Positions 1-50,095 of a stretch of DNA of 50,095 nucleotides are shown in pieces. A program made the position numbers and the translations under genes. The stretch comes from a virus (Duplodnaviria; Caudoviricetes), in the IMG/VR virus record IMGVR_UViG_3300033149_001537, positions 1 through 50,095 of that record; one strand, written 5' to 3'. Numbering within the stretch: the stretch's first letter is position 1; each line of letters begins with the position of its first letter. The notes under the pieces are model-generated. The model had not been told where the DNA came from. It was given only the letters and a program-made list of their open reading frames with translations, and did not search any database.

Positions 1-402
1 GTGAGTCTCGAAGTTTTTTCATGAAATTTTTACTAAGGAGTGGTGTACATTTCTCTATATAAATCAATGTCTTATACATTATATATAAAGTGGCATGTGA
101 ATAGGTGGTATACTGTTTTGTGGGTGTTTTTCACTTTTTTTCACATTTTTGTTAAGGAATGTATTATATTGTAATTATGGTTCGGCAATTCAATAAAACG
201 ATTTCTATTTTAGAACAATGTCAGGCACCCATAGTCCCTTCGGCTGTGGTGGGGGCAAAACTCTTGCCGAGCCAGCCCCCTGCCTTTTGTTCGTGAAATA
301 GATTTCGTTATCAAAGGAGAGTAATATGCTTAAAATAGTCCATATAATCGCAACGGACCACGCATCCAGGGGAAAATGTTTAACCTGTGGAAATGAAGGT
401 GT

Positions 403-615
403 TTGATGAAGGATGGTGAAATATTTAAACATTGGTGGGACAATTTAGTAGAAAACCATTGGCATAGAATCGCGCTAAAAAAATATCCCGAAGATTGGGA
501 AGGTTTATTTGAGGAGGCCTATTTATTGGGTTGCTTGCGGGGGGCAAAAAAGGCCAAAGAGAGATTTGCCCAGACGGGCCAACACTCCGAGCGTGGTGAG
601 AAGGAAGGTGTTTGA
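403..615 (+). CDS. hypothetical protein
   Basis: ORF with GAAGG RBS, overlapping the next ORF; no recognisable motif. Confidence 0.55.
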   Translation: MMKDGEIFKHWWDNLVENHWHRIALKKYPEDWEGLFEEAYLLGCLRGAKKAKERFAQTGQHSERGEKEGV

Positions 616-800
616 TGGAAGAAAATAATGAATTTCGTGTTAGTTTGAAATGTGGGAGAGTGTTAGAATTACCAACACCCTATGGGTTGTGTAAAATGTT
701 AGCTATGCACGCGATTATAATGACACGACCATCAGAAAGCCCAGAACATATTAATAAGCGTGCCACAGAAATCGCTACAAAAATTACAAAAGGCAAGTAA
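612..800 (+). CDS. hypothetical protein
   Basis: ORF coupled to its neighbours, directly upstream of the small terminase gene. Confidence 0.55.
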   Translation: MMEENNEFRVSLKCGRVLELPTPYGLCKMLAMHAIIMTRPSESPEHINKRATEIATKITKGK

Positions 801-804
801 AAAA

Positions 805-1320
805 ATGCCTGAAAAAGACGAAATATTACAAATAAACACCAAAAAGTTAAATCAACAGCAAATTTGTGTATTATTTGATGTAACGCGGCAAGCTATCAAT
901 AAATGGATAAAAAAGGGCTTTCCTTACTATTTTGCAGAAGGTGTGAGTGACGGTGTAAAATACTATGATTTAATAGAATGCATCAAATGGCGTACAAATG
1001 AGCTTAAGAGCAAGTCTTTGGGCAGCGAGAAGGACGACTTAGAGATTGACCGGTTAAGGAAACAAATAAGGAAATTAGAGCTTGAAAATGCTGATAAAGA
1101 GAGAAAAACTATATCCAGAGAAAGATTTGAGGAGATACAACGTACACAGGCACATGAATTAATGACTTTTCTCACTGAGGGCTATAAAAAGAACGCCCAG
1201 AAAATGATGACAAAGTTAAATTTACCGGGAACTGTGCTTGCTAAATTTCTTGAAGTATGGGATGAGTATATGAAAACGGCGTTAAAAAAATTTGTAGAGT
1301 CAGGAGTGGACATAGAATGA
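805..1320 (+). CDS. terS: terminase small subunit (lambda Nu1-like, N-terminal winged HTH)
   Basis: HTH-like QQICVLFDVTRQAINKWIKKGFP followed by a coiled coil; upstream of the large terminase; ATG 805 preferred over 760. Confidence 0.8.
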   Translation: MPEKDEILQINTKKLNQQQICVLFDVTRQAINKWIKKGFPYYFAEGVSDGVKYYDLIECIKWRTNELKSKSLGSEKDDLEIDRLRKQIRKLELENADKERKTISRERFEEIQRTQAHELMTFLTEGYKKNAQKMMTKLNLPGTVLAKFLEVWDEYMKTALKKFVESGVDIE

Positions 1321-1646
1321 AAGTATCATTAAAAAAAGGCGAATTTGAATATTCAATAGAACGGTGTCATAAGGGCAAGTGTACAATATTGTCGGGTGGA
1401 ATGGACATAAGCCCTACGTGGGAAGAATATGTTGATGATTACAATGAGCCATTCCAACAAAGGCTTGAATTGATTAAAAAATATTTAATTGATAATAATT
1501 TGATTGGGGAAACCGGAGAATGGATTAATGATTATTATTTTGAATTTGATGATGATTTTGATTTGGGTTTCACATGGAGAGCGTGGGGTGATTTTATGCA
1601 AGCCTTAGTTGGGAAAAGAGAAGGGTATATGAAATATTATATGTAG
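1317..1646 (+). CDS. hypothetical protein inserted between the terminase genes
   Basis: 109-aa ORF with ATGA overlap; flanked by a duplicated terS 3' end. Confidence 0.7.
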   Translation: MKVSLKKGEFEYSIERCHKGKCTILSGGMDISPTWEEYVDDYNEPFQQRLELIKKYLIDNNLIGETGEWINDYYFEFDDDFDLGFTWRAWGDFMQALVGKREGYMKYYM

Positions 1647-1661
1647 AAAGCGGAGTGGATA

Positions 1662-1805
1662 TTGAGTGACGAAAAGCCGACTTACATAGAAATATCATTA
1701 AATAATCCTGAAAAGGATAATTTTGTAGAATGGGTAAAACAGAATTATACCATACTAAAAATAGAAGAAAAGAATGGCGTGGTAAGGATTGAAGTGAAAA
1801 CATAA
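1662..1805 (+). CDS. small hypothetical protein (47 aa, not in ORF track)
   Basis: TTG start after GGAG, open to a TAA that overlaps the terL ATG (TAATG). Confidence 0.45.
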   Translation: MSDEKPTYIEISLNNPEKDNFVEWVKQNYTILKIEEKNGVVRIEVKT

Positions 1806-3748
1806 TGTACGTCCTCGATGAACACAAATTTCCCTTCTGGAAGGGCTACCGGGAAAACTTCAGGGTAAGGGAGTTTCAATTACCCTCTGATTGGATAAAT
1901 GAGCACTTTCGGCTTTCTACTGCTTATGCTGTGCAGGGAGCTATTAAGCTTTTTCCTTGGCAAGTATCTGTATGTGATGCTATTGTGTATTTTGATGTGG
2001 TTGTTTGTGTTGGGGCTGTCCAGACAGGAAAGTCAATGTGTGCTGAGGCGGTTGTGGGGTATGAGATAGATACCGACACAAATAACATGATGTTGATTTA
2101 TTCTAAGAAGGAAACGGTTGAAGATGTTTTTGACGAGCGATTAAAGCCATTAGTAAAAGAAGTCCCTGCAATCAGGAAACACTGGAACGGTGAAGAAAAT
2201 AATTTAACCAAGAAAAAGTTGAAATTAAATCATCTTATAGCCAGGATAGCTTCTGCCGGACTGAAGACAGATATTGCTACTCATAATGCTGGTTTCGTGT
2301 ATGGATCAGAATTGGCAAAATGGCCTAAAAAGGGATTTTCACAAACAAAAGCTGTTGAAGGTAGAAAACAGGCAAGTCGGATGGTGGGGAAAACAGTAAA
2401 AACTTTGTATGAGACTTCCCCCGAACATGACCAAGACCCATCTTATATAGAAGCACATAAACCGGGAACTATATTTTTTAAACCTCATTATCAATGCCCT
2501 CACTGTGACCATTGGCAGCCACTTGTGGATTCTCAGATAAAAGAAGTGCCCAACAAAAAAGGGGTGAAGGATCACAATAGCGAAAGAATACGGGAAGACA
2601 ACGCTGCATATTACGAGTGTATTAACTGCAAGGGAAAAATAACCGAGGAAGAACGACTACAAATATCTGATAATGTACAATGGATGGATATTAAGAAGAA
2701 AATCCCATTTGATAAAATTGTTAAAATGGATAAGCACCCCAAAAGGGCTGTTTTAAATTGGAATCGACTGGTTGATACTACTTGGAGCTTTGCTGAATGC
2801 CTTGCCATTTTCTTTGATGCTCTGAATAGCCCGAACGCCGATGATTTAAAAACTTATCGCAATGAAGATATGGCAGAATGGGTAAAACTGAGAGCACAAA
2901 AATACGGTGATAGCTTTATAAGGTCAAAATGTTTAAAATACAAACAATATGGAGCAGATGCTTATGTACCTGATGGTGTTAGGGTTTTGTTGCTTGGCGC
3001 GGATACTCAGGATAATGGTTTTTATTTTGTCGTGCGTGGGTTTGGCGCTTCTCTTGAATCTTGGTTGGTTCGTGCTGATTTTATTCATTGTGATATGAAG
3101 GATTATAAAAATCCGGCCGATGTGCTCGATATGTTCAACGGTGAAGTGTATAGATACCCATATATGAAGCGGGACACTACGGTATTGCCTATTTTGTTTG
3201 GCCTTATAGACAGGGGTGGGCACAGAAGTGTTGATGTGGATTACATAGTGAGCCATTCTACCAATATCGGTGCTTTTATAGGTGCAACATCAAGAAACGC
3301 TGCATTGATAGAGCAAAAGCCTTCAGGACACTATCATGGACACAGCGAGAGATTGAGTAGAATTGTGCATAAGAATATGGAATCTAAAATATGGCATTTG
3401 CCGGGTGACATACAACCTGAATACTGTGAACAAGTATTAAATCACTATGACGAGAAAATAATCGACTCGCGGGGAAATGAAAGAAAAAGATGGCTAACCG
3501 GAAACGAACACGGCAAGCCAGACCATTATCGGGATTGTGAAGATTATATCATGGGAGCCGTTAATCTACTTGATTTACAATCACAAATGTTTGCCGATGA
3601 GCCGGAAATTAAAAATTTAGAAAACAGGGTTATCGAGGCAGATAAAGCCAAACAGGAGAAAGAAGAGCAAATGCAGGGAGTTTCCGATAAAGAGGCAAAT
3701 AATCTGGTATCTAAATTTAAAGATGAAATGGGAAAGCATGGGTGGTAA
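1805..3748 (+). CDS. terL: terminase large subunit, lambda GpA family
   Basis: Walker A GAVQTGKS, CPHC..CINC Zn motif, nuclease motifs GADTQ, IDRGG, PDHYRDCE; 647 aa. Confidence 0.95.
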   Translation: MYVLDEHKFPFWKGYRENFRVREFQLPSDWINEHFRLSTAYAVQGAIKLFPWQVSVCDAIVYFDVVVCVGAVQTGKSMCAEAVVGYEIDTDTNNMMLIYSKKETVEDVFDERLKPLVKEVPAIRKHWNGEENNLTKKKLKLNHLIARIASAGLKTDIATHNAGFVYGSELAKWPKKGFSQTKAVEGRKQASRMVGKTVKTLYETSPEHDQDPSYIEAHKPGTIFFKPHYQCPHCDHWQPLVDSQIKEVPNKKGVKDHNSERIREDNAAYYECINCKGKITEEERLQISDNVQWMDIKKKIPFDKIVKMDKHPKRAVLNWNRLVDTTWSFAECLAIFFDALNSPNADDLKTYRNEDMAEWVKLRAQKYGDSFIRSKCLKYKQYGADAYVPDGVRVLLLGADTQDNGFYFVVRGFGASLESWLVRADFIHCDMKDYKNPADVLDMFNGEVYRYPYMKRDTTVLPILFGLIDRGGHRSVDVDYIVSHSTNIGAFIGATSRNAALIEQKPSGHYHGHSERLSRIVHKNMESKIWHLPGDIQPEYCEQVLNHYDEKIIDSRGNERKRWLTGNEHGKPDHYRDCEDYIMGAVNLLDLQSQMFADEPEIKNLENRVIEADKAKQEKEEQMQGVSDKEANNLVSKFKDEMGKHGW

Positions 3749-3998
3749 AATGGGCAAAACAATAGAAGTTAATGACAATGTTGATATGGCACAAGGAATC
3801 AAAATCATTGAAGAGCCGTATAGTGTTAAATGGGAGGCCGAAGGATGGTATAAAATATATTTTAGAAAAACATTTGTGGGTTCTGGAAGAGACTTACACA
3901 ATAAAAATGTTCCCGCGTCTTTGGAGTTATTAAATGATGCTTACCAAAAAGGATATCATAATTGTTCTGTCGAGTTGTTAAATGCTAAAACAAGTTAA
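3723..3998 (+). CDS. hypothetical protein
   Basis: ORF in a tightly packed run; real start probably 3750. Confidence 0.55.
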   Translation: MKWESMGGKMGKTIEVNDNVDMAQGIKIIEEPYSVKWEAEGWYKIYFRKTFVGSGRDLHNKNVPASLELLNDAYQKGYHNCSVELLNAKTS

Positions 3999-4164
3999 AT
4001 CATTCTTTTACTTCATTAAGCTAAAGTGGTACTTTAGGCTTGTGAAGGCTGAAATTATCATAAAAGTGCTGGATGGCAAAGCTATTCCTGCAAATTATTT
4101 CTGGCAACGGTTAGACTATATCATTAGAAAGAAGGGGAAGGTATATGAAAAAGTTCAAAGATGA
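3982..4164 (+). CDS. hypothetical protein
   Basis: short ORF overlapping its neighbours. Confidence 0.45.
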   Translation: MLKQVKSFFYFIKLKWYFRLVKAEIIIKVLDGKAIPANYFWQRLDYIIRKKGKVYEKVQR

Positions 4165-4381
4165 AGTGTACCGTGAGATGAACAAAATATTAAAAAACCC
4201 GGAAAAGAAACTGATTCGTGCATTCTTTGTGCAAAAGGAGCTATTGAAAAGCCCGCATGACTTACGTGACCAGGGTTATCTGCAAATGGAAACGATTGGT
4301 TGGGACACGATACCTGTATATGCCGTTAGGGGTATGGTAAACAAAGTAGAGGCTGAATACATAGACATTGCTCTGAAATAG
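4145..4381 (+). CDS. hypothetical protein
   Basis: GGGGAAGG RBS, 78 aa. Confidence 0.55.
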   Translation: MKKFKDEVYREMNKILKNPEKKLIRAFFVQKELLKSPHDLRDQGYLQMETIGWDTIPVYAVRGMVNKVEAEYIDIALK

Positions 4382-4389
4382 GGGGAATA

Positions 4390-4704
4390 ATGGCAAAAAG
4401 AGGTAGACCACCGAAAAAGAAAATTACTGAGTTATATTTGCAGTATGACATGGATAGAATAGTAGGTGAAGAATGGAAAACCCGATTTGACGAAATTCTT
4501 AATAAACGATATGTCGATGGGTGGAAATATGTGCCACCCTATTCCAGAATAGGAATAAGCGATAAATACAATAGCCAACTCTCACAGCCGGAAATAGTAT
4601 ATGGTGTGCTGTATGAGAGGCGTGTGGCAATAGAGATTGTTGCCCCAAGGGGAACGCTTATCGAACAGCCAATGAAGAAAAACAAATTTCAATTAGGGGA
4701 ATAA
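4390..4704 (+). CDS. hypothetical protein with N-terminal AT-hook-like KRGRP motif
   Basis: MAKRGRPPKK; GGGGG RBS. Confidence 0.6.
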   Translation: MAKRGRPPKKKITELYLQYDMDRIVGEEWKTRFDEILNKRYVDGWKYVPPYSRIGISDKYNSQLSQPEIVYGVLYERRVAIEIVAPRGTLIEQPMKKNKFQLGE

Positions 4705-4719
4705 AAATATAGAAAAGTG

Positions 4720-4748
4720 TTGACAAAGCACTTTTTTTATATTAGTTT
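4720..4748 (+). promoter_or_regulatory. sigma70-type promoter of the Zn-ribbon/RAMP/array unit
   Basis: TTGACA (4720-4725), 17 bp, TAGTTT (4743-4748). Confidence 0.7.
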
Positions 4749-4772
4749 AGTAATATACCAAAGGGGTGAAGT

Positions 4773-4901
4773 ATGAACATAGAAGTTAGGGAAGTTAAAT
4801 GCAAGAGATGTAATCACCAATGGATACCTCGAAAGAAAGAGGTTCGGGTGTGTCCAAAGTGTAAAAGCCCGTATTGGGATAAGGAAAGAACAAAAAAATA
4901 A
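4773..4901 (+). CDS. 42-aa zinc-ribbon protein (not in ORF track)
   Basis: MNIEVREVKCKRCNHQWIPRKKEVRVCPKCKSPYWDKERTKK; two CxxC motifs; AGGGGTG RBS. Confidence 0.8.
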   Translation: MNIEVREVKCKRCNHQWIPRKKEVRVCPKCKSPYWDKERTKK

Positions 4902-4928
4902 CATTCACTTTAACAAAGCGAGGACAGA

Positions 4929-5507
4929 ATGAAGGTTCAAATCATATTCACAGAAGAGTTGCTTGGAACGGCAAGTTCTAACCCAGAAGTTCACAGAGAG
5001 TTTATTGCTTCAAAGGCTCCTGATGCACAAAGCCGGGAAGAAGAGGTTGAGTCTTTGGGTGTTGAAGAGGTGACGGAAAAGGCAATGACGGTGTTTCCCA
5101 GAGAAGACGGAAAGCCATTTTTGTGGGATTATCAAATTAAGGGGTTTTTCAAAGATGCCTGTGGTATGCTTAGACGTGTCAAAGGCACAAAAAGCGCTTC
5201 TCTGAAGGCATTTAAAAAGATTATTGACGGGTTGGTTTTTGTTAATCCCCGCAAAATATTCATTAATATTAATGGGGAAATTGGAGAGTGCCAGCGACCA
5301 TTGAGAGCACAAACTGCTCAGGGGGAACGGATTGCCTTGGCTCACAGCGAAACCATTTCTGAAGGCTCTACTATTGAAATAGAAATAAATTGTCTTAATG
5401 GTGCGTTGGAAAAGGTAGTTGAAGAGTGGCTGGATTATGGCAAGCTCAGAGGATTGGGACAGTGGAGAAATTCAGGTAAGGGAAGATTTGATTATAAGGT
5501 TTGCTAG
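4929..5507 (+). CDS. stand-alone Cas7-group RAMP-like protein (candidate RNA-guided effector backbone)
   Basis: N-terminal beta-strand plus LLG, central P-x-L-x-x-x-QIKGFFKDA helix, HSETI..G segment, C-terminal Gly-rich loop GLGQWRNSGKGRF typical of RAMPs; no other cas genes nearby. Confidence 0.75.
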   Translation: MKVQIIFTEELLGTASSNPEVHREFIASKAPDAQSREEEVESLGVEEVTEKAMTVFPREDGKPFLWDYQIKGFFKDACGMLRRVKGTKSASLKAFKKIIDGLVFVNPRKIFININGEIGECQRPLRAQTAQGERIALAHSETISEGSTIEIEINCLNGALEKVVEEWLDYGKLRGLGQWRNSGKGRFDYKVC

Positions 5508-5846
5508 GGCTATGTGCAGCATTGGTGGTTTGGCACTGCGGTGGCGGAGCAAGGCCCCGTTCAGCAAAGCTGGGGTGTAGCTCAGGGTAGCTCAGTAACG
5601 CAAAGGCATTGAGCAGCAGCGCTATGCTTGAGAGAGCGAGGCAAAGGCGATGCAATGTTGAGCAAGGCCGAGGCTTTGTCCGGCAGCGGCTAAGCATCAC
5701 ACCGCAAAGGCATGACCTAGCATTGCAAAGGCCTTGTTTTGCTTTGCTAAGCCCAGCAATGGCTAAGTAGAGCGACACGCAGCACAGAACAGTTTGCAGA
5801 GGCGCGACACTGCAAGGCAAAGCAATGTGTTGCAAATGAGCAGCAA
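5508..5846 (+). ncRNA. non-coding pentamer-periodic array (NGC/NGT + NN units), candidate guide RNA(s)
   Basis: parses as GGCAT TGAGC AGCAG CGCTA TGCTT GAGAG AGCGA GGCAAA GGCGA TGCAA TGTTG AGCAA...; starts at the RAMP stop codon and ends at a terminator; visibly GC-richer than its flanks. Confidence 0.7.
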
Positions 5847-5847
5847 T

Positions 5848-5881
5848 AAAAGAGCGTTTCTTCGGAAAGGCTCTTTTTTTT
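5848..5881 (+). terminator. rho-independent terminator
   Basis: AAAAGAGCGTTTC-TTCG-GAAAGGCTCTTTT stem with one mismatch, then T-run. Confidence 0.85.
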
Positions 5882-5894
5882 ATTTAAAAACAAG

Positions 5895-5923
5895 TTGACT
5901 TAAAATAAAAAAAAGAGTATAAT
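5895..5923 (+). promoter_or_regulatory. sigma70-type promoter upstream of the head genes
   Basis: TTGACT, 17 bp, TATAAT. Confidence 0.8.
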
Positions 5924-5988
5924 ACCTAGTAATGGTACAATACTCAACATCTTACGACCCATATATTATATACTACTTGAAGTAGTTT

Positions 5989-6011
5989 AGGCGTTTAATA
6001 CGCCTTTTTTT
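5989..6011 (+). terminator. terminator-like hairpin in the head-operon leader
   Basis: AGGCGT-TTAAT-ACGCCT followed by T-run. Confidence 0.55.
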
Positions 6012-6084
6012 ATATGTGAGGACAATTTAAGGCTATACAGGGAGCCTGTACTTTCTGTTATAGCCTTTTTTATTTGGAGGCAAC

Positions 6085-6297
6085 TTGGCATACACAGTAG
6101 CAGATGTAACCGCAATTCGAGCAGCTATTGTTGACATTGCTACTCGCGGCGCGGTCGAAGTTGAAATCAACGGAAGGCGTGTTAAGTATTCAGACCCTTC
6201 AAAGTTACAGTCATTACTTGAAATAATTGAAGCTGAAGTAAATGCTGAAACTTACGGCGGTTGTATGCCTGTTATATTTAAGGAGACAACGGATTAA
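6085..6297 (+). CDS. head-tail joining protein, lambda gpW-like
   Basis: 70 aa, VEINGRRVKY motif, directly before the portal; GGAGG RBS. Confidence 0.8.
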   Translation: MAYTVADVTAIRAAIVDIATRGAVEVEINGRRVKYSDPSKLQSLLEIIEAEVNAETYGGCMPVIFKETTD

Positions 6298-7796
6298 TGG
6301 CATTTCCTATTTTAGACAATTTTCTTAGGCACAGGCGCGAGAAGTATGAAATCCGCATGAATATGTATAATCAGGTGCGTAGAATGCTTTCTCATTATGA
6401 TGCGGGCGAAATGGGCAGGCTTCAGGACGATTGGGCAACTACTACAAATACACCTTCTCAGAACTTCAAGGCAAATTGGCGTACCATTATAGCGCGTTCA
6501 ATACATTCCTATGACAACAATCCTCATACCCAGGCCCTTCTGGGGACACTTCTTTCTAATGTAATAGGCAATGGCATACGTCCGGTGGCAATGGTTAAAA
6601 ACAACGGCGGTGAGCCTGTAGAGGGGATTAATAAGGTTCTCAACGAAGCATGGAAACGATATAACGATGAGTGGGATTCAAGGCGCAAAGACACTCACGC
6701 CGAATTACAGAAGGTACGGTTTGGTGAGATTTTTCGCACAGGTTCTACAATAACAAATTTAAGACCATCGGAAAAGGGTAGCTTTCTTTCAATAACCAAT
6801 CAGGTAATAAATGTACTCAGGCTGGATGATTCGAGAGACTTGTTAAGTGAATCATTTGATGACCCGCAAACGAAAAACACTGTTTTTGGTATAAACATAA
6901 ATGAAAACGAAAGAGCCACTTCTTATTGGATAAAGGGGCTTGACCGTCCCGTATCTGCTGAATTAATGAAATTAGACTTCAAAACTATTCTGGCAGAGCA
7001 ATATATAGGAATGCCTTGGTTAATGGCTGCACTGAAATATTTGTGGGCAAATGAACAACTAATAAGTGACAAACTCATTTCTTCGCGTATTCAGGCAATG
7101 ATAGCACTTTTTATTCCCAACAGCCTAATGAGCAAACTAATGGGACAACAGAAAAACTCTGACAATCAGCTTGAGTGGAAACAAGGGCATGTTTATACTG
7201 GCAAGGTTGGTGAGGAGCCGAAAGTAATTCAGCCTGACGATTCTATAAAAGACGTTTTAGAGCCATTACAGAGGCTTTTATTACATGCCATTTCTACGAC
7301 ATTGGGATTAAGTTATCAGACGGTTACGCGGGATTTGGTGCGTACCAATATGGCATCCGGCAGGATTAATGTTAATGAGGATCGTAAAGTCTTCCGGGCG
7401 TTTCAGAAATGGTTCTCTAAAGATGTTTTACAGCCCGATTGGAACGTGTTTGTCCGGTATATGTTTCTTGAAGGTAAAATCGCCGGCAAGAGCATTATTG
7501 ACTATAACCAGGATAAGTGGAAATATAATCAGGCACATTGGATACCTACAGGATTTGATTTTATAGACCCTTCAAAAGAGGCTACTGCTGCAATTGAGTT
7601 AATCAATAACAAGCAAATGACCTATGAAAAGTGGTATGGAGAGCAAGGCACTGATTACCGGGATGCATTTGCACAAATAGCCAAAGAGCAGAAATTAATG
7701 AAAGAACTAAAAATAGAGCCTGTCGAAGTACAAAACGCAATGCAAAAACAGAAAGCGGGTGTGTCGGGTGATAGCGATAGAGAAGAAGACGATTAA
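6297..7796 (+). CDS. portal protein, lambda family
   Basis: 499 aa; VIGNGI, GLSYQTVTRDL, NMASGR, FIDPSKE motifs. Confidence 0.92.
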   Translation: MAFPILDNFLRHRREKYEIRMNMYNQVRRMLSHYDAGEMGRLQDDWATTTNTPSQNFKANWRTIIARSIHSYDNNPHTQALLGTLLSNVIGNGIRPVAMVKNNGGEPVEGINKVLNEAWKRYNDEWDSRRKDTHAELQKVRFGEIFRTGSTITNLRPSEKGSFLSITNQVINVLRLDDSRDLLSESFDDPQTKNTVFGININENERATSYWIKGLDRPVSAELMKLDFKTILAEQYIGMPWLMAALKYLWANEQLISDKLISSRIQAMIALFIPNSLMSKLMGQQKNSDNQLEWKQGHVYTGKVGEEPKVIQPDDSIKDVLEPLQRLLLHAISTTLGLSYQTVTRDLVRTNMASGRINVNEDRKVFRAFQKWFSKDVLQPDWNVFVRYMFLEGKIAGKSIIDYNQDKWKYNQAHWIPTGFDFIDPSKEATAAIELINNKQMTYEKWYGEQGTDYRDAFAQIAKEQKLMKELKIEPVEVQNAMQKQKAGVSGDSDREEDD

Positions 7797-7879
7797 AGAT
7801 GTTCTTGATATAAAAATATTACCAGAAGGATTGGAAGTGCCTAAATGCCTACAGGTATTAATTGAAAAAGGAGAAGAGT

Positions 7880-10174
7880 ATGCCGGAAAAACTGAGGGCT
7901 GCGATAACAAGAGGGCTGAAGACTGAAACCCCCGTAGACAAAGAGAATCATGTTGTCATGGGGTACAGTGTAATATCTACAGGTGAGGCTCAGGGGCATG
8001 GGTTGGAAATAGACCATACCACTCTGGAGCAAGTTGTTGAAAAGGGAAACGCTGCTAAGTTTGGTATAAAATCTCATTTTGGGCACCCAAACATGTCCCA
8101 ATCTGCTTTTGGTACGTTTTTGGGGCGGTCAAAGAATTTTGAGGTTGATGGGGATAGGGTAAGAGCAGATTTGTTTATAGACAAGTCAGCTTTTAATAGC
8201 CCAAAAGGTGATTTGGGGGGTTATGTTGAAGGTTTGGCAGAAAGTGACCCGAATGCGTTTGGTGCATCGATTGTATTTGAATTAGAAAGAGAGGTCAGGC
8301 TAAACGAAGACGGAACACGGGAAAAGGATGATGAGGGCAACGAACTACTCCCTTTGGCGAGGGTAAAAAGCTTATACGCTTCCGATGTGGTAGACGAGCC
8401 AGCTACAGGGGATGCTATGTTTGAGTTTTTCAGTGACACAGTTAAGCCAAGCGCGGAAATGTCTGCGTTTCTTGATGAATACTTTGAGCAGGATGGCGCT
8501 GTTGAAAAGGCTTATCTGTTTTTAAATAAATATCTCGACAACAAAGAATACAAACAACAAAAAGAAGCCCTTGAAGCAAAAATAGCAAAGGTGGTTAATA
8601 TGGCTAAGGAAGAAAAAAAAGAAGAAGTTGAACTGAAATTTTTACCTGCTACAAAGGAGGAAACACAGATGTCAGATAAAGAGAAACAAGAAGCTGCTGA
8701 CACCCAGAAAAAGAGGGAAGAGGAGCTTAAGGAACATGCAACCGAGCAAGAGAGGCTGCGCATTAGCACTATTCAGGGAACGTGTGATGATTTAAAAATA
8801 TCAACAGAGTTCGCAAAAAAGCTCATTGATGACAAGATTTCTCTTGAAAAGGCCAATGTTATAATTCTTGAGGAAGCAAAAACAAACATGCAGAATAATG
8901 TCGATACGCATATACAGGTTAATGCCGACGAGAAAGACAAGGCTCTTGAAGGTATGTCAAATGCCTTTATGGTAAGGTCAAGTCTTGAGAGTGACCCCAA
9001 GGTCATTTTTGATGTGAATCAATCTGATTACCGGGGGCTTTCGCTTCAAAACCTTGCCAAGAAATGTCTTATGGAAGAGGGCGTGTCCGGTGCTTATATG
9101 TTTGATGGTGGGCAACTGTTTGACGAGATGAATAAACGGTTTCAGGCTCGCCAGCTTGCACAAGCGCCAACTCAGGGAAGTGGAGATTTTGTAAACGTGC
9201 TTTCCAATGTCCTTAATAAGTCTGCGGGAATGGGTTGGGCAACTGCTCCATCTTCTTATGAAATATGGACAAAAACAGGCTCATTGAGAGATTTCAAAAC
9301 TGCTGATATTCCAAGGCTTTCTGAGATGGGTGATGTACAGGACATCATGGAAGGTGAAGCACCGGAAATGGCAATGATGAGCGACATGAAAGAGCAGACC
9401 AGACTAAAGACCAAGGGAACAAAGTTTATCCTTTCACGCCAGGCAATGGTAAATGATGACCTTAGTATGCTTACAACCATTCCGGCAAAGCAGATGAGAG
9501 CGTTAAAACGCCAGATGAATAAAGATTGTTATGGTCTTATTTATGATAACAACGGTGCAGGGACAGCGTTTCAGGGGCCAACAATGGGTGAGGATGCTGC
9601 GGTTCTTTTTAATGGAACTGCTGAAACAACTACTGCGGGTGGACATAATAACTATTCAGCCTCAGCTTCCGGCCCCACACAGGCGTTGCTTAACACAGTC
9701 TTTATAGCGTTTAAGGGACACAGGGCATTAATGCCTGATGCTGGGCGTTCCGGTGTTATTCCGATGAATATCGGCCCGGAATATTTAATTTGTGGGCCTC
9801 GTCATGAGCTTGCAGCTTATAAGCTGTTTAACAATATTGGCTACAATGTAACGGCTGAAGATTCTGCGGCGCTTGGAACAAATGCTGCTAATATTCACGG
9901 CCCCGGACAACCGCGCAATCTCAAGCTTGTCATAGATATGGAAATTGACCTGCTTGATACAAGCACACCTTATTACCCTTGGTATCTGGCTGCTAACCCG
10001 ATGGATGTTGACACCGTTATTCTTTATACTCTTAACGGTCAAACTACTCCTTATACAGCTTCAGCACCGACACCCACTGGAGATGCAAGGGGAATGATTT
10101 GGGTTATTGAGCATGATTACCGTTTTGCTGTTGGTGATTGGCGCGGCCTGTATTGTATAAGAGGAACGAGCTAA
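7880..10174 (+). CDS. prohead protease-scaffold-major capsid fusion (Mu gpT-like capsid domain)
   Basis: N-terminal protease-like HFGHP..GASI..DVVDEPA, charged coiled-coil linker, capsid motifs DFVNVLSNVLNK, LRDFK, SRQAMVNDDL, DWRGLY; AGGAG RBS before ATG 7880. Confidence 0.88.
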   Translation: MPEKLRAAITRGLKTETPVDKENHVVMGYSVISTGEAQGHGLEIDHTTLEQVVEKGNAAKFGIKSHFGHPNMSQSAFGTFLGRSKNFEVDGDRVRADLFIDKSAFNSPKGDLGGYVEGLAESDPNAFGASIVFELEREVRLNEDGTREKDDEGNELLPLARVKSLYASDVVDEPATGDAMFEFFSDTVKPSAEMSAFLDEYFEQDGAVEKAYLFLNKYLDNKEYKQQKEALEAKIAKVVNMAKEEKKEEVELKFLPATKEETQMSDKEKQEAADTQKKREEELKEHATEQERLRISTIQGTCDDLKISTEFAKKLIDDKISLEKANVIILEEAKTNMQNNVDTHIQVNADEKDKALEGMSNAFMVRSSLESDPKVIFDVNQSDYRGLSLQNLAKKCLMEEGVSGAYMFDGGQLFDEMNKRFQARQLAQAPTQGSGDFVNVLSNVLNKSAGMGWATAPSSYEIWTKTGSLRDFKTADIPRLSEMGDVQDIMEGEAPEMAMMSDMKEQTRLKTKGTKFILSRQAMVNDDLSMLTTIPAKQMRALKRQMNKDCYGLIYDNNGAGTAFQGPTMGEDAAVLFNGTAETTTAGGHNNYSASASGPTQALLNTVFIAFKGHRALMPDAGRSGVIPMNIGPEYLICGPRHELAAYKLFNNIGYNVTAEDSAALGTNAANIHGPGQPRNLKLVIDMEIDLLDTSTPYYPWYLAANPMDVDTVILYTLNGQTTPYTASAPTPTGDARGMIWVIEHDYRFAVGDWRGLYCIRGTS

Positions 10175-10208
10175 TAGAATTTTAACTAATAAATAAGGAG
10201 AATAAAAT

Positions 10209-10715
10209 ATGGCTGCAACCAGCTTAGAAGCGCAATTAATAAGCGAGTCGGGGCCAACCGAAGTACAATGGACTTATACCAACAGTACGGGTGGTTCTCT
10301 GAGTGCAACCTTTGGTGAGGTTATTGGTATACCCACAGATTCGGGCTTTCGGGTTGCTGCTGTTGTAGAGAGTGGAATTAATGTAGCGACTCCGGGGACT
10401 CTTGCCGATGGCGAGGTTGGTCAGGTTCTTATCGCTGGAAGGGTTAAAGTCCCTAAAGACACGGCGGTTTCTTTTGGTCAAGGGGAAACCTGTTGGTGGG
10501 ACGCTTCCACAAACAAGGCAACTAATTCTACCACCGCAGATACAATGAGTGACTTTGTGCTTGGCAGGGTTGTTAATGTTGCGGCAACTGCGGATGCTAC
10601 AGTGATTGTTGATTTGAACGAGGGGCCGTATGCGGGGAGCCTTGGCTCTTCGTCAAGCTCATCCAGCTCTTCAAGTTCATCGAGTTTATCTTCGTCAAGC
10701 TCAAGTAGCGGATAA
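10209..10715 (+). CDS. DUF2190-like capsid decoration/cement protein 1 with poly-Ser tail
   Basis: follows the capsid gene; GRVKVPKD..F.QG...WWD..A...LG.V...A......V.L pattern. Confidence 0.75.
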   Translation: MAATSLEAQLISESGPTEVQWTYTNSTGGSLSATFGEVIGIPTDSGFRVAAVVESGINVATPGTLADGEVGQVLIAGRVKVPKDTAVSFGQGETCWWDASTNKATNSTTADTMSDFVLGRVVNVAATADATVIVDLNEGPYAGSLGSSSSSSSSSSSSSLSSSSSSSG

Positions 10716-10727
10716 GGAGAATAAAAT

Positions 10728-11321
10728 ATGGCTGCAACCAGCTTAGAGGGACAATTAATAAGTGAATCCGGCCCGACCGAAGTACAGTGGACTTATACTA
10801 ACGGTACAGGCAGTTCTCTGAGCGCAACCTTCCATGAGATTATTGGCATTGTTGGGGATTCGGCATATCGAATTGCTGCTGTTGTGTTGGGTGAAACTAA
10901 TGTAGCAACAGCGGGGACAATTGCCGATGGCGAGGTTACTCAGATTCTTATTGCTGGAAGAATTAAAGTTCCCAAAGACACGGCGGTTTCTTTTATTCAA
11001 GGACAATCGGCAAAGTGGGATTATTCTACCAATAAAGCAACCAATGCTGCTACGGGTAGTTTAATGGAAGATTTTACTTTGGGTAGGGTTGTCGCTGCTG
11101 CGTCAACTGCGGCGACCCATGTAATAGTTGATTTGAATGAAGGGCCGTATGCTTTTAGTTTGGGTTCGAGTTCATCGAGTTCTTCGAGTTCTAGCTCTTC
11201 GAGTTCGTCGAGTACTTCGAGCTCTTCTAGTTCTTCGAGTTCATCGAGTACTAGCTCTTCGAGTACTTCCAGCTCTTCGAGTTCATCGAGTTCATCTTCG
11301 TCAAGCTCAAGTAGCGGATAA
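10728..11321 (+). CDS. DUF2190-like capsid decoration protein 2 with ~50-residue poly-Ser tail
   Basis: close paralogue of the previous gene with a near-identical leader and start. Confidence 0.75.
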   Translation: MAATSLEGQLISESGPTEVQWTYTNGTGSSLSATFHEIIGIVGDSAYRIAAVVLGETNVATAGTIADGEVTQILIAGRIKVPKDTAVSFIQGQSAKWDYSTNKATNAATGSLMEDFTLGRVVAAASTAATHVIVDLNEGPYAFSLGSSSSSSSSSSSSSSSSTSSSSSSSSSSSTSSSSTSSSSSSSSSSSSSSSSG

Positions 11322-11331
11322 GGGGTAGAAT

Positions 11332-11772
11332 ATGAGTGCAACGATAATAGAAGCACAATTAATTAACGACTCCGGCCCGACCGAAGTGCAAATATCCTAT
11401 GTGAATGCTGGTAGTGCTTTATCTATTCGCTATCATGAGGTTATTGGCATTGAAGGAGATGCAGATAGACCTATTGCAACTGCAACATGGGCTTCTACCC
11501 AAATCGCCACAATCGGGACTTGTGCAACGGATGAGACTGTGCAAGTTTTGTGGGCAGGGCGGGTAAAAGTTCCAAAGGATACAGATGTTGCTTTAGTACA
11601 GGGGCACACTGCATGGTGGGATGCTTCAACAAACAAGGCAACGACTTCTGCGGTTGCCAGCCACGACGATGATTTTGTGTTGGGGTTAGTAGTTGATACG
11701 ACGGTTGCTTCTGATACCGAAGTGGTTGTTGATTTAAACACAGGGCCACACAGATATACCGAAGGCTCGTAA
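11332..11772 (+). CDS. DUF2190-like capsid decoration protein 3 (no Ser tail)
   Basis: third paralogue: SGPTEVQ, GRVKVPKDT, WWDASTNKAT. Confidence 0.75.
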   Translation: MSATIIEAQLINDSGPTEVQISYVNAGSALSIRYHEVIGIEGDADRPIATATWASTQIATIGTCATDETVQVLWAGRVKVPKDTDVALVQGHTAWWDASTNKATTSAVASHDDDFVLGLVVDTTVASDTEVVVDLNTGPHRYTEGS

Positions 11773-11793
11773 GAAGTCGTTTATTGGCAATTT

Positions 11794-11827
11794 AAGGGGG
11801 GCGGGGCTTTGCCCTGTCCCCTTTTTT
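11794..11827 (+). terminator. rho-independent terminator after the capsid module
   Basis: GGGGGGCGGGGC-TTT-GCCCTGTCCCC plus T-run. Confidence 0.8.
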
Positions 11828-11841
11828 AACAGGGGAAGTCA

Positions 11842-12210
11842 ATGGCAACCGATTTAGAATTAAAAGAAGAATTTGTTGACGTGTTTCTTGCGTCGGGTTT
11901 TCAAGAAACCATTACCTATACACCTTCAGGTGGAACGGCTAAGAATATAAGTGCTATTGTTTATCGTGAAGGCACGACTCAAACGGTTTCTTCCCGTCGT
12001 ACCGGCGCTGGAGAAAATAAAAGCATTACTCGTAGATATGATATTGAAATACACATTTCAACCGATGCTATAGACGGTATTCAGAGTGTAACTGTAATGA
12101 AAGACAAAGTTGCACTTAAGAGAAAGGTTAATGATACTTCAAATGAGAATTTTACCGTTCGGGGTATTATTGAAGAAGACACAGGAGCGTATTGGTTGGG
12201 GTTGGGATAA
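11842..12210 (+). CDS. head-tail adaptor/closure protein (gpFII-like)
   Basis: F.ETITYTP.GG...I.AIV pattern and position. Confidence 0.65.
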   Translation: MATDLELKEEFVDVFLASGFQETITYTPSGGTAKNISAIVYREGTTQTVSSRRTGAGENKSITRRYDIEIHISTDAIDGIQSVTVMKDKVALKRKVNDTSNENFTVRGIIEEDTGAYWLGLG

Positions 12211-12932
12211 TGACAACAGTTCTTATAAAAGGTAGGCTCAAAGGCGATAAAGAAATTGTAAGGGCATTAACGTTTGCCCCTGAAGATTACTTTGCCGGAT
12301 TAAGGGGATGGCTAAAGGATGAGCGCGTAAAGGTTGTTGGTACGAAAAAATCTACAAAGGGGTATAAAAAGATTTTATCCAATAAGCCATTGAGAAGGCG
12401 TAAGGGTACTTGGTCAAAAAAGGTAACAGGTCTTTTTAAAGGGCATATTCCGTTTGCAAAAAAAATAGATGACTTGAAATTAGAAATGGGAATATTTGGA
12501 AAACATAAATTACATAGAGCCTTAGAAATGATGCAAACAGGTGGCACTATTTCTAGTTCAAGAAGAATGGTAATCCCGATATATAAAAACTTAAAAAAAA
12601 TTGGATATGAAGGGCCGTGGAGTCATGGAAGTGCTAAAACAAGAATGAGGTCGAAAGCATTTCGTTTTATACGACGATTTAGGGGGCTTGCAACAATAGA
12701 TGCGGGTGGAAAAACATTGTTTTTTGATAAAGAATCAAGAAAGCGTCGTGGTAAAGGATATAAAAAAAGTGGATTACTTTTCATTGGTTTGCATGGAATA
12801 CGAATCAAGAGACAGTTTACAGGAAGATACGATTTAATACAGAGATTTAAAACTATGCAACCTGCTATAATAAACAGAGGACAAACAGCAGTAGATAAAT
12901 CTACTCGACAGGTTGAAGGGAAGATGAAGTGA
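12192..12932 (+). CDS. putative neck/tail-completion protein (basic)
   Basis: very K/R-rich protein between adaptor and tail genes; start probably 12210. Confidence 0.55.
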   Translation: MVGVGIMTTVLIKGRLKGDKEIVRALTFAPEDYFAGLRGWLKDERVKVVGTKKSTKGYKKILSNKPLRRRKGTWSKKVTGLFKGHIPFAKKIDDLKLEMGIFGKHKLHRALEMMQTGGTISSSRRMVIPIYKNLKKIGYEGPWSHGSAKTRMRSKAFRFIRRFRGLATIDAGGKTLFFDKESRKRRGKGYKKSGLLFIGLHGIRIKRQFTGRYDLIQRFKTMQPAIINRGQTAVDKSTRQVEGKMK

Positions 12933-12935
12933 TAT

Positions 12936-13496
12936 ATGGCACTATACGAAATGATACTAGCTTTACACATGGACGACGATCCATTACCTTCTTTAAAAGA
13001 GGGTGACATGAGCGGGGTATATTCATACCCTAAAGACCACGGATTTGAGGCATTAAACAGATACTTAATAGTTATAGTTAGGACAAGCGCTTCTCTTAAA
13101 AAAATAGAAAAAATGTGTTACGAGTGGGTCTGTAAATCGATTAAAACGTCTAAGCTATTGTCAATGGATTATGTTGATATGTTAGGAATAGAGAGTTCTC
13201 ATAACTATTGTGTGGCTTTCAAAAAAAGGTACTCAATATCTTTTGACACCTTGATCCCGAAAATATCAGGAATAGATTTAGGTAAAGCAAGGGACAGTAA
13301 AAAAAAGTATCAACCGTGCAAAAAGACTTCTCAAATAGTAAATTATTTTGACGGTAGACCTGGATATCATTTACTTACGTCAAAAGACATAGAAACATCT
13401 ACAAGCGGGATTGATAAAGAGCAGGAAATCATAATTGATTTAGATTTAACGCCAATCATTTATGATAAACTAGCAAAAGAAATGGTGAATCCTTAA
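12936..13496 (+). CDS. hypothetical protein
   Basis: 186-aa ORF, TAATG coupling to the next gene. Confidence 0.65.
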   Translation: MALYEMILALHMDDDPLPSLKEGDMSGVYSYPKDHGFEALNRYLIVIVRTSASLKKIEKMCYEWVCKSIKTSKLLSMDYVDMLGIESSHNYCVAFKKRYSISFDTLIPKISGIDLGKARDSKKKYQPCKKTSQIVNYFDGRPGYHLLTSKDIETSTSGIDKEQEIIIDLDLTPIIYDKLAKEMVNP

Positions 13497-15799
13497 TGGC
13501 TTCAGCACGAAGAACAGGAACAAATGAGCATATAGAAACCTACGGGGCCGGTAAAGACTGGACTGAAGGTCAAGGGGGTGCATGGGAAGCTGTTTATGAT
13601 ATTGATTTAGTGACAGCAACTAAATCTGAGATATTAGAAGTTTACAAAGAGGGTGGCGGCGGTGGTTTGTGGGATGAAACTACTATCCGGTTGAATGGTG
13701 CAACAACAAGTGCGCTCTATTTGAGAATAATCCGACCTGCTCCTGGAGAGGGGCATTCCGGCATTCCTAAAGATGATGGTAGTGTAGCAGGTTTCCGTTC
13801 AACTACCGACCAGCACATGCTAGGAGCGGATGAAAATAATTCTCAATTACAGGATTTGGTTGGAAAACAAACACTTAATACTGCAAATACACGATTTACA
13901 TTTGGCACAGCAAATCATGATGAGGCTTATGTTGTGGGCTGTCTCGCATTTGATGGCACCAATGCAGGCGCGGGAGATGTAGGAGGGTTTCAAGCTTATA
14001 ATAATGCCGCTGAAACCTGCGGATTTATTCTTTGTGAAGCGCACAATATGCCGGGTATTTCGTTTCAGTTATATCCCGCTCATGCTAGTGCGGTATGTAT
14101 TGGATATAATTGTTTGTCTGAAGGCAATACGGTAGGGTTTCATAATGCATCTAATACAATTGCAGCAATTATTAAAAATCTTCAATCAGATAATAACGGT
14201 ACGGATTATACTGATGTTGGAGGTGGCTGGACAGATACAGCCTGCGGCTCGAAGGATGCGACAAGCCCCACAGTAGCTTTACGAGGACAAACATATACTT
14301 ACGTAGATTCAGGGGGAGACGATTTTCATGCTACCGCAGGCTCAGATTCTATTGACAAAGGCACAGATTTAAGTGCTGATGGTACTTACGCCTTTGATGA
14401 TGATATTGATAAAGTTGTAAGAGCGGGCACATGGGATTTGGGTTTTGATGAATATGTTGCCAGCTCTTCCTCGTCTTCCTCATCGTCACAATCATCATCA
14501 AGTAGCAGTTCGTCTTCATCATCCAGTTCTAGTTCGTCAAGCTCCTCGTCTTCGAGTGGTAGTAGTTCAAGCTCATCATCGTCAAGTTCGAGCAGTTCTA
14601 GTAGTAGTTCATCAAGTAGCTCTTCGAGTTCGAGTAGTAGTTCAAGTTCTTCTTCGAGTAGTTCATCATCATCGAGTAGCAGTTCAAGTTCCAGTAGCAG
14701 CTCTTCGTCATCATCAAGCAGTTCAACTTCTTCTAGTTCAAGTAGTAGCTCCAGTTCAAGTTCCTCATCGAGCTCATTAAGTAGTAGTAGTTCGTCCTCT
14801 TCGTCATCGTCGTCAAGCAGTTCCAGTTCTTCAGCTTCATCCAGTAGCTCTTCTTCTTCGTCAAGCAGTAGTTCTAGTAGTAGTAGCTCTTCAAGCTCGT
14901 CGTCTTCTTCTTCTTCATCTTCAAGCAGTTCCAGTTCATTGTCATCATCGTCCAGCTCATCAAGTTCATCAACATCCAGTAGTAGTTCGTCAACCTCATC
15001 CAGTTCCTCAAGTTCCTCGTCTTCGAGCAGTAGCAGCTCAAGCTTTTCGTCAAGTAGCTCGTCAAGTTCCTCATCATCGACATCCTCATCGTCAAGTAGC
15101 AGTTCCAGCTCTTCAATATCGAGTAGCAGTTCGTCGAGCAGTTCCAGCTCTTCGTCTTCTAGTTCCAGCAGTTCTTCCTCATCGTCACAATCATCATCCT
15201 CATCATCAAGTAGCTCGTCTTCGTCATCATCATCCAGCTCAAGTCAATCAAGCTCCAGTTTGTCAAGTTCCTCGTCCAGCAAATCCAGCGCTTCATCATC
15301 TTCAACAAGTTCATCCAGCTCCAGCAGTAGTACGCGCCCTGATACAATAGTTGCGAGAATAACAGACAATGTAATAACTTCATTAAATGGCAAAACAATA
15401 TATGGCGGGACTTCAATTTCTGATTATGAAAGATTATATTTGCACATAAATGACAGATATCCTTACATTCTTGTTCAGGGGCCATATTGTGAAATTGAAA
15501 CAGAAATAGATAATGTTGCAGATACAGCCATACAATATGTCATTAGATATTATATAGATGTAAATGATGAATCGACTATTGTTGATACTGAAATAACGTA
15601 TATAGTAAGAGATGTTGCAAAGGATATAATTAAAGCTGTTATGGTAGACCAATGCAGGGGTGGTTTGGCAGAATATACTGAAGTAACAGAATATGGAATT
15701 TCTTTTGAGGAGATAGATAATCAAATTGAATATTATGTTTATGTTATTATAGAAGTGCAGTCATTAATTAATTCAGATGACCCTTATTTAGCAGGTTAA
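13496..15799 (+). CDS. virion protein: beta-rich N-domain, ~290-residue poly-Ser linker, tail-terminator-like C-domain
   Basis: N-domain ends DFHATAGSDSIDKG..DDDID..R..WDLGFDE (beta-helix/adhesin-associated pattern); C-domain paralogous to 15801..16253. Confidence 0.75.
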   Translation: MASARRTGTNEHIETYGAGKDWTEGQGGAWEAVYDIDLVTATKSEILEVYKEGGGGGLWDETTIRLNGATTSALYLRIIRPAPGEGHSGIPKDDGSVAGFRSTTDQHMLGADENNSQLQDLVGKQTLNTANTRFTFGTANHDEAYVVGCLAFDGTNAGAGDVGGFQAYNNAAETCGFILCEAHNMPGISFQLYPAHASAVCIGYNCLSEGNTVGFHNASNTIAAIIKNLQSDNNGTDYTDVGGGWTDTACGSKDATSPTVALRGQTYTYVDSGGDDFHATAGSDSIDKGTDLSADGTYAFDDDIDKVVRAGTWDLGFDEYVASSSSSSSSSQSSSSSSSSSSSSSSSSSSSSSSGSSSSSSSSSSSSSSSSSSSSSSSSSSSSSSSSSSSSSSSSSSSSSSSSSSSSSSSTSSSSSSSSSSSSSSSSLSSSSSSSSSSSSSSSSSSASSSSSSSSSSSSSSSSSSSSSSSSSSSSSSSSSSLSSSSSSSSSSTSSSSSSTSSSSSSSSSSSSSSSSFSSSSSSSSSSSTSSSSSSSSSSSISSSSSSSSSSSSSSSSSSSSSSSQSSSSSSSSSSSSSSSSSSQSSSSLSSSSSSKSSASSSSTSSSSSSSSTRPDTIVARITDNVITSLNGKTIYGGTSISDYERLYLHINDRYPYILVQGPYCEIETEIDNVADTAIQYVIRYYIDVNDESTIVDTEITYIVRDVAKDIIKAVMVDQCRGGLAEYTEVTEYGISFEEIDNQIEYYVYVIIEVQSLINSDDPYLAG
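14462..15331 (+). repeat. poly-serine coding tract (290 codons)
   Basis: mixed TCN/AGY codons, in frame with 13496..15799. Confidence 0.95.
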
Positions 15800-15800
15800 T

Positions 15801-16253
15801 ATGGCAATAAGTGATATAACAGAAAACTTAAAAACGGCACTTGAAAGCCTTTCTACTTATGGTGGAACGCCTACTATAGAACTTGAAAGGCTGTACCAAA
15901 GGATAGGTACGCGGTATCCGTTTATAGAAATATTGGGGCCATATTCTGAAATCGAAACGAAGATGCATAATGTAACTGATACCAAAAATGAATATACGAT
16001 AATGTATTATATAGATTACAATGATGAAACACAAACAGATGATGCTATAACTTATGTAACAAGGAACGTTGCGGGTGATATTATCAAACAGGTTATGTTG
16101 AATGTAACCAGGGGGGGTAATGCTATAGTTACCAAAGTGGTAGGATATGGAAATGGATTTGAAGTCTATGAGGAAAGGCTTGACTATTTTGTATATGTTG
16201 TATTGGAAATAACTGCAAGAATTGAAGCAACCGACCCTTCATTGTTAGGGTAG
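15801..16253 (+). CDS. putative tail terminator/completion protein
   Basis: 150 aa immediately before the tail tube; RYPFIEI, TRGGNA motifs. Confidence 0.6.
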   Translation: MAISDITENLKTALESLSTYGGTPTIELERLYQRIGTRYPFIEILGPYSEIETKMHNVTDTKNEYTIMYYIDYNDETQTDDAITYVTRNVAGDIIKQVMLNVTRGGNAIVTKVVGYGNGFEVYEERLDYFVYVVLEITARIEATDPSLLG

Positions 16254-16265
16254 AAAGGATTTATT

Positions 16266-17261
16266 ATGCGTGATGCTCTAAAACTTTTTCTTTTCAAAAA
16301 ACAGGCTGCTGCGGGAACGCCTGAAACAACCTTAACGAATGGAGATTTTATTGAGGTTGAACCGGGTAGCAAAATTGACCCGGATGTTGCCGTAACGGAA
16401 ATTGACCTTGTTGGTGATGGTTATCAACAGGACGCTGCTGTTTCAGGCAGGCGTAAAGCTAATGTTACTTTAATTGTACCAATAAGAAATTTTGGTGCAA
16501 AAGATTCATTGGTTGAGCCGGATTGGGGGGCTGTATTAGAATGTTCTGGTTTTGCCAAAACAGATAATAACGGGTATTATATTTATAAGCCTTCTAATAC
16601 GTCTACCACTGATGGTACATGTTGGGAATATACTGGAAGCTTAAATTCCAGTGCTGCATTGCTAAGAAAAGCGGGAAATTTAAAGTTTAACCCGAAATTT
16701 TCATTTGATTTTTCAGGTGATTCTATTGCAAAGGCTGAGTTTACCGGCGCGGGAAGATATGATGGTGCTCCTACAACATCTACACAGCCAAGTAATGTTT
16801 CAAAGAATCGTACAGCCGTTCCACCTTTGAGGGGCGTTACCATGCAAATTAACGGTGATGCTGATTACAGGGCTTTAAGTTTTGAAATTGAATGTAATCA
16901 AGACGTTGACTCTACCACATTGCCTTCTCATCTTTCAGGTGTAGGACAGGCACGAATAACAAGTAGGAAAATTAAGTTTACAGCTAAGTGTTATATGGAG
17001 TTAGCGGCAACGGCTGACCCTGAAGCTGCAATGTTTGCATTAACTGAGGGTTTAACAAGTATAGCATGGAGCGCTTCAAGTGAATGTATAATCAATGCAA
17101 ATCATTGTCAGATAACAAAGGTAACGCCTTCAGAGGAAAACAGAGTACAAACGTGGGATATTGAAGGACAGTGTAATAGAAATGATTTTGAATTAAGAGT
17201 GCTTGGTGCAAACTCAAGCTCGTCTTCATCGAGTTCAAGTTCGTCAAGTACCAGTGCATAA
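16266..17261 (+). CDS. major tail tube protein with C-terminal poly-Ser
   Basis: 331 aa, position before chaperones and tape measure; PDWGAVLECSGF motif. Confidence 0.75.
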   Translation: MRDALKLFLFKKQAAAGTPETTLTNGDFIEVEPGSKIDPDVAVTEIDLVGDGYQQDAAVSGRRKANVTLIVPIRNFGAKDSLVEPDWGAVLECSGFAKTDNNGYYIYKPSNTSTTDGTCWEYTGSLNSSAALLRKAGNLKFNPKFSFDFSGDSIAKAEFTGAGRYDGAPTTSTQPSNVSKNRTAVPPLRGVTMQINGDADYRALSFEIECNQDVDSTTLPSHLSGVGQARITSRKIKFTAKCYMELAATADPEAAMFALTEGLTSIAWSASSECIINANHCQITKVTPSEENRVQTWDIEGQCNRNDFELRVLGANSSSSSSSSSSSSTSA

Positions 17262-17281
17262 TTTTAACAAGTGAGGACAGA

Positions 17282-17728
17282 ATGATACCTTTATCAAGAG
17301 AACAAAAGCTTAAGCATGAAACTGATGGAATTGTTTATTTGTTTCTTCCCCCTGTTGGTGATTTGGAAATTGATTTAATTTCAATGGTAAAGCAGGATGA
17401 TTTTGAAATTCTTCCGGCGCAATATGAAAAAGCAAAAGAAGAGTTGACAAAAAAGTTTAATGGAAAGCGAAAGCCTAAAAAAGAAAAATGGGAAGAATTA
17501 ATTAAGCAACGAATAATGGAGAGTCATACTGAACAGGATATGATTAAGTTGCGTTCTAAAGAAATGGGTGAGTTGTTAGATAAAGTGCTTGTTGGATGGG
17601 AAGGAGAAAAAGCCATTCCATTTCCTGAAGGAAATCCATCTCAGACGCTTCCGTTTGTGTTGAAATCAAAACTTTATAATTGGTATCAAGGACAATGGTT
17701 ACTTGAAGAAGGAGAATTAAAAAACTAA
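17282..17728 (+). CDS. tail assembly chaperone (gpG-like)
   Basis: between tube and tape measure; VLVGWEG motif; ends in slippery A AAA AAC TAA. Confidence 0.75.
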   Translation: MIPLSREQKLKHETDGIVYLFLPPVGDLEIDLISMVKQDDFEILPAQYEKAKEELTKKFNGKRKPKKEKWEELIKQRIMESHTEQDMIKLRSKEMGELLDKVLVGWEGEKAIPFPEGNPSQTLPFVLKSKLYNWYQGQWLLEEGELKN

Positions 17729-18156
17729 TTGCGGCGACATATTCTCAATTTAATACAATTTTGATGCAAGTATATAATTGTAAAAATTGTGATAAAAAAT
17801 TAAAAAGATTGAGAGGATGTATAAGGCCGTATAAAAGAAAGGTTATTTGGACAATAGATGAATGTATTTTTTGTGAGGGAAAAAACAAACATTGTCCGTA
17901 TTGCAAGGGCAAAGGTAAGATTCCTGTCCATCAATGTCCTCAGATGGTTGCAAGAAACCCTTACCTTTTGCCCTATTTTAATGCATATAGAAATAGCAAT
18001 TATTTAGCATGGCCTGATGGTAGGGGAAGGTTGTATCAGCCAAAAAAATTAATTCAAGCATTCGATGTGTTAAATTATTATTACAATAAACTTGAAGAAA
18101 AAAAGGTAGCCGAAAATGGCAGCAAAGCTAAAAGTAGAATTAATCTTACTAAATAA
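17719..18156 (+). CDS. tail assembly chaperone extension (gpGT-like), reached by -1 frameshift
   Basis: the -1 frame is open from 17707 through ORF 17761..18156; Cys-rich; WPDGRGRLYQP motif. Confidence 0.7.
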   Translation, partial: KKLIAATYSQFNTILMQVYNCKNCDKKLKRLRGCIRPYKRKVIWTIDECIFCEGKNKHCPYCKGKGKIPVHQCPQMVARNPYLLPYFNAYRNSNYLAWPDGRGRLYQPKKLIQAFDVLNYYYNKLEEKKVAENGSKAKSRINLTK

Positions 18157-20110
18157 ACTCACAAAGCCTTTGGATATGGCAAAAGGCAAAGTAAAAAGGC
18201 TTGGATTTGATTTGCGAAAGACATTTACAAATACCAATACCCTTTTGGGTAAGGCTGTTAGTGGGTTTAGGCGGTTTGGCACTGCTATAGGTGGTTCTGT
18301 TAAAAAAATATTTAACTTGCGTAATGCTATAGTAGCATTAGCTATTGGAGCAGTTATAAAGAAAGTTATTGGTGCCGCTGCAAGTATGGAGGTGTTTGCT
18401 AATCAGCTACTTGTGGTAACTGGTAGCGCGGAAAAGGCTGCTGTTGCATTAGAGGCTATAAGGGAATTTGCTCGTACAAGTCCCTTAGAAACTGAAGATG
18501 TTGTGCAATCTTATGTAAGATTGAGAGCTGTCGGTATTGACCCAACAATGAAACAAATGCGCACTCTTGGCGGTGTGGCAGTTTTAATGAATCGTGAAAT
18601 GACAGAAGTGCTTGATTCATTTATAGGACTGAATAAAAGAACATTAAGGCGATTGGGTATTGATATTGACAGAACAGGACAGAAGGCAATTATTCAATCC
18701 GGTAATGTACGAAAAGTGGTTGAAAAGGATACTGCGTCAATAAGAGGGGCTTTGCTTGAAGTGTGGGAAGAAAGATTCCCTAATGCGATAGAAACGGCTG
18801 CAAATACCACTAAGGCCAAAACCGCAATAATGAAGTCAAATGTTTACGAGCTTTCAGTAGCAGTAGGAGAACATTTGCTGCCAGCGTGGAATGCAATAGT
18901 AAACGCAATATCAAAAGCGTCTGAAAAATTAAAAGATTTTCTCGCTGGAATAAAAAGCGATAAGGAAACCCTAGAAACAAATACAGCCAATGCACAACAG
19001 CTTGAAATAATATCTAAAGCTGCTGCTGAATTAGCAAAAGAATATGATAAAACTAAAAAGAGTTTAGATTCAATTTCTGAAACGAGTGCGGGATTTGTAG
19101 ACACAAGTACGATGCTGCTACTTACTAATGAAGATATTTTTAAGTTGGCACAGAAAGAAGAGAGGCTTTTAAAAGCAATAAGGCAACTAAAAAAGGATTC
19201 TCTTGGATTTGCAAAGAAAGAAAAAGAAGTAAAAGTTGACCCATTGGGTGGAACGGGCACTCTTGGTACTGGTACGGGAAAAGAGACGGGAAAAGGTGCT
19301 GCTAAAAAAGCTATGCAGGATGCTATCAAACAAATTAAATTTGAAGCACAGGCGAGAAAAGAATCTGCTGAAGCAATTGCAGAATTTAATAAATTAGTTG
19401 AAGGAGAGGAAATAAAAAGATTTGAAGCTGAAATTGACCGTTCTGAGAAGCGAATGCAACAAATGAAAGACGAGTATGATTTGGCATGGAGAATTGGTTT
19501 ACAAGGATTACAGGATGATGCTGATGCCAACCAGAAAAAACTTGACTATAATGCACAACTAAAATCATCGGCGCAAGCATTGTTTGCTCATAGCTCGAAC
19601 TTGTTAAAACGTGGAATATCAGAATCTAAAAGAAGTGCAAAAGAAAAGAAAAATATATTATTAGGAATGGCAGTTGCGGAAGCTGCTGCTGCGAGTGTGT
19701 CTGTGATAAAAAAGGCTGTTGAAGGAGGGGGTGGCTTTTTTAGTAGTCTTCTTAAGGCTGCTGCTGGTCTTGTTGCTGTTGCTGCGATGACGGCTGGACA
19801 AATAGCGGCTATAAACAGCGCTTCTTTCGCAAGGGGAACTTCCCGCGCACCAGGAGGTATGGCTTTGGTAGGTGAGGAAGGGCCGGAAATGGTTAATCTT
19901 CCCGGTGGTTCTCAAGTATTTACAGCTCCCCAAACACGTAACATGATAGGTGGTTCTACGATAAGTCCTACTATAATAATAGAAGGGAATGCCACAAAAG
20001 AAACTGTAGGACAATTGAGCAATGTGTTAGATGGTTTTATGCAGAAACTTGAAGATGGTATTAGAAAAGGCAATATAGACCTTGCAAGATTAGGAATTGC
20101 AACAGTATGA
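18116..20110 (+). CDS. tape measure protein
   Basis: helical Ala-rich 664 aa; IREFARTSPLE motif; C-terminal FARG..GG.ALVGEEGPEMV. Confidence 0.9.
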   Translation: MAAKLKVELILLNKLTKPLDMAKGKVKRLGFDLRKTFTNTNTLLGKAVSGFRRFGTAIGGSVKKIFNLRNAIVALAIGAVIKKVIGAAASMEVFANQLLVVTGSAEKAAVALEAIREFARTSPLETEDVVQSYVRLRAVGIDPTMKQMRTLGGVAVLMNREMTEVLDSFIGLNKRTLRRLGIDIDRTGQKAIIQSGNVRKVVEKDTASIRGALLEVWEERFPNAIETAANTTKAKTAIMKSNVYELSVAVGEHLLPAWNAIVNAISKASEKLKDFLAGIKSDKETLETNTANAQQLEIISKAAAELAKEYDKTKKSLDSISETSAGFVDTSTMLLLTNEDIFKLAQKEERLLKAIRQLKKDSLGFAKKEKEVKVDPLGGTGTLGTGTGKETGKGAAKKAMQDAIKQIKFEAQARKESAEAIAEFNKLVEGEEIKRFEAEIDRSEKRMQQMKDEYDLAWRIGLQGLQDDADANQKKLDYNAQLKSSAQALFAHSSNLLKRGISESKRSAKEKKNILLGMAVAEAAAASVSVIKKAVEGGGGFFSSLLKAAAGLVAVAAMTAGQIAAINSASFARGTSRAPGGMALVGEEGPEMVNLPGGSQVFTAPQTRNMIGGSTISPTIIIEGNATKETVGQLSNVLDGFMQKLEDGIRKGNIDLARLGIATV

Positions 20111-20925
20111 TAATATCTGCCAATGATGTCAATTTTACGGTAGATACCCCTCCGTATGGATATGCTACTACTATCAATACCGCATTGATAATATCAAGAA
20201 AACTACCACAGGGATATGTTGTATGGGACAATGGCGTATCAAATGTATCGAGATATTGTCAGGTGAATTGGCTGCTTTCTGCTTCTGATACTGACACGTT
20301 AATAAACATCTTTAATGATACTACTAAGGGGCGTGGAATCAGCTTATATTTTAAATTGGGCAATAATTCCGGTTTTTTCCCTTTTGGCCCGGATTTGGGA
20401 GATTCGGGCGATTTTGGTATAAGATTATTAAGTCTTGATCCGAGTCCCGTTATGGAAGAACCTTGGCTATACTTTAATATAACGGCAAATTTTGTAATGG
20501 AATCAAATCCGGCATACTCTTTGCCTTCACAGATAGGTGAAGGTGACTTGCAAATAGGTGGTGTTGGTAATCTCAGATATCCACCGACTATGCCAAGTTC
20601 TAAAACAGAATATGGTTTTGCCACTCAAGTTACTTATGATGGTACAGCATACACGATTGATAAAACTATTGATGCCGATGAATTAACAACGACTCTTTCT
20701 ATGGTATGTAATCATTCAAAATCTGCTGCTTTGATTAATGATATGATAGTAAACAGAAGAGATAGCCAGGTCACAGTAGTTGGACAGGCTAATAATTATT
20801 TGTTTGGCGAGGAAGGGGGTAATGCCGGAGCATATACATGTTATTGGCTGAATGAATCTTTAAATATCAAACATAACAGGTATGATGAATTTGCATTTGA
20901 TTTAAGTTTTTATTACATTCGATAA
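20107..20925 (+). CDS. putative distal tail protein
   Basis: directly after the tape measure, beta-rich 272 aa. Confidence 0.55.
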   Translation: MIISANDVNFTVDTPPYGYATTINTALIISRKLPQGYVVWDNGVSNVSRYCQVNWLLSASDTDTLINIFNDTTKGRGISLYFKLGNNSGFFPFGPDLGDSGDFGIRLLSLDPSPVMEEPWLYFNITANFVMESNPAYSLPSQIGEGDLQIGGVGNLRYPPTMPSSKTEYGFATQVTYDGTAYTIDKTIDADELTTTLSMVCNHSKSAALINDMIVNRRDSQVTVVGQANNYLFGEEGGNAGAYTCYWLNESLNIKHNRYDEFAFDLSFYYIR

Positions 20926-20936
20926 GTGAGGACAAA

Positions 20937-21254
20937 ATGAAGAAATATTTAATACTTTTATTGGTTTTGGCGGGATGCACTCAGGAATATACATTCCAGG
21001 CATATACAAATAATAAATATGTAAAAGATGAAGATGTTGTAATTAAGGATGAGAATGGTGTTATTGAAACTGGTACTTTGCCAATGGGTTTGAAAGGTGA
21101 AGAGGGTACTGTTTTAATAGCGGAATTTGAAGTACATGTGAGTAATTTTGGTATAAATCATCCTCAATGCAATTGTAAACAAATATCTTATATTTATTAT
21201 AAATGTGCTGAAGAATTTGAAATAAATGGAAAGGATTGGGAAATAGCCAAGTGA
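20937..21254 (+). CDS. lipoprotein
   Basis: MKKYLILLLVLAG-C signal peptide II with lipobox LAGC. Confidence 0.75.
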   Translation: MKKYLILLLVLAGCTQEYTFQAYTNNKYVKDEDVVIKDENGVIETGTLPMGLKGEEGTVLIAEFEVHVSNFGINHPQCNCKQISYIYYKCAEEFEINGKDWEIAK

Positions 21255-24200
21255 GTATTTATATATTCGGCTTTCGTATCTACTTAGATTCAGACCCTAC
21301 TGTGGCAAATGCCTCAGATATTGGTTTATATGATGATGCTGATAATGGTTCAAATCAAGTTTTTAGATTGATAGAAGCTGATATATCTTCTTATTCTCCA
21401 ACATATACATGGAAAACAGGAATATTAAAACCAAAGCCATTTGGTGATTTTCAGGAAAATGTAGATTTTAGCTATGGTGGCAACCTTACTTCTGTTGGTG
21501 GAACGAACATAAATGCTACAAATACATTGATTTATAATAATTCATTTACACAGTTGGATAAGATATTAGATGATAATAACTTGAGATTAAACGGGTTGCG
21601 TGGTGATGTTGTAAGATTTGAGGTTTCGGGTGGTTCTTTAACGGCTGCTGATGGTGATATTGTTTTTCGTGGAATATGCGGGGAACCTTCATGGAACGAG
21701 ACGGTGTTTTCAATTCCTTTAGAGACATCATTATTAAAAAGACGTTCAAATCTTGCTACTGTAATTAATAATGAAGATTATCCTGATGCATCACCTGATA
21801 TAATTGGAAAGATAGTTCCGGTAACATTTGGTGAATTTAAGCCCGAATATGATGTTAATGATAATGTTCTTTGGAATGGATATACTAAATTCGTTAGGGT
21901 AGCTAACAAAGAGTCTATCTATGAAAATTATGCAAAAAGGACACTGAATGAAGATGAAAAAATAACACTTGAATTATTGGCAAGTCCTGAAAGAGTTGTG
22001 GGATTAAAAATATTTCCTGTAGTTGGTGGGGGTGTTGCGTTTGCTGCCGGGGCAGCAGTATTAATGTATAAAATTCAATTAACTCAATGGGGTGTGATTT
22101 GGGAAAAGGATGGAGTGCAAATAACTACAGGGGTACACAGTTTAACTTATTTTGAAAACAAGTATGTGTTTGTTATTGAAGGTATAGGGCAGGGAAAATA
22201 CAGAAAGATAACTTCAGCACAAGTAGATTTGGATTCAAGCCCTTTTATTATAGAATTGACAATAGCAGATTATTTTGAAGAAACATTACACGGAAACGCA
22301 ACTGCTACTGCAACAGATCAGTCATGGATAGAAACAATAGATATAGCACGACAATATCAATCTGATGTATGGCAATGTCATAATTATTTAGATGAGAATG
22401 GTAAAAAAATAACGACAGGAATTAATTTTTATTCTTATGATTCACCACAAAAAGCTAAAGTTACTACTGAAAATACAGATGCAATTATAGAAGAAAAGCC
22501 AACGGGTTTTTACAGGTTGCCTTCTTATGCTTATGAGATTTCTGGAAACATAAATAATAAGGTTACTATAAATGTAAGCTTGTTTAATAATAATCCTGAT
22601 TCTATGAATAGTTTTTTAATCTTTCCAGCAAAAGAACCCGAATTGATTACTACAACAGATGAACTTGTTGATTTTGGTGATTCTACTGCTTGGTTTAAGC
22701 ACGCCGATGGAATATTCAAATTTCCAGAAGTGACAAATTTAACATCTTTTTTAAGTGATTATTTTATTTCTCGATTAATTGATAAAAAACACAACACATT
22801 ATCAAGACTTAGAACACTTGGCCCTGCTGCTTCTATTAGAATATTATTAGCTTTAAAGTTTAAGCTCCCCGATTACCCCAAGGGCTTTGAGCACGATGGC
22901 GTATATGTAGGAATTAGAAATAGAGTAACCGGGTTAGGCATTAATTTTGATGTGGACATTAAATGGTTAAGATTTATGGGAGATGCAACATCAATTGTAA
23001 ATATTGGCAAGAGAACAAACGTGATTGTTGAAGATATATTAGATAGTTATTATTCTTCGAGTTATGATAGTAATAATTTAAGATTTTATTTTGAGTTAGA
23101 TAATGCAACACAATTAACAGGATATACAAATTTTGAAATATCAAACATTGATACCATTGAACAATATAATAGCCTTGAAAAGATAGGGCTTTTTATTACT
23201 AACACATTAGGATTTACGCAGCCACATAATTATAATATTGATTTATACCAATTAGCCATAATGTTTAGAAAAGAAGTTTCTATTAAAGATGCTATTTATT
23301 CGCCATTTCGAGGTAGAATATATGGAGCAAAATGGGGAACGTCTGAAGGTACAAGCTCTTCGAGCAGTTCAAGTTCTTCACAAAGTTCACCGTCCAGCAG
23401 TTTAAGCTCTTCTTCGTCAAGCGATTCGAGCAGTTCAACATCAAATAGTTCCTCATCATCGAGTCAAAGTTCCCCATCATCCTCTTCTTCGAGCAGCGCT
23501 TCTTGTGATATGGGGGTGGGGCGTAAAAATGCATGTGACATGATAAATAATCCTATTGATATTTTAGAGCACACATTAAGATTGCAAGATTGGAGCGAAC
23601 AGGGGGGAGTTAAAAATTGGGGTAAAGAATATGCCAACAATCCTTTAGTTGATGTTTCAACTTCTGAGGGTGGTTTTGATTATGAAGATTTAAATCCACT
23701 AAAAAATCTACAACCAGCGCGACAAATAACAAATAGAAACAATGCTTATACTGATAGTATTTCAAAGTCTTTGTGTAAGGGATATTTTTTATGTAATTAC
23801 CAAAATCCAACAACAGGAAAAGAAAGCATTGCCTATATAGCCGAAAAGTCGCTTTCTGCTCCTGCAACCACAATAACGCTTTCAGATATTTTGCCAGGTA
23901 CTTTAGGTGAGGTTTCTTATCCTAAAATGAAAGGTATTTTTTGTGAGCCTGTTATAAAATATGCAAAGAATCCAGCAACGGGAGAATATGATAAGACTAT
24001 TCAAGTAACTAATTCTGATGCAGCTACATTCGATTCAAGTTATGTGATAGGTCTTTCTGGAACAACGGCAGAGTTAATGTGGCAAAGAGCACATATATTA
24101 AGACAAGCATATAGGCAGGTTGAACCCGCACCTTCTGACATGACAGACCATGATTGGATAGTAACCGAAAATGATGCTGTGTGGTATTTAGATACTTGGT

Positions 24201-24574
24201 ATTCATGGATGGGGGCATTGAATACAGATGGGACAACTTCTGGCATAGAATTTGAACCTAAAAAACGCATATCGTTTTCTGTGAGTTATGAAACCGGGAA
24301 AGATTGGCATCTTGCAAAGCATATTAAATTACAACTTCCCCACCAAACTGATGATAGTGCTATTGAGTGCATAATAGAAAAATTAACAAAGAATATTAAT
24401 AAAGGCAGCGAAAAAGTGACAGCACAGGTTGTATTATATGGTGCTGCTGATGAAATTGCCCTTTATATACAGGACACATGGACACAAGGAACGCTATTGG
24501 CTGATTGGCAGGATGATATGGATACACAGGCAGGCGACCTGACAAATGCAAATGACGTTCAAGATATAACATAA
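21236..24574 (+). CDS. tail tip/hub protein with internal poly-Ser tract
   Basis: 1112 aa, GKIVPVTFG and NPIDILEH motifs; Ser tract ~23354-23503; start may be GTG 21251. Confidence 0.7.
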   Translation: MGNSQVSIYIFGFRIYLDSDPTVANASDIGLYDDADNGSNQVFRLIEADISSYSPTYTWKTGILKPKPFGDFQENVDFSYGGNLTSVGGTNINATNTLIYNNSFTQLDKILDDNNLRLNGLRGDVVRFEVSGGSLTAADGDIVFRGICGEPSWNETVFSIPLETSLLKRRSNLATVINNEDYPDASPDIIGKIVPVTFGEFKPEYDVNDNVLWNGYTKFVRVANKESIYENYAKRTLNEDEKITLELLASPERVVGLKIFPVVGGGVAFAAGAAVLMYKIQLTQWGVIWEKDGVQITTGVHSLTYFENKYVFVIEGIGQGKYRKITSAQVDLDSSPFIIELTIADYFEETLHGNATATATDQSWIETIDIARQYQSDVWQCHNYLDENGKKITTGINFYSYDSPQKAKVTTENTDAIIEEKPTGFYRLPSYAYEISGNINNKVTINVSLFNNNPDSMNSFLIFPAKEPELITTTDELVDFGDSTAWFKHADGIFKFPEVTNLTSFLSDYFISRLIDKKHNTLSRLRTLGPAASIRILLALKFKLPDYPKGFEHDGVYVGIRNRVTGLGINFDVDIKWLRFMGDATSIVNIGKRTNVIVEDILDSYYSSSYDSNNLRFYFELDNATQLTGYTNFEISNIDTIEQYNSLEKIGLFITNTLGFTQPHNYNIDLYQLAIMFRKEVSIKDAIYSPFRGRIYGAKWGTSEGTSSSSSSSSSQSSPSSSLSSSSSSDSSSSTSNSSSSSSQSSPSSSSSSSASCDMGVGRKNACDMINNPIDILEHTLRLQDWSEQGGVKNWGKEYANNPLVDVSTSEGGFDYEDLNPLKNLQPARQITNRNNAYTDSISKSLCKGYFLCNYQNPTTGKESIAYIAEKSLSAPATTITLSDILPGTLGEVSYPKMKGIFCEPVIKYAKNPATGEYDKTIQVTNSDAATFDSSYVIGLSGTTAELMWQRAHILRQAYRQVEPAPSDMTDHDWIVTENDAVWYLDTWYSWMGALNTDGTTSGIEFEPKKRISFSVSYETGKDWHLAKHIKLQLPHQTDDSAIECIIEKLTKNINKGSEKVTAQVVLYGAADEIALYIQDTWTQGTLLADWQDDMDTQAGDLTNANDVQDIT

Positions 24575-24583
24575 GGATATATT

Positions 24584-24790
24584 GTGGAAAAATGTAGTGA
24601 GCATAGCGGGATAAATGCAAGAATTGAAAATTTGGAAAAATATAAAGACGAGTCTAAAAAATCAATTAACAAAGCACATGAAAGGGTGGACGGTATGAAA
24701 AATTGGGTAATAGCAGGAATGACTTCAATGGTTGTTCAATTGTTTGTAATTATTGCCACCATTATTATTGTTTATACTAAAATAAATTAA
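24584..24790 (+). CDS. XhlA-like/holin-like membrane protein
   Basis: N-terminal coiled coil (RIENLEK..KAHERVD) plus C-terminal TM helix. Confidence 0.55.
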   Translation: MEKCSEHSGINARIENLEKYKDESKKSINKAHERVDGMKNWVIAGMTSMVVQLFVIIATIIIVYTKIN

Positions 24791-24811
24791 TTTAATCGAA
24801 AGGAATTTATT

Positions 24812-25339
24812 ATGGCTATGTTTCCTCCTCCTGAAAGCGGGAATTTCTTTACCACAAAGGTATGTTTTGATAATATTAGTGCTACAACTGCCCGAATGGT
24901 GGTGGATTTATCAGATACTACTAATTGGCCTCATATACACACCGGCTGCATATTAGTGTATTATGTTCACCTTGACTTTAACCCTAACGCGACTTTTGTT
25001 GGGGATATTAAGATAGGGTGGCTATCTAGTGTGACTGCTACTTCCGGGACGATAAATGTTTTTCATCATACCCATTATGATTCAGGTGTAACGTCTGGAA
25101 TTGCTACTACGGGTTCGATAGATTTCGGTGGTGATGATAGCTATTTAAAATGCGCTACCGGCAACACTTTTGTTATGGCAGATACGGGTGACACTACATT
25201 TCAAACAGATGCCAATTTAACAGGCCCGGATGAAACGGCAAGCTATCCTTCTGGCAATGGTGACTTGGTGGTAAAGGCAACGAGGTCGGCTGGAAACATT
25301 TCGGCTTCAATTATGGTTTGTTATACAACTATTGCATAA
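24812..25339 (+). CDS. hypothetical, probably virion-associated beta protein
   Basis: Thr/Gly-rich 175 aa with AAAGGA RBS. Confidence 0.55.
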   Translation: MAMFPPPESGNFFTTKVCFDNISATTARMVVDLSDTTNWPHIHTGCILVYYVHLDFNPNATFVGDIKIGWLSSVTATSGTINVFHHTHYDSGVTSGIATTGSIDFGGDDSYLKCATGNTFVMADTGDTTFQTDANLTGPDETASYPSGNGDLVVKATRSAGNISASIMVCYTTIA

Positions 25340-25344
25340 AAGTG

Positions 25345-25373
25345 TTGATATAAAATTGTTTTTAATGTAGATT
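25345..25373 (+). promoter_or_regulatory. sigma70-type promoter of the glycan-modification cluster
   Basis: TTGATA, 17 bp, TAGATT; same AAGTGTTGA context as the 4720 and 34020 promoters. Confidence 0.55.
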
Positions 25374-25388
25374 ATATAATAGAGGACA

Positions 25389-26504
25389 TTGATGCGAAAA
25401 ATCAGTTTAGACATAGGGTTTTCCCCCGGTGATATTGTTGTATTTACCCGCGCTATAAGAGATTTGTGCGTACAGTTTCCTGATTATGATGTAGAAATAA
25501 AAACTTGCTGCCCTGAAATATTCGAGAGCAATCCATACGTTAATAAAAAACCTAAAGTTAAAGAGCCTGAAGTTATTCCATTTGCAGACAATCTTACCAA
25601 TAACGGCTATGATGTTGCAGAAGTAGCTACTAATGCACAGGGCATATTCCACAAATTGATTAAAGAGCATAAATTGGGTGCTTATTTTAAAGATGGAAAT
25701 TGGTATTATCGTAAAGATGATATTGACTTCTTTTACTGCAAGCAGAAAGACCAGCCTGTTTTTGAGAGAGAAACATTTTCTCAAGTACAATATGAAGATA
25801 TTCATAGTTCGGGTTGGAGTGGAAAACATTTTTCAAGTGCATTTTATTCTGATTTAAATCAAAAATTAGGGATTAATATTAATCAGACTTCTTTATTACC
25901 TGATTTACACCTTTCAGAAAAGGAAAAGGGGTGGATTAGTCAGGTAGAGCAGGAATTTAATTATAAAGGAAAGTTTTGGTTAATATGCTCTGGGTATAAG
26001 TCTGACTATCCTCTGAAAGATTGGGGGTGGGAAAACTGGCAAAGGGTGGTATATCTTCTCAGGGATAAAATTCAATTTGTACAGGTTGGACAAACGGGTG
26101 CCGACCACACACACAATATTTTAGAGGGCACTTTAAATCTGTTGGGCAAGACAGACCTTAGACAGCTTATAAGACTCTCATATCATGCACAGGGCGGTTG
26201 TGGACACGTTAGCTTACTCCATCACCTCGTGGCTGCATGGCAGAAGCCTATGGTAACTGTGGCGGGTGGTAGGGAGCCTCGAAGATGGGAGAGTTATCCA
26301 CACATGAAATATATTGATACTAACGGACAATTGCCATGTTGTTCATTTGATGGATGTTGGTTAGATGGAAGAATGAAGGGTGAAGAAAATAAACACTGTA
26401 TAAATTGGGTAGGGAAAAAACCGCGTTGTATGGCAATGATTAAGCCGGAACGGGTGGCGCGGGAAGTATTAAACTATTATATTGGTGGTGTTTTAAAATT
26501 TTAG
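25389..26504 (+). CDS. glycosyltransferase, GT9 (heptosyltransferase-like)
   Basis: SPGDIVVFT, K.W..ENWQ, NLLGKTDLRQLI, HHLVAAWQKP.V motifs. Confidence 0.85.
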   Translation: MMRKISLDIGFSPGDIVVFTRAIRDLCVQFPDYDVEIKTCCPEIFESNPYVNKKPKVKEPEVIPFADNLTNNGYDVAEVATNAQGIFHKLIKEHKLGAYFKDGNWYYRKDDIDFFYCKQKDQPVFERETFSQVQYEDIHSSGWSGKHFSSAFYSDLNQKLGININQTSLLPDLHLSEKEKGWISQVEQEFNYKGKFWLICSGYKSDYPLKDWGWENWQRVVYLLRDKIQFVQVGQTGADHTHNILEGTLNLLGKTDLRQLIRLSYHAQGGCGHVSLLHHLVAAWQKPMVTVAGGREPRRWESYPHMKYIDTNGQLPCCSFDGCWLDGRMKGEENKHCINWVGKKPRCMAMIKPERVAREVLNYYIGGVLKF

Positions 26505-26513
26505 GAGGACGTT

Positions 26514-26747
26514 ATGAGTGGAGTAAACAGTAAGTTAAAAACCGCATTAGATTCACAGAAGTATTTTGTTACTATTAGTCATCGGGACAATAATAATCAA
26601 TTACAGCATTTTTGGGTTACAAAAAACTATCTCAAAGATGATTTAATGCCAACATTGGAGCATTTGAAAAAAGAGATTTATGGTCAAGAAATAAACAGTA
26701 GCGCCCAACAAGTTGAAGAAAGGGCCGGAAAGGCACATGGAGAATAA
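26514..26747 (+). CDS. hypothetical protein
   Basis: AGGAGG RBS, 77 aa. Confidence 0.6.
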   Translation: MSGVNSKLKTALDSQKYFVTISHRDNNNQLQHFWVTKNYLKDDLMPTLEHLKKEIYGQEINSSAQQVEERAGKAHGE

Positions 26748-27375
26748 ACTAGGCACTGTAATAAGCGTTGATGAGCTTATAAAAGCATTACAGCCCTATT
26801 CGGGTGGATGTGCTATCACTCCTTTGGATTTGGAATATGTATGTGATGAAGACACGAAAGAAACCAAAATAAAAATCAAATACTTCAACGACAACCTTAC
26901 GTTAGGACAGGTAAAGTCAATGATGGTAGACCCTTATGATGACTCCGAAAGTGCAGATAATGTGCTGGAAGAATGGGCTGTAGTAGCAAAACAGTATCAC
27001 ATTTCTTACGTTCTTGTGTGTGGGACGTGTCTTGGTCTTTACCGGGATAGCAAATATATTAAAGGCGACAACGATATTGATATTTGTATTAATGTCAAGG
27101 ATTTAGAGCAAACAATTAAAGCATTAAAAGAACGTGGTTTTCGGCTTGGAAGGCGGGGTGGTAGTCAGCATTTCATGAAAAATAATATTTTATTGGACGT
27201 ATGGCTAAAGCCTCGATTTGAACCGCCTTATACTTATGTTGAATACAAAAACAATCTCTATCCAGCACCGCATGATGTTGATAGATATTTAACTACCCTG
27301 TACGGGGATTGGCGTACACCTTCAGGACAATCTGCTAAAGAAGCAGTGTTCGGGGCTTATCGTGAAACAGTTTGA
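26713..27375 (+). CDS. LicD-family nucleotidyl/phosphotransferase
   Basis: GTCLGLYRD..I.GDNDIDI and YLTTLYGDWRTP motifs; start probably ATG 26737. Confidence 0.85.
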   Translation: MKKGPERHMENKLGTVISVDELIKALQPYSGGCAITPLDLEYVCDEDTKETKIKIKYFNDNLTLGQVKSMMVDPYDDSESADNVLEEWAVVAKQYHISYVLVCGTCLGLYRDSKYIKGDNDIDICINVKDLEQTIKALKERGFRLGRRGGSQHFMKNNILLDVWLKPRFEPPYTYVEYKNNLYPAPHDVDRYLTTLYGDWRTPSGQSAKEAVFGAYRETV

Positions 27376-28294
27376 GCCGGGAGTGCATAAGTTAATTCAT
27401 CATTTTGAGCATTTGGATGATATGCGGGAAGGATGTTCATATATAGCGCCTATTCATGTGTCTGTATGGCCCACCCTGAAGTGTCAGTTAAAATGCTCGT
27501 ATTGTTTATGTAGGAACGAAACCGGGGATGAGGAGCTTGATATTGAGCAATTTAAAAAGGCTGTGGATTTTTTAGCTGGTCATGGAACTAAAGCAATTGA
27601 ATGGTCTGGCGGGGGAGAGCCTTTGCTGTGGCAACATTTTGAAGAAGCGGTTAAGTATGTATTCAGTCAGAATATTAAAATGTCTCTTATCACTAACGGG
27701 CTGGAACTCAATAATCTCAGAGAGACACTTCTTATATATTTTGAGTGGATAAGAATAAGCGTTGTTTCAATGAAGCAGATAGAGGGTATTGATATTGAAC
27801 GGATAAAGAAGCATACGCGGGTGTCGCTTTCTCATATAATTCCAAGGAAACTTTATAGTAGTATTTTTGATATGTTAGATGAATTGCATGAATATTCAAA
27901 AACACACAATCTTATAACCCGAATAGCAATATCCCGACCGTCTGGGACAGAAAGCGAAAACGGGGTTGCTCTTAAAGTAAGCGAATATGGTGATCCGTTC
28001 TTTATGTCACACAAAGAGCCGGGAGAGCCAAAAGGCTGTTACATGGCATGGATAAGGGCGGCGATTGATTGGCGGGGAAATTTTCTACCCTGTCCGGCTG
28101 TAGAGTTGTCAGAAGAATCAGAAGGGTATATCCCTGATAAGTTTAAGCTATGCCATATAAGTGAGCTTGAAAAGTGGCTTTCCAGTGGTGCACATGATTT
28201 AGGTTTTCGGTGTTCATTCTGTAATTGTGGCAAAGAGATTAATGATTTTGTACATGAATTATTTACCGAAATTGAGGATGTGGATTTTGTCTAA
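27362..28294 (+). CDS. radical SAM protein with C-terminal SPASM/twitch-like cysteines
   Basis: CQLKCSYC, SGGGEP, LITNG; C-terminal C..CP..CSFCNC. Confidence 0.9.
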   Translation: MKQFEPGVHKLIHHFEHLDDMREGCSYIAPIHVSVWPTLKCQLKCSYCLCRNETGDEELDIEQFKKAVDFLAGHGTKAIEWSGGGEPLLWQHFEEAVKYVFSQNIKMSLITNGLELNNLRETLLIYFEWIRISVVSMKQIEGIDIERIKKHTRVSLSHIIPRKLYSSIFDMLDELHEYSKTHNLITRIAISRPSGTESENGVALKVSEYGDPFFMSHKEPGEPKGCYMAWIRAAIDWRGNFLPCPAVELSEESEGYIPDKFKLCHISELEKWLSSGAHDLGFRCSFCNCGKEINDFVHELFTEIEDVDFV

Positions 28295-28922
28295 ACGATA
28301 CACAGGTGATTTTTACGATGCTGATTATTTTGAGCGCGGCAAACAATCCGGGAAGGGTTGGTTGGAAAATTACCATTGGATGCCAAGGCGTTCTTTTAAA
28401 GAAGCATTTGCATTTGTGGACCATCTTGGTTTAGATGAATCAAATCATATATTAGATTTTGGATGTGCTAAAGGTTATTTGGCTACAGCTTTCAGGTTTT
28501 TGGATATACCTGCTGATGGATGTGATATTTCCTCTTATGCACTTGAATTTGCTCCTGCCTATTGTTGGAATTGCACAGAAGATAGCTCATGGGAAGGCCG
28601 GAAATATACTCATGTTGTCATAAAAGACGTATTAGAGCACCTTACAAAAGACCAGTTACCCGAAGTACTCGATAATATTGCAAAAGTAGCTCCTGTAATA
28701 ATGTGTGTTGTTCCTATGGGTGATAATGGGGTTTATAGAATACCTGAATATCATGTGGAAGTATCCCACCAAATAGCAGAAAGTGAATCGTGGTGGACAA
28801 GTGCATTTTCAAGATACGGATGGGAAGTTACTGACAGCCAATATCATATACCGGGGCTGAAAGATAATTGGTCGTATCATCTAACTGGAAATTGTGTATT
28901 TGTGCTTGAAAGGCAAAAATGA
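28227..28922 (+). CDS. class I SAM-dependent methyltransferase
   Basis: ILDFGCAKG, GCDIS, DVLEHL; start probably near 28287. Confidence 0.88.
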   Translation: MAKRLMILYMNYLPKLRMWILSKRYTGDFYDADYFERGKQSGKGWLENYHWMPRRSFKEAFAFVDHLGLDESNHILDFGCAKGYLATAFRFLDIPADGCDISSYALEFAPAYCWNCTEDSSWEGRKYTHVVIKDVLEHLTKDQLPEVLDNIAKVAPVIMCVVPMGDNGVYRIPEYHVEVSHQIAESESWWTSAFSRYGWEVTDSQYHIPGLKDNWSYHLTGNCVFVLERQK

Positions 28923-29695
28923 ACGTAGCAATATTCACAATAGTTAGAAACGAAAAATATTTTCTCCCTATATGGTTGAGACATTACTGTGGAGTTTTAG
29001 AGCAGGCAGATATATACATTATAGACAATGGAACGACTGATGGTAGTACCGACAATGTGGGCTGTCCCGTTATATTTAAAACGTCTAAAACGGCTCATAA
29101 TGCAAGGTGGATGCTTGAAACTGTTAAAGAATTTCAAAAGAAATTGTTGGAACGATATGATTATGTAGTATTTGCTGAAGCTGATGAATTAATTTTCCAC
29201 CGACATAATGAACTTTTTAAATATATAAAATATTGTGATAAAAATATTGTCCGGTGTGATGGATATGATGTTAAACAAATCCTTGGTAACAAGAAAAAGA
29301 AAATTGACAAAGAGCCTGAAATAAACCTCGAAAACCCTTTATTAAGCCAAAGAAAACGGTGGTATAGTAATACAAGATTCTGTAAGTCTCTGATAGCAAG
29401 AGTCCCGGTAAGGTGGGATATAGGGTTTCATCTATGCAAAAACCATTCCATTATTGACAAAGATATTGTACTTGCACACCTCCATAAGCTTGATATTGAT
29501 TTGGCATTAAAGAGAAATCTTGAAAGAATGAATATCACAATGGACAAAAAGTCTCAGATGACACGCAAGGGGTGGCAGAATTTCTTGAAAACTAAGGATG
29601 GTTTGGAAAAGTTTTGGGAAACCGGGCATAATGGTATGGGTAAGTATGAAGACATTCCTGATTGGATAAAAAAACATGAAATGCATTACTTTTGA
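28919..29695 (+). CDS. glycosyltransferase family 2-like
   Basis: TIVRNE..FL..WL.HY, IDNGTTDGS, EADE motifs. Confidence 0.85.
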   Translation: MNVAIFTIVRNEKYFLPIWLRHYCGVLEQADIYIIDNGTTDGSTDNVGCPVIFKTSKTAHNARWMLETVKEFQKKLLERYDYVVFAEADELIFHRHNELFKYIKYCDKNIVRCDGYDVKQILGNKKKKIDKEPEINLENPLLSQRKRWYSNTRFCKSLIARVPVRWDIGFHLCKNHSIIDKDIVLAHLHKLDIDLALKRNLERMNITMDKKSQMTRKGWQNFLKTKDGLEKFWETGHNGMGKYEDIPDWIKKHEMHYF

Positions 29696-30281
29696 TGATT
29701 TCCATAATTCTGTATACTGTATAGCGTTTCCTATATTTAAAAAATATAGAGTTCCTGGAACGGTGTTTGTAAATGGGGCAAACCTTGACTTGTTAGCTAT
29801 TAAGGAATTAAAAGAAATGCAGGGTGCAGGATGGGAAGTTTCTAGTCATGGAATGAACCACAAGAGATTGCCAATGCTTACGGCAAGAGAGATAAGATTG
29901 GAGCTTGAGGAAAACATTGACCTTCTCAGAGCTAATGGATTTACAGGTAAAGGCCTTGCATATCCCTGGGGAATGTATACCAATTCGGTGATTGATATAG
30001 TTAAGGAGTATCATACTTACGCAAGGGCAACGGTAGCCACAAGGCATTCTCACCATGAAGAAAAGTATCATATAAGAAGCACTGTTTTGAGCTGTAAAAC
30101 TATGCTTGAATCTGCGGTAAATTCTGAAAATAATTTTTATCACGGACACCATATAAGCTATGCAATCAACAGCCATTCATGGAGTCCGGACTGTTTAAGG
30201 TTATTAATAAAGGCATTGAAACATAAAGGAGAAAGGTTGATGACGGGTGGAGAATTTCATCGATGTAAAAATACCGTTTGA
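29676..30281 (+). CDS. polysaccharide deacetylase (NodB/CE4)
   Basis: ITFDD, SSHGMNH, LAYPWG motifs. Confidence 0.88.
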   Translation: MKCITFDDFHNSVYCIAFPIFKKYRVPGTVFVNGANLDLLAIKELKEMQGAGWEVSSHGMNHKRLPMLTAREIRLELEENIDLLRANGFTGKGLAYPWGMYTNSVIDIVKEYHTYARATVATRHSHHEEKYHIRSTVLSCKTMLESAVNSENNFYHGHHISYAINSHSWSPDCLRLLIKALKHKGERLMTGGEFHRCKNTV

Positions 30282-30855
30282 GCCGGGGAAGCGGTTGGGA
30301 TATGCTGTTAATCGTGCAATGGAAACTGTTGGGGATTGGGTTTTAATCCTTGACCATGATGTGTTGGTTTCGCTTAATCCGTATTGGTATCAGATATGCC
30401 AGAGAGCTATTAATGAAGTTGGCGAAGATGCGGGGTGGATTACATGCGTGACGAATAAGATTGGTTGCCCGCTTCAGAAGGCCGATTACAGCATTGAGAA
30501 TGGTGATTACAGATATAATAAAGATTATGATAGCCGTACAATGGATATGCACTTTGCGCTTGCCGAAGAGCTTTATAAGAACAACAAAGGCAAAATTGAA
30601 GATATAACCATGGATGCAAAACGTTGGAAGCTGTCAGGTTTTTTTATTCTCACTCGCAAAAAAGTTTATATGGATGTTAAAGAAAAATGTGGGTTGCCGG
30701 ATGATAAATTTATTGGCTGGGACAATTATTACAATGATAGACTTTTAGAGTTGGGGTATAAGTTATATCTCATGCAGGATTTATATGTCTATCATGGGTA
30801 CAAAAGGCTTTGGAAAAACACTGATTGGGGAAAGGGGATTGTGGGAGGTGCATAA
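30247..30855 (+). CDS. GT-A fold glycosyltransferase-like protein
   Basis: G.AVN..M, WVLILDHDV (DxD), LSGFFIL, W.DN, YVYH. Confidence 0.7.
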   Translation: MENFIDVKIPFEPGKRLGYAVNRAMETVGDWVLILDHDVLVSLNPYWYQICQRAINEVGEDAGWITCVTNKIGCPLQKADYSIENGDYRYNKDYDSRTMDMHFALAEELYKNNKGKIEDITMDAKRWKLSGFFILTRKKVYMDVKEKCGLPDDKFIGWDNYYNDRLLELGYKLYLMQDLYVYHGYKRLWKNTDWGKGIVGGA

Positions 30856-31855
30856 CTACGCCATATTTGTAGCAGCGACACCGAATTACATAGCTTACTT
30901 AAACCCACTTCTTAACTCAATTGAGAAGCGGAAATTATATGAGCATTGTAATCTAACGGTATATGTGTTCTACACAGAGGGCTTTTGTCCTGAATACATT
31001 GATATTATCAAACAGGCGTATAGCTTTACTGTTTACCCTATGAAAATGGTACGTTCTGATTTCCCTGAATTAAACCCAAAGATGAAAGAAATCGAATTTG
31101 TTAAACGCACTCGGTACAAGAAAATGATACAGCTTGCCCTTGAATATGAAGCGGTGTGCCTATTAGACTGTGACATGTTTGTAGTATCTGAACAGTTTAT
31201 AGACTTGTTTAATCTCATAAAAGGCACTGATTATTGTATAGGATGTAATGAAAGGTTCAAGTGGTCGAGTGGTGCCTATAAATTCAACGACAAAGAATTA
31301 TTAATTCCTCGCGGTGGTAAGATGTTTCAATTTGTCTGTAATACACCGGCGATTATGGACATGCATAAGTGGAGGCCGGTATTCGAAGCATACTGTAAAA
31401 TAGCCTCTGGGGGCACTCAGATTAAGCATGGTGGCGTTAAGGGGATTGGCGATATAACATGCTGGAATCTTGCAACTATGTACTGTGCGATGAATGATAA
31501 AATGATAATGTTTCCTATGGAAACTATGGCCCAGGTGCATCAAACATATTTTCGAAACCGGACATACCCTATTGATGAGAATGGATATTGGTATACTTTT
31601 TCAGGGGATAGAATCTATACAATTCATGGAAGAGTTGCGCGTCCTAACTTTGTTGAAGGTGTGATATGCGGAGGAAAGGGCTATAGAGAGCTTCATAAGG
31701 GAAGGCCGGACATAGATAAAGTTGAAATTGAGGTACGGAAAGGGCTAAAAGCCATTCAAAAAGAATGGTATGATTTAAATTATAATGGAAAAGTCAATCT
31801 TGACTTATATTATAAGTATGGACTAAAAAAGGAGATGGAAAATGGGTTTAATTAA
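30785..31855 (+). CDS. GT-A fold (GT8-like) glycosyltransferase
   Basis: NY..YL..LLNSI, CLLDCDMFV (DxD), GD...WN; start probably near 30848. Confidence 0.65.
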   Translation: MSIMGTKGFGKTLIGERGLWEVHNYAIFVAATPNYIAYLNPLLNSIEKRKLYEHCNLTVYVFYTEGFCPEYIDIIKQAYSFTVYPMKMVRSDFPELNPKMKEIEFVKRTRYKKMIQLALEYEAVCLLDCDMFVVSEQFIDLFNLIKGTDYCIGCNERFKWSSGAYKFNDKELLIPRGGKMFQFVCNTPAIMDMHKWRPVFEAYCKIASGGTQIKHGGVKGIGDITCWNLATMYCAMNDKMIMFPMETMAQVHQTYFRNRTYPIDENGYWYTFSGDRIYTIHGRVARPNFVEGVICGGKGYRELHKGRPDIDKVEIEVRKGLKAIQKEWYDLNYNGKVNLDLYYKYGLKKEMENGFN

Positions 31856-32321
31856 AGAATTGTTTTTCAGTGACAATTATCATAGAATTGAGAGCGTGGA
31901 GTACAACCGGACAAAAGAACGGCTGATTGTCAGAACACAGGTATACAAAGACTACGAAACGTACACGAAAGGTTCTGCTGACTTAAAGGTTATTGCTCAA
32001 GAGTTTACTATAAACGAAAAAACTTTTGTCAGTGTTTTGGCTAAAAAGGTACAAGCCGAAACTTCCTTATCAAGTGTTAAAAAGGAAGCTGATAAACATA
32101 TTAAGAAATTTGAAGAAGAAAATGAATTAAAGGCTTCTTCGAAGCAAAAAGATGAAATCACAGAAGTAATAAGGCAACGGGTAATCGCTAAGAAAACGGC
32201 TGAACTTGCACAGAAGACTATGAAAAAAATGATTGAAGATTTATCAAAGAAACCGATAATAGATGTTGCATACGAATGTTTAAAACAGCTTTCTGTTTTT
32301 GATGGAGCTGTTGATAAATAG
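31842..32321 (+). CDS. hypothetical protein (possible tail fibre assembly)
   Basis: 159 aa, C-terminal AYECLKQLSVFDGAVD, precedes the fibre gene. Confidence 0.55.
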   Translation: MGLIKELFFSDNYHRIESVEYNRTKERLIVRTQVYKDYETYTKGSADLKVIAQEFTINEKTFVSVLAKKVQAETSLSSVKKEADKHIKKFEEENELKASSKQKDEITEVIRQRVIAKKTAELAQKTMKKMIEDLSKKPIIDVAYECLKQLSVFDGAVDK

Positions 32322-32342
32322 AGGACAGTTAGGAAAAATATT

Positions 32343-33953
32343 GTGGCGAGCGAAGATCGACATATAACCCGCATAAAAGACACACAAGCTAATGTGAGGG
32401 CTAATTTAGACCTTGCACAAATAGCTATTCTTACCGACCAGAACGAAGAATTTGTTTACAACAACGATGATGATACTAAGCTGTATTATGTAGCAAGTCA
32501 GTACTATTGGAACGGTGCAGCTATAACCTATATGAGTGCTGAATTTGACGATGTAGAAGCTCATGGAGACTTTCTAGCTGCGGAGTATATTAAAAGAACG
32601 GCTGGTACTGATGATTATATAAGATTTGAAAATGACAAAATAAGTATTGCTGCTGCTGGCACTGTTGCTATGGTGTTTGAAGATGATAAGGTTTATAGTG
32701 CATTGGTTGATTTTGGTTTTGGAACAGCTACTCCTCTTGATGATGTGGGGACAGGAGACACGGATTTAACGGGTACAGGGGTACATGTAAAAACGGATGG
32801 CAATATAAGTAATTTGGTGCTTGAGGGACTAAGTGTACCCTCTAATGGCTCATGGACGGTTACACCTGCTGGTAGGATTGTGTTTGCTGACAACAATGCC
32901 GGCGCAGACGACAACCTTATAGTAATATCGGGTGGTACTCAGAAACTAAAAATAGAAACATTAAATGATAACCTCAGTATCAAAAATCAATTAATTAGTA
33001 TTAACGAAGGCATTAGTATTGCATTTAATGAAACTAACGATACAATGGTCTATAGATTTAGAACTGCAAATCAAAACAATGCTTTATTCATAGAAGACTA
33101 CAAAAGCGGCATGGGAACCGGAACGCCCTTTGATGATGTGGCAGAAGCAGGTTCTAACTTATCCACATCGGCAGGGCTGCATATTGTTACTGATAGTGCT
33201 GGTGAGGGAGATTTTGCCACACTTATTTTAGATGGTGATATAGGGGCACAAATATTGTTGAATGACATGAATAGTGGTGCTGATGATAAAATTATGAGCC
33301 TATATCAAACTGGTGGTACTTGTAACTTTAGATCATTAGAGGATGACTTCGATGTTCGTAAAGACAACATTATAGCAATGGATTTAGGTACTGGAAATGT
33401 TAGCATTAACACAACACCATCGGCAACTGTCAAATTATATTCTGTTGTTGAAGATACAAACGTAACGATAAGTGCTGCTGTACATGGATATACATTAGGA
33501 GATTGCACCGATAACTATGGCCTTTTGGGGCAAGCAAGTGGTGGTGGAGGAACAAATAACTATGGTGTATTTGCCAGGGCAGAAAATGCAGGTACAAACA
33601 ATCATCATTTTAGAGATATTGCCGGAAACTATTCAACGTCTGCTGCTGGCGGTTCATGGGTAGATGCTTCATGTACAGTAGCACAAAAAGAGACAATAGA
33701 CGATATAACCCCGGTAGAAATGGATAGCATGGTTAGTACGGTTAAATTAATGCGTCCCAGAAAAATGACAGCGAAACTAGACCCCACTAAAGAAATTATG
33801 GGTTTTGCACTAGATGAAGGATTTCCCGAATCAGCTATTGACCGTGACAAGGACGGTAATATTACTGGGTATATGGTGGGTAAACTAGGAATGCATAACC
33901 TTGTACTGATAAAAGAATTACTCAAAAGAATCGAAGTATTAGAAACTGCATAA
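32343..33953 (+). CDS. tail fibre/spike with C-terminal intramolecular-chaperone-like (S74-like) domain
   Basis: G.GT.TP.DDV internal repeat; C-terminal K..I.DI..RP..MGF...FPE..LIKELLKRIEVLE. Confidence 0.75.
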   Translation: MASEDRHITRIKDTQANVRANLDLAQIAILTDQNEEFVYNNDDDTKLYYVASQYYWNGAAITYMSAEFDDVEAHGDFLAAEYIKRTAGTDDYIRFENDKISIAAAGTVAMVFEDDKVYSALVDFGFGTATPLDDVGTGDTDLTGTGVHVKTDGNISNLVLEGLSVPSNGSWTVTPAGRIVFADNNAGADDNLIVISGGTQKLKIETLNDNLSIKNQLISINEGISIAFNETNDTMVYRFRTANQNNALFIEDYKSGMGTGTPFDDVAEAGSNLSTSAGLHIVTDSAGEGDFATLILDGDIGAQILLNDMNSGADDKIMSLYQTGGTCNFRSLEDDFDVRKDNIIAMDLGTGNVSINTTPSATVKLYSVVEDTNVTISAAVHGYTLGDCTDNYGLLGQASGGGGTNNYGVFARAENAGTNNHHFRDIAGNYSTSAAGGSWVDASCTVAQKETIDDITPVEMDSMVSTVKLMRPRKMTAKLDPTKEIMGFALDEGFPESAIDRDKDGNITGYMVGKLGMHNLVLIKELLKRIEVLETA

Positions 33954-34019
33954 TATAGAATAAATACATTTATATCTATATCCTACCTGAAACTTTTTTC
34001 ACTATTTTTAAAATAAGTG

Positions 34020-34048
34020 TTGACAATCTTGTGTACATGATGTATTAT
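34020..34048 (+). promoter_or_regulatory. sigma70-type early promoter
   Basis: TTGACA, 17 bp, TATTAT at the late/early boundary. Confidence 0.8.
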
Positions 34049-34051
34049 TAA

Positions 34052-34297
34052 TTGTATACAAACAAAGGTGGAGCTATGCCAAATATAGTAATGAGATGCA
34101 AAAAGACAGACAGGGTATTTGTTAATTCGGAAATACAGAAAAATTCGTCTGGAAGTCCGTTTGTGTGGACACAGGAAACCGTTATAGGTATGGCGCTTAA
34201 GGCATATCGTCAAATACGCCAGATAAAAGAAGCAATGCCCCGGCGCTATACCGATGAAAACAAATTGCAGTATATTCAAGACATTCTTAGTTCCTAA
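34052..34297 (+). CDS. hypothetical protein
   Basis: first ORF after the early promoter; start probably ATG 34076 after GGTGGAG. Confidence 0.55.
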   Translation: MYTNKGGAMPNIVMRCKKTDRVFVNSEIQKNSSGSPFVWTQETVIGMALKAYRQIRQIKEAMPRRYTDENKLQYIQDILSS

Positions 34298-34598
34298 CCC
34301 TATCAGGAGAATCCCCATTATGGAAACCCACACAGTAGAAGAAGAAAGAGAGCACACTGTTAACAACCTCAAAGAAGCAATGCAAGCGCAGGCGTATGAG
34401 CGGCATGGTTTTAATATTACATGGTTGCCTAAAGCCGGAAGTTGGGAAAATTCTTATACCGAACATGAAGACAAAATTTATTTCTGGTATAACGACACTG
34501 ATGGTGATACCCATGTAATAATGGGACACATTTGTCCTGAGTGTGGATTGTGCCGGACAGAATCAGTTTGCCAGTGCAAAAAGAGTGAATTACTATAA
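34254..34598 (+). CDS. hypothetical protein with C-terminal Cys cluster
   Basis: start probably ATG 34320 after AGGAG; CPECGLC. Confidence 0.55.
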   Translation: MKTNCSIFKTFLVPNPIRRIPIMETHTVEEEREHTVNNLKEAMQAQAYERHGFNITWLPKAGSWENSYTEHEDKIYFWYNDTDGDTHVIMGHICPECGLCRTESVCQCKKSELL

Positions 34599-34613
34599 AC
34601 AAAAGGAGTTTTT

Positions 34614-35549
34614 GTGAAATATACAAATATTCATAATTTGCCAGAATCTATTGCCAGTGCCTTAAGGGGTGATGATTATGATTTGTCTGATTCACCCAAC
34701 AACATTGTATCTGTTACGACGTTAATAGATGCACAACTTCCCAAGATACTCACGAAGAGACATTTTGATGAAATTGAAGTTGATGTATCTGATTCTGTGT
34801 GGAAATTATTTGGCAGTTCAATTCATCACGTTCTTAATATGAGTAATCAAGATAAGTCCGAACAGTTATCTGAGGAGCGGTGGTTCTTGGATGTGCAGAG
34901 CTTAGACGTTTATACTCTGAATATAGGTGAAAAGGTTATCGAGACAAAATGGTATGATTCAGAGAAGTGGTATGTTTCTGGCAAATTTGATAATTACATT
35001 AATGAGTCAATAGAGGATTATAAAGTTACATCAGTGTGGTCATATATATATTCACCAAAAGGAAAGCCAGAACACCATAATCAAATTAATATTAATGCAC
35101 TCGCATTGAAATTGCTTGGGTTTCCGGTAGATAGCGGTAGAATTATCATGATTTTACGGGACTTTATGAATAGCAAAGCCGGACAAGACAATTATCCTCA
35201 AATACCTATACAAACTATTAACATTCCATTAGTTGAAAATGAAAAAATAATTGACTATATCAATGAGCGTATTGGTTTATATAAAGCATGTTTTAAATTA
35301 TCTGACAACGAAATACCCGCATGTTTTCCAGAGGAAAGATGGTATCAAGAAGGGAAAGTTGCTGTAATGAAAGAGGGCCGGAAAAGTGCGGTGAAATTGT
35401 TTGCAGAATCAGAAAGAGAAGATGCAATTAAACATAAAGAATCATGCACGGGCGGTAAATTTTATTTGGAAGATCGCCCAGGTGTAAATCGTAGGTGTGA
35501 AGATTATTGCAGTTGTAATAGTTTTTGTTATTTTTACAAGGGGCTATAA
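34614..35549 (+). CDS. PD-(D/E)XK exonuclease (Cas4-like phage recombination nuclease)
   Basis: GSSIH, VSGKFD, IEDYKVTS, Q..IN, C-terminal RCEDYC..C; adjacent to ERF. Confidence 0.8.
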   Translation: MKYTNIHNLPESIASALRGDDYDLSDSPNNIVSVTTLIDAQLPKILTKRHFDEIEVDVSDSVWKLFGSSIHHVLNMSNQDKSEQLSEERWFLDVQSLDVYTLNIGEKVIETKWYDSEKWYVSGKFDNYINESIEDYKVTSVWSYIYSPKGKPEHHNQININALALKLLGFPVDSGRIIMILRDFMNSKAGQDNYPQIPIQTINIPLVENEKIIDYINERIGLYKACFKLSDNEIPACFPEERWYQEGKVAVMKEGRKSAVKLFAESEREDAIKHKESCTGGKFYLEDRPGVNRRCEDYCSCNSFCYFYKGL

Positions 35550-36130
35550 TGGAAGGGGCGCATAATATAAGCAAAAAGCTAATGACTATACAAAGCAAGC
35601 TGAATGCACCAAAGGGACAACATAATGATTTCGGACACTATGACTATCGGAGCAACGAGGATATTTTAAATGCTCTTAAACCACTCTTACTTGAACAGGA
35701 TACAACTATTGTTCAATCTGATGAAATGATACAATTTGGTGATAGGTATTACATTAAAGCGACATCAACCATTAGCTGCATAAATCAAGGTGGAGACATT
35801 TCAAATACAGCCTATGCCAGAGAATCTGAAACCAAAAAAGGAATGGACGCTGCACAAATAACAGGTAGCGCATCAAGCTATGCAAGAAAATATTCTCTTA
35901 ATGGATTGTTTGCTATTGATGATAGCAGGGATGCAGACACAACAGACAACAGAGAACAAAAGGAAGACGATAAGCCACCAAAAAAAGACATGCCTTGGCT
36001 AAATGAAGAAATGCCAGCATTTGCAAAAGCGAGAGAAGCTATCGGTAAAAACGAAAAAACATTAAGCGATATTCGGAAGGTATATAAAGTAAGTCGTGAT
36101 GTCGCGGAAAAATTGGAGTTGCCATTCTAA
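35549..36130 (+). CDS. erf: ERF-family single-strand annealing protein
   Basis: IQSKLNAPK, YRS.EDIL, GMDAAQITGSASSYARKYSLNGLF.IDD. Confidence 0.92.
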   Translation: MEGAHNISKKLMTIQSKLNAPKGQHNDFGHYDYRSNEDILNALKPLLLEQDTTIVQSDEMIQFGDRYYIKATSTISCINQGGDISNTAYARESETKKGMDAAQITGSASSYARKYSLNGLFAIDDSRDADTTDNREQKEDDKPPKKDMPWLNEEMPAFAKAREAIGKNEKTLSDIRKVYKVSRDVAEKLELPF

Positions 36131-36495
36131 TGAGAGCATTACAACTAGAAGTATCTTTTGACCGTTACACAAGCCGCGCTGATGGCTCAATGGGCTTAAC
36201 TTTTACGACCACCCTTGAGGTTAATGGTGATACTGTAAAGGACATACATAGCTTTAAAAAACAAGTGGGGTGGCTGCTGTTTGCTGAAAATGAGATTCAA
36301 GATAGCGATATTCCAAAGGAACCGGCAAGGGGAGAGGGGAAAACACAATCAAAAAGATTGCATGATGTTCTTTTTGTATGGTGGAATACCTTAAAAGAAT
36401 CCGGTGATAATTCAGATGATTTCAATACTTTTTACCGTAATAAAATGGAACAAATAATCGAACACTATAAAACAAAGTTGCCGGAACAAATTTAG
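36130..36495 (+). CDS. hypothetical phage protein
   Basis: TAATG coupling; KTQSKRLHDVLF motif. Confidence 0.7.
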   Translation: MRALQLEVSFDRYTSRADGSMGLTFTTTLEVNGDTVKDIHSFKKQVGWLLFAENEIQDSDIPKEPARGEGKTQSKRLHDVLFVWWNTLKESGDNSDDFNTFYRNKMEQIIEHYKTKLPEQI

Positions 36496-36496
36496 C

Positions 36497-36718
36497 ATGA
36501 AAACAACAACACAGAGAATCTATGCTGATGATATGGAGTGGGTGCAAAAATGCATGATGAAATTAAATATAAAATCATTTGCAAAATTTATCAGAAGGTT
36601 GAAAAAAGAAGTAAAATTACAACTGCAAAGGGAATTTTACAGTTCTCTCCCCCAGGTAGTAAACGGCAAAATTAAACCATTGAAAAATAAGAAGATAAAG
36701 AAAATGTATACAAAATAG
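36497..36718 (+). CDS. small basic, possibly ribbon-helix-helix protein
   Basis: MKTTTQRIY..D followed by helices. Confidence 0.5.
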   Translation: MKTTTQRIYADDMEWVQKCMMKLNIKSFAKFIRRLKKEVKLQLQREFYSSLPQVVNGKIKPLKNKKIKKMYTK

Positions 36719-36736
36719 AGGTGCAACCTTTGTATA

Positions 36737-36797
36737 GTTGGGATACAATCCCATCTAAGCTGTGAGTGCGAGATTAATTATAGAATTTTTTAATTTC
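36737..36797 (+). repeat. ~60-bp direct repeat, copy 1 (copy 2 at 40907-40965)
   Basis: GTTGG(G/A)ATACAATCCCATCTAAGCT(G/T)TGAG(T/C)GCGAGATTAATTATAGA..TTTTTAATTTC. Confidence 0.9.
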
Positions 36798-36816
36798 CTT
36801 TTTAAAGGAGGTCTTT

Positions 36817-36957
36817 GTGAAAACGTTTTTAGCAGTCTTAATAATTTGGGCGATAATATTTTTCTATCTAGTAGGGGTAAGGGTTGCCAAAGAAAATCCT
36901 GACGCGACATTAAGAGACGTAGTTCATGAAATAATGGATGGGAAATTAAAAAATTAA
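36817..36957 (+). CDS. 46-aa membrane protein (cassette gene, not in ORF track)
   Basis: AAGGAGG RBS, GTG start, MKTFLAVLIIWAIIFFYLVG TM helix. Confidence 0.65.
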   Translation: MKTFLAVLIIWAIIFFYLVGVRVAKENPDATLRDVVHEIMDGKLKN

Positions 36958-37015
36958 GATAATGGAACGCACAATGATTAGTATACAGATGGGAACGTGT
37001 ACTGAAGTACACTTG

Positions 37016-37144
37016 GTATCCCAACGGGGTTGCATTAAATCGAATGTTGATGAACGCTTAGCTGGGACAATACCCAACATTCGCAGCCAGAAATGTCAGA
37101 GGGAAATCACCTCTGCCACATCTGGCAATGCAACCCCGTTGTGT
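37016..37144 (+). repeat. attC-like hairpin
   Basis: CAACGGGGTTGCATT pairs with AATGCAACCCCGTTG; GTATCCCAAC complements cassette start GTTGGGATAC. Confidence 0.7.
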
Positions 37145-37178
37145 CAAAATTTTTAACTCTTTTAAATTGGAGTTGCTC

Positions 37179-37457
37179 ATGGACGCATTAAAAGCATTTA
37201 GTATAATTTCGGGTATGATGGATGAGTATGGTGTAGAGGCTGTTGAAGTTGGCGGTAATGGTAATATGGTGGAGGTCAGCGATATGCTAGAATCCATTCG
37301 CAAAGAATTAGAGGAGTCGTTAAAACCTTCGCACAACAAACAAAGTTTACAATTGCTTTCCGATATAAGTCGGTTTCGCCGTTCTCATCATATAGTTGGT
37401 ATCGGTGTGCATGCTGATGAAGTAAATGGTATCTTGGATAAAATAGCGCAACAATAA
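37179..37457 (+). CDS. hypothetical cassette protein
   Basis: GGAG RBS before ATG 37179; reads through the attC-like site (HNKQSLQLL). Confidence 0.6.
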   Translation: MDALKAFSIISGMMDEYGVEAVEVGGNGNMVEVSDMLESIRKELEESLKPSHNKQSLQLLSDISRFRRSHHIVGIGVHADEVNGILDKIAQQ

Positions 37458-37477
37458 CCGTTTGTCATACGTTGTAA
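37331..37477 (+). repeat. attC-like hairpin
   Basis: GCACAAC-AAACAAAG...TTTGTCATAC-GTTGTAA. Confidence 0.65.
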
Positions 37478-37523
37478 GAAATCGCGCTCTGTTGAGAGTG
37501 AGAATATTATAGGAGGAAACACA

Positions 37524-37709
37524 GTGAGAATTGTTAGATGTAGCGGGGCCCATATCTGTAAAGTATATGATTGTACACATTATAGAAACCACCAATGGAT
37601 GAAGTTTGGCAATGGTTTAAGTTGTTCTAATTGGGCTCGTTGCAGCTCATATAGAAAATGTAAAGTTAGATGTGTTTCCTCTAAAGAAAAGGTAGCTCAC
37701 CGTGAATAG
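37524..37709 (+). CDS. Cys-rich hypothetical cassette protein
   Basis: AGGAGG RBS, 61 aa. Confidence 0.6.
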   Translation: MRIVRCSGAHICKVYDCTHYRNHQWMKFGNGLSCSNWARCSSYRKCKVRCVSSKEKVAHRE

Positions 37710-37740
37710 CGTACATAGCGCCGTTCATTTTCATTCACTG

Positions 37741-37869
37741 ATTTCTTACAATGCGTTCACATCATTTCGAGTCGTGAATGTCCACAGAGCGGGACATCTC
37801 ACAACTCTCACAGGCTATCATTTTCAGGAAGAAACCCTGAAAACGACAGCCAATGTGAACGCATTGTGT
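37741..37869 (+). repeat. ~130-bp structured repeat (type B), copy 1
   Basis: near-identical to 39673-39806; terminal IR ACAATGCGTTCACAT/ATGTGAACGCATTGT. Confidence 0.9.
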
Positions 37870-37916
37870 AAAAATTATTGCTCTTTTATTTTATAAATCG
37901 TTCACTGGAGGTAATT

Positions 37917-38057
37917 ATGTATTGCAAACATAAGGTGTCTGGCGTATCAGGCGAAATGTTAGTGTGTGTCAATACTCTTCTGTTTCGTTATTATGCAAAT
38001 GGGTATCAAATTGTTGAGTTACCTAAATCTGATTTGGATGAATTTGAAGAATTATAA
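37917..38057 (+). CDS. 46-aa hypothetical cassette protein (not in ORF track)
   Basis: GGAGG RBS; MYCKHKVSGVSGEMLVCV... Confidence 0.6.
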   Translation: MYCKHKVSGVSGEMLVCVNTLLFRYYANGYQIVELPKSDLDEFEEL

Positions 38058-38094
38058 TCCGTTCACTTAACACTACGGAGTCGCAAGAATCATC

Positions 38095-38221
38095 ACACAA
38101 CACAGAAAGGTTGCCATTGCGGGGGCTATCGGATGTCACGCTTGGTAGGCGGTCAAGGACATGCAGCGATATCGAGTGCCGGTAGTCGCCCACAACAGCA
38201 ACCATTTCTGGAACGTTGTGA
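38095..38221 (+). repeat. attC-like hairpin
   Basis: ACACAAC-A-CAGAAA-GGTTGC...GCAACC-A-TTTCTG-GAAC-GTTGTGA with an extrahelical base. Confidence 0.7.
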
Positions 38222-38361
38222 ACAATAGGAGACTGCTTTTTTATTATAGGTTTTCATGTTTCCATTTGGCTGATGGGGAATGGCACCGATGGTTTACCTG
38301 ATAGCTAGGGTTAAACATGCTGTAAAAAAACCATTTGTAATATTGAGGCAGTCTCCTACAA

Positions 38362-38418
38362 TTCACAACAAACAAAGGTTCTAATCTTGCAGACTAAAAC
38401 CGTTTGTCAACGTTGTCA
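38362..38418 (+). repeat. compact 57-bp attC-like site
   Basis: TTCACAAC-AAACAAA-GGTT...AACC-G-TTTGT-CAAC-GTTGTCA. Confidence 0.75.
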
Positions 38419-38450
38419 ACAATAAATTTTTCACTGGAGGTTATAGCGCT

Positions 38451-38669
38451 ATGAATAAAGAAGATGTTTTATTATTAGTTGATTCTATCATGCACAAACA
38501 TGCGTCTGCTTATCGAAACGAGGCGCGCGAAATGGTTGAATCAAAATTTTCAATTGACAACAAACAAAGTGAATCATTGCTTTGTGGGGTCAGCGGTTGT
38601 GGTGCCCCGTTAGTTGGTGGGTATTGTCAAAAACACCTTGATTCAATCCATCAAAAATTATGTCGGTAG
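38451..38669 (+). CDS. hypothetical cassette protein
   Basis: GGAGG RBS; C-terminus encoded within the attC-like site (DNKQSESLLC). Confidence 0.65.
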   Translation: MNKEDVLLLVDSIMHKHASAYRNEAREMVESKFSIDNKQSESLLCGVSGCGAPLVGGYCQKHLDSIHQKLCR

Positions 38670-38752
38670 TAGCGCAACGATACACATTTGTCAACGTAGT
38701 CCGGCAATCACGCGGTCAGGTTAAGCCGCGTACGAATTATAGGAGAATTGCT

Positions 38753-38926
38753 ATGAAGCGTGAATTAAGAGGAGTACAGGTAACATGTAAAGCTGGTGTT
38801 TATTATTTGCATGAGATAGAATCTATAACAATTGATTGTCACTTAGGTAGTTTGATATTAACCAAAGATGAATTGTTAAACTATCTTGAAAATCGCAATT
38901 CTCAAGAGGTAGAGCCCCGTGATTAG
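38753..38926 (+). CDS. hypothetical cassette protein
   Basis: AGGAG RBS before MKRELRG within ORF 38660..38926. Confidence 0.6.
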   Translation: MKRELRGVQVTCKAGVYYLHEIESITIDCHLGSLILTKDELLNYLENRNSQEVEPRD

Positions 38927-39025
38927 AATACAGAGCGCCGTTCATTACCATTCACTGATTTCTTACAATGTGAACGCATTGTCGAAAATATCGGCTGAAC
39001 CATATTATAAAAGGAGCTTAACGTT

Positions 39026-39307
39026 ATGAGATATAAATGTAATTATTGTAACAATGAGCCATGTTATTTTGATAGTTCCACGCCAGACAATCTTAAACCG
39101 GGGCTGTGTCCAATAGTTAAACAGGATGGCGAAACCTTTGATGGTGTTGATTGGCAACCAGCTCCTTTAAAAGCGGAATCAGCCGAGAAATCCGACAACA
39201 AACAAAGTGAATCATTGCTTTGTCCGGAATGTAATAGTGATGATATTGCTGATCAACCAAATAAACGAAATCATTGTCGTAGTTGTGGTAATTGGTGGAA
39301 ACAATAG
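39026..39307 (+). CDS. Cys-rich hypothetical cassette protein
   Basis: AAGGAG RBS; DNKQSESLLCPEC..CRSC. Confidence 0.65.
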   Translation: MRYKCNYCNNEPCYFDSSTPDNLKPGLCPIVKQDGETFDGVDWQPAPLKAESAEKSDNKQSESLLCPECNSDDIADQPNKRNHCRSCGNWWKQ

Positions 39308-39402
39308 CGCAACGATACACATTTGTAAACGTTGTCTCAAATGCCCAACACTTGGGAGTGACATTATTATAGGCTCGGCTTAACATTAACAAAGGAATAA
39401 AA

Positions 39403-39639
39403 ATGTTTTCAGTTGCCCAGAAAAAACAGATTGCTGAAGCAGTCGAAAAAACACTTCTCAGTTTTAACCATCCTGAGATGCCAACCGAACGCCCATTTTT
39501 TAAATTGCATGTCACTGGAAACAATACTATGTCATGGGCTGATATCGAACCAAATTGGACATACGAAAATCGTGAACCGGGAGTTAATCCATTTAATGAA
39601 GCAGTCGCCGAGCAGATGAATGAAGGTCACCGTGAATAG
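39403..39639 (+). CDS. hypothetical cassette protein
   Basis: AAGGA RBS, 78 aa. Confidence 0.65.
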   Translation: MFSVAQKKQIAEAVEKTLLSFNHPEMPTERPFFKLHVTGNNTMSWADIEPNWTYENREPGVNPFNEAVAEQMNEGHRE

Positions 39640-39672
39640 CGTAAGTGTTGGAGTGTTCACATCCGTTCACTG

Positions 39673-39806
39673 ATTTCTTACAATGCGTTCACATCATTTC
39701 GAGTCGTGAATGTCCACAGAGCGGGACATCTCACAACTCTCACAGGCTATCATTTTCAGGAAAGTACCCTGAAAACGACAGCCAATGTGAACGCATTGTA
39801 AGAAAT
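39673..39806 (+). repeat. ~130-bp structured repeat (type B), copy 2
   Basis: perfect 22-bp IR ATTTCTTACAATGCGTTCACAT / ATGTGAACGCATTGTAAGAAAT. Confidence 0.9.
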
Positions 39807-39837
39807 ATTCACTTTTGAGAATTATAGGAGGGTTTTA

Positions 39838-40119
39838 ATGGCTAAAAAACAACGTTACTGTGTTCAACAATTTGCTGATGCGATGGAAAGACAACTTGCA
39901 GCAAACGATTATAAAGGTGGGTGGCTTGATGAAGAGGATGATTTTCTTTGGTCAAAATTATTAGAGGAAATTAGCGAGTTTCGGCAGGTCTGTGATGGTA
40001 AAAATACACCTCAAAGGGAACGCCGAATTTTAAAGGAAGCCGCTGATGCCGCTAACATTATTATGATGATAGCAGACAATCAGACATGGAGGGGAAACCC
40101 TCTATCAGAGGAAGCGTGA
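39838..40119 (+). CDS. MazG-like all-alpha cassette protein
   Basis: KGGW, LLEEISE, KEAADAAN pattern. Confidence 0.5.
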   Translation: MAKKQRYCVQQFADAMERQLAANDYKGGWLDEEDDFLWSKLLEEISEFRQVCDGKNTPQRERRILKEAADAANIIMMIADNQTWRGNPLSEEA

Positions 40120-40124
40120 ATACA

Positions 40125-40188
40125 TCTTACAACGCGCAAAGGCAAAAATTGATGGAGCCAACTTCTGCCCTTTGCGAACACGTTGGGA
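40125..40188 (+). repeat. attC-like site
   Basis: TCTTACAAC-G-CGCAAAGGCA...TGCC-C-TTTGCG-AACAC-GTTGGGA. Confidence 0.7.
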
Positions 40189-40227
40189 GAAATTCCGTTT
40201 ATGAACGATTATTATAAGGAGGTCTAA

Positions 40228-40548
40228 GTGAAATCAGTTGAAGCGCGGTATATGAATGATGCAGAGTTTCATGCATTAGTTGACATGATGGTTAAAATGA
40301 TATTTGATTATCAATATACTCCATCGGAAATGCGAGAGGCTGCGATGTTTGCCTGTGTAAAAGCCGAGATGATCCGACCTCCTGAATCTATGGTAGCATT
40401 GCGCTCCACAACTCCTAACACGACAAAGGCTACAATTGCAGTAAGTAAAGAACAGGCTATCAATTTTGCAACATGGTGGTATGGCCCGGAACAAAAGGGT
40501 AAAAATACCGCAGAGGGGTTTGATATCTGGTGGGCGCAACAGCACTAA
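40228..40548 (+). CDS. hypothetical cassette protein
   Basis: AAGGAGG RBS; overlaps the attC-like site 40412-40565. Confidence 0.65.
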   Translation: MKSVEARYMNDAEFHALVDMMVKMIFDYQYTPSEMREAAMFACVKAEMIRPPESMVALRSTTPNTTKATIAVSKEQAINFATWWYGPEQKGKNTAEGFDIWWAQQH

Positions 40549-40605
40549 TTTGCCGAACGTTGTCGAAAACTCCATCATTAAAACAATTATTATGAGGAGG
40601 CATTA

Positions 40606-40893
40606 ATGTCAATATGGGAATATTTGCGAATGCGGATACAGTCAGCGGAGTCTATTCTTGCCTCTGAAGAGTTGGCGGGGAATGTTCCGAAAGCGATGGC
40701 TGAGAAAGCCGCAATAGCTGAGTTGCGAGGGGTTGAGGATTTTTTAAACAATGCCTCCAAAAGCTCTGAGGTTCCAATACCGTGTGATAATATGAGTTGT
40801 GATAATTACTGTGACGATTTTGGAAACAACAATTGTGATAATAAAGATTTGTCTGATATCAGACGGTGTATAAATTATAGTCCGGAACGATAA
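40606..40893 (+). CDS. hypothetical cassette protein
   Basis: GAGGAGG RBS; Cys-rich C-terminus. Confidence 0.65.
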   Translation: MSIWEYLRMRIQSAESILASEELAGNVPKAMAEKAAIAELRGVEDFLNNASKSSEVPIPCDNMSCDNYCDDFGNNNCDNKDLSDIRRCINYSPER

Positions 40894-40978
40894 CCGTTTC
40901 TGGAACGTTGGAATACAATCCCATCTAAGCTTTGAGCGCGAGATTAATTATAGATTTTTAATTTCAAAGGAGAATAAC

Positions 40979-41143
40979 GTGGAGGCAATACAGATAGTGT
41001 GGGGAATTTCTACTATAGCATGGTTGGGAGTTTATATTATAAACAAATTTCAAAATCACGAATATTTTATAATGGCCCTATGTTCGTTAATCCTAATGAT
41101 ATTGAATGAAATTAAAAACAAAATAGGAACGCACAATGAATAG
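40979..41143 (+). CDS. 54-aa membrane protein (not in ORF track)
   Basis: AAGGAG RBS, GTG start, two hydrophobic segments. Confidence 0.55.
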   Translation: MEAIQIVWGISTIAWLGVYIINKFQNHEYFIMALCSLILMILNEIKNKIGTHNE

Positions 41144-41555
41144 CATACCAAAATCAAAACAGTTAGCATACCGGCACAAACGCAGGAATGGTACACCAGC
41201 CATTAAAGAAGATGCTTTACAGAAACAGGCTAATGACTACTTAGAATTGAAGCGAATACGTTATATACGGATACCGGATGCAATTTGGCGGTGGTTAGCA
41301 TATAAGGCAAGTGAGTACGTCAAAAAATGGTTTCGATTTATCTTCGGGGGGATTCCGGATAATATTTGTATTATTCCGATAAATGATAAATATAACTTGT
41401 GTCTTGCACTGGAACTGAAAACGAAGACGGGCAAGCTTCACGGTAAGCAGAAGCATTGGAGCAAAGATTTGGCAGTACAGATAAGCCGTACCCCCGAAGA
41501 CACTATGCAAATAATAGATGAATTTATAAACGAAGCAGAAAGGATGAAAACATGA
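41136..41555 (+). CDS. VRR-NUC-like nuclease
   Basis: E..LQ, GIPD, ALELKT..GKL..KQ..W. Confidence 0.8.
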   Translation: MNSIPKSKQLAYRHKRRNGTPAIKEDALQKQANDYLELKRIRYIRIPDAIWRWLAYKASEYVKKWFRFIFGGIPDNICIIPINDKYNLCLALELKTKTGKLHGKQKHWSKDLAVQISRTPEDTMQIIDEFINEAERMKT

Positions 41556-41737
41556 GCACAAGCATAGAAGAAGCACGCCAAATAGACCGTACCGGGAAAT
41601 GTAACAATGAGGAGCCTACAATAGAAACCTGTCAGCATTGCCCTGAGATTAACTGTGAGGGTAGAATAAAGAACCGCCTCGAAGACCAAAACGAAATGAT
41701 AAGAAATTTTTTACCTATTTAAACGAAAGGAAGTTTT

Positions 41738-41953
41738 GTGAACGAAATAGCAATTGCAGTATTCGCAGTTATAGGTATAATTGTTATGGCAGCGGGATTT
41801 GGATTGATTCTTGCGTTTCCTATTATGTGGTGTTGGAATTATGTAATGCCCTATCTGTTCGAGTTTAAAACTATCACATGGGGGCAGGCGTGGTGTTTGA
41901 ATTTTCTTGCACATTTATTGGTAAAAGCAAGCCAGACAAACAATAATAAATAA
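41738..41953 (+). CDS. membrane protein
   Basis: hydrophobic; WCWNYVMPYLF..ITWGQAW. Confidence 0.65.
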   Translation: MNEIAIAVFAVIGIIVMAAGFGLILAFPIMWCWNYVMPYLFEFKTITWGQAWCLNFLAHLLVKASQTNNNK

Positions 41954-42114
41954 ATCAACATTATTTCTTGTAATAGCTTATATTATAGGTATGACACGGA
42001 ATCACCTTGAAAATTTTATTACATAATTTGCGACCAGCAGGACGGATGCGCTTGTATCCTACCACTTTCATTTCCGTGTCTAGTGGGCTGGTCGCTATAT
42101 TATACTGAGATGCT

Positions 42115-42729
42115 ATGGCAAAGACTTGGTTTCAGCATGATATGAATGCAAGTGCGAAAGATGGATTGTCAACTTTATTAGTACAGAAAAACGGGTGTGA
42201 TTTATATGGTAAATTTTGGCTATTACAGGAGCACTTTTATTTCAGTCAAATGAACAGTGAAAAATTTAAAACAACTATCAGTATAAACGAAAGCACCATG
42301 TTAAAAGTATTGAAAACTAATCGGCGTAGATTGCCAAACATTTTGGAAACGTTCCGGAATATATTGGGAATAGTTTCCGAAACGTTTCAGAAACCTTTCG
42401 GAATAGTTTACGAAACCACTATACCTAATGCATTGATATATATAACAAAAAGGAACCAAAAAGGTGCTGATAAGATTGTAGATATAGAAGTAGAACAAGA
42501 TAAAGAACAAGAGAAAAAAGATTCGCCTGGCGGCGGTTTAAATTCAGAAGAACTTTTAAATGAAATGCGTCCTATAGTTTCAGCAATAAATGACGGTTGG
42601 AAAAAGATGTTACCTGTGATAAATGAGAAGTTTAATTTTGATTATGAGAATTGGGATGCACTTTCACAGGCACCGATAGAAGAATTAAAGAAGATACATT
42701 TTTTCATTAAATCTTATTCAGTGGAGTAG
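42115..42729 (+). CDS. putative replication initiator (DUF4373/Lin1244-like N-terminus)
   Basis: WFQHD..A, G..LYG.FW.L.E; internal iteron-like repeats; E.EQDKEQEK linker. Confidence 0.65.
   Translation: MAKTWFQHDMNASAKDGLSTLLVQKNGCDLYGKFWLLQEHFYFSQMNSEKFKTTISINESTMLKVLKTNRRRLPNILETFRNILGIVSETFQKPFGIVYETTIPNALIYITKRNQKGADKIVDIEVEQDKEQEKKDSPGGGLNSEELLNEMRPIVSAINDGWKKMLPVINEKFNFDYENWDALSQAPIEELKKIHFFIKSYSVE
42341..42418 (+). repeat. iteron-like repeats inside the initiator gene (candidate origin)
   Basis: GAAACGTTCC / GGAATAGTTTCC / GAAACGTTTC / GAAACCTTTC / GGAATAGTTTAC / GAAACC. Confidence 0.55.
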
Positions 42730-42732
42730 GTT

Positions 42733-43185
42733 ATGAAAGAAGAATATAAAGGTTTTGAGATTGAATATAGTGAATTTGGAGAAGAATTTCAAGCAAAAAT
42801 TGGTGACAGCTCTTATTCTAATAAATCCTTAACTAAAGTAAAAGAATATATTAATAAACTTCTAAAACCAAAATTCAAAAGAGTTCCTGTGTTGGTTGGT
42901 AAATATAAATCGGGTGGTCATGAATACATAAAAGCAGAACTAACATCAGAAATAACAGGAGAAAATTGGAAGGGAGAAGAGATAATTTATTGTTGGGTAA
43001 TTTATAATAACAAAAGCAGAAGCAAAGAAGAAATAACAAAAACCAAAAAAGATTGTCCTGAAAATTTAGATAAAATACAGACAATAAATGAATTCCATGA
43101 GAAAATAAAAATAATCCAACAAGAAATTGAGATAATAGAAGAATCATTATTGCCATACGAAAGCCAATTAAAACAAACGGAGTAA
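42733..43185 (+). CDS. hypothetical protein
   Basis: 150-aa ORF. Confidence 0.65.
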   Translation: MKEEYKGFEIEYSEFGEEFQAKIGDSSYSNKSLTKVKEYINKLLKPKFKRVPVLVGKYKSGGHEYIKAELTSEITGENWKGEEIIYCWVIYNNKSRSKEEITKTKKDCPENLDKIQTINEFHEKIKIIQQEIEIIEESLLPYESQLKQTE

Positions 43186-43188
43186 ATC

Positions 43189-43491
43189 ATGCAAGTATCC
43201 CAGAGACAATACAACGCATTAAAGAGTACTATCCGGTATTGGGAGACAGAGCATGAGAAGTATGGAACGGGTGAAATTCCTAATCACGGTAGATTAGAAT
43301 GCTATTTGTGCCAATTGTATTGGGACAACGACTGTAAAAGTTGCCCTATTAATATAAAAACCGGAATATTGTTTTGTGATGGGATACCCTACGATAAATG
43401 GGCGTTTGAAGGAAAAAACGAAATCGACCATCAAACCATAATAGACTGGATGAAAGCTCTATTAAAAGAGTGTAAGGTGAGGGCCCGATGA
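43189..43491 (+). CDS. Cys-rich hypothetical protein
   Basis: CYLC..CKSCP..C. Confidence 0.6.
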   Translation: MQVSQRQYNALKSTIRYWETEHEKYGTGEIPNHGRLECYLCQLYWDNDCKSCPINIKTGILFCDGIPYDKWAFEGKNEIDHQTIIDWMKALLKECKVRAR

Positions 43492-43658
43492 AAAAGCACA
43501 AGCATAAATGGATACTTGTTGATACGGTCTATGGTGATAAGTGGTGGTGTAAAATATGTGGTACAAAAAGGGAGCGTGTTATGAAATACAGGCGTTTAGG
43601 GTGCGGTTGTAGAGAGGGTTGTTTTGTTTTAGTATACCGCAAACCAAAGGGGGAATAG
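43488..43658 (+). CDS. small Zn-finger-like protein (56 aa, not in ORF track)
   Basis: ATGA overlap; HKHKW...WCKICG. Confidence 0.55.
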   Translation: MKKHKHKWILVDTVYGDKWWCKICGTKRERVMKYRRLGCGCREGCFVLVYRKPKGE

Positions 43659-43659
43659 G

Positions 43660-43827
43660 ATGAGTGCTTCAAAGGAATATTTGTGTTTTGATGTTGTTTC
43701 AGTAAAAATTACATCTCATGGTATTGAAGCCCTTACATTAGACACTAGAATTACTGAGCAACAAGCAAGGGTATTATTGAATGAGATAGGCGTGCAATTT
43801 AATTGGGATATTAACATTGATGAGTAA
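43660..43827 (+). CDS. small hypothetical protein (55 aa, not in ORF track)
   Basis: GGGGGA RBS; fills the gap between coupled ORFs. Confidence 0.5.
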   Translation: MSASKEYLCFDVVSVKITSHGIEALTLDTRITEQQARVLLNEIGVQFNWDINIDE

Positions 43828-44158
43828 CACCTATTTCACCTATCCAAGCGGTACAAAGATAACCTATTCTTTTTATTGGATGGTGGTTGGAAGGTGTGGG
43901 GGTAGCCACGATGAAGCCAAGAGGGTGTTCTACCGGGCGAAAGAGGCAAAAGACCCTGTTAAGTGGATAGTTAAAGGATTCAATAATATTATGGGGGGCT
44001 ATATACGCCTGCCTTGCAGGGATGAATACGACAACCCGAAAGCAGTTCAATCATGGATAGACAGTGTAATAAACAAAATAGCACTGGAGCCAAAGAAAAA
44101 AGTAGACAGGAAAGCGGCACCGGAAGGATTAGGTAATATTTTAAAGGATGTGTTATGA
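43817..44158 (+). CDS. hypothetical protein
   Basis: 113-aa coupled ORF. Confidence 0.6.
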   Translation: MMSNTYFTYPSGTKITYSFYWMVVGRCGGSHDEAKRVFYRAKEAKDPVKWIVKGFNNIMGGYIRLPCRDEYDNPKAVQSWIDSVINKIALEPKKKVDRKAAPEGLGNILKDVL

Positions 44159-44580
44159 AAAATAGGATGGTTAAACAATATATCTGTGATTTTTGTGGGA
44201 AAAAGGGACTAAGTGCAGCTCACATGACAAAGCACGAAAAGCATTGTACTATGAACCCTGGCAGAAAGTGCAGGATGTGTGCCTTGTATGATAACGAACA
44301 ATATCCACTAAGTGAATTATTGTCTATATTGCCTGAGCCAGATATTAAGCGCAAAGAAGATGAGTATGGTATAACAGAAAGTTGTGAAAACATCGAAGCA
44401 CTAGAAGGTGCTATGAAAATTTTAAGAGAAAAAACAGAAGGTTGTCCGATGTGTATATTTGCTACTATTAGGCAAAAGGGAATACATCCTAGCTATCTTT
44501 TTGATTATAAAAAAGAATGTAATCGGTTTTGGAAGGATTATAACGAACAACAATTACACGAAGACCGTTATGGTTATTAG
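44155..44580 (+). CDS. Zn-finger hypothetical protein
   Basis: CDFC..HEKHC, CRMC, CPMC. Confidence 0.7.
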   Translation: MKNRMVKQYICDFCGKKGLSAAHMTKHEKHCTMNPGRKCRMCALYDNEQYPLSELLSILPEPDIKRKEDEYGITESCENIEALEGAMKILREKTEGCPMCIFATIRQKGIHPSYLFDYKKECNRFWKDYNEQQLHEDRYGY

Positions 44581-44622
44581 GTAATATCATGAAAGGAATG
44601 GAAAAGTGATGGTGAGGATTAA

Positions 44623-44976
44623 ATGAAATCCCAAAAAGACAAAGTGCTTGAATGGCTGCAATCCGGCAAGCCTATCACGCCCAGGGAAGCTATAAATATG
44701 TGGCATTGTTACCGTGTGGGGGATGTTGTTTGGAAGTTGCAACAGGCAGGACAACCTATAATAAACGAAAACCCCAGAGGGCCGGGAATACCGGGGAAAT
44801 ATAGGTTAGTGACACCGGAAGTGTATAGAAAAGCCGAAAGTACCGTGAAGGAGCTTACAGACCCCTTGTGTGCTAAATTAGAATTGTATGAGGAACGCAA
44901 ACGCGGATATCCAGAGGGGCACAATCAAATACCGAAGATAAATACCCAGATAGAAAGGCTGAAATGCAGCAAATAG
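44623..44976 (+). CDS. winged-HTH DNA-binding protein
   Basis: Q..KVLEWL.SGKPITP.EA....CYR....W.L...G..I. Confidence 0.7.
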   Translation: MKSQKDKVLEWLQSGKPITPREAINMWHCYRVGDVVWKLQQAGQPIINENPRGPGIPGKYRLVTPEVYRKAESTVKELTDPLCAKLELYEERKRGYPEGHNQIPKINTQIERLKCSK

Positions 44977-45968
44977 ACTTAATAAATAGAATTATTCCGG
45001 GTGATGTGCTCGAGGCCCTCCGGTTATTTCCTGATAATTTGGTACAAACAGTTGTTACATCCCCGCCTTATTGGGGATTGAGAGATTACGGGGTATCCGG
45101 GCAGTTGGGCCTCGAGCAAACTCCGGAGGAATATATTTCTAAATTAGTTGAGATATTTGAGGAAGTTAAAAGAGTGTTGCGCCATGATGGTACGGTGTGG
45201 CTGAATATGGGGGATAGTTATGCACAAGGTGGGCGCGGTGGTGCCTTTTCTGAGAAGTCTGCAAAACAAGCTACCAATTTTGGATCGCTGTTGGGTCCTA
45301 AAAAAGCACCTGTAGGAATGAAACCGAAAGATTTGTGTGGTATTCCGTGGATGGTGGCTTTTGCACTTCGAGCCGATGGCTGGTATCTCCGCTCAGATAT
45401 TATATGGTCAAAGCCTAATCCCATGCCTGAATCAGTGACAGACCGGCCAACGAAATCACATGAATACATATTCCTGCTAACCAGGTCACCGAAGTATTAC
45501 TATGATGCGGATGCAATTAAAGAAAAAGCAGAAACGGCGCCTAATGACAAATCAGGACATAAGTTCGGTGGTAAAAAAAATAATACCGTTGAGTATACAC
45601 ACTCGAACAAACCAGGAAAAAAATGGGTACCTGAATATGGTGGAGGTGGTTCTAATTTTAAAGGACATTCAGGAAACCAAGGCGCCGATGGTACTATCTA
45701 CATTTTAAGAAACAAGCGCACAGTATGGGAAGTAGCAACACACCCATATCCAGAGGCTCATTTTGCTGTATTCCCTGAGAAATTGATTAAACCTTGTATA
45801 TTAGCAGGGAGTCCTGAAGGTGGTTTGGTACTCGATTTGTTCATGGGGAGTGGCACGACTGCGCTGGTAGCAAAAAACCTTAACCGAAACTATGTAGGCA
45901 TTGAATTAAACGCTGAATATATAAAGATGGCAGAGAAAAGACTATCTCAAACGAGATTAGACATATAG
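44964..45968 (+). CDS. DNA methyltransferase, N4-C/N6-A beta class (orphan)
   Basis: VTSPPYW N-terminal, IIWSKPNPMPESVTDR, DLFMGSGTT C-terminal. Confidence 0.95.
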   Translation: MQQIDLINRIIPGDVLEALRLFPDNLVQTVVTSPPYWGLRDYGVSGQLGLEQTPEEYISKLVEIFEEVKRVLRHDGTVWLNMGDSYAQGGRGGAFSEKSAKQATNFGSLLGPKKAPVGMKPKDLCGIPWMVAFALRADGWYLRSDIIWSKPNPMPESVTDRPTKSHEYIFLLTRSPKYYYDADAIKEKAETAPNDKSGHKFGGKKNNTVEYTHSNKPGKKWVPEYGGGGSNFKGHSGNQGADGTIYILRNKRTVWEVATHPYPEAHFAVFPEKLIKPCILAGSPEGGLVLDLFMGSGTTALVAKNLNRNYVGIELNAEYIKMAEKRLSQTRLDI

Positions 45969-46177
45969 AAAGGCTGAAACAATGAACTGCGATAATTTTT
46001 TATGTACTAAGTGGAATGTTAAATGTACTGATTCGGATGGTGAGGGGTGAGTGGCTAGGTGTGATTCCAAAAAAACATTTGATACACTACAAAAATATTT
46101 ACGTGAATCATATCCAGAAACAAAAATAGTAATGCTAGTGCCGGTATGGAATGAATTAAAGGAAAGGGCTGTTTCTG

Positions 46178-46390
46178 ATGAAAGGTAAAGTAACTGTCTG
46201 GATAAGCGTTAAAGAGAGGTTGCCCGAAGAAAGTTGTATTGTTTTTTTAGAGGAACCAGAGTCTGATAGGCAGGTTTATACTGCGCATTATCATAAAAAT
46301 ATTGTTGAAATTGGTGGTAGGTTTGCTTTTGATATGCCGAAAGTCACTCATTGGATGCCTCTCCCTCTTCCCCCGAAAGAAGGCGAATGA
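46178..46390 (+). CDS. DUF551-like protein
   Basis: WISVKERLP...VTHWMPLP. Confidence 0.85.
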   Translation: MKGKVTVWISVKERLPEESCIVFLEEPESDRQVYTAHYHKNIVEIGGRFAFDMPKVTHWMPLPLPPKEGE

Positions 46391-46695
46391 TGCCTGATAA
46401 CCGGGAGCCATTAACCGTAAGAGTACGGGAAGGTACTAAAAATCGAGGCATAGCTATAGCCAAGCGGTTAAATATGAAATTCTGGGAATTTGTTGAAAGG
46501 GCTATTAAAAACGAATGTGACAGTGTTGAGACTGTGCCGGAAAGCGTAGGAGAGCGTACCAGGACAAAAATAGAGCAATTAGTATTATTAGCAGACGAAA
46601 TCCAACGGCGTAGTGACAATTTTGAGACAGAAAGCGCAAAAAAGAGTATTATAATAGAGAAAATGCAAGAAAAATCTGAGGAAAAATCTTTATGA
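46387..46695 (+). CDS. possible ribbon-helix-helix regulator
   Basis: PLTVRVRE..K....AKRLNM..WEFVERAI; ATGA overlap start. Confidence 0.5.
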   Translation: MMPDNREPLTVRVREGTKNRGIAIAKRLNMKFWEFVERAIKNECDSVETVPESVGERTRTKIEQLVLLADEIQRRSDNFETESAKKSIIIEKMQEKSEEKSL

Positions 46696-47222
46696 TAGCT
46701 ATTTATTTAATACTGGCAATGTTTTTATTAACTGCCCTATGTTTAATTATCGGCCACAAGCTGGAAGGGTGGGGTAAATGATATATTGGATAGGTGGGGT
46801 AATAGGTATTATAGATGTATTCAGGAGAAGGTGGTAGGGGATGGAAATATCACAATTTGACCAATACGATGAACGTACAAGAGAATTGGTATGCACTCTA
46901 ATGGGGATTGCTAAAAATGTATGGGCTATTGCTACAGAGACAGGCTGTGATAATTTTGAATGTGAGAACGATGAAATAATGGTAATTATTAAAAAAAAGG
47001 AATAGTGGTTGTGAGAGGAAGCGGTACAGCTATATGTACGGGAAAATATGCAAACCCGGCAAAGAGGCAGAGGCAGACTGTCGTCCGTTAAATGACTTGA
47101 AAACCGTGTTAGTGGTCAGCCCAATCAAGCCCAACCATAGGCGAGTGTATTCTCTAGGGTGCGGAAAGGTTGAAGCTGTACCGCTTTCTTCTTAAAATTA
47201 GGACGAATTAGGAGGTGTTAGG

Positions 47223-47624
47223 ATGAGAGGAATAAAATTTCGAGTACGCGATGATGATACTAAAAAGGTGTTAGGGTATGAACTGTTTAATTGTTGTTTC
47301 AATAATGGGTTTGCTTATTATTTGATAGACGATCCAGAAGAGATATTACACAGCGAATTGGGCGAGCCGCCGATGATAAAGTCCTTGTCTAGTGTTGGCA
47401 GATTGTTAAGGGAAGAGCACACCGGCCTCAAGGATAAAAACGGTAAGGAAATATATGAGGGTGATATTTGGCAGCGGGATAGTTTTGTGGGTGAGATTGT
47501 TTTTGAACATTCCGGTTGGCTTATTAAAAAGCGTCCCGAAAGTGGATGTTATAGTTATCCATCGTTTTATTCAAACGCAAAATATGGAGAAGTAATAGGT
47601 AATATCTACGAGGAGAAAGGATAG
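47223..47624 (+). CDS. YopX-family protein
   Basis: MR.IKFR, TGLKDKNGKEIYEGDI, EVIGNIYE. Confidence 0.9.
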   Translation: MRGIKFRVRDDDTKKVLGYELFNCCFNNGFAYYLIDDPEEILHSELGEPPMIKSLSSVGRLLREEHTGLKDKNGKEIYEGDIWQRDSFVGEIVFEHSGWLIKKRPESGCYSYPSFYSNAKYGEVIGNIYEEKG

Positions 47625-47628
47625 ATAT

Positions 47629-47871
47629 ATGGAATTTATAAAATACCAACGGGATGAATGGGAATTGCAAAAGTTACGTATAAATAAAATTGTAGGGCAT
47701 TGTGATGCTGCTGAACCTGAACAGTATGTTAATACGCTTCTTACGATGTTAGAAGAACGCAACGCCCGCACAGAGAAAAATTTAACTGTGATATTAAAAA
47801 AACATGCCGGTGGAATACTCCACAAGGGCACAATTGAAAAAATATTGAGAGAATTTTATGGAGCTAATTGA
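47629..47871 (+). CDS. hypothetical protein
   Basis: 80-aa ORF with RBS. Confidence 0.55.
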   Translation: MEFIKYQRDEWELQKLRINKIVGHCDAAEPEQYVNTLLTMLEERNARTEKNLTVILKKHAGGILHKGTIEKILREFYGAN

Positions 47872-48399
47872 TTGGAAAGGATAGATAGTATGGAATTAGA
47901 CACAGCAATGTCATATTTTGAGGAGCATTCTCACAGCCTTGATGATAAATTAAAAGAGGCGTGGACTGTTCTCCGGAATCACCTATGCACGTTGAACACT
48001 CGCACAGAGGACGGTAAAGAGGAGAGAGTATTGTCTTTTATGTATGAGGGTAAGAAAGTGTGGCACAAAGAAGGCTTATTATCTTATTTATTAGATGAGG
48101 AGTTGGTTTTTTGTAATAGCAGGAAATATGTATGTCTTGATGGTACTATAAAGCCAGCCACTACTGTTGTTTTTGCTGTTTGTAATGATGTTTTTGTGTG
48201 GGCATGTTCTGATGCAGAACCGATAAAACCAAGTGAGTTTCATGAGCTTTATGAATTACATGAAGACAATAAGCAATGGGGGGCTATGAAATGGGCATGT
48301 AAGAAAAGAAATCTACAACCACAAGTACCGATAGTTGTTGATATGAAAAAAGACGGTTATTGGGATGAAGAAATGGAAAGTTTAATGGAAAACAAATAA
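47872..48399 (+). CDS. hypothetical protein
   Basis: CNDVFVWACSDAE and WACKKR..QPQ segments. Confidence 0.65.
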   Translation: MERIDSMELDTAMSYFEEHSHSLDDKLKEAWTVLRNHLCTLNTRTEDGKEERVLSFMYEGKKVWHKEGLLSYLLDEELVFCNSRKYVCLDGTIKPATTVVFAVCNDVFVWACSDAEPIKPSEFHELYELHEDNKQWGAMKWACKKRNLQPQVPIVVDMKKDGYWDEEMESLMENK

Positions 48400-48402
48400 T
48401 TC

Positions 48403-48618
48403 ATGCAAATAATTGATATTATAATAGCCTACACTCCCCGTATCCTGAATGATATCTGGTTTTGGATATACAAGTGGGGCCCCTGGATAGGACTGGCGGT
48501 TGGAATTGTTGGAATAATAGCAATGGTGACTATTTTGGCCTGTTTTGGGTGGATTAAACGCCGGGAGTGGATGATAAAAGAGAAATATTTAATGAGATGT
48601 CGGGGGTGTAAATTATGA
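48403..48618 (+). CDS. membrane protein
   Basis: TM segment IGLAVGIVGIIAMVTILACFG. Confidence 0.5.
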   Translation: MQIIDIIIAYTPRILNDIWFWIYKWGPWIGLAVGIVGIIAMVTILACFGWIKRREWMIKEKYLMRCRGCKL

Positions 48619-48881
48619 AAGACAAAGATGCTGAATGGTGTGCTCAACTTAAAAACGGTGAAGAAATTAAACCACCACCTGAGCCAAAATGGATTAAAAT
48701 GTATGATGAGTTTGATTGGTTTGACCCTTTGAGCTATACATATTACCCGACCAAAAAAGAAACAAAGGAGCGGTTTAGAGAAGAGGCGACTTATTTTATA
48801 AAAAATGGGATGAATGTATGGGGGGGAAAATTAACCCCTGAAATGAGGAAAAAAATAGAATTTTTTATGGAGAAGTTGTGA
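48615..48881 (+). CDS. hypothetical protein
   Basis: ATGA-coupled 88-aa ORF. Confidence 0.55.
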   Translation: MKDKDAEWCAQLKNGEEIKPPPEPKWIKMYDEFDWFDPLSYTYYPTKKETKERFREEATYFIKNGMNVWGGKLTPEMRKKIEFFMEKL

Positions 48882-49061
48882 TACGAAAAACATTACTTAG
48901 AATAAAGCGTAAATGTAGAAAGGCAAAAGAGAATATTGAGCGCGGGACATTTGAAAATGTTGGTACTTGGTGTAATTTAATGGATTTAAGAATAAATTAT
49001 TCCCGGAAATCGATAGGACGGTTTGATTCAGGAAATTATCAGCTTAAGAATGGCTAATTTA

Positions 49062-49307
49062 TTAGATTTTTTTAAGTTCTTTTGACGCAAACGTAATCAT
49101 TTTTACCAGCGAATCAACGGTACATGTTTCTTTGTTGTCCATATATATTAAATTTCGTATGTATGTAGATTTTCCTCGTTTTTCATAAACTTCATATAAA
49201 GATTTAGGAACTACAACTGAAATTGTTTTCGATTTTTTTCCAGCTTCTAGGGTGGGCTTTTTCCCTCTCTTGTTCGCTGGAATTGGTTTAGGGTTGTAGT
49301 TTGGCAT
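49062..49307 (-). CDS. ribbon-helix-helix/CopG-like DNA-binding protein
   Basis: KTISVVVPKSLYE...STYIRNLI; AAGGA RBS on the - strand. Confidence 0.6.
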   Translation of the reverse strand: MPNYNPKPIPANKRGKKPTLEAGKKSKTISVVVPKSLYEVYEKRGKSTYIRNLIYMDNKETCTVDSLVKMITFASKELKKI

Positions 49308-49361
49308 AGTGATTTCCTTTTCGTTTTTTTCTGGTTAAAGGTTTAAATAAAGAATTGAAAA

Positions 49362-49595
49362 TTAATTATCGATTTTTTTTTCGTTTTTTTCTTCACTACA
49401 CTTGTAACAATAGCGCTCAGTTATTTCTACCAAAAACGGATTGCATATATAGTCAATGTAATTTGGTATTCTCTGAGATGTGAGCAATGAGAAGCCAAGG
49501 TGCTTCATGAAATGATTGCTCCAGAACTTGTGCATGGCGAGGCATATCCTAAAAGATAGCCATTCTCCTGATTTTGTGTAAAAGCTTTTGTCCAT
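49362..49595 (-). CDS. hypothetical protein
   Basis: 77-aa ORF in the minus-strand block. Confidence 0.45.
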   Translation of the reverse strand: MDKSFYTKSGEWLSFRICLAMHKFWSNHFMKHLGFSLLTSQRIPNYIDYICNPFLVEITERYCYKCSEEKNEKKIDN

Positions 49596-50095
49596 AGTAG
49601 TTAGTCTCGTAGTTAATTGTTGTTTAAATAGTTACAGCAAACAGTTAAACTTTTTCATCAACTTTTCGGTGTAAATCGTTGGTGCTTATCGTAGTTGTGC
49701 GTTGTAGAAATCTCAAAAGATTTTTTGCCCGAATAGTTTGTAGAAAATGGTTTGTAGTTACTTTTTACCATAGAAATACGTTGGTTTCTGTTTGGTTTTT
49801 GTCAATAAATCTCAATTAGTACGACCTCCGTAATTGCTCTGTGCGCTTCTGTGTATCAATAAGGCAATATCTTACCCTATTAATATAATGCATTGTGCGG
49901 GCTTGTGCTGTGTTTAAATGCAATCCGGCACAAGCACAAAGGCGATTATAATGTAATAGCCTTATAAATTAGTTTATAAAGCCATTGTGGAGCTAAAAAA
50001 ATATTTATTCTAAGTCTTCCAGTCCAAGTGCCTCCGTCATATAGTTATGTATCTTGGTTATGTCTTCACGTTTAATGTTTTGGATAGTAAAATTG

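Follow-up and report, generated by a model that had tools for sequence, protein, structure and literature searches.

Closest described systems

VIPR systems were first described in 2026 as a solo phage RAMP protein of ~20 kDa, Vipr, accompanied by pentamer-repeat RNAs termed vrRNAs (bioRxiv 10.64898/2026.04.26.720920). According to that paper, whose starting set comprised 2,664 NR proteins, the NN pairs of a vrRNA read dsDNA, skipping every third base. Its text reports the characterisation of type II VIPR in Escherichia phage SUSP1 and in a Pseudomonas fulva prophage, and names alternative repeats (YNNNG, NNNGG and NNNNG), 'staggered' arrays and seven types. In a staggered array, as the legend of fig. 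S18 has it, one vrRNA ends where the next one starts, with a 1-nt overlap (bioRxiv 10.64898/2026.04.26.720920).

The vrRNAs of SUSP1 are described as separate ~100-nt units, each carrying 9–16 GGY/NN repeats and a conserved ~40-nt pseudoknot tail, and vap1 lies 3′ of vipr; the SUSP1 locus examined here has this canonical form. In the SUSP1 structure paper, each RNA repeat is said to take up one protomer, the thumb of which flips bases; W178 stacks on G2, R179 holds Y3, and H17 together with D177 reads G1.

A genomic-language-model survey reported 99 period-5 clusters, each next to a Vipr-like fold, 21 of which carry motifs other than GGY/NN, e.g., WGT/NN and TGH/NN (bioRxiv 10.64898/2026.10.21.760802). 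A degenerate first base is thus already in print. The clusters of that survey have ~10 repeats, and block punctuation of the kind reported below is not known from them.

Here, we report a locus in a 50,095-nt stretch of gut-phage DNA (IMG/VR record IMGVR_UViG_3300033149_001537, Caudoviricetes; hereafter, the window), in which the gene for a 192-aa protein is followed by an array of five-base units (Table 1). Very probably, this is a phage VIPR system, with the array supplying its vrRNA guides and the gene encoding its Vipr, a minimal Cas7-like RAMP.

Table 1. Features of the locus, in window coordinates
Feature	Coordinates	Strand	Basis
vipr-like gene, 192-aa stand-alone Cas7-type RAMP	4929..5507	+	ORF, AlphaFold2, Foldseek, profile comparisons
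vrRNA-like array, ~65 five-base units (G, C/T, three free) in 11 blocks	5508..5846	+	autocorrelation, parse, HMM
block 0, 35 nt, irregular, one 4-nt unit	5508..5542	+	parse
block 1, 31 nt, 6 units	5543..5573	+	parse
block 2, 31 nt, 6 units	5574..5604	+	parse
block 3, 41 nt, 8 units, one degenerate	5605..5645	+	parse
block 4, 26 nt, 5 units	5646..5671	+	parse
block 5, 16 nt, 3 units	5672..5687	+	parse
block 6, 21 nt, 4 units	5688..5708	+	parse
block 7, 21 nt, 4 units	5709..5729	+	parse
block 8, 31 nt, 6 units	5730..5760	+	parse
block 9, 40 nt, one 4-nt unit	5761..5800	+	parse
block 10, 36 nt, 7 units; two further units to 5846	5801..5836	+	parse
intrinsic terminator: 12-pair interrupted stem, UUCG loop, U run	5848..5881	+	read from sequence

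The period-5 array of the window

A sequence-only reading of the window had proposed that this region consists of pentamers, each a conserved triplet plus a variable dinucleotide, cut into blocks by hexamers. The period itself was confirmed by autocorrelation, which at lag 5 reaches 0.383 versus 0.258 in 1000 dinucleotide-preserving shuffles (z = 5.0). Lag 10 is likewise raised (z = 3.5), and at longer lags the peaks shift to 5n+1, i.e., lag 16 (z = 3.8), 21 (z = 5.2), 26 (z = 4.2), 31 (z = 4.7) and 36 (z = 3.4), showing that the strong period-5 signal is accompanied by +1 phase jumps. The coding period is absent from the same region (lag 3, z = −1.3). A phase-tracking parse recovered every block start of the sequence-only reading (the first coordinates of blocks 0 to 10 in Table 1), and block lengths, which that reading had called mostly 5n+1, have this form in 9 of the 11 blocks, the 35- and 40-nt blocks each containing one 4-nt unit.

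The proposed triplet stood only in part. In the parse, 93% of units have G at position 2, and position 3 is C (77%) or T (16%); only this dinucleotide is conserved, since the first base varies almost freely (A.41, T.28, G.20, C.11). The repeat unit is therefore G-Y followed by three free bases, with a constant part of two bases, and the 'hexamer' is more aptly seen as the product of one additional G, by which the first unit of each block becomes GGC or GGT.

The array region is GC-rich, with a GC content of 0.575 across 5500–5699 versus 0.33–0.45 in the flanks, and is covered by an HMM segment at 5503–5846. Further HMM segments at 216–284, at 38113–38168 and in a Ser-rich coding stretch were rejected as false positives of a permissive model; the letters of the 216–284 segment show no period-5 grammar. 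Tandem Repeats Finder misses the array and lists no tandem array anywhere in the 50-kb window. An Rfam search of 4500–6500 at E ≤ 1 returned no real match, only two chance eukaryotic ones, and the whole window gave zero matches at the gathering score and no CRISPR repeat family.

The array is bounded on one side by the stop codon of the 192-aa ORF and on the other by the intrinsic terminator, which forms the final hairpin of the minimum-free-energy fold and was not listed by a consensus terminator scan. This terminator is predicted to close a joint transcript of vipr and array.

Related loci and the grammar of the family

Relatives are encoded by 257 of 260 candidate IMG/VR stretches, of which 80 were kept, representing 78 distinct loci. 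All 78 have a period-5 array, 60 nt or longer, beside the gene, in one of two layouts: directly 3′ of the stop codon, or ~40 nt upstream of the start codon. The lag-5 z-score exceeds 3 in 63 of 63 distinct arrays (median 7.1), and the lag-3 z-score does so in none of them.

Family-wide, the unit has G at 97%, followed by C (66%), A (25%) or T (8%), and the remaining three positions hold at most 0.22 bits each. Fixed and free positions likewise separate in 32 clusters of homologous blocks, in which the variable columns number 4 at the G, 22 at the next base, and 62, 51 and 68 at the three that follow. The 688 distinct junctions of the 63 arrays have the consensus G97 C92 A70 A79 N / G100 G100 C62/A33, and 631 of the 1005 spacings between successive phase jumps are 5n+1. 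Blocks, of which the clade has roughly 540 distinct ones, comprise 3–8 units in the window and typically 4–8 in the family. Whole blocks are gained and lost between related arrays, and homologous blocks persist as recognisable families across phages.

This gut-phage clade is very large in metagenomes: the scored set exceeded 8000 clusters at 90% identity and numbered 1737 representatives at 50% identity; the same search with the SUSP1 protein gave 529 matches. In GenBank phages, no DNA similarity to 4929–6100 was found. A protein search returned four uncultured phages without annotation, which come from human faecal samples and are 55–60% identical.

A Cas7-type RAMP protein

The 192-aa protein matched no Pfam family and no PHROG family. 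Its AlphaFold2 model (pLDDT 91.1, pTM 0.85) has 87 Foldseek matches in the PDB at E ≤ 0.001, the top ranks of which are all class 1 CRISPR backbone subunits. The best of them are type VII and type III-A effector backbone chains, with probability 1.0 and a TM score of ~0.55 (range 0.43–0.58); the type VII chain was named 'Cas7' by its depositors, and we take the ~200-residue Csm chains among the matches to be Csm3. At the glycine-rich loop, a profile of the family matches Cas7 (E 2e-5) as well as Csm4. The model places a thumb-like hairpin at 119–143, in which R123 and R126 are invariant and R134 nearly so, and W179 and R180 of the G-loop are invariant among 49 aligned sequences. Judging from the modelled fold and these profile matches, we are confident in assigning the protein to the Cas7-type RAMPs. 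A prediction of a three-copy complex of the protein scored 0.39, the mark being 0.42, and is given no weight in either direction.

Our first idea, a TRAP-like or CsrB-like protein sponge, was dropped on account of the RAMP fold and the VIPR papers. TRAP is an 11-mer ring of small beta-sandwich subunits that binds spaced triplets; a TRAP-like ring protein is excluded because the fold, by AlphaFold2 and Foldseek, is that of a RAMP.

With hhalign, the alignments to SUSP1 Vipr and to the family of that protein extend over the full length, although with a probability of only 68.5% and 69.0% (E 4.6e-5 and 4.4e-5, respectively). When the 108 ORFs of SUSP1 were searched with the HMM of our family, SUSP1 Vipr ranked first, but with E 0.007 and over the G-loop only. 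These comparisons hint at a remote kinship, as would be expected for a different VIPR type. In the hhalign alignment, W179 and R180 of the window protein fall on W178 and R179 of SUSP1, whereas the SUSP1 readers of the first G are not kept, H17 being aligned with a gap or T14 and D177 with Q178. The loss of the H17 and D177 contacts fits an array in which the first base is free.

Comparison with known systems and proposed mechanism

Several of the features by which a VIPR system is recognised are present at this locus, namely a small stand-alone RAMP with an RRM core, a thumb and a glycine-rich loop, a pentamer array of at least 4 units, the G2 and Y3 contacts (by alignment), and a phage-borne, non-CRISPR setting. 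Discrete vrRNAs of 9–16 repeats with a 3′ tail or pseudoknot, the hallmarks of type II, were not found here; the short blocks without a tail indicate that the locus is not type II. The SUSP1 system (KT454805.2; Vipr, PDB 36pp) and the window share a RAMP core, a thumb and the G-loop G-x-G-x-W-R...G-R-F in proteins of 195 and 192 aa, respectively, and both have a phage-encoded period-5 RNA with an invariant G and no CRISPR array. In contrast to the separate SUSP1 units, the window has a single 339-nt array of 11 short blocks, in which there is no tail and the position of the first G is free, and no vap gene was found beside it.

The form of VIPR found here is probably that described as YNNNG repeats in a staggered array. 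As in that form, so far as the VIPR paper's text describes it, a solo phage RAMP lies next to a pentamer array of G plus a pyrimidine-like base and three free bases (YNNNG when read cyclically), no tails separate the guides, and neighbouring guides abut. The 1-nt overlap between guides of a staggered array would also give the 5n+1 spacing of the window. There are two differences: the second fixed base of the family (C, A or T, as given above) is not strictly a pyrimidine, and the GCAAN/GG junction motif is not known from the published form.

The class 1 CRISPR Cas7 backbones (type VII Cas7, type III-A Csm and Cas7-11) are the best structural matches of the window protein, and their G-loop is detectable in its family by sequence profile; the published pairing of each repeat with a single protomer is a further point in common. 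CRISPR guides, however, are read in 6-nt steps with 5 paired bases, whereas the window array advances in 5-nt steps. Nor does the locus belong to class 1 CRISPR-Cas: it has no CRISPR repeat family or array, no cas gene besides the RAMP and no adaptation module were detected near it, and the travelling unit is the gene with its pentamer array only.

The mechanism that we propose is carried over, by homology, from SUSP1. A single transcript ending at the terminator would hold both gene and array, and Vipr protomers would bind this RNA and polymerise on it into a filament, one per five-base unit. Each protomer would clamp the invariant G and the pyrimidine-like base after it and expose free bases, which would pair with one strand of dsDNA such that every third target base is skipped. 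A block would thereby read a footprint of 9–24 bp, and binding would silence transcription at that site, which would typically lie within a coding sequence of a competing phage or another mobile element. The blocks start with GG and end with GCAAN; each is most likely a guide by itself, separated by cleavage at the junctions or else serving as a register of a 'staggered' array.

This class of mechanism was published in 2026, so no new field is opened here, and the window system is a genuine example of it rather than a new kind. It adds a well-documented 'G-Y plus three free bases', non-type-II VIPR, together with the grammar of its whole family as drawn from 63 arrays (30 kb). The lost first-G contacts, together with the free first base, make a testable link from structure to code, and guides that are short and tail-less have practical appeal for the design of minimal programmable DNA binders.

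Guide reading and candidate targets

Targets were sought in a local set of 79 sequences (0.52 Mb) and in 43 whole related phage genomes (1.95 Mb) under seven pairing rules, including skips of 0, 1, 2 and 3, contiguous triplets and shifted pairs, with reversed, swapped or shuffled guides as decoys. Real guides did no better than decoys under any rule in either the 0.52 Mb or the 1.95 Mb of related phage DNA, one shuffled decoy likewise reached a perfect 8-unit match, and the codon-frame distribution of guide matches does not differ from that of the decoys. The target enrichment that the sequence-only reading had put forward as a check was therefore not seen in this small database.

The blocks of the window itself gave no target beyond chance, either in IMG/VR pattern scans of blocks 3 and 10 or in related phages. 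The read bases of block 3 occur 30 times in IMG/VR, which is about chance level, and its pattern, with up to 2 mismatches, occurs in none of 52 related phage records; for block 10, the IMG/VR matches listed show no clustering. A conserved 9-unit block of the relatives has one match in IMG/VR, which lies in a tape-measure-like gene in an unexpected frame and is thus ascribed to chance. The best matches of block 3 lie in frame within a small tyrosine recombinase gene.

A single good candidate for a natural target was found in a relative, L058, one 8-unit block of which matches another phage of the set at 16 of 16 read bases and at 6 of 8 skipped bases. The match ends at the block boundaries and lies in frame on the peptide KTKMKDWK of a replication-initiation gene (PHROG 1408/2149), and the phage that carries the guide is itself without the motif. 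Among the 80 matches listed for this pattern in IMG/VR, ~26 likewise hit this conserved motif in frame. Because the guide runs in the mRNA sense, it would pair with the template DNA strand rather than with the transcript.

The sequence-only reading had taken each block for a separate guide or processing unit whose NN pairs spell a gapped target. The gain and loss of whole blocks and the L058 match, which spans exactly one block, favour the former claim, and the latter is the published VIPR mechanism, of which the locus shows the fold and the architecture; for neither did the searches yield targets in excess of decoys. Moreover, blocks of 3–4 units would read only 6–8 bases, which is too few for specificity.

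Alternative explanations

The clade may instead use a code of its own, in which two bases are clamped and all three free bases presented, blocks of 4–8 units read contiguous triplets (12–24 bases), and GCAAN/GG is a minimal processing or register signal in place of the 40-nt tail; we regard this variant as possible but doubtful. Several observations hint at it, namely the loss of the residues by which SUSP1 Vipr buries the first G, the matching of 6 of the 8 'skipped' bases in the L058 candidate target, and a depletion of stop triplets in the free bases that is confined to the sense frame (88 observed vs 151 ± 9 expected, z = −6.8). This depletion is real but heterogeneous with context, TAA being enriched after A or T and depleted after C. 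Against contiguous triplets, another long guide matches at only 1 of 9 third bases, the best synonymous frame varies among the 13 block clusters, out of 32, that were compared, and the target searches gave no enrichment over decoys under this rule. The idea that the free triplets are codons gained nothing from a codon-usage likelihood model, which is confounded by stop pseudo-counts and did not rise above out-of-frame models.

Other explanations keep the protein–RNA complex and change its purpose. The same Vipr–RNA filament could be aimed at RNA, i.e., at rival or host transcripts, rather than at dsDNA, given that the solved structures nearest to the model are type III and type VII backbones, which target RNA, that the clade has neither the tail nor the first-G contacts seen in type II, a DNA-binding system, and that the guide of SUSP1 VIPR, according to the structure paper, is able to pair with an RNA strand. 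However, dsDNA is reported as the functional target of the characterised systems, RNA having given mostly incomplete filaments, and the mRNA-sense guide of L058 points to DNA as well, so an RNA target seems unlikely. A scaffold or decoy with no guide role, whose array would do no more than nucleate a Cas7-like filament, for example, one that sequesters a host factor or acts as an anti-defence sponge while its free bases drift neutrally, would account for the lack of target enrichment over decoys and for the many blocks too short for specificity. The free bases are not random, however, since families of homologous blocks are kept across phages, and the L058 block reproduces, base for base, a conserved motif in the replication gene of a rival. 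As published relatives are programmable guides (bioRxiv 10.64898/2026.04.26.720920), we consider such a scaffold quite unlikely.

Explanations that dispense with the RNA fare worse. The window copy lies inside the packaging module, from TerL to the gpW-like and portal genes, as would suit a DNA-level element between terminase and portal (for packaging, recombination or protein binding) whose period reflects binding to dsDNA. This is very improbable, because the array is near packaging-gene homologues in 0 of the 78 related loci and always with the RAMP gene, its grammar is strand-specific (G, then C/A/T, on the strand of the gene), and the stop codon of the gene and the terminator bracket it. 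A period of 5 bp is half a helical turn, and we know of no packaging site that has it. It is scarcely credible that the array is an artefact of base composition or that a coding region has been overlooked here, even though an open minus-strand frame of 129 codons (5446–5835) spans it: period 5 rises above shuffles in every distinct array, the coding period is missing here and throughout the 63 arrays, and between relatives the arrays differ by entire 5n+1 blocks, a change that would throw any reading frame out of register.

Genomic context

In the window, the locus is embedded in the phage packaging module, where its neighbours are a 42-aa zinc ribbon, small ORFs, TerL, a gpW-like adaptor and the portal. 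Homologues of these neighbours occur within 3 kb of the vipr-like gene in 0 of the 78 loci, from which we conclude that gene plus array form the mobile unit. The zinc ribbon and the other neighbours were considered as accessory genes and rejected because they are not conserved with vipr, and no conserved accessory (vap) gene, a common though not constant companion of vipr, was found among the window neighbours across the 78 loci. The lone recurrent real neighbour in the relatives is a 123-aa HTH protein, which is found in 42 of the 78 loci at variable positions.

Array grammar in the window and among related loci

The sequence-only reading had parsed the window array (see table) as pentamers of a conserved triplet and a variable dinucleotide, cut into blocks by hexamers. 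Autocorrelation of 5508–5846, scored against 1000 dinucleotide-preserving shuffles, bore out the period, with z = 5.0 at lag 5, z = 3.5 at lag 10 and lag 3 below the shuffle expectation. The later peaks shift to lags 16, 21, 26, 31 and 36 (z 3.4–5.2), which is the signature of pentamer runs interrupted by one extra base. A phase-tracking parse recovered all eleven proposed block starts, and the 5n+1 length holds for nine of the eleven blocks. The triplet stood in part: a G (93%) is followed by C (77%) or T (16%), but the preceding base is nearly free. The cut into blocks likewise stood, the supposed hexamers resolving into an extra G that gives the GGC or GGT block start. The array is a real feature, with 57% G+C in a 50,095-bp phage record of roughly 40%.

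Features of the locus in the window
Feature	Position	Strand	Remarks
Large terminase	1805–3748		PHROG 15, E 1e-47
192-aa ORF	4929–5507	+	Last of the small-ORF insert between terminase and adaptor
Pentamer array	5508–5846	+	Directly after the 192-aa ORF
Closing hairpin	5848–5881	+	UUCG loop, run of eight T
gpW-like head-tail adaptor	ORF 6085–6297		
Portal	ORF 6297–7796		PHROG 21, E 4e-61

A scan of IMG/VR gave 257 relatives, from which 80 loci were kept, 78 of them distinct, and all 78 carry a period-5 segment, 60 nt or longer, adjoining the gene. In 30 loci the array lies only downstream and begins at the stop codon; in 29 it lies only upstream and stops about 40 nt short of the start codon; the other 19 have segments on both sides, the upstream ones being short and putative. 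Putative upstream segments of 94–185 nt, some 85–195 nt before the vipr start in loci with a downstream array (L028, L029, L035, L038, L040, L043, L051–L058 and L061–L063), are reminiscent of the single upstream vrRNA of Escherichia phage SUSP1.

The 63 distinct arrays (170–1492 nt each, 30.3 kb together) all exceed z = 3 at lag 5 (median 7.1), and none shows a period-3 signal. Across them the unit has a G at 97%, followed by C (66%), A (25%) or T (8%), and the other three positions carry at most 0.22 bits. Most one-base insertions (920 of 1068) double the G. The distance from one insertion to the next is 5n+1 in 631 of 1005 cases, peaking at 26 (156), 31 (201), 36 (84) and 41 (68); at 688 distinct junctions the consensus reads G C A A N before the boundary and G G C/A after it. 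Among homologous blocks, grouped in 32 clusters, variable columns number 4 at the G, 22 at the next base and then 62, 51 and 68, so that the free positions are hypervariable and the fixed ones are not. The expectation of variable NN pairs beside a fixed triplet across homologous loci, as opposed to equal conservation of both, thus agrees with the family.

Related arrays keep their common blocks in one order, whole blocks having been gained or lost between one array and another. Within one array following a vipr homologue (L074), whole blocks and also three-unit sub-blocks are duplicated in tandem, as strings that recur in its translation show; this points to array growth through local duplications whose free bases then diverge. 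An antisense open frame of 129 codons also runs through the window array (5446–5835, minus strand). It lacks a period-3 signal, and the block indels of the relatives rule out its conservation; most likely the G/C-rich grammar produces it as a by-product.

The 192-aa protein and membership in VIPR

The 192-aa protein belongs to no Pfam or PHROG family. Its own family is very large: over 8000 clusters at 90% identity were scored, none with a name beyond 'hypothetical', and there are 1737 representatives at 50% identity (E ≤ 0.001). An AlphaFold2 model from a 49-member alignment (pLDDT 91.1, pTM 0.85) gave 87 Foldseek matches in the PDB at E ≤ 0.001, the top ranks of which are all backbone chains (about 200 residues) from CRISPR effector complexes of types VII and III-A or Cas7 domains of Cas7-11, with probability 1.0 and TM 0.43–0.58. 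By sequence, the family profile matches type VII Cas7 (E 2e-5) and Csm4 over the C-terminal glycine-rich loop. Taken together, the structural and profile matches identify the protein as a stand-alone Cas7-type RAMP.

In the published description of VIPR, Vipr is a phage-encoded minimal RAMP of about 20 kDa that binds vrRNAs, each made of 9–16 GGY/NN pentamers and a 3' tail. Every third base of the double-stranded DNA is skipped as the NN pairs read it, and such binding shuts off genes of rival phages and satellites (bioRxiv 10.64898/2026.04.26.720920). That account distinguishes seven types, gives NNNGG, YNNNG and NNNNG as alternative repeats, and describes 'staggered arrays' in which the end of one vrRNA is the start of the next, with a 1-nt overlap. 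A satellite recombinase is reported as a wobble-aligned VIPR target (10.64898/2026.10.15.759431). A further report recovered 99 period-5 clusters, of which 21 have non-canonical motifs, TGH/NN for example (10.64898/2026.10.21.760802). The reported structure of the SUSP1 complex has one protomer per repeat, with H17 and D177 reading G1, G2 lying between R138 and W178, and Y3 in a pocket with R179 (10.64898/2026.04.26.720927).

The SUSP1 record (KT454805.2), confirmed by its title, is a canonical VIPR locus, and the residue numbering of its 195-aa ORF, which is PDB 36pp, agrees with the structure paper. By hhalign, the family aligns end to end, weakly, with SUSP1 Vipr as a single sequence (probability 68.5%, E 4.6e-5) and scores similarly against a 36-sequence SUSP1-family profile (69.0%, E 4.4e-5); a plain family HMM run on the 108 SUSP1 ORFs matched the G-loop only (E 0.007). 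The invariant W179 and R180 of the family align with SUSP1 W178 and R179. The readers of the first G are without counterpart, H17 falling at a gap beside T14 and D177 opposite Q178, and this apparent loss of contacts would agree with an array that fixes the second G and the base after it and leaves the first G free.

The window locus has the fold, architecture, array grammar and phage context of VIPR in general, whereas the 9–16 repeats, conserved tail and vap1 of the SUSP1-like type II are not found in it. The published YNNNG repeat, read cyclically, is the G-Y plus three free bases of the window, and a 1-nt overlap of 5n+2 units, as the description of staggered arrays has it, would give the 5n+1 spacing seen here. 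We therefore file the locus as a VIPR member, probably of the staggered-array kind as the text of that paper describes it. The earlier proposal of a guide array spelling a gapped target is in essence the published VIPR mechanism, and the locus documents a short-block, tail-less form of it and the size of its gut-phage clade.

Free bases and candidate targets

Triplets of free bases are poor in stop codons when read in the RNA-sense frame, with 88 observed against 151 ± 9 expected from shuffling within each position (z = −6.8; the 63 arrays of the related loci and the window array), compared with z of −1.3 to −3.5 in the other frames. Such depletion would be expected from a third free base that also follows the wobble base of the target. 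The depletion varies with context, a codon-usage model fits the free-base triplets no better, and the frame of synonymous-looking differences varies among block families. We consider it unlikely that the third free base is also read, a bolder reading based on the stop depletion.

All distinct clade blocks were run against 0.52 Mb from related loci and then, with arrays masked, against 1.95 Mb made up of 43 complete related phage genomes, the window among them; the rules were 0, 1, 2 or 3 skipped bases, contiguous triplets or a shifted pair. Under every rule and in both sets, real guides did no better than reversed, swapped or shuffled ones, and their matches were distributed over codon frames like those of decoys; the predicted target enrichment over permuted controls did not appear in this related phage DNA. 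Individual matches were found. An 8-unit block of one related locus (L058) has an in-frame match to KTKMKDWK, close to the C-terminal end of a replication-initiation protein (PHROG 1408/2149) of another VIPR-bearing phage; all 16 read bases and 6 of the 8 skipped ones agree. This match stops at the block boundaries, a second genome matches at 15 of 16 read bases, and the motif is absent from the phage carrying the guide. Over IMG/VR the same pattern hits at least 120 stretches; of the 80 listed, about 26 are in frame on the same conserved motif. Two more long guides match in frame with one mismatch each, in a sigma/HTH-like gene and on a GKRFKVNDK motif (families named from peptides). One shuffled decoy also made a perfect 8-unit match, and these three guide matches are therefore candidates, not proof.

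The window's own blocks gave no target match above chance. Block 3 (5605–5645) has 30 matches in IMG/VR against about 20 estimated by chance at an assumed collection size; the best, in three contigs, spell IARYLREK in a 182-aa tyrosine recombinase (Pfam Phage_integrase, E 7e-24), and five of eight third bases agree too. The matches of block 10 (5801–5836), among those listed, are unclustered.

Mobility and neighbouring elements

The vipr-array module (3723–5881), with several small ORFs, is an insert between the large terminase and the gpW-like and portal genes. None of the window's neighbour genes, a 42-aa zinc-ribbon ORF (4773–4901) among them, has a homologue within 3 kb of vipr in any of the 78 related loci; the moving unit is thus the gene and array, with the zinc-ribbon ORF outside it, and the module behaves as a mobile cassette (moron). 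A 123-aa HTH protein, XRE-like by its N-terminal sequence, lies within 3 kb of the vipr homologue in 42 of the 78 loci, on either strand and at variable distance, and could be a vap-like partner or merely a common phage repressor.

Directly 3' of the array terminator, the window (5895–6075) contains a near-consensus sigma-70 promoter (TTGACT, 17-nt spacer, TATAAT; 11/12). Between it and the gpW-like gene lie two short units (about 5930–6010 and 6020–6075), each closing in a terminator-like hairpin with a T run. The elements of this interval have no credible Rfam match, and the two units are possibly small phage RNAs or leader elements.

Follow-up and report, generated by a model that had tools for sequence, protein, structure and literature searches.

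The phage DNA analysed here (the window: 50,095 nucleotides, positions 1 to 50,095 of IMG/VR record IMGVR_UViG_3300033149_001537) carries, between 36737 and 40906, 12 co-oriented units of 197-464 bp each. These probably form a small-gene cassette array bounded by previously undescribed attC-like sites, which would recombine as folded single-stranded DNA with an enzyme supplied in trans. The parts of a cassette follow one another in the order head, small ORF, box, unpaired bases, hairpin and spacer. The head begins with GTTG and holds a 5′ leader and a ribosome-binding site, and the box, with CAAC at its end, is complementary to the head of the same cassette. One or two unpaired bases separate the box from an imperfect hairpin of 17-20 bp, whose 7-200 nt loop often contains the stop codon and codes a C-terminal tail rich in Cys, and a spacer of 4-5 nt with AAC at its end completes a conserved AAC|GTTG step. 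Several units have an ORF that crosses the left arm and stops either within the right arm or shortly ahead of it. The motifs are concentrated in the array: six of the nine window copies of a 7-nt junction word lie within 38.2-40.9 kb. Unit 0 has no own head and abuts the conserved backbone outside the array, to which the exonuclease and Erf-like genes belong (Table 1). A sequence-only reading had described about 11 units of roughly 200-470 bp separated by AAC...GTT hairpins; the units number 12, three of them have AAT/ATT junction triplets instead, and the site of unit 7 is truncated.

Table 1. Features of the array and its flanks. The first position of units 1-12 and of the right boundary is the first base of a head; R1 is a covariance model built from other phages.
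Feature	Position	Length (bp)	Strand	ORF or gene	Own-head rank among 13	Site and remarks
Left flank	34614-35549		+	PD-(D/E)XK-type exonuclease, PHROG 2139, E 3.5e-45
Left flank	35525-36130		+	Erf-like annealing protein, PHROG 155, E 5.7e-42
Unit 0	36497-36736		+	73 aa, 36497-36718		weak candidate site 36617-36736, no detection by R1; parsed by eye
Unit 1	36737-37137	401	+	46 aa, 36817-36957	1	subtype b; 15-nt perfect arms 37022-37036 and 37127-37141, 90 nt apart; box ends 37025, complementary to unit 1 head
Unit 2	37138-37470	333	+	92 aa, 37179-37457, crosses left arm	1	37329-37482; box ends 37337; R1 E 3e-07, minus strand
Unit 3	37471-37862	392	+	61 aa, Cys-rich, 37524-37709	1	subtype b; box ends 37752; arms 37748-37762 and 37853-37867; 37723-37867 duplicated at 39655-39799 (unit 9 3′ part), 95%
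Unit 4	37863-38214	352	+	46 aa, 37917-38057	1	38093-38226; E 7e-08 and 37 bits, highest-scoring R1 match in window; ORF followed within site by a frame that looks decayed
Unit 5	38215-38411	197		no convincing gene; just a 34-aa frame, 38280-38384	identity 18/21	short site 38362-38423, R1 E 6.5e-05; 32-nt head/tail arms 38215-38246 and 38338-38369, 78% complementary
Unit 6	38412-38695	284	+	72 aa, 38451-38669; Cys-rich C-terminal part falls in site loop	1	about 38554-38700; R1 not significant; left arm 38556-38585 identical to 39194-39223
Unit 7	38696-38977	282	+	57 aa, 38753-38926	13 (last)	subtype b, 38958-38989; truncated, without left arm and loop; head off consensus
Unit 8	38978-39330	353	+	93 aa, 39026-39307; zinc-ribbon-like C-terminus in site loop (Pfam zinc-ribbon matches weak, below cut-off)	1 (16/21)	39191-39342; R1 E 0.0048
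Unit 9	39331-39794	464	+	78 aa, 39403-39639	7	subtype b, 39673-39806; 22-nt perfect arms, paired with the next head
Unit 10	39795-40181	387	+	93 aa, 39838-40119; PHROG 18269 (function unknown)	1 (17/21)	short site 40125-40193; loop 7 nt; R1 E 3.1e-05
Unit 11	40182-40558	377	+	106 aa, 40228-40548	2	weak, about 40412-40570; box ends 40419; R1 just E 2.6
Unit 12	40559-40906	348	+	95 aa, 40606-40893; blastp 39% to ORF within G001 array		degenerate; right arm and junction, no recognisable box; by eye
Right boundary	40907-41555		+	54 aa, 40979-41143; then VRR-NUC-like gene 41136-41555 (Pfam VRR_NUC E 7e-4, below cut-off)		head 13 (40907-40959) copies head 1 at 92%; first bases of VRR-NUC-like gene also copied at 36964-36986

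The relation between a unit's first bases and its own downstream site carries much of the argument. All six head/tail complements that had been picked out by eye are present where they had been placed, as exact matches of 10 nt (36737/37016), 12 nt (37472/37740), 8 nt (38215/38362, 38412/38554 and 39796/40125) and 6 nt (38979/39193). The complementarity is longer than had been noted, often in two segments flanking a small internal loop, and in unit 5 it extends over 32 nt at 78%. Among the 11 units compared (unit 12, whose box is not recognisable, was left out), the own head is the best match for the 21-base box, ranking first of 13 heads, in 8, the exceptions being units 7, 9 and 11. Summed box-head identity is 142 for own heads and 90 for the next heads in the array, and none of 200000 permutations of the heads, which gave a mean of 94.9 (sd 7.2) and a maximum of 135, reached 142, which bears out the claim that most units start with the complement of their own site. 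The rule extends to 20 units of other phages, where identity over 20 nt is 12.8 with the own head and 8.45 with the next (0 of 20000 random-head draws reach the observed sum; Wilcoxon p 7e-4) and individual head/box pairs rise to 17-18/20. When a circle is closed in silico at AAC|GTTG, box and own head lengthen the hairpin by up to ~20 bp. Cassettes may thus enter and leave as circles through strand exchange at AAC|GTTG, and own-head complementarity would be a relic of that exchange. Units 7, 9 and 12 break the unit rule, and we count them against this explanation.

The strand that folds is the one antisense to the genes. Read on the top strand, the 46 L stems of the site family contain 72 A.C and 11 G.T mismatches (p 4e-12; the sites are related, so that the counts are not independent events), against 465 and 433 in 426 control stems. 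The asymmetry is also seen outside the two fixed positions (23 vs 5) and in the R stems (13 vs 3), and the two fixed mismatches of the hairpin are G.T wobbles solely on the strand antisense to the genes. It follows from these mismatches that the bottom strand folds. The same features bear on a reading that we consider improbable, in which the hairpins act as RNA or in expression, through an antisense transcript or as processing, stability or translational-control stems closing cistrons, with exchange as a by-product. Protein-recognised RNA helices typically contain fixed tandem G.U-type pairs and bulges, conserved tandem G.T pairs being more characteristic of RNA helices than of DNA hairpins, and the way the stems close whole cistrons resembles the processing stems around ribosomal RNAs; the leader and ribosome-binding site held by the heads, some of which recur on different ORFs, would also fit. 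However, every gene lies antisense to the favoured strand, so the mRNA has A.C mismatches at the wobble places. Over the array there is no evident minus-strand promoter or gene, neither sigma-70-like sites (35 vs 26.5, sd 6.0) nor terminator-like sites (7 vs 4.9, sd 2.1) are enriched, and an Rfam search of the region matched no family. Nor does an RNA role explain why homology between unrelated phages stops at both junctions, as described below.

The sites constitute a family present in 10 IMG/VR phage records that are otherwise very dissimilar. A gapped motif scan of IMG/VR yielded 22 loci, 9 of which were judged true sites, and the covariance model R1 was built from 11 sites, all from other phages. 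With E<=0.005 as the limit, R1 finds five sites in the window; each lies within the array on the minus strand, and the next match has E 0.064. The array records give 44 matches, 11 of them training sites, whereas 1.18 Mb of control phage DNA in 100 loci gives one. Stems vary in sequence around a constant pattern of 5-6 pairs, a 1-3-nt bulge and two mismatches, with double changes in 6 of 11 modelled pairs. Since ORFs traverse the sites, with a conserved linker peptide encoded by the left arm, sequence conservation of the sites is partly coding. Arrays of the family hold 6-13 sites; for phage CALINs only a minimum of two each is stated (PMC9892861).

The likeness to integron cassettes and CALINs is extensive. 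The array is co-oriented, its units carry single small ORFs, and the element contains no integrase; the sites are imperfect inverted repeats of variable sequence and conserved structure that end in AAC and GTT, with two paired boxes split by unpaired bases, a variable loop and a folded strand antisense to the genes, and the first bases of a unit complement its own site, as expected from exchange at GTT. Unlike attC, the sites pair head with box to about 20 bp, with a fixed internal loop, and array ORFs cross the left arm and place C-terminal modules in the loop. The 7-nt attC core consensus fits 2 of 46 family heads and none of the 13 window heads, the two that fit belonging to a second site type in record G001 whose boxes also fit the canonical core; 44 of 46 heads retain the AAC/GTT triplets. 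One arm has an unpaired spacer of 1-2 nt and the other one of 4-5 nt, where canonical attC sites have 5-6 nt on both (PMC5027507), and the bulge is found across the stem from where attC carries its extrahelical bases, namely on the arm with AAC of the folded strand. With the core consensus missed, an asymmetric spacer and a bulge on the opposite arm, recognition by a known IntI is doubtful.

We regard it as rather unlikely that the array is an ordinary CALIN of genuine host-type attC sites, whose cassettes the host IntI captures from, and trades with, an integron on the host chromosome. The retained triplets, R/L box layout, variable loop, bottom-strand folding and own-head rule all follow integron logic, the second site type of G001 fits as well, and CALINs have been reported in virulent phages, where IntI1 recombined 5 of the 6 attC sites tested (Qi et al. 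2023, PMC9892861). The window phage's terminase also resembles clusters found most often in the integron-rich phylum Pseudomonadota, which we treat as a lead only. Apart from the consensus, spacer and bulge, what weighs on the other side is that Tetrasphaera phage TJE1, which has CALIN sites validated with IntI1, gives no R1 match, and that 10 very different backbones, none with intI, share the family's sites.

In the preferred reading, with attC-like sites of a separate kind, the enzyme is expected to act in trans because the phages encode no recognisable recombinase: PF00589 is absent from all 10 array-bearing records, in keeping with the earlier statement that no tyrosine recombinase was recognised in the window. 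It would probably be a host tyrosine recombinase that uses folded single strands, of the IntI or XerCD type, or else something not yet known. Apart from IntI, XerC and XerD alone among tyrosine recombinases are known to act on both single- and double-stranded substrates (PMC5027507). As in pdif modules and CTX phage, the units are bounded by inversely oriented half-sites with alternating junctions and may depend on a trans-acting host recombinase. In the pdif (XerC/XerD) modules of Acinetobacter plasmids, half-sites are inversely oriented and successive junctions alternate in orientation; there, as in CTX phage, a host housekeeping recombinase acts in trans, and the attP of CTX phage is formed when two inverted sites fold in single-stranded DNA and are used by XerCD. 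Unlike pdif, the two junction kinds here are not exact inverted copies, and the array sites are far above 28 bp. IS200/IS605 elements also carry hairpins on one strand, with pairing that joins the cleavage points and excision as a single-stranded circle. One-strand imperfect hairpins and base pairing that joins two ends recur in the array, where, unlike in IS200/IS605, ends differ from unit to unit and units lie in tandem.

Comparison of cassettes across phages provides a separate line of evidence. No protein cluster is common to more than 4 of 9 records. Searches brought up no near-identical relative, neither excision, circles nor cassette gain or loss was seen, and only one large shared cassette was found, which weighs against the preferred reading; it lies between G001 (36500-36853) and G010 (4137-4487), with 359 nt at 85.5% identity. 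Its homology begins and ends at both junctions, the flanks being about 27% identical; the two records have no other meaningful DNA similarity, and their backbone proteins are 40-60% identical and lie in opposite orientation relative to the array. A shared cassette ending at both junctions supports exchange at the AAC|GTTG step. Together with the own-head rule and antisense-strand folding, it upholds the earlier description of an integron-like array without an integrase; that observation as a whole is confirmed, and is stronger than first described, by these comparisons and by a covariance model from other phages finding window sites inside the array. Its interpretation is supported in part, for the cassette array but not for shuffling of early accessory genes by a host IntI in trans.

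Shared pieces could also reflect sites that serve as linkers, at which co-infecting phages would recombine by homology or microhomology using the phage Erf and exonuclease, but we hold this to be very improbable. It would resemble the PeSL of T4-type phages, where repeated intergenic motifs surround small orphan ORFs in a hyperplastic region and modular shuffling without a dedicated recombinase has been proposed in published reports (PMC2839356, PMC4122927). Erf and exonuclease genes adjoin the array in the window and in G001, and conserved pieces of 30-150 nt recur among units. Yet ERF was found in just 1 of 5 other array records tested, less than about 10 nt is common to both sides of the G001/G010 breakpoints, and linkers give no reason for inverted-complement unit ends or strand-asymmetric mismatches. 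PeSL are described in the same reports as composite promoter and terminator motifs acting through homologous recombination (PMC2839356, PMC4122927), whereas neither signal is found at the junctions here, breakpoints are nearly without flanking homology, and the structure is strand-specific.

Exchange at a coding linker is seen in one further record, a point in favour of linkers. The tail and left arm of unit 2 match G012 (locus L181) over 34 nt at 97%, and a different C-terminal module follows, so that the N-terminal part of window ORF 2 is fused to another C-terminal module. Exchange therefore occurs also at the other junction, which the simple integron model does not predict. Some heads stand in front of different ORFs, as with heads 13 and 1, and 40404-40439 in unit 11 matches record G006 over 36 nt at 94%.

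The array is built of units in a fixed order, in which a head (a leader and strong ribosome-binding site) is followed by a small ORF, a box able to pair with that head, a hairpin and, after a short spacer, the junction, where AAC meets GTTG. Thirteen unit starts could be placed in the window, giving 12 units of 197-464 bp that carry one ORF each (46-106 aa), with the exception of unit 5, which has no convincing gene. Words of the sites are local to the array, which has six of the nine window copies of a 7-nt junction word and, for a 13-nt left-arm word, all four exact occurrences. Two subtypes of site close the units (see table). In subtype b, perfect arms of 15-22 nt stand exactly 90 nt apart around two inner hairpins, and the element replaces the ordinary site; the inner hairpins of the unit 1 element differ in sequence from those of units 3 and 9 and have the same shape, and none of these elements has a match in Rfam. 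Head 13 is a copy of head 1 (92% over 53 nt), and the end of unit 1 has a copy of a 23-nt piece that includes the start codon of the downstream VRR-NUC-like gene. A diverged direct repeat, made up of these duplications, thus frames the array. One site is truncated, its box running straight into the right arm as though a deletion across the hairpin had removed the left arm and loop.

Coordinates of the array, its sites and flanking genes, and of side features in other records (L-numbers are retrieved loci)
Feature	Location	Remarks
Exonuclease/Erf pair	window 34614-36130	left flank of array
VRR-NUC-like gene	window 41136-41555	right flank of array
Framing direct repeat	window 36737-36986 and 40907-41148	diverged
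Head 13	window 40907-40959	
Copied start of VRR-NUC-like gene	window 36964-36986	
Subtype a sites	units 2, 4, 5, 6, 8, 10; weakly 11, 12	arms 17-20 nt, loops 7 to ~115 nt
Subtype b sites	units 1 (37022-37141), 3 (37748-37867), 9 (39673-39806); unit 7 truncated	~120 nt
Truncated site	window 38958-38989	
Left arm as linker	window 38556-38585, 39194-39223; L167, L168, L170, L172, L177, L181, L184	single fixed frame
Protease-capsid fusion	window 7862-10174	770 aa; head maturation protease + major capsid protein
Putative modification gene cluster	window 25389-30281	
Sole control match of model R1	L005 11997-12142	
Second site type, record G001	L008 13743-13985, 14287-14557, 15214-15349, 16447 onward	
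Insertion, record G005 against G010	G005 45797-46093 (L195-L197)	300 bp

The boxes are complementary to the heads of their own units. All six head/tail complementarities quoted in the sequence-only reading are present at the positions it gives, and the pairing extends beyond them, often as two segments flanking a small internal loop and over 32 nt in unit 5. For 11 units the end of the box was set from the position of the adjacent hairpin, independently of the head, and the reverse complement of each box was scored over 21 bases against every one of the 13 heads. In 8 of these 11 units the best of the 13 was the unit's own head. Identities to the own heads add up to 142, compared with 90 when each box is paired with the next head and 94.9 (sd 7.2) when heads are permuted; a sum of 142 was attained in none of 200,000 permutations (a cruder preliminary test gave p ~0.001). 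The own head ranked 13th, 7th and second in units 7, 9 and 11, respectively, and unit 12 has no box. The same rule holds in other array-bearing phages, where identity over 20 units was 12.8 for own heads versus 8.45 of 20 for the next head; the observed sum was attained in 0 of 20,000 random draws. Single head/box pairs match at as many as 17-18 of 20 bases, and a two-base internal loop is fixed in them. Complementarity between the start of a cassette and its own site, the mark of chimeric sites formed by exchange at GTT, is thus a feature that these arrays have in common with attC sites.

The hairpins are asymmetric between strands. Our detector listed 46 sites in the arrays of nine records, and their stems follow a stereotyped order of five to six pairs, a bulge of 1-3 nt in the 3′ arm of the top strand, four to five pairs, a mismatch, two pairs, a second mismatch and four to five pairs. 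Transition mismatches read on the gene strand numbered 72 A.C versus 11 G.T (p 4e-12), a count in which the sites are related, so that the 72 mismatches are not independent events, and in which the direction is uniform across the nine records. On the antisense strand the same 72 are G.T wobbles. Control stems from the same detector (n=426) gave 465 versus 433, and the bias is also seen outside the two fixed mismatch positions (23 versus 5) and in the head/box stems (13 versus 3). It is thus the strand antisense to all genes whose structure is conserved, an observation that favours single-stranded DNA over a role in mRNA; that the hairpins function as antisense RNA is a less likely explanation of the same asymmetry. 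Folding of the bottom strands with DNA parameters, a check proposed along with the integron-like reading, found the bottom strand more stable at 7 of 10 window sites. Bottom-strand folding as known from attC is present here as a folding preference only.

Sites of the same family occur in otherwise unrelated phages. A relative whose exonuclease is 39% identical carries a similar array behind its Erf gene, and scanning IMG/VR with a gapped motif brought up 22 loci, 9 of which were kept as true sites on reading; the other 13, which fall in unrelated sequence such as an ABC-transporter region, were set aside. A covariance model, R1, was built from 11 short sites of other phages, each taken as its bottom strand and none lying in the window. 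R1 matches 5 of the 12 junction sites of the window at E-values of 7e-08 to 0.005, all in the array and on the minus strand; the next match in the window has an E-value of 0.064, three further junction sites match weakly, and the subtype b sites of units 1, 3 and 9 are unmatched. The array records yielded 44 matches, including the 11 training sites, and 100 other phage loci (1.18 Mb) yielded one at E<=0.01. This sole control match lies just 3′ of the exonuclease gene of its phage, beside two junction-like words, and may belong to a small array. An exact search of IMG/VR with a 26-letter site pattern gave no match, nor did Rfam, which is without any attC family, at gathering scores or relaxed E-values, and literature searches on such arrays turned up no description of this site family. 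A generic scan for runs of exact inverted repeats that abut one another was too noisy to use, its longest chain, 8 against a null maximum of 7, lying outside the array.

As defined in PMC5027507, an attC site is an imperfect inverted repeat with AAC and GTT triplets at its outer limits, a 7-nt core and inverse core consensus, and R and L boxes kept apart by an unpaired spacer of ~5-6 nt in each arm; its extrahelical bases stand near L'', across the stem from the AAC that is cleaved in the folded bottom strand; the bottom strand is folded and active, and sites measure 57-141 bp with a variable terminal structure. Our sites share with attC the outer triplets, with CAAC/GTTG pairs invariant in the site alignment (A2), as well as two paired boxes, a variable loop, bottom-strand folding and the own-head signature. 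GTT begins 44 of the 46 family heads, a figure that is partly by construction as the detector allowed three start words, and 9 of the 13 window heads, the others being ATT (three) and GTA (one). Unlike attC, only 2 of 46 family heads and none of the 13 window heads fit the 7-nt core consensus; the spacer is asymmetric, with 1-2 nt in the 5′ arm versus 4-5 nt in the 3′ arm at 41 of 46 sites; and the bulge, which follows pair 5-6 in 29 of 36 cases in the 3′ arm, sits on the opposite arm from that of attC, as the 3′ arm of the top strand is the AAC arm of the bottom strand. Loops span 7-202 nt (median 76.5) and the distance from 5′ arm to junction is 40-235 nt, such that short sites fall within the attC range and long sites exceed it and carry coding sequence. 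With core, spacer and bulge departing from the definition, canonical attC membership is not shown. We regard an integron-like mechanism as the best available reading of the array, and as a moderately probable one.

The statement that no tyrosine recombinase is recognised in the window was borne out and extends to the family, since PF00589 is absent from all 10 array records, three of which are complete. The arrays are accordingly free of an integrase, as CALINs are, and whether they deserve that label hinges on accepting the sites as attC. Integrase-less phage attC clusters are known: PMC9892861 gives 17, with at least two sites each, reports that IntI1 recombined 5 of 6 phage attC sites tested, and places a CALIN in Tetrasphaera phage TJE1. 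R1 had no match in TJE1. This 49-kb virulent phage (L210) resembles the window in general make-up, with genes nearly all on one strand, Erf and exonuclease, methyltransferases and glycosyltransferases, and long gaps between.

Evidence of exchange at the junction comes from two other array-bearing records, G001 and G010, whose backbone proteins are only 40-60% identical and are encoded in opposite orientation relative to the arrays. Their sole substantial DNA match, 359 nt at 85.5% identity, is one cassette from junction to junction: identity rises from ~27% to >90% at the first junction and drops again at the second, and within the cassette both arms are conserved and the loop interior is diverged. 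The sequence common to both sides of each breakpoint is shorter than ~10 nt, a misfit to homologous recombination. This bears on the closest integrase-free idea, the PeSL motifs of T4-type phages, described (PMC2839356, PMC4122927) as a composite early promoter and terminator stem-loop that serves homologous recombination. Our sites differ in their short breakpoint sequence and in lacking promoter or terminator enrichment. Sigma-70-like promoter sites numbered 35 against 26.5 (sd 6.0) expected and intrinsic-terminator-like sites 7 against 4.9 (sd 2.1), and neither is placed at junctions; we therefore rejected both as identities for the sites.

Exchange may also happen at a second junction. The ORF of several units does not stop at the left arm, where it encodes a short linker, but runs on into the loop with a Cys-rich tail and terminates within the right arm or shortly before it. 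At many sites, in the window and at seven other loci, the left arm codes a short conserved linker in a single frame, and the loops that follow it encode unrelated Cys-rich, zinc-ribbon-like C-terminal tails, which looks like in-frame exchange of small C-terminal modules. Another array record (G012, locus L181) has the tail of window ORF 2, together with the left arm, attached to a different C-terminal module, and units 3 and 9 have their 3′ parts in common, hinting at exchange at this junction too. Pfam gave nothing over cut-off for the cassette ORFs, PHROGs matched 1 of 10, to a family of unknown function, and tblastn found no homologues in 161 other loci.

Among retrievable genomes no excision product, circle or population variant was seen. 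A metagenome scan with an exonuclease alignment returned 80 loci, all <=46% identical to the query (41-43% for the four best by E-value), so near-identical variants for comparing cassette order were not available from it. The only near-identical pair of records, G005 and G010 (99.97%), overlaps over just the first kb of the array. G005 differs from G010 by an insertion that does not belong to the R1 family of cassettes; it is flanked by an 8-nt direct repeat and contains a long pyrimidine-rich stretch and a promoter-like hexamer pair. DNA searches of the array region, near and distant, against 50,697 phage records gave no match, and single-protein scans for relatives found none through the exonuclease or ORF 11 and, through ORF 10, one 40% match with no sites around it.

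As to the enzyme, the array records have almost no proteins in common, and no protein cluster is present in more than four of nine; a common phage-encoded enzyme was rejected at the BLAST level on this basis. A link to ERF was likewise rejected, ERF being present in only 1 of 5 other array records tested. A less probable alternative to an integron-like mechanism, yet one with a real chance, is a separate single-strand recombination system. In its full form, of about the same probability, phages would carry an exchange system distinct from integrons, with sites that take up their fold on the antisense strand, mirror attC in build and are served by a ubiquitous host enzyme (e.g. XerCD) or an unknown activity instead of IntI; it would move whole early genes between unrelated phages, and the second junction would swap in-frame zinc-ribbon modules at the C-terminus. 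If so, phages would possess a built-in shuffler of accessory genes and their domains, and an enzyme other than IntI would imply a second family of structure-specific single-strand recombination sites, relevant to phage evolution, the spread of anti-defence genes and sequence-unconstrained recombination tools. How phages gain and turn over small orphan genes of the early region is a long-standing question, as is the origin of integron cassettes and attC-type sites. R1 provides a defined, searchable signal marking exchangeable genes in unrelated phages, and the arrays offer a concrete junction with past exchange, along with short sites suited to recombination assays.

The record itself, 50,095 bp and a whole virus record estimated to be complete, looks like that of a phage whose tail is long and non-contractile. 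It encodes a GpA-type large terminase, portal, protease-capsid fusion and tape measure, with nearly all long ORFs on the plus strand and no tRNAs, and its capsid protein is ~27% identical to capsids of cultured phages. One cluster comprises a family-9 glycosyltransferase, LicD-like, radical SAM and methyltransferase genes, a family-2 glycosyltransferase and a polysaccharide deacetylase, and may modify a surface or the DNA; a protein scan of genome contigs with the window glycosyltransferase gave a match at 24% identity only. The G001 array contains, in addition, a second site type whose heads and boxes fit the canonical integron core, and in one case a whole small ORF, ribosome-binding site included, sits in the loop.
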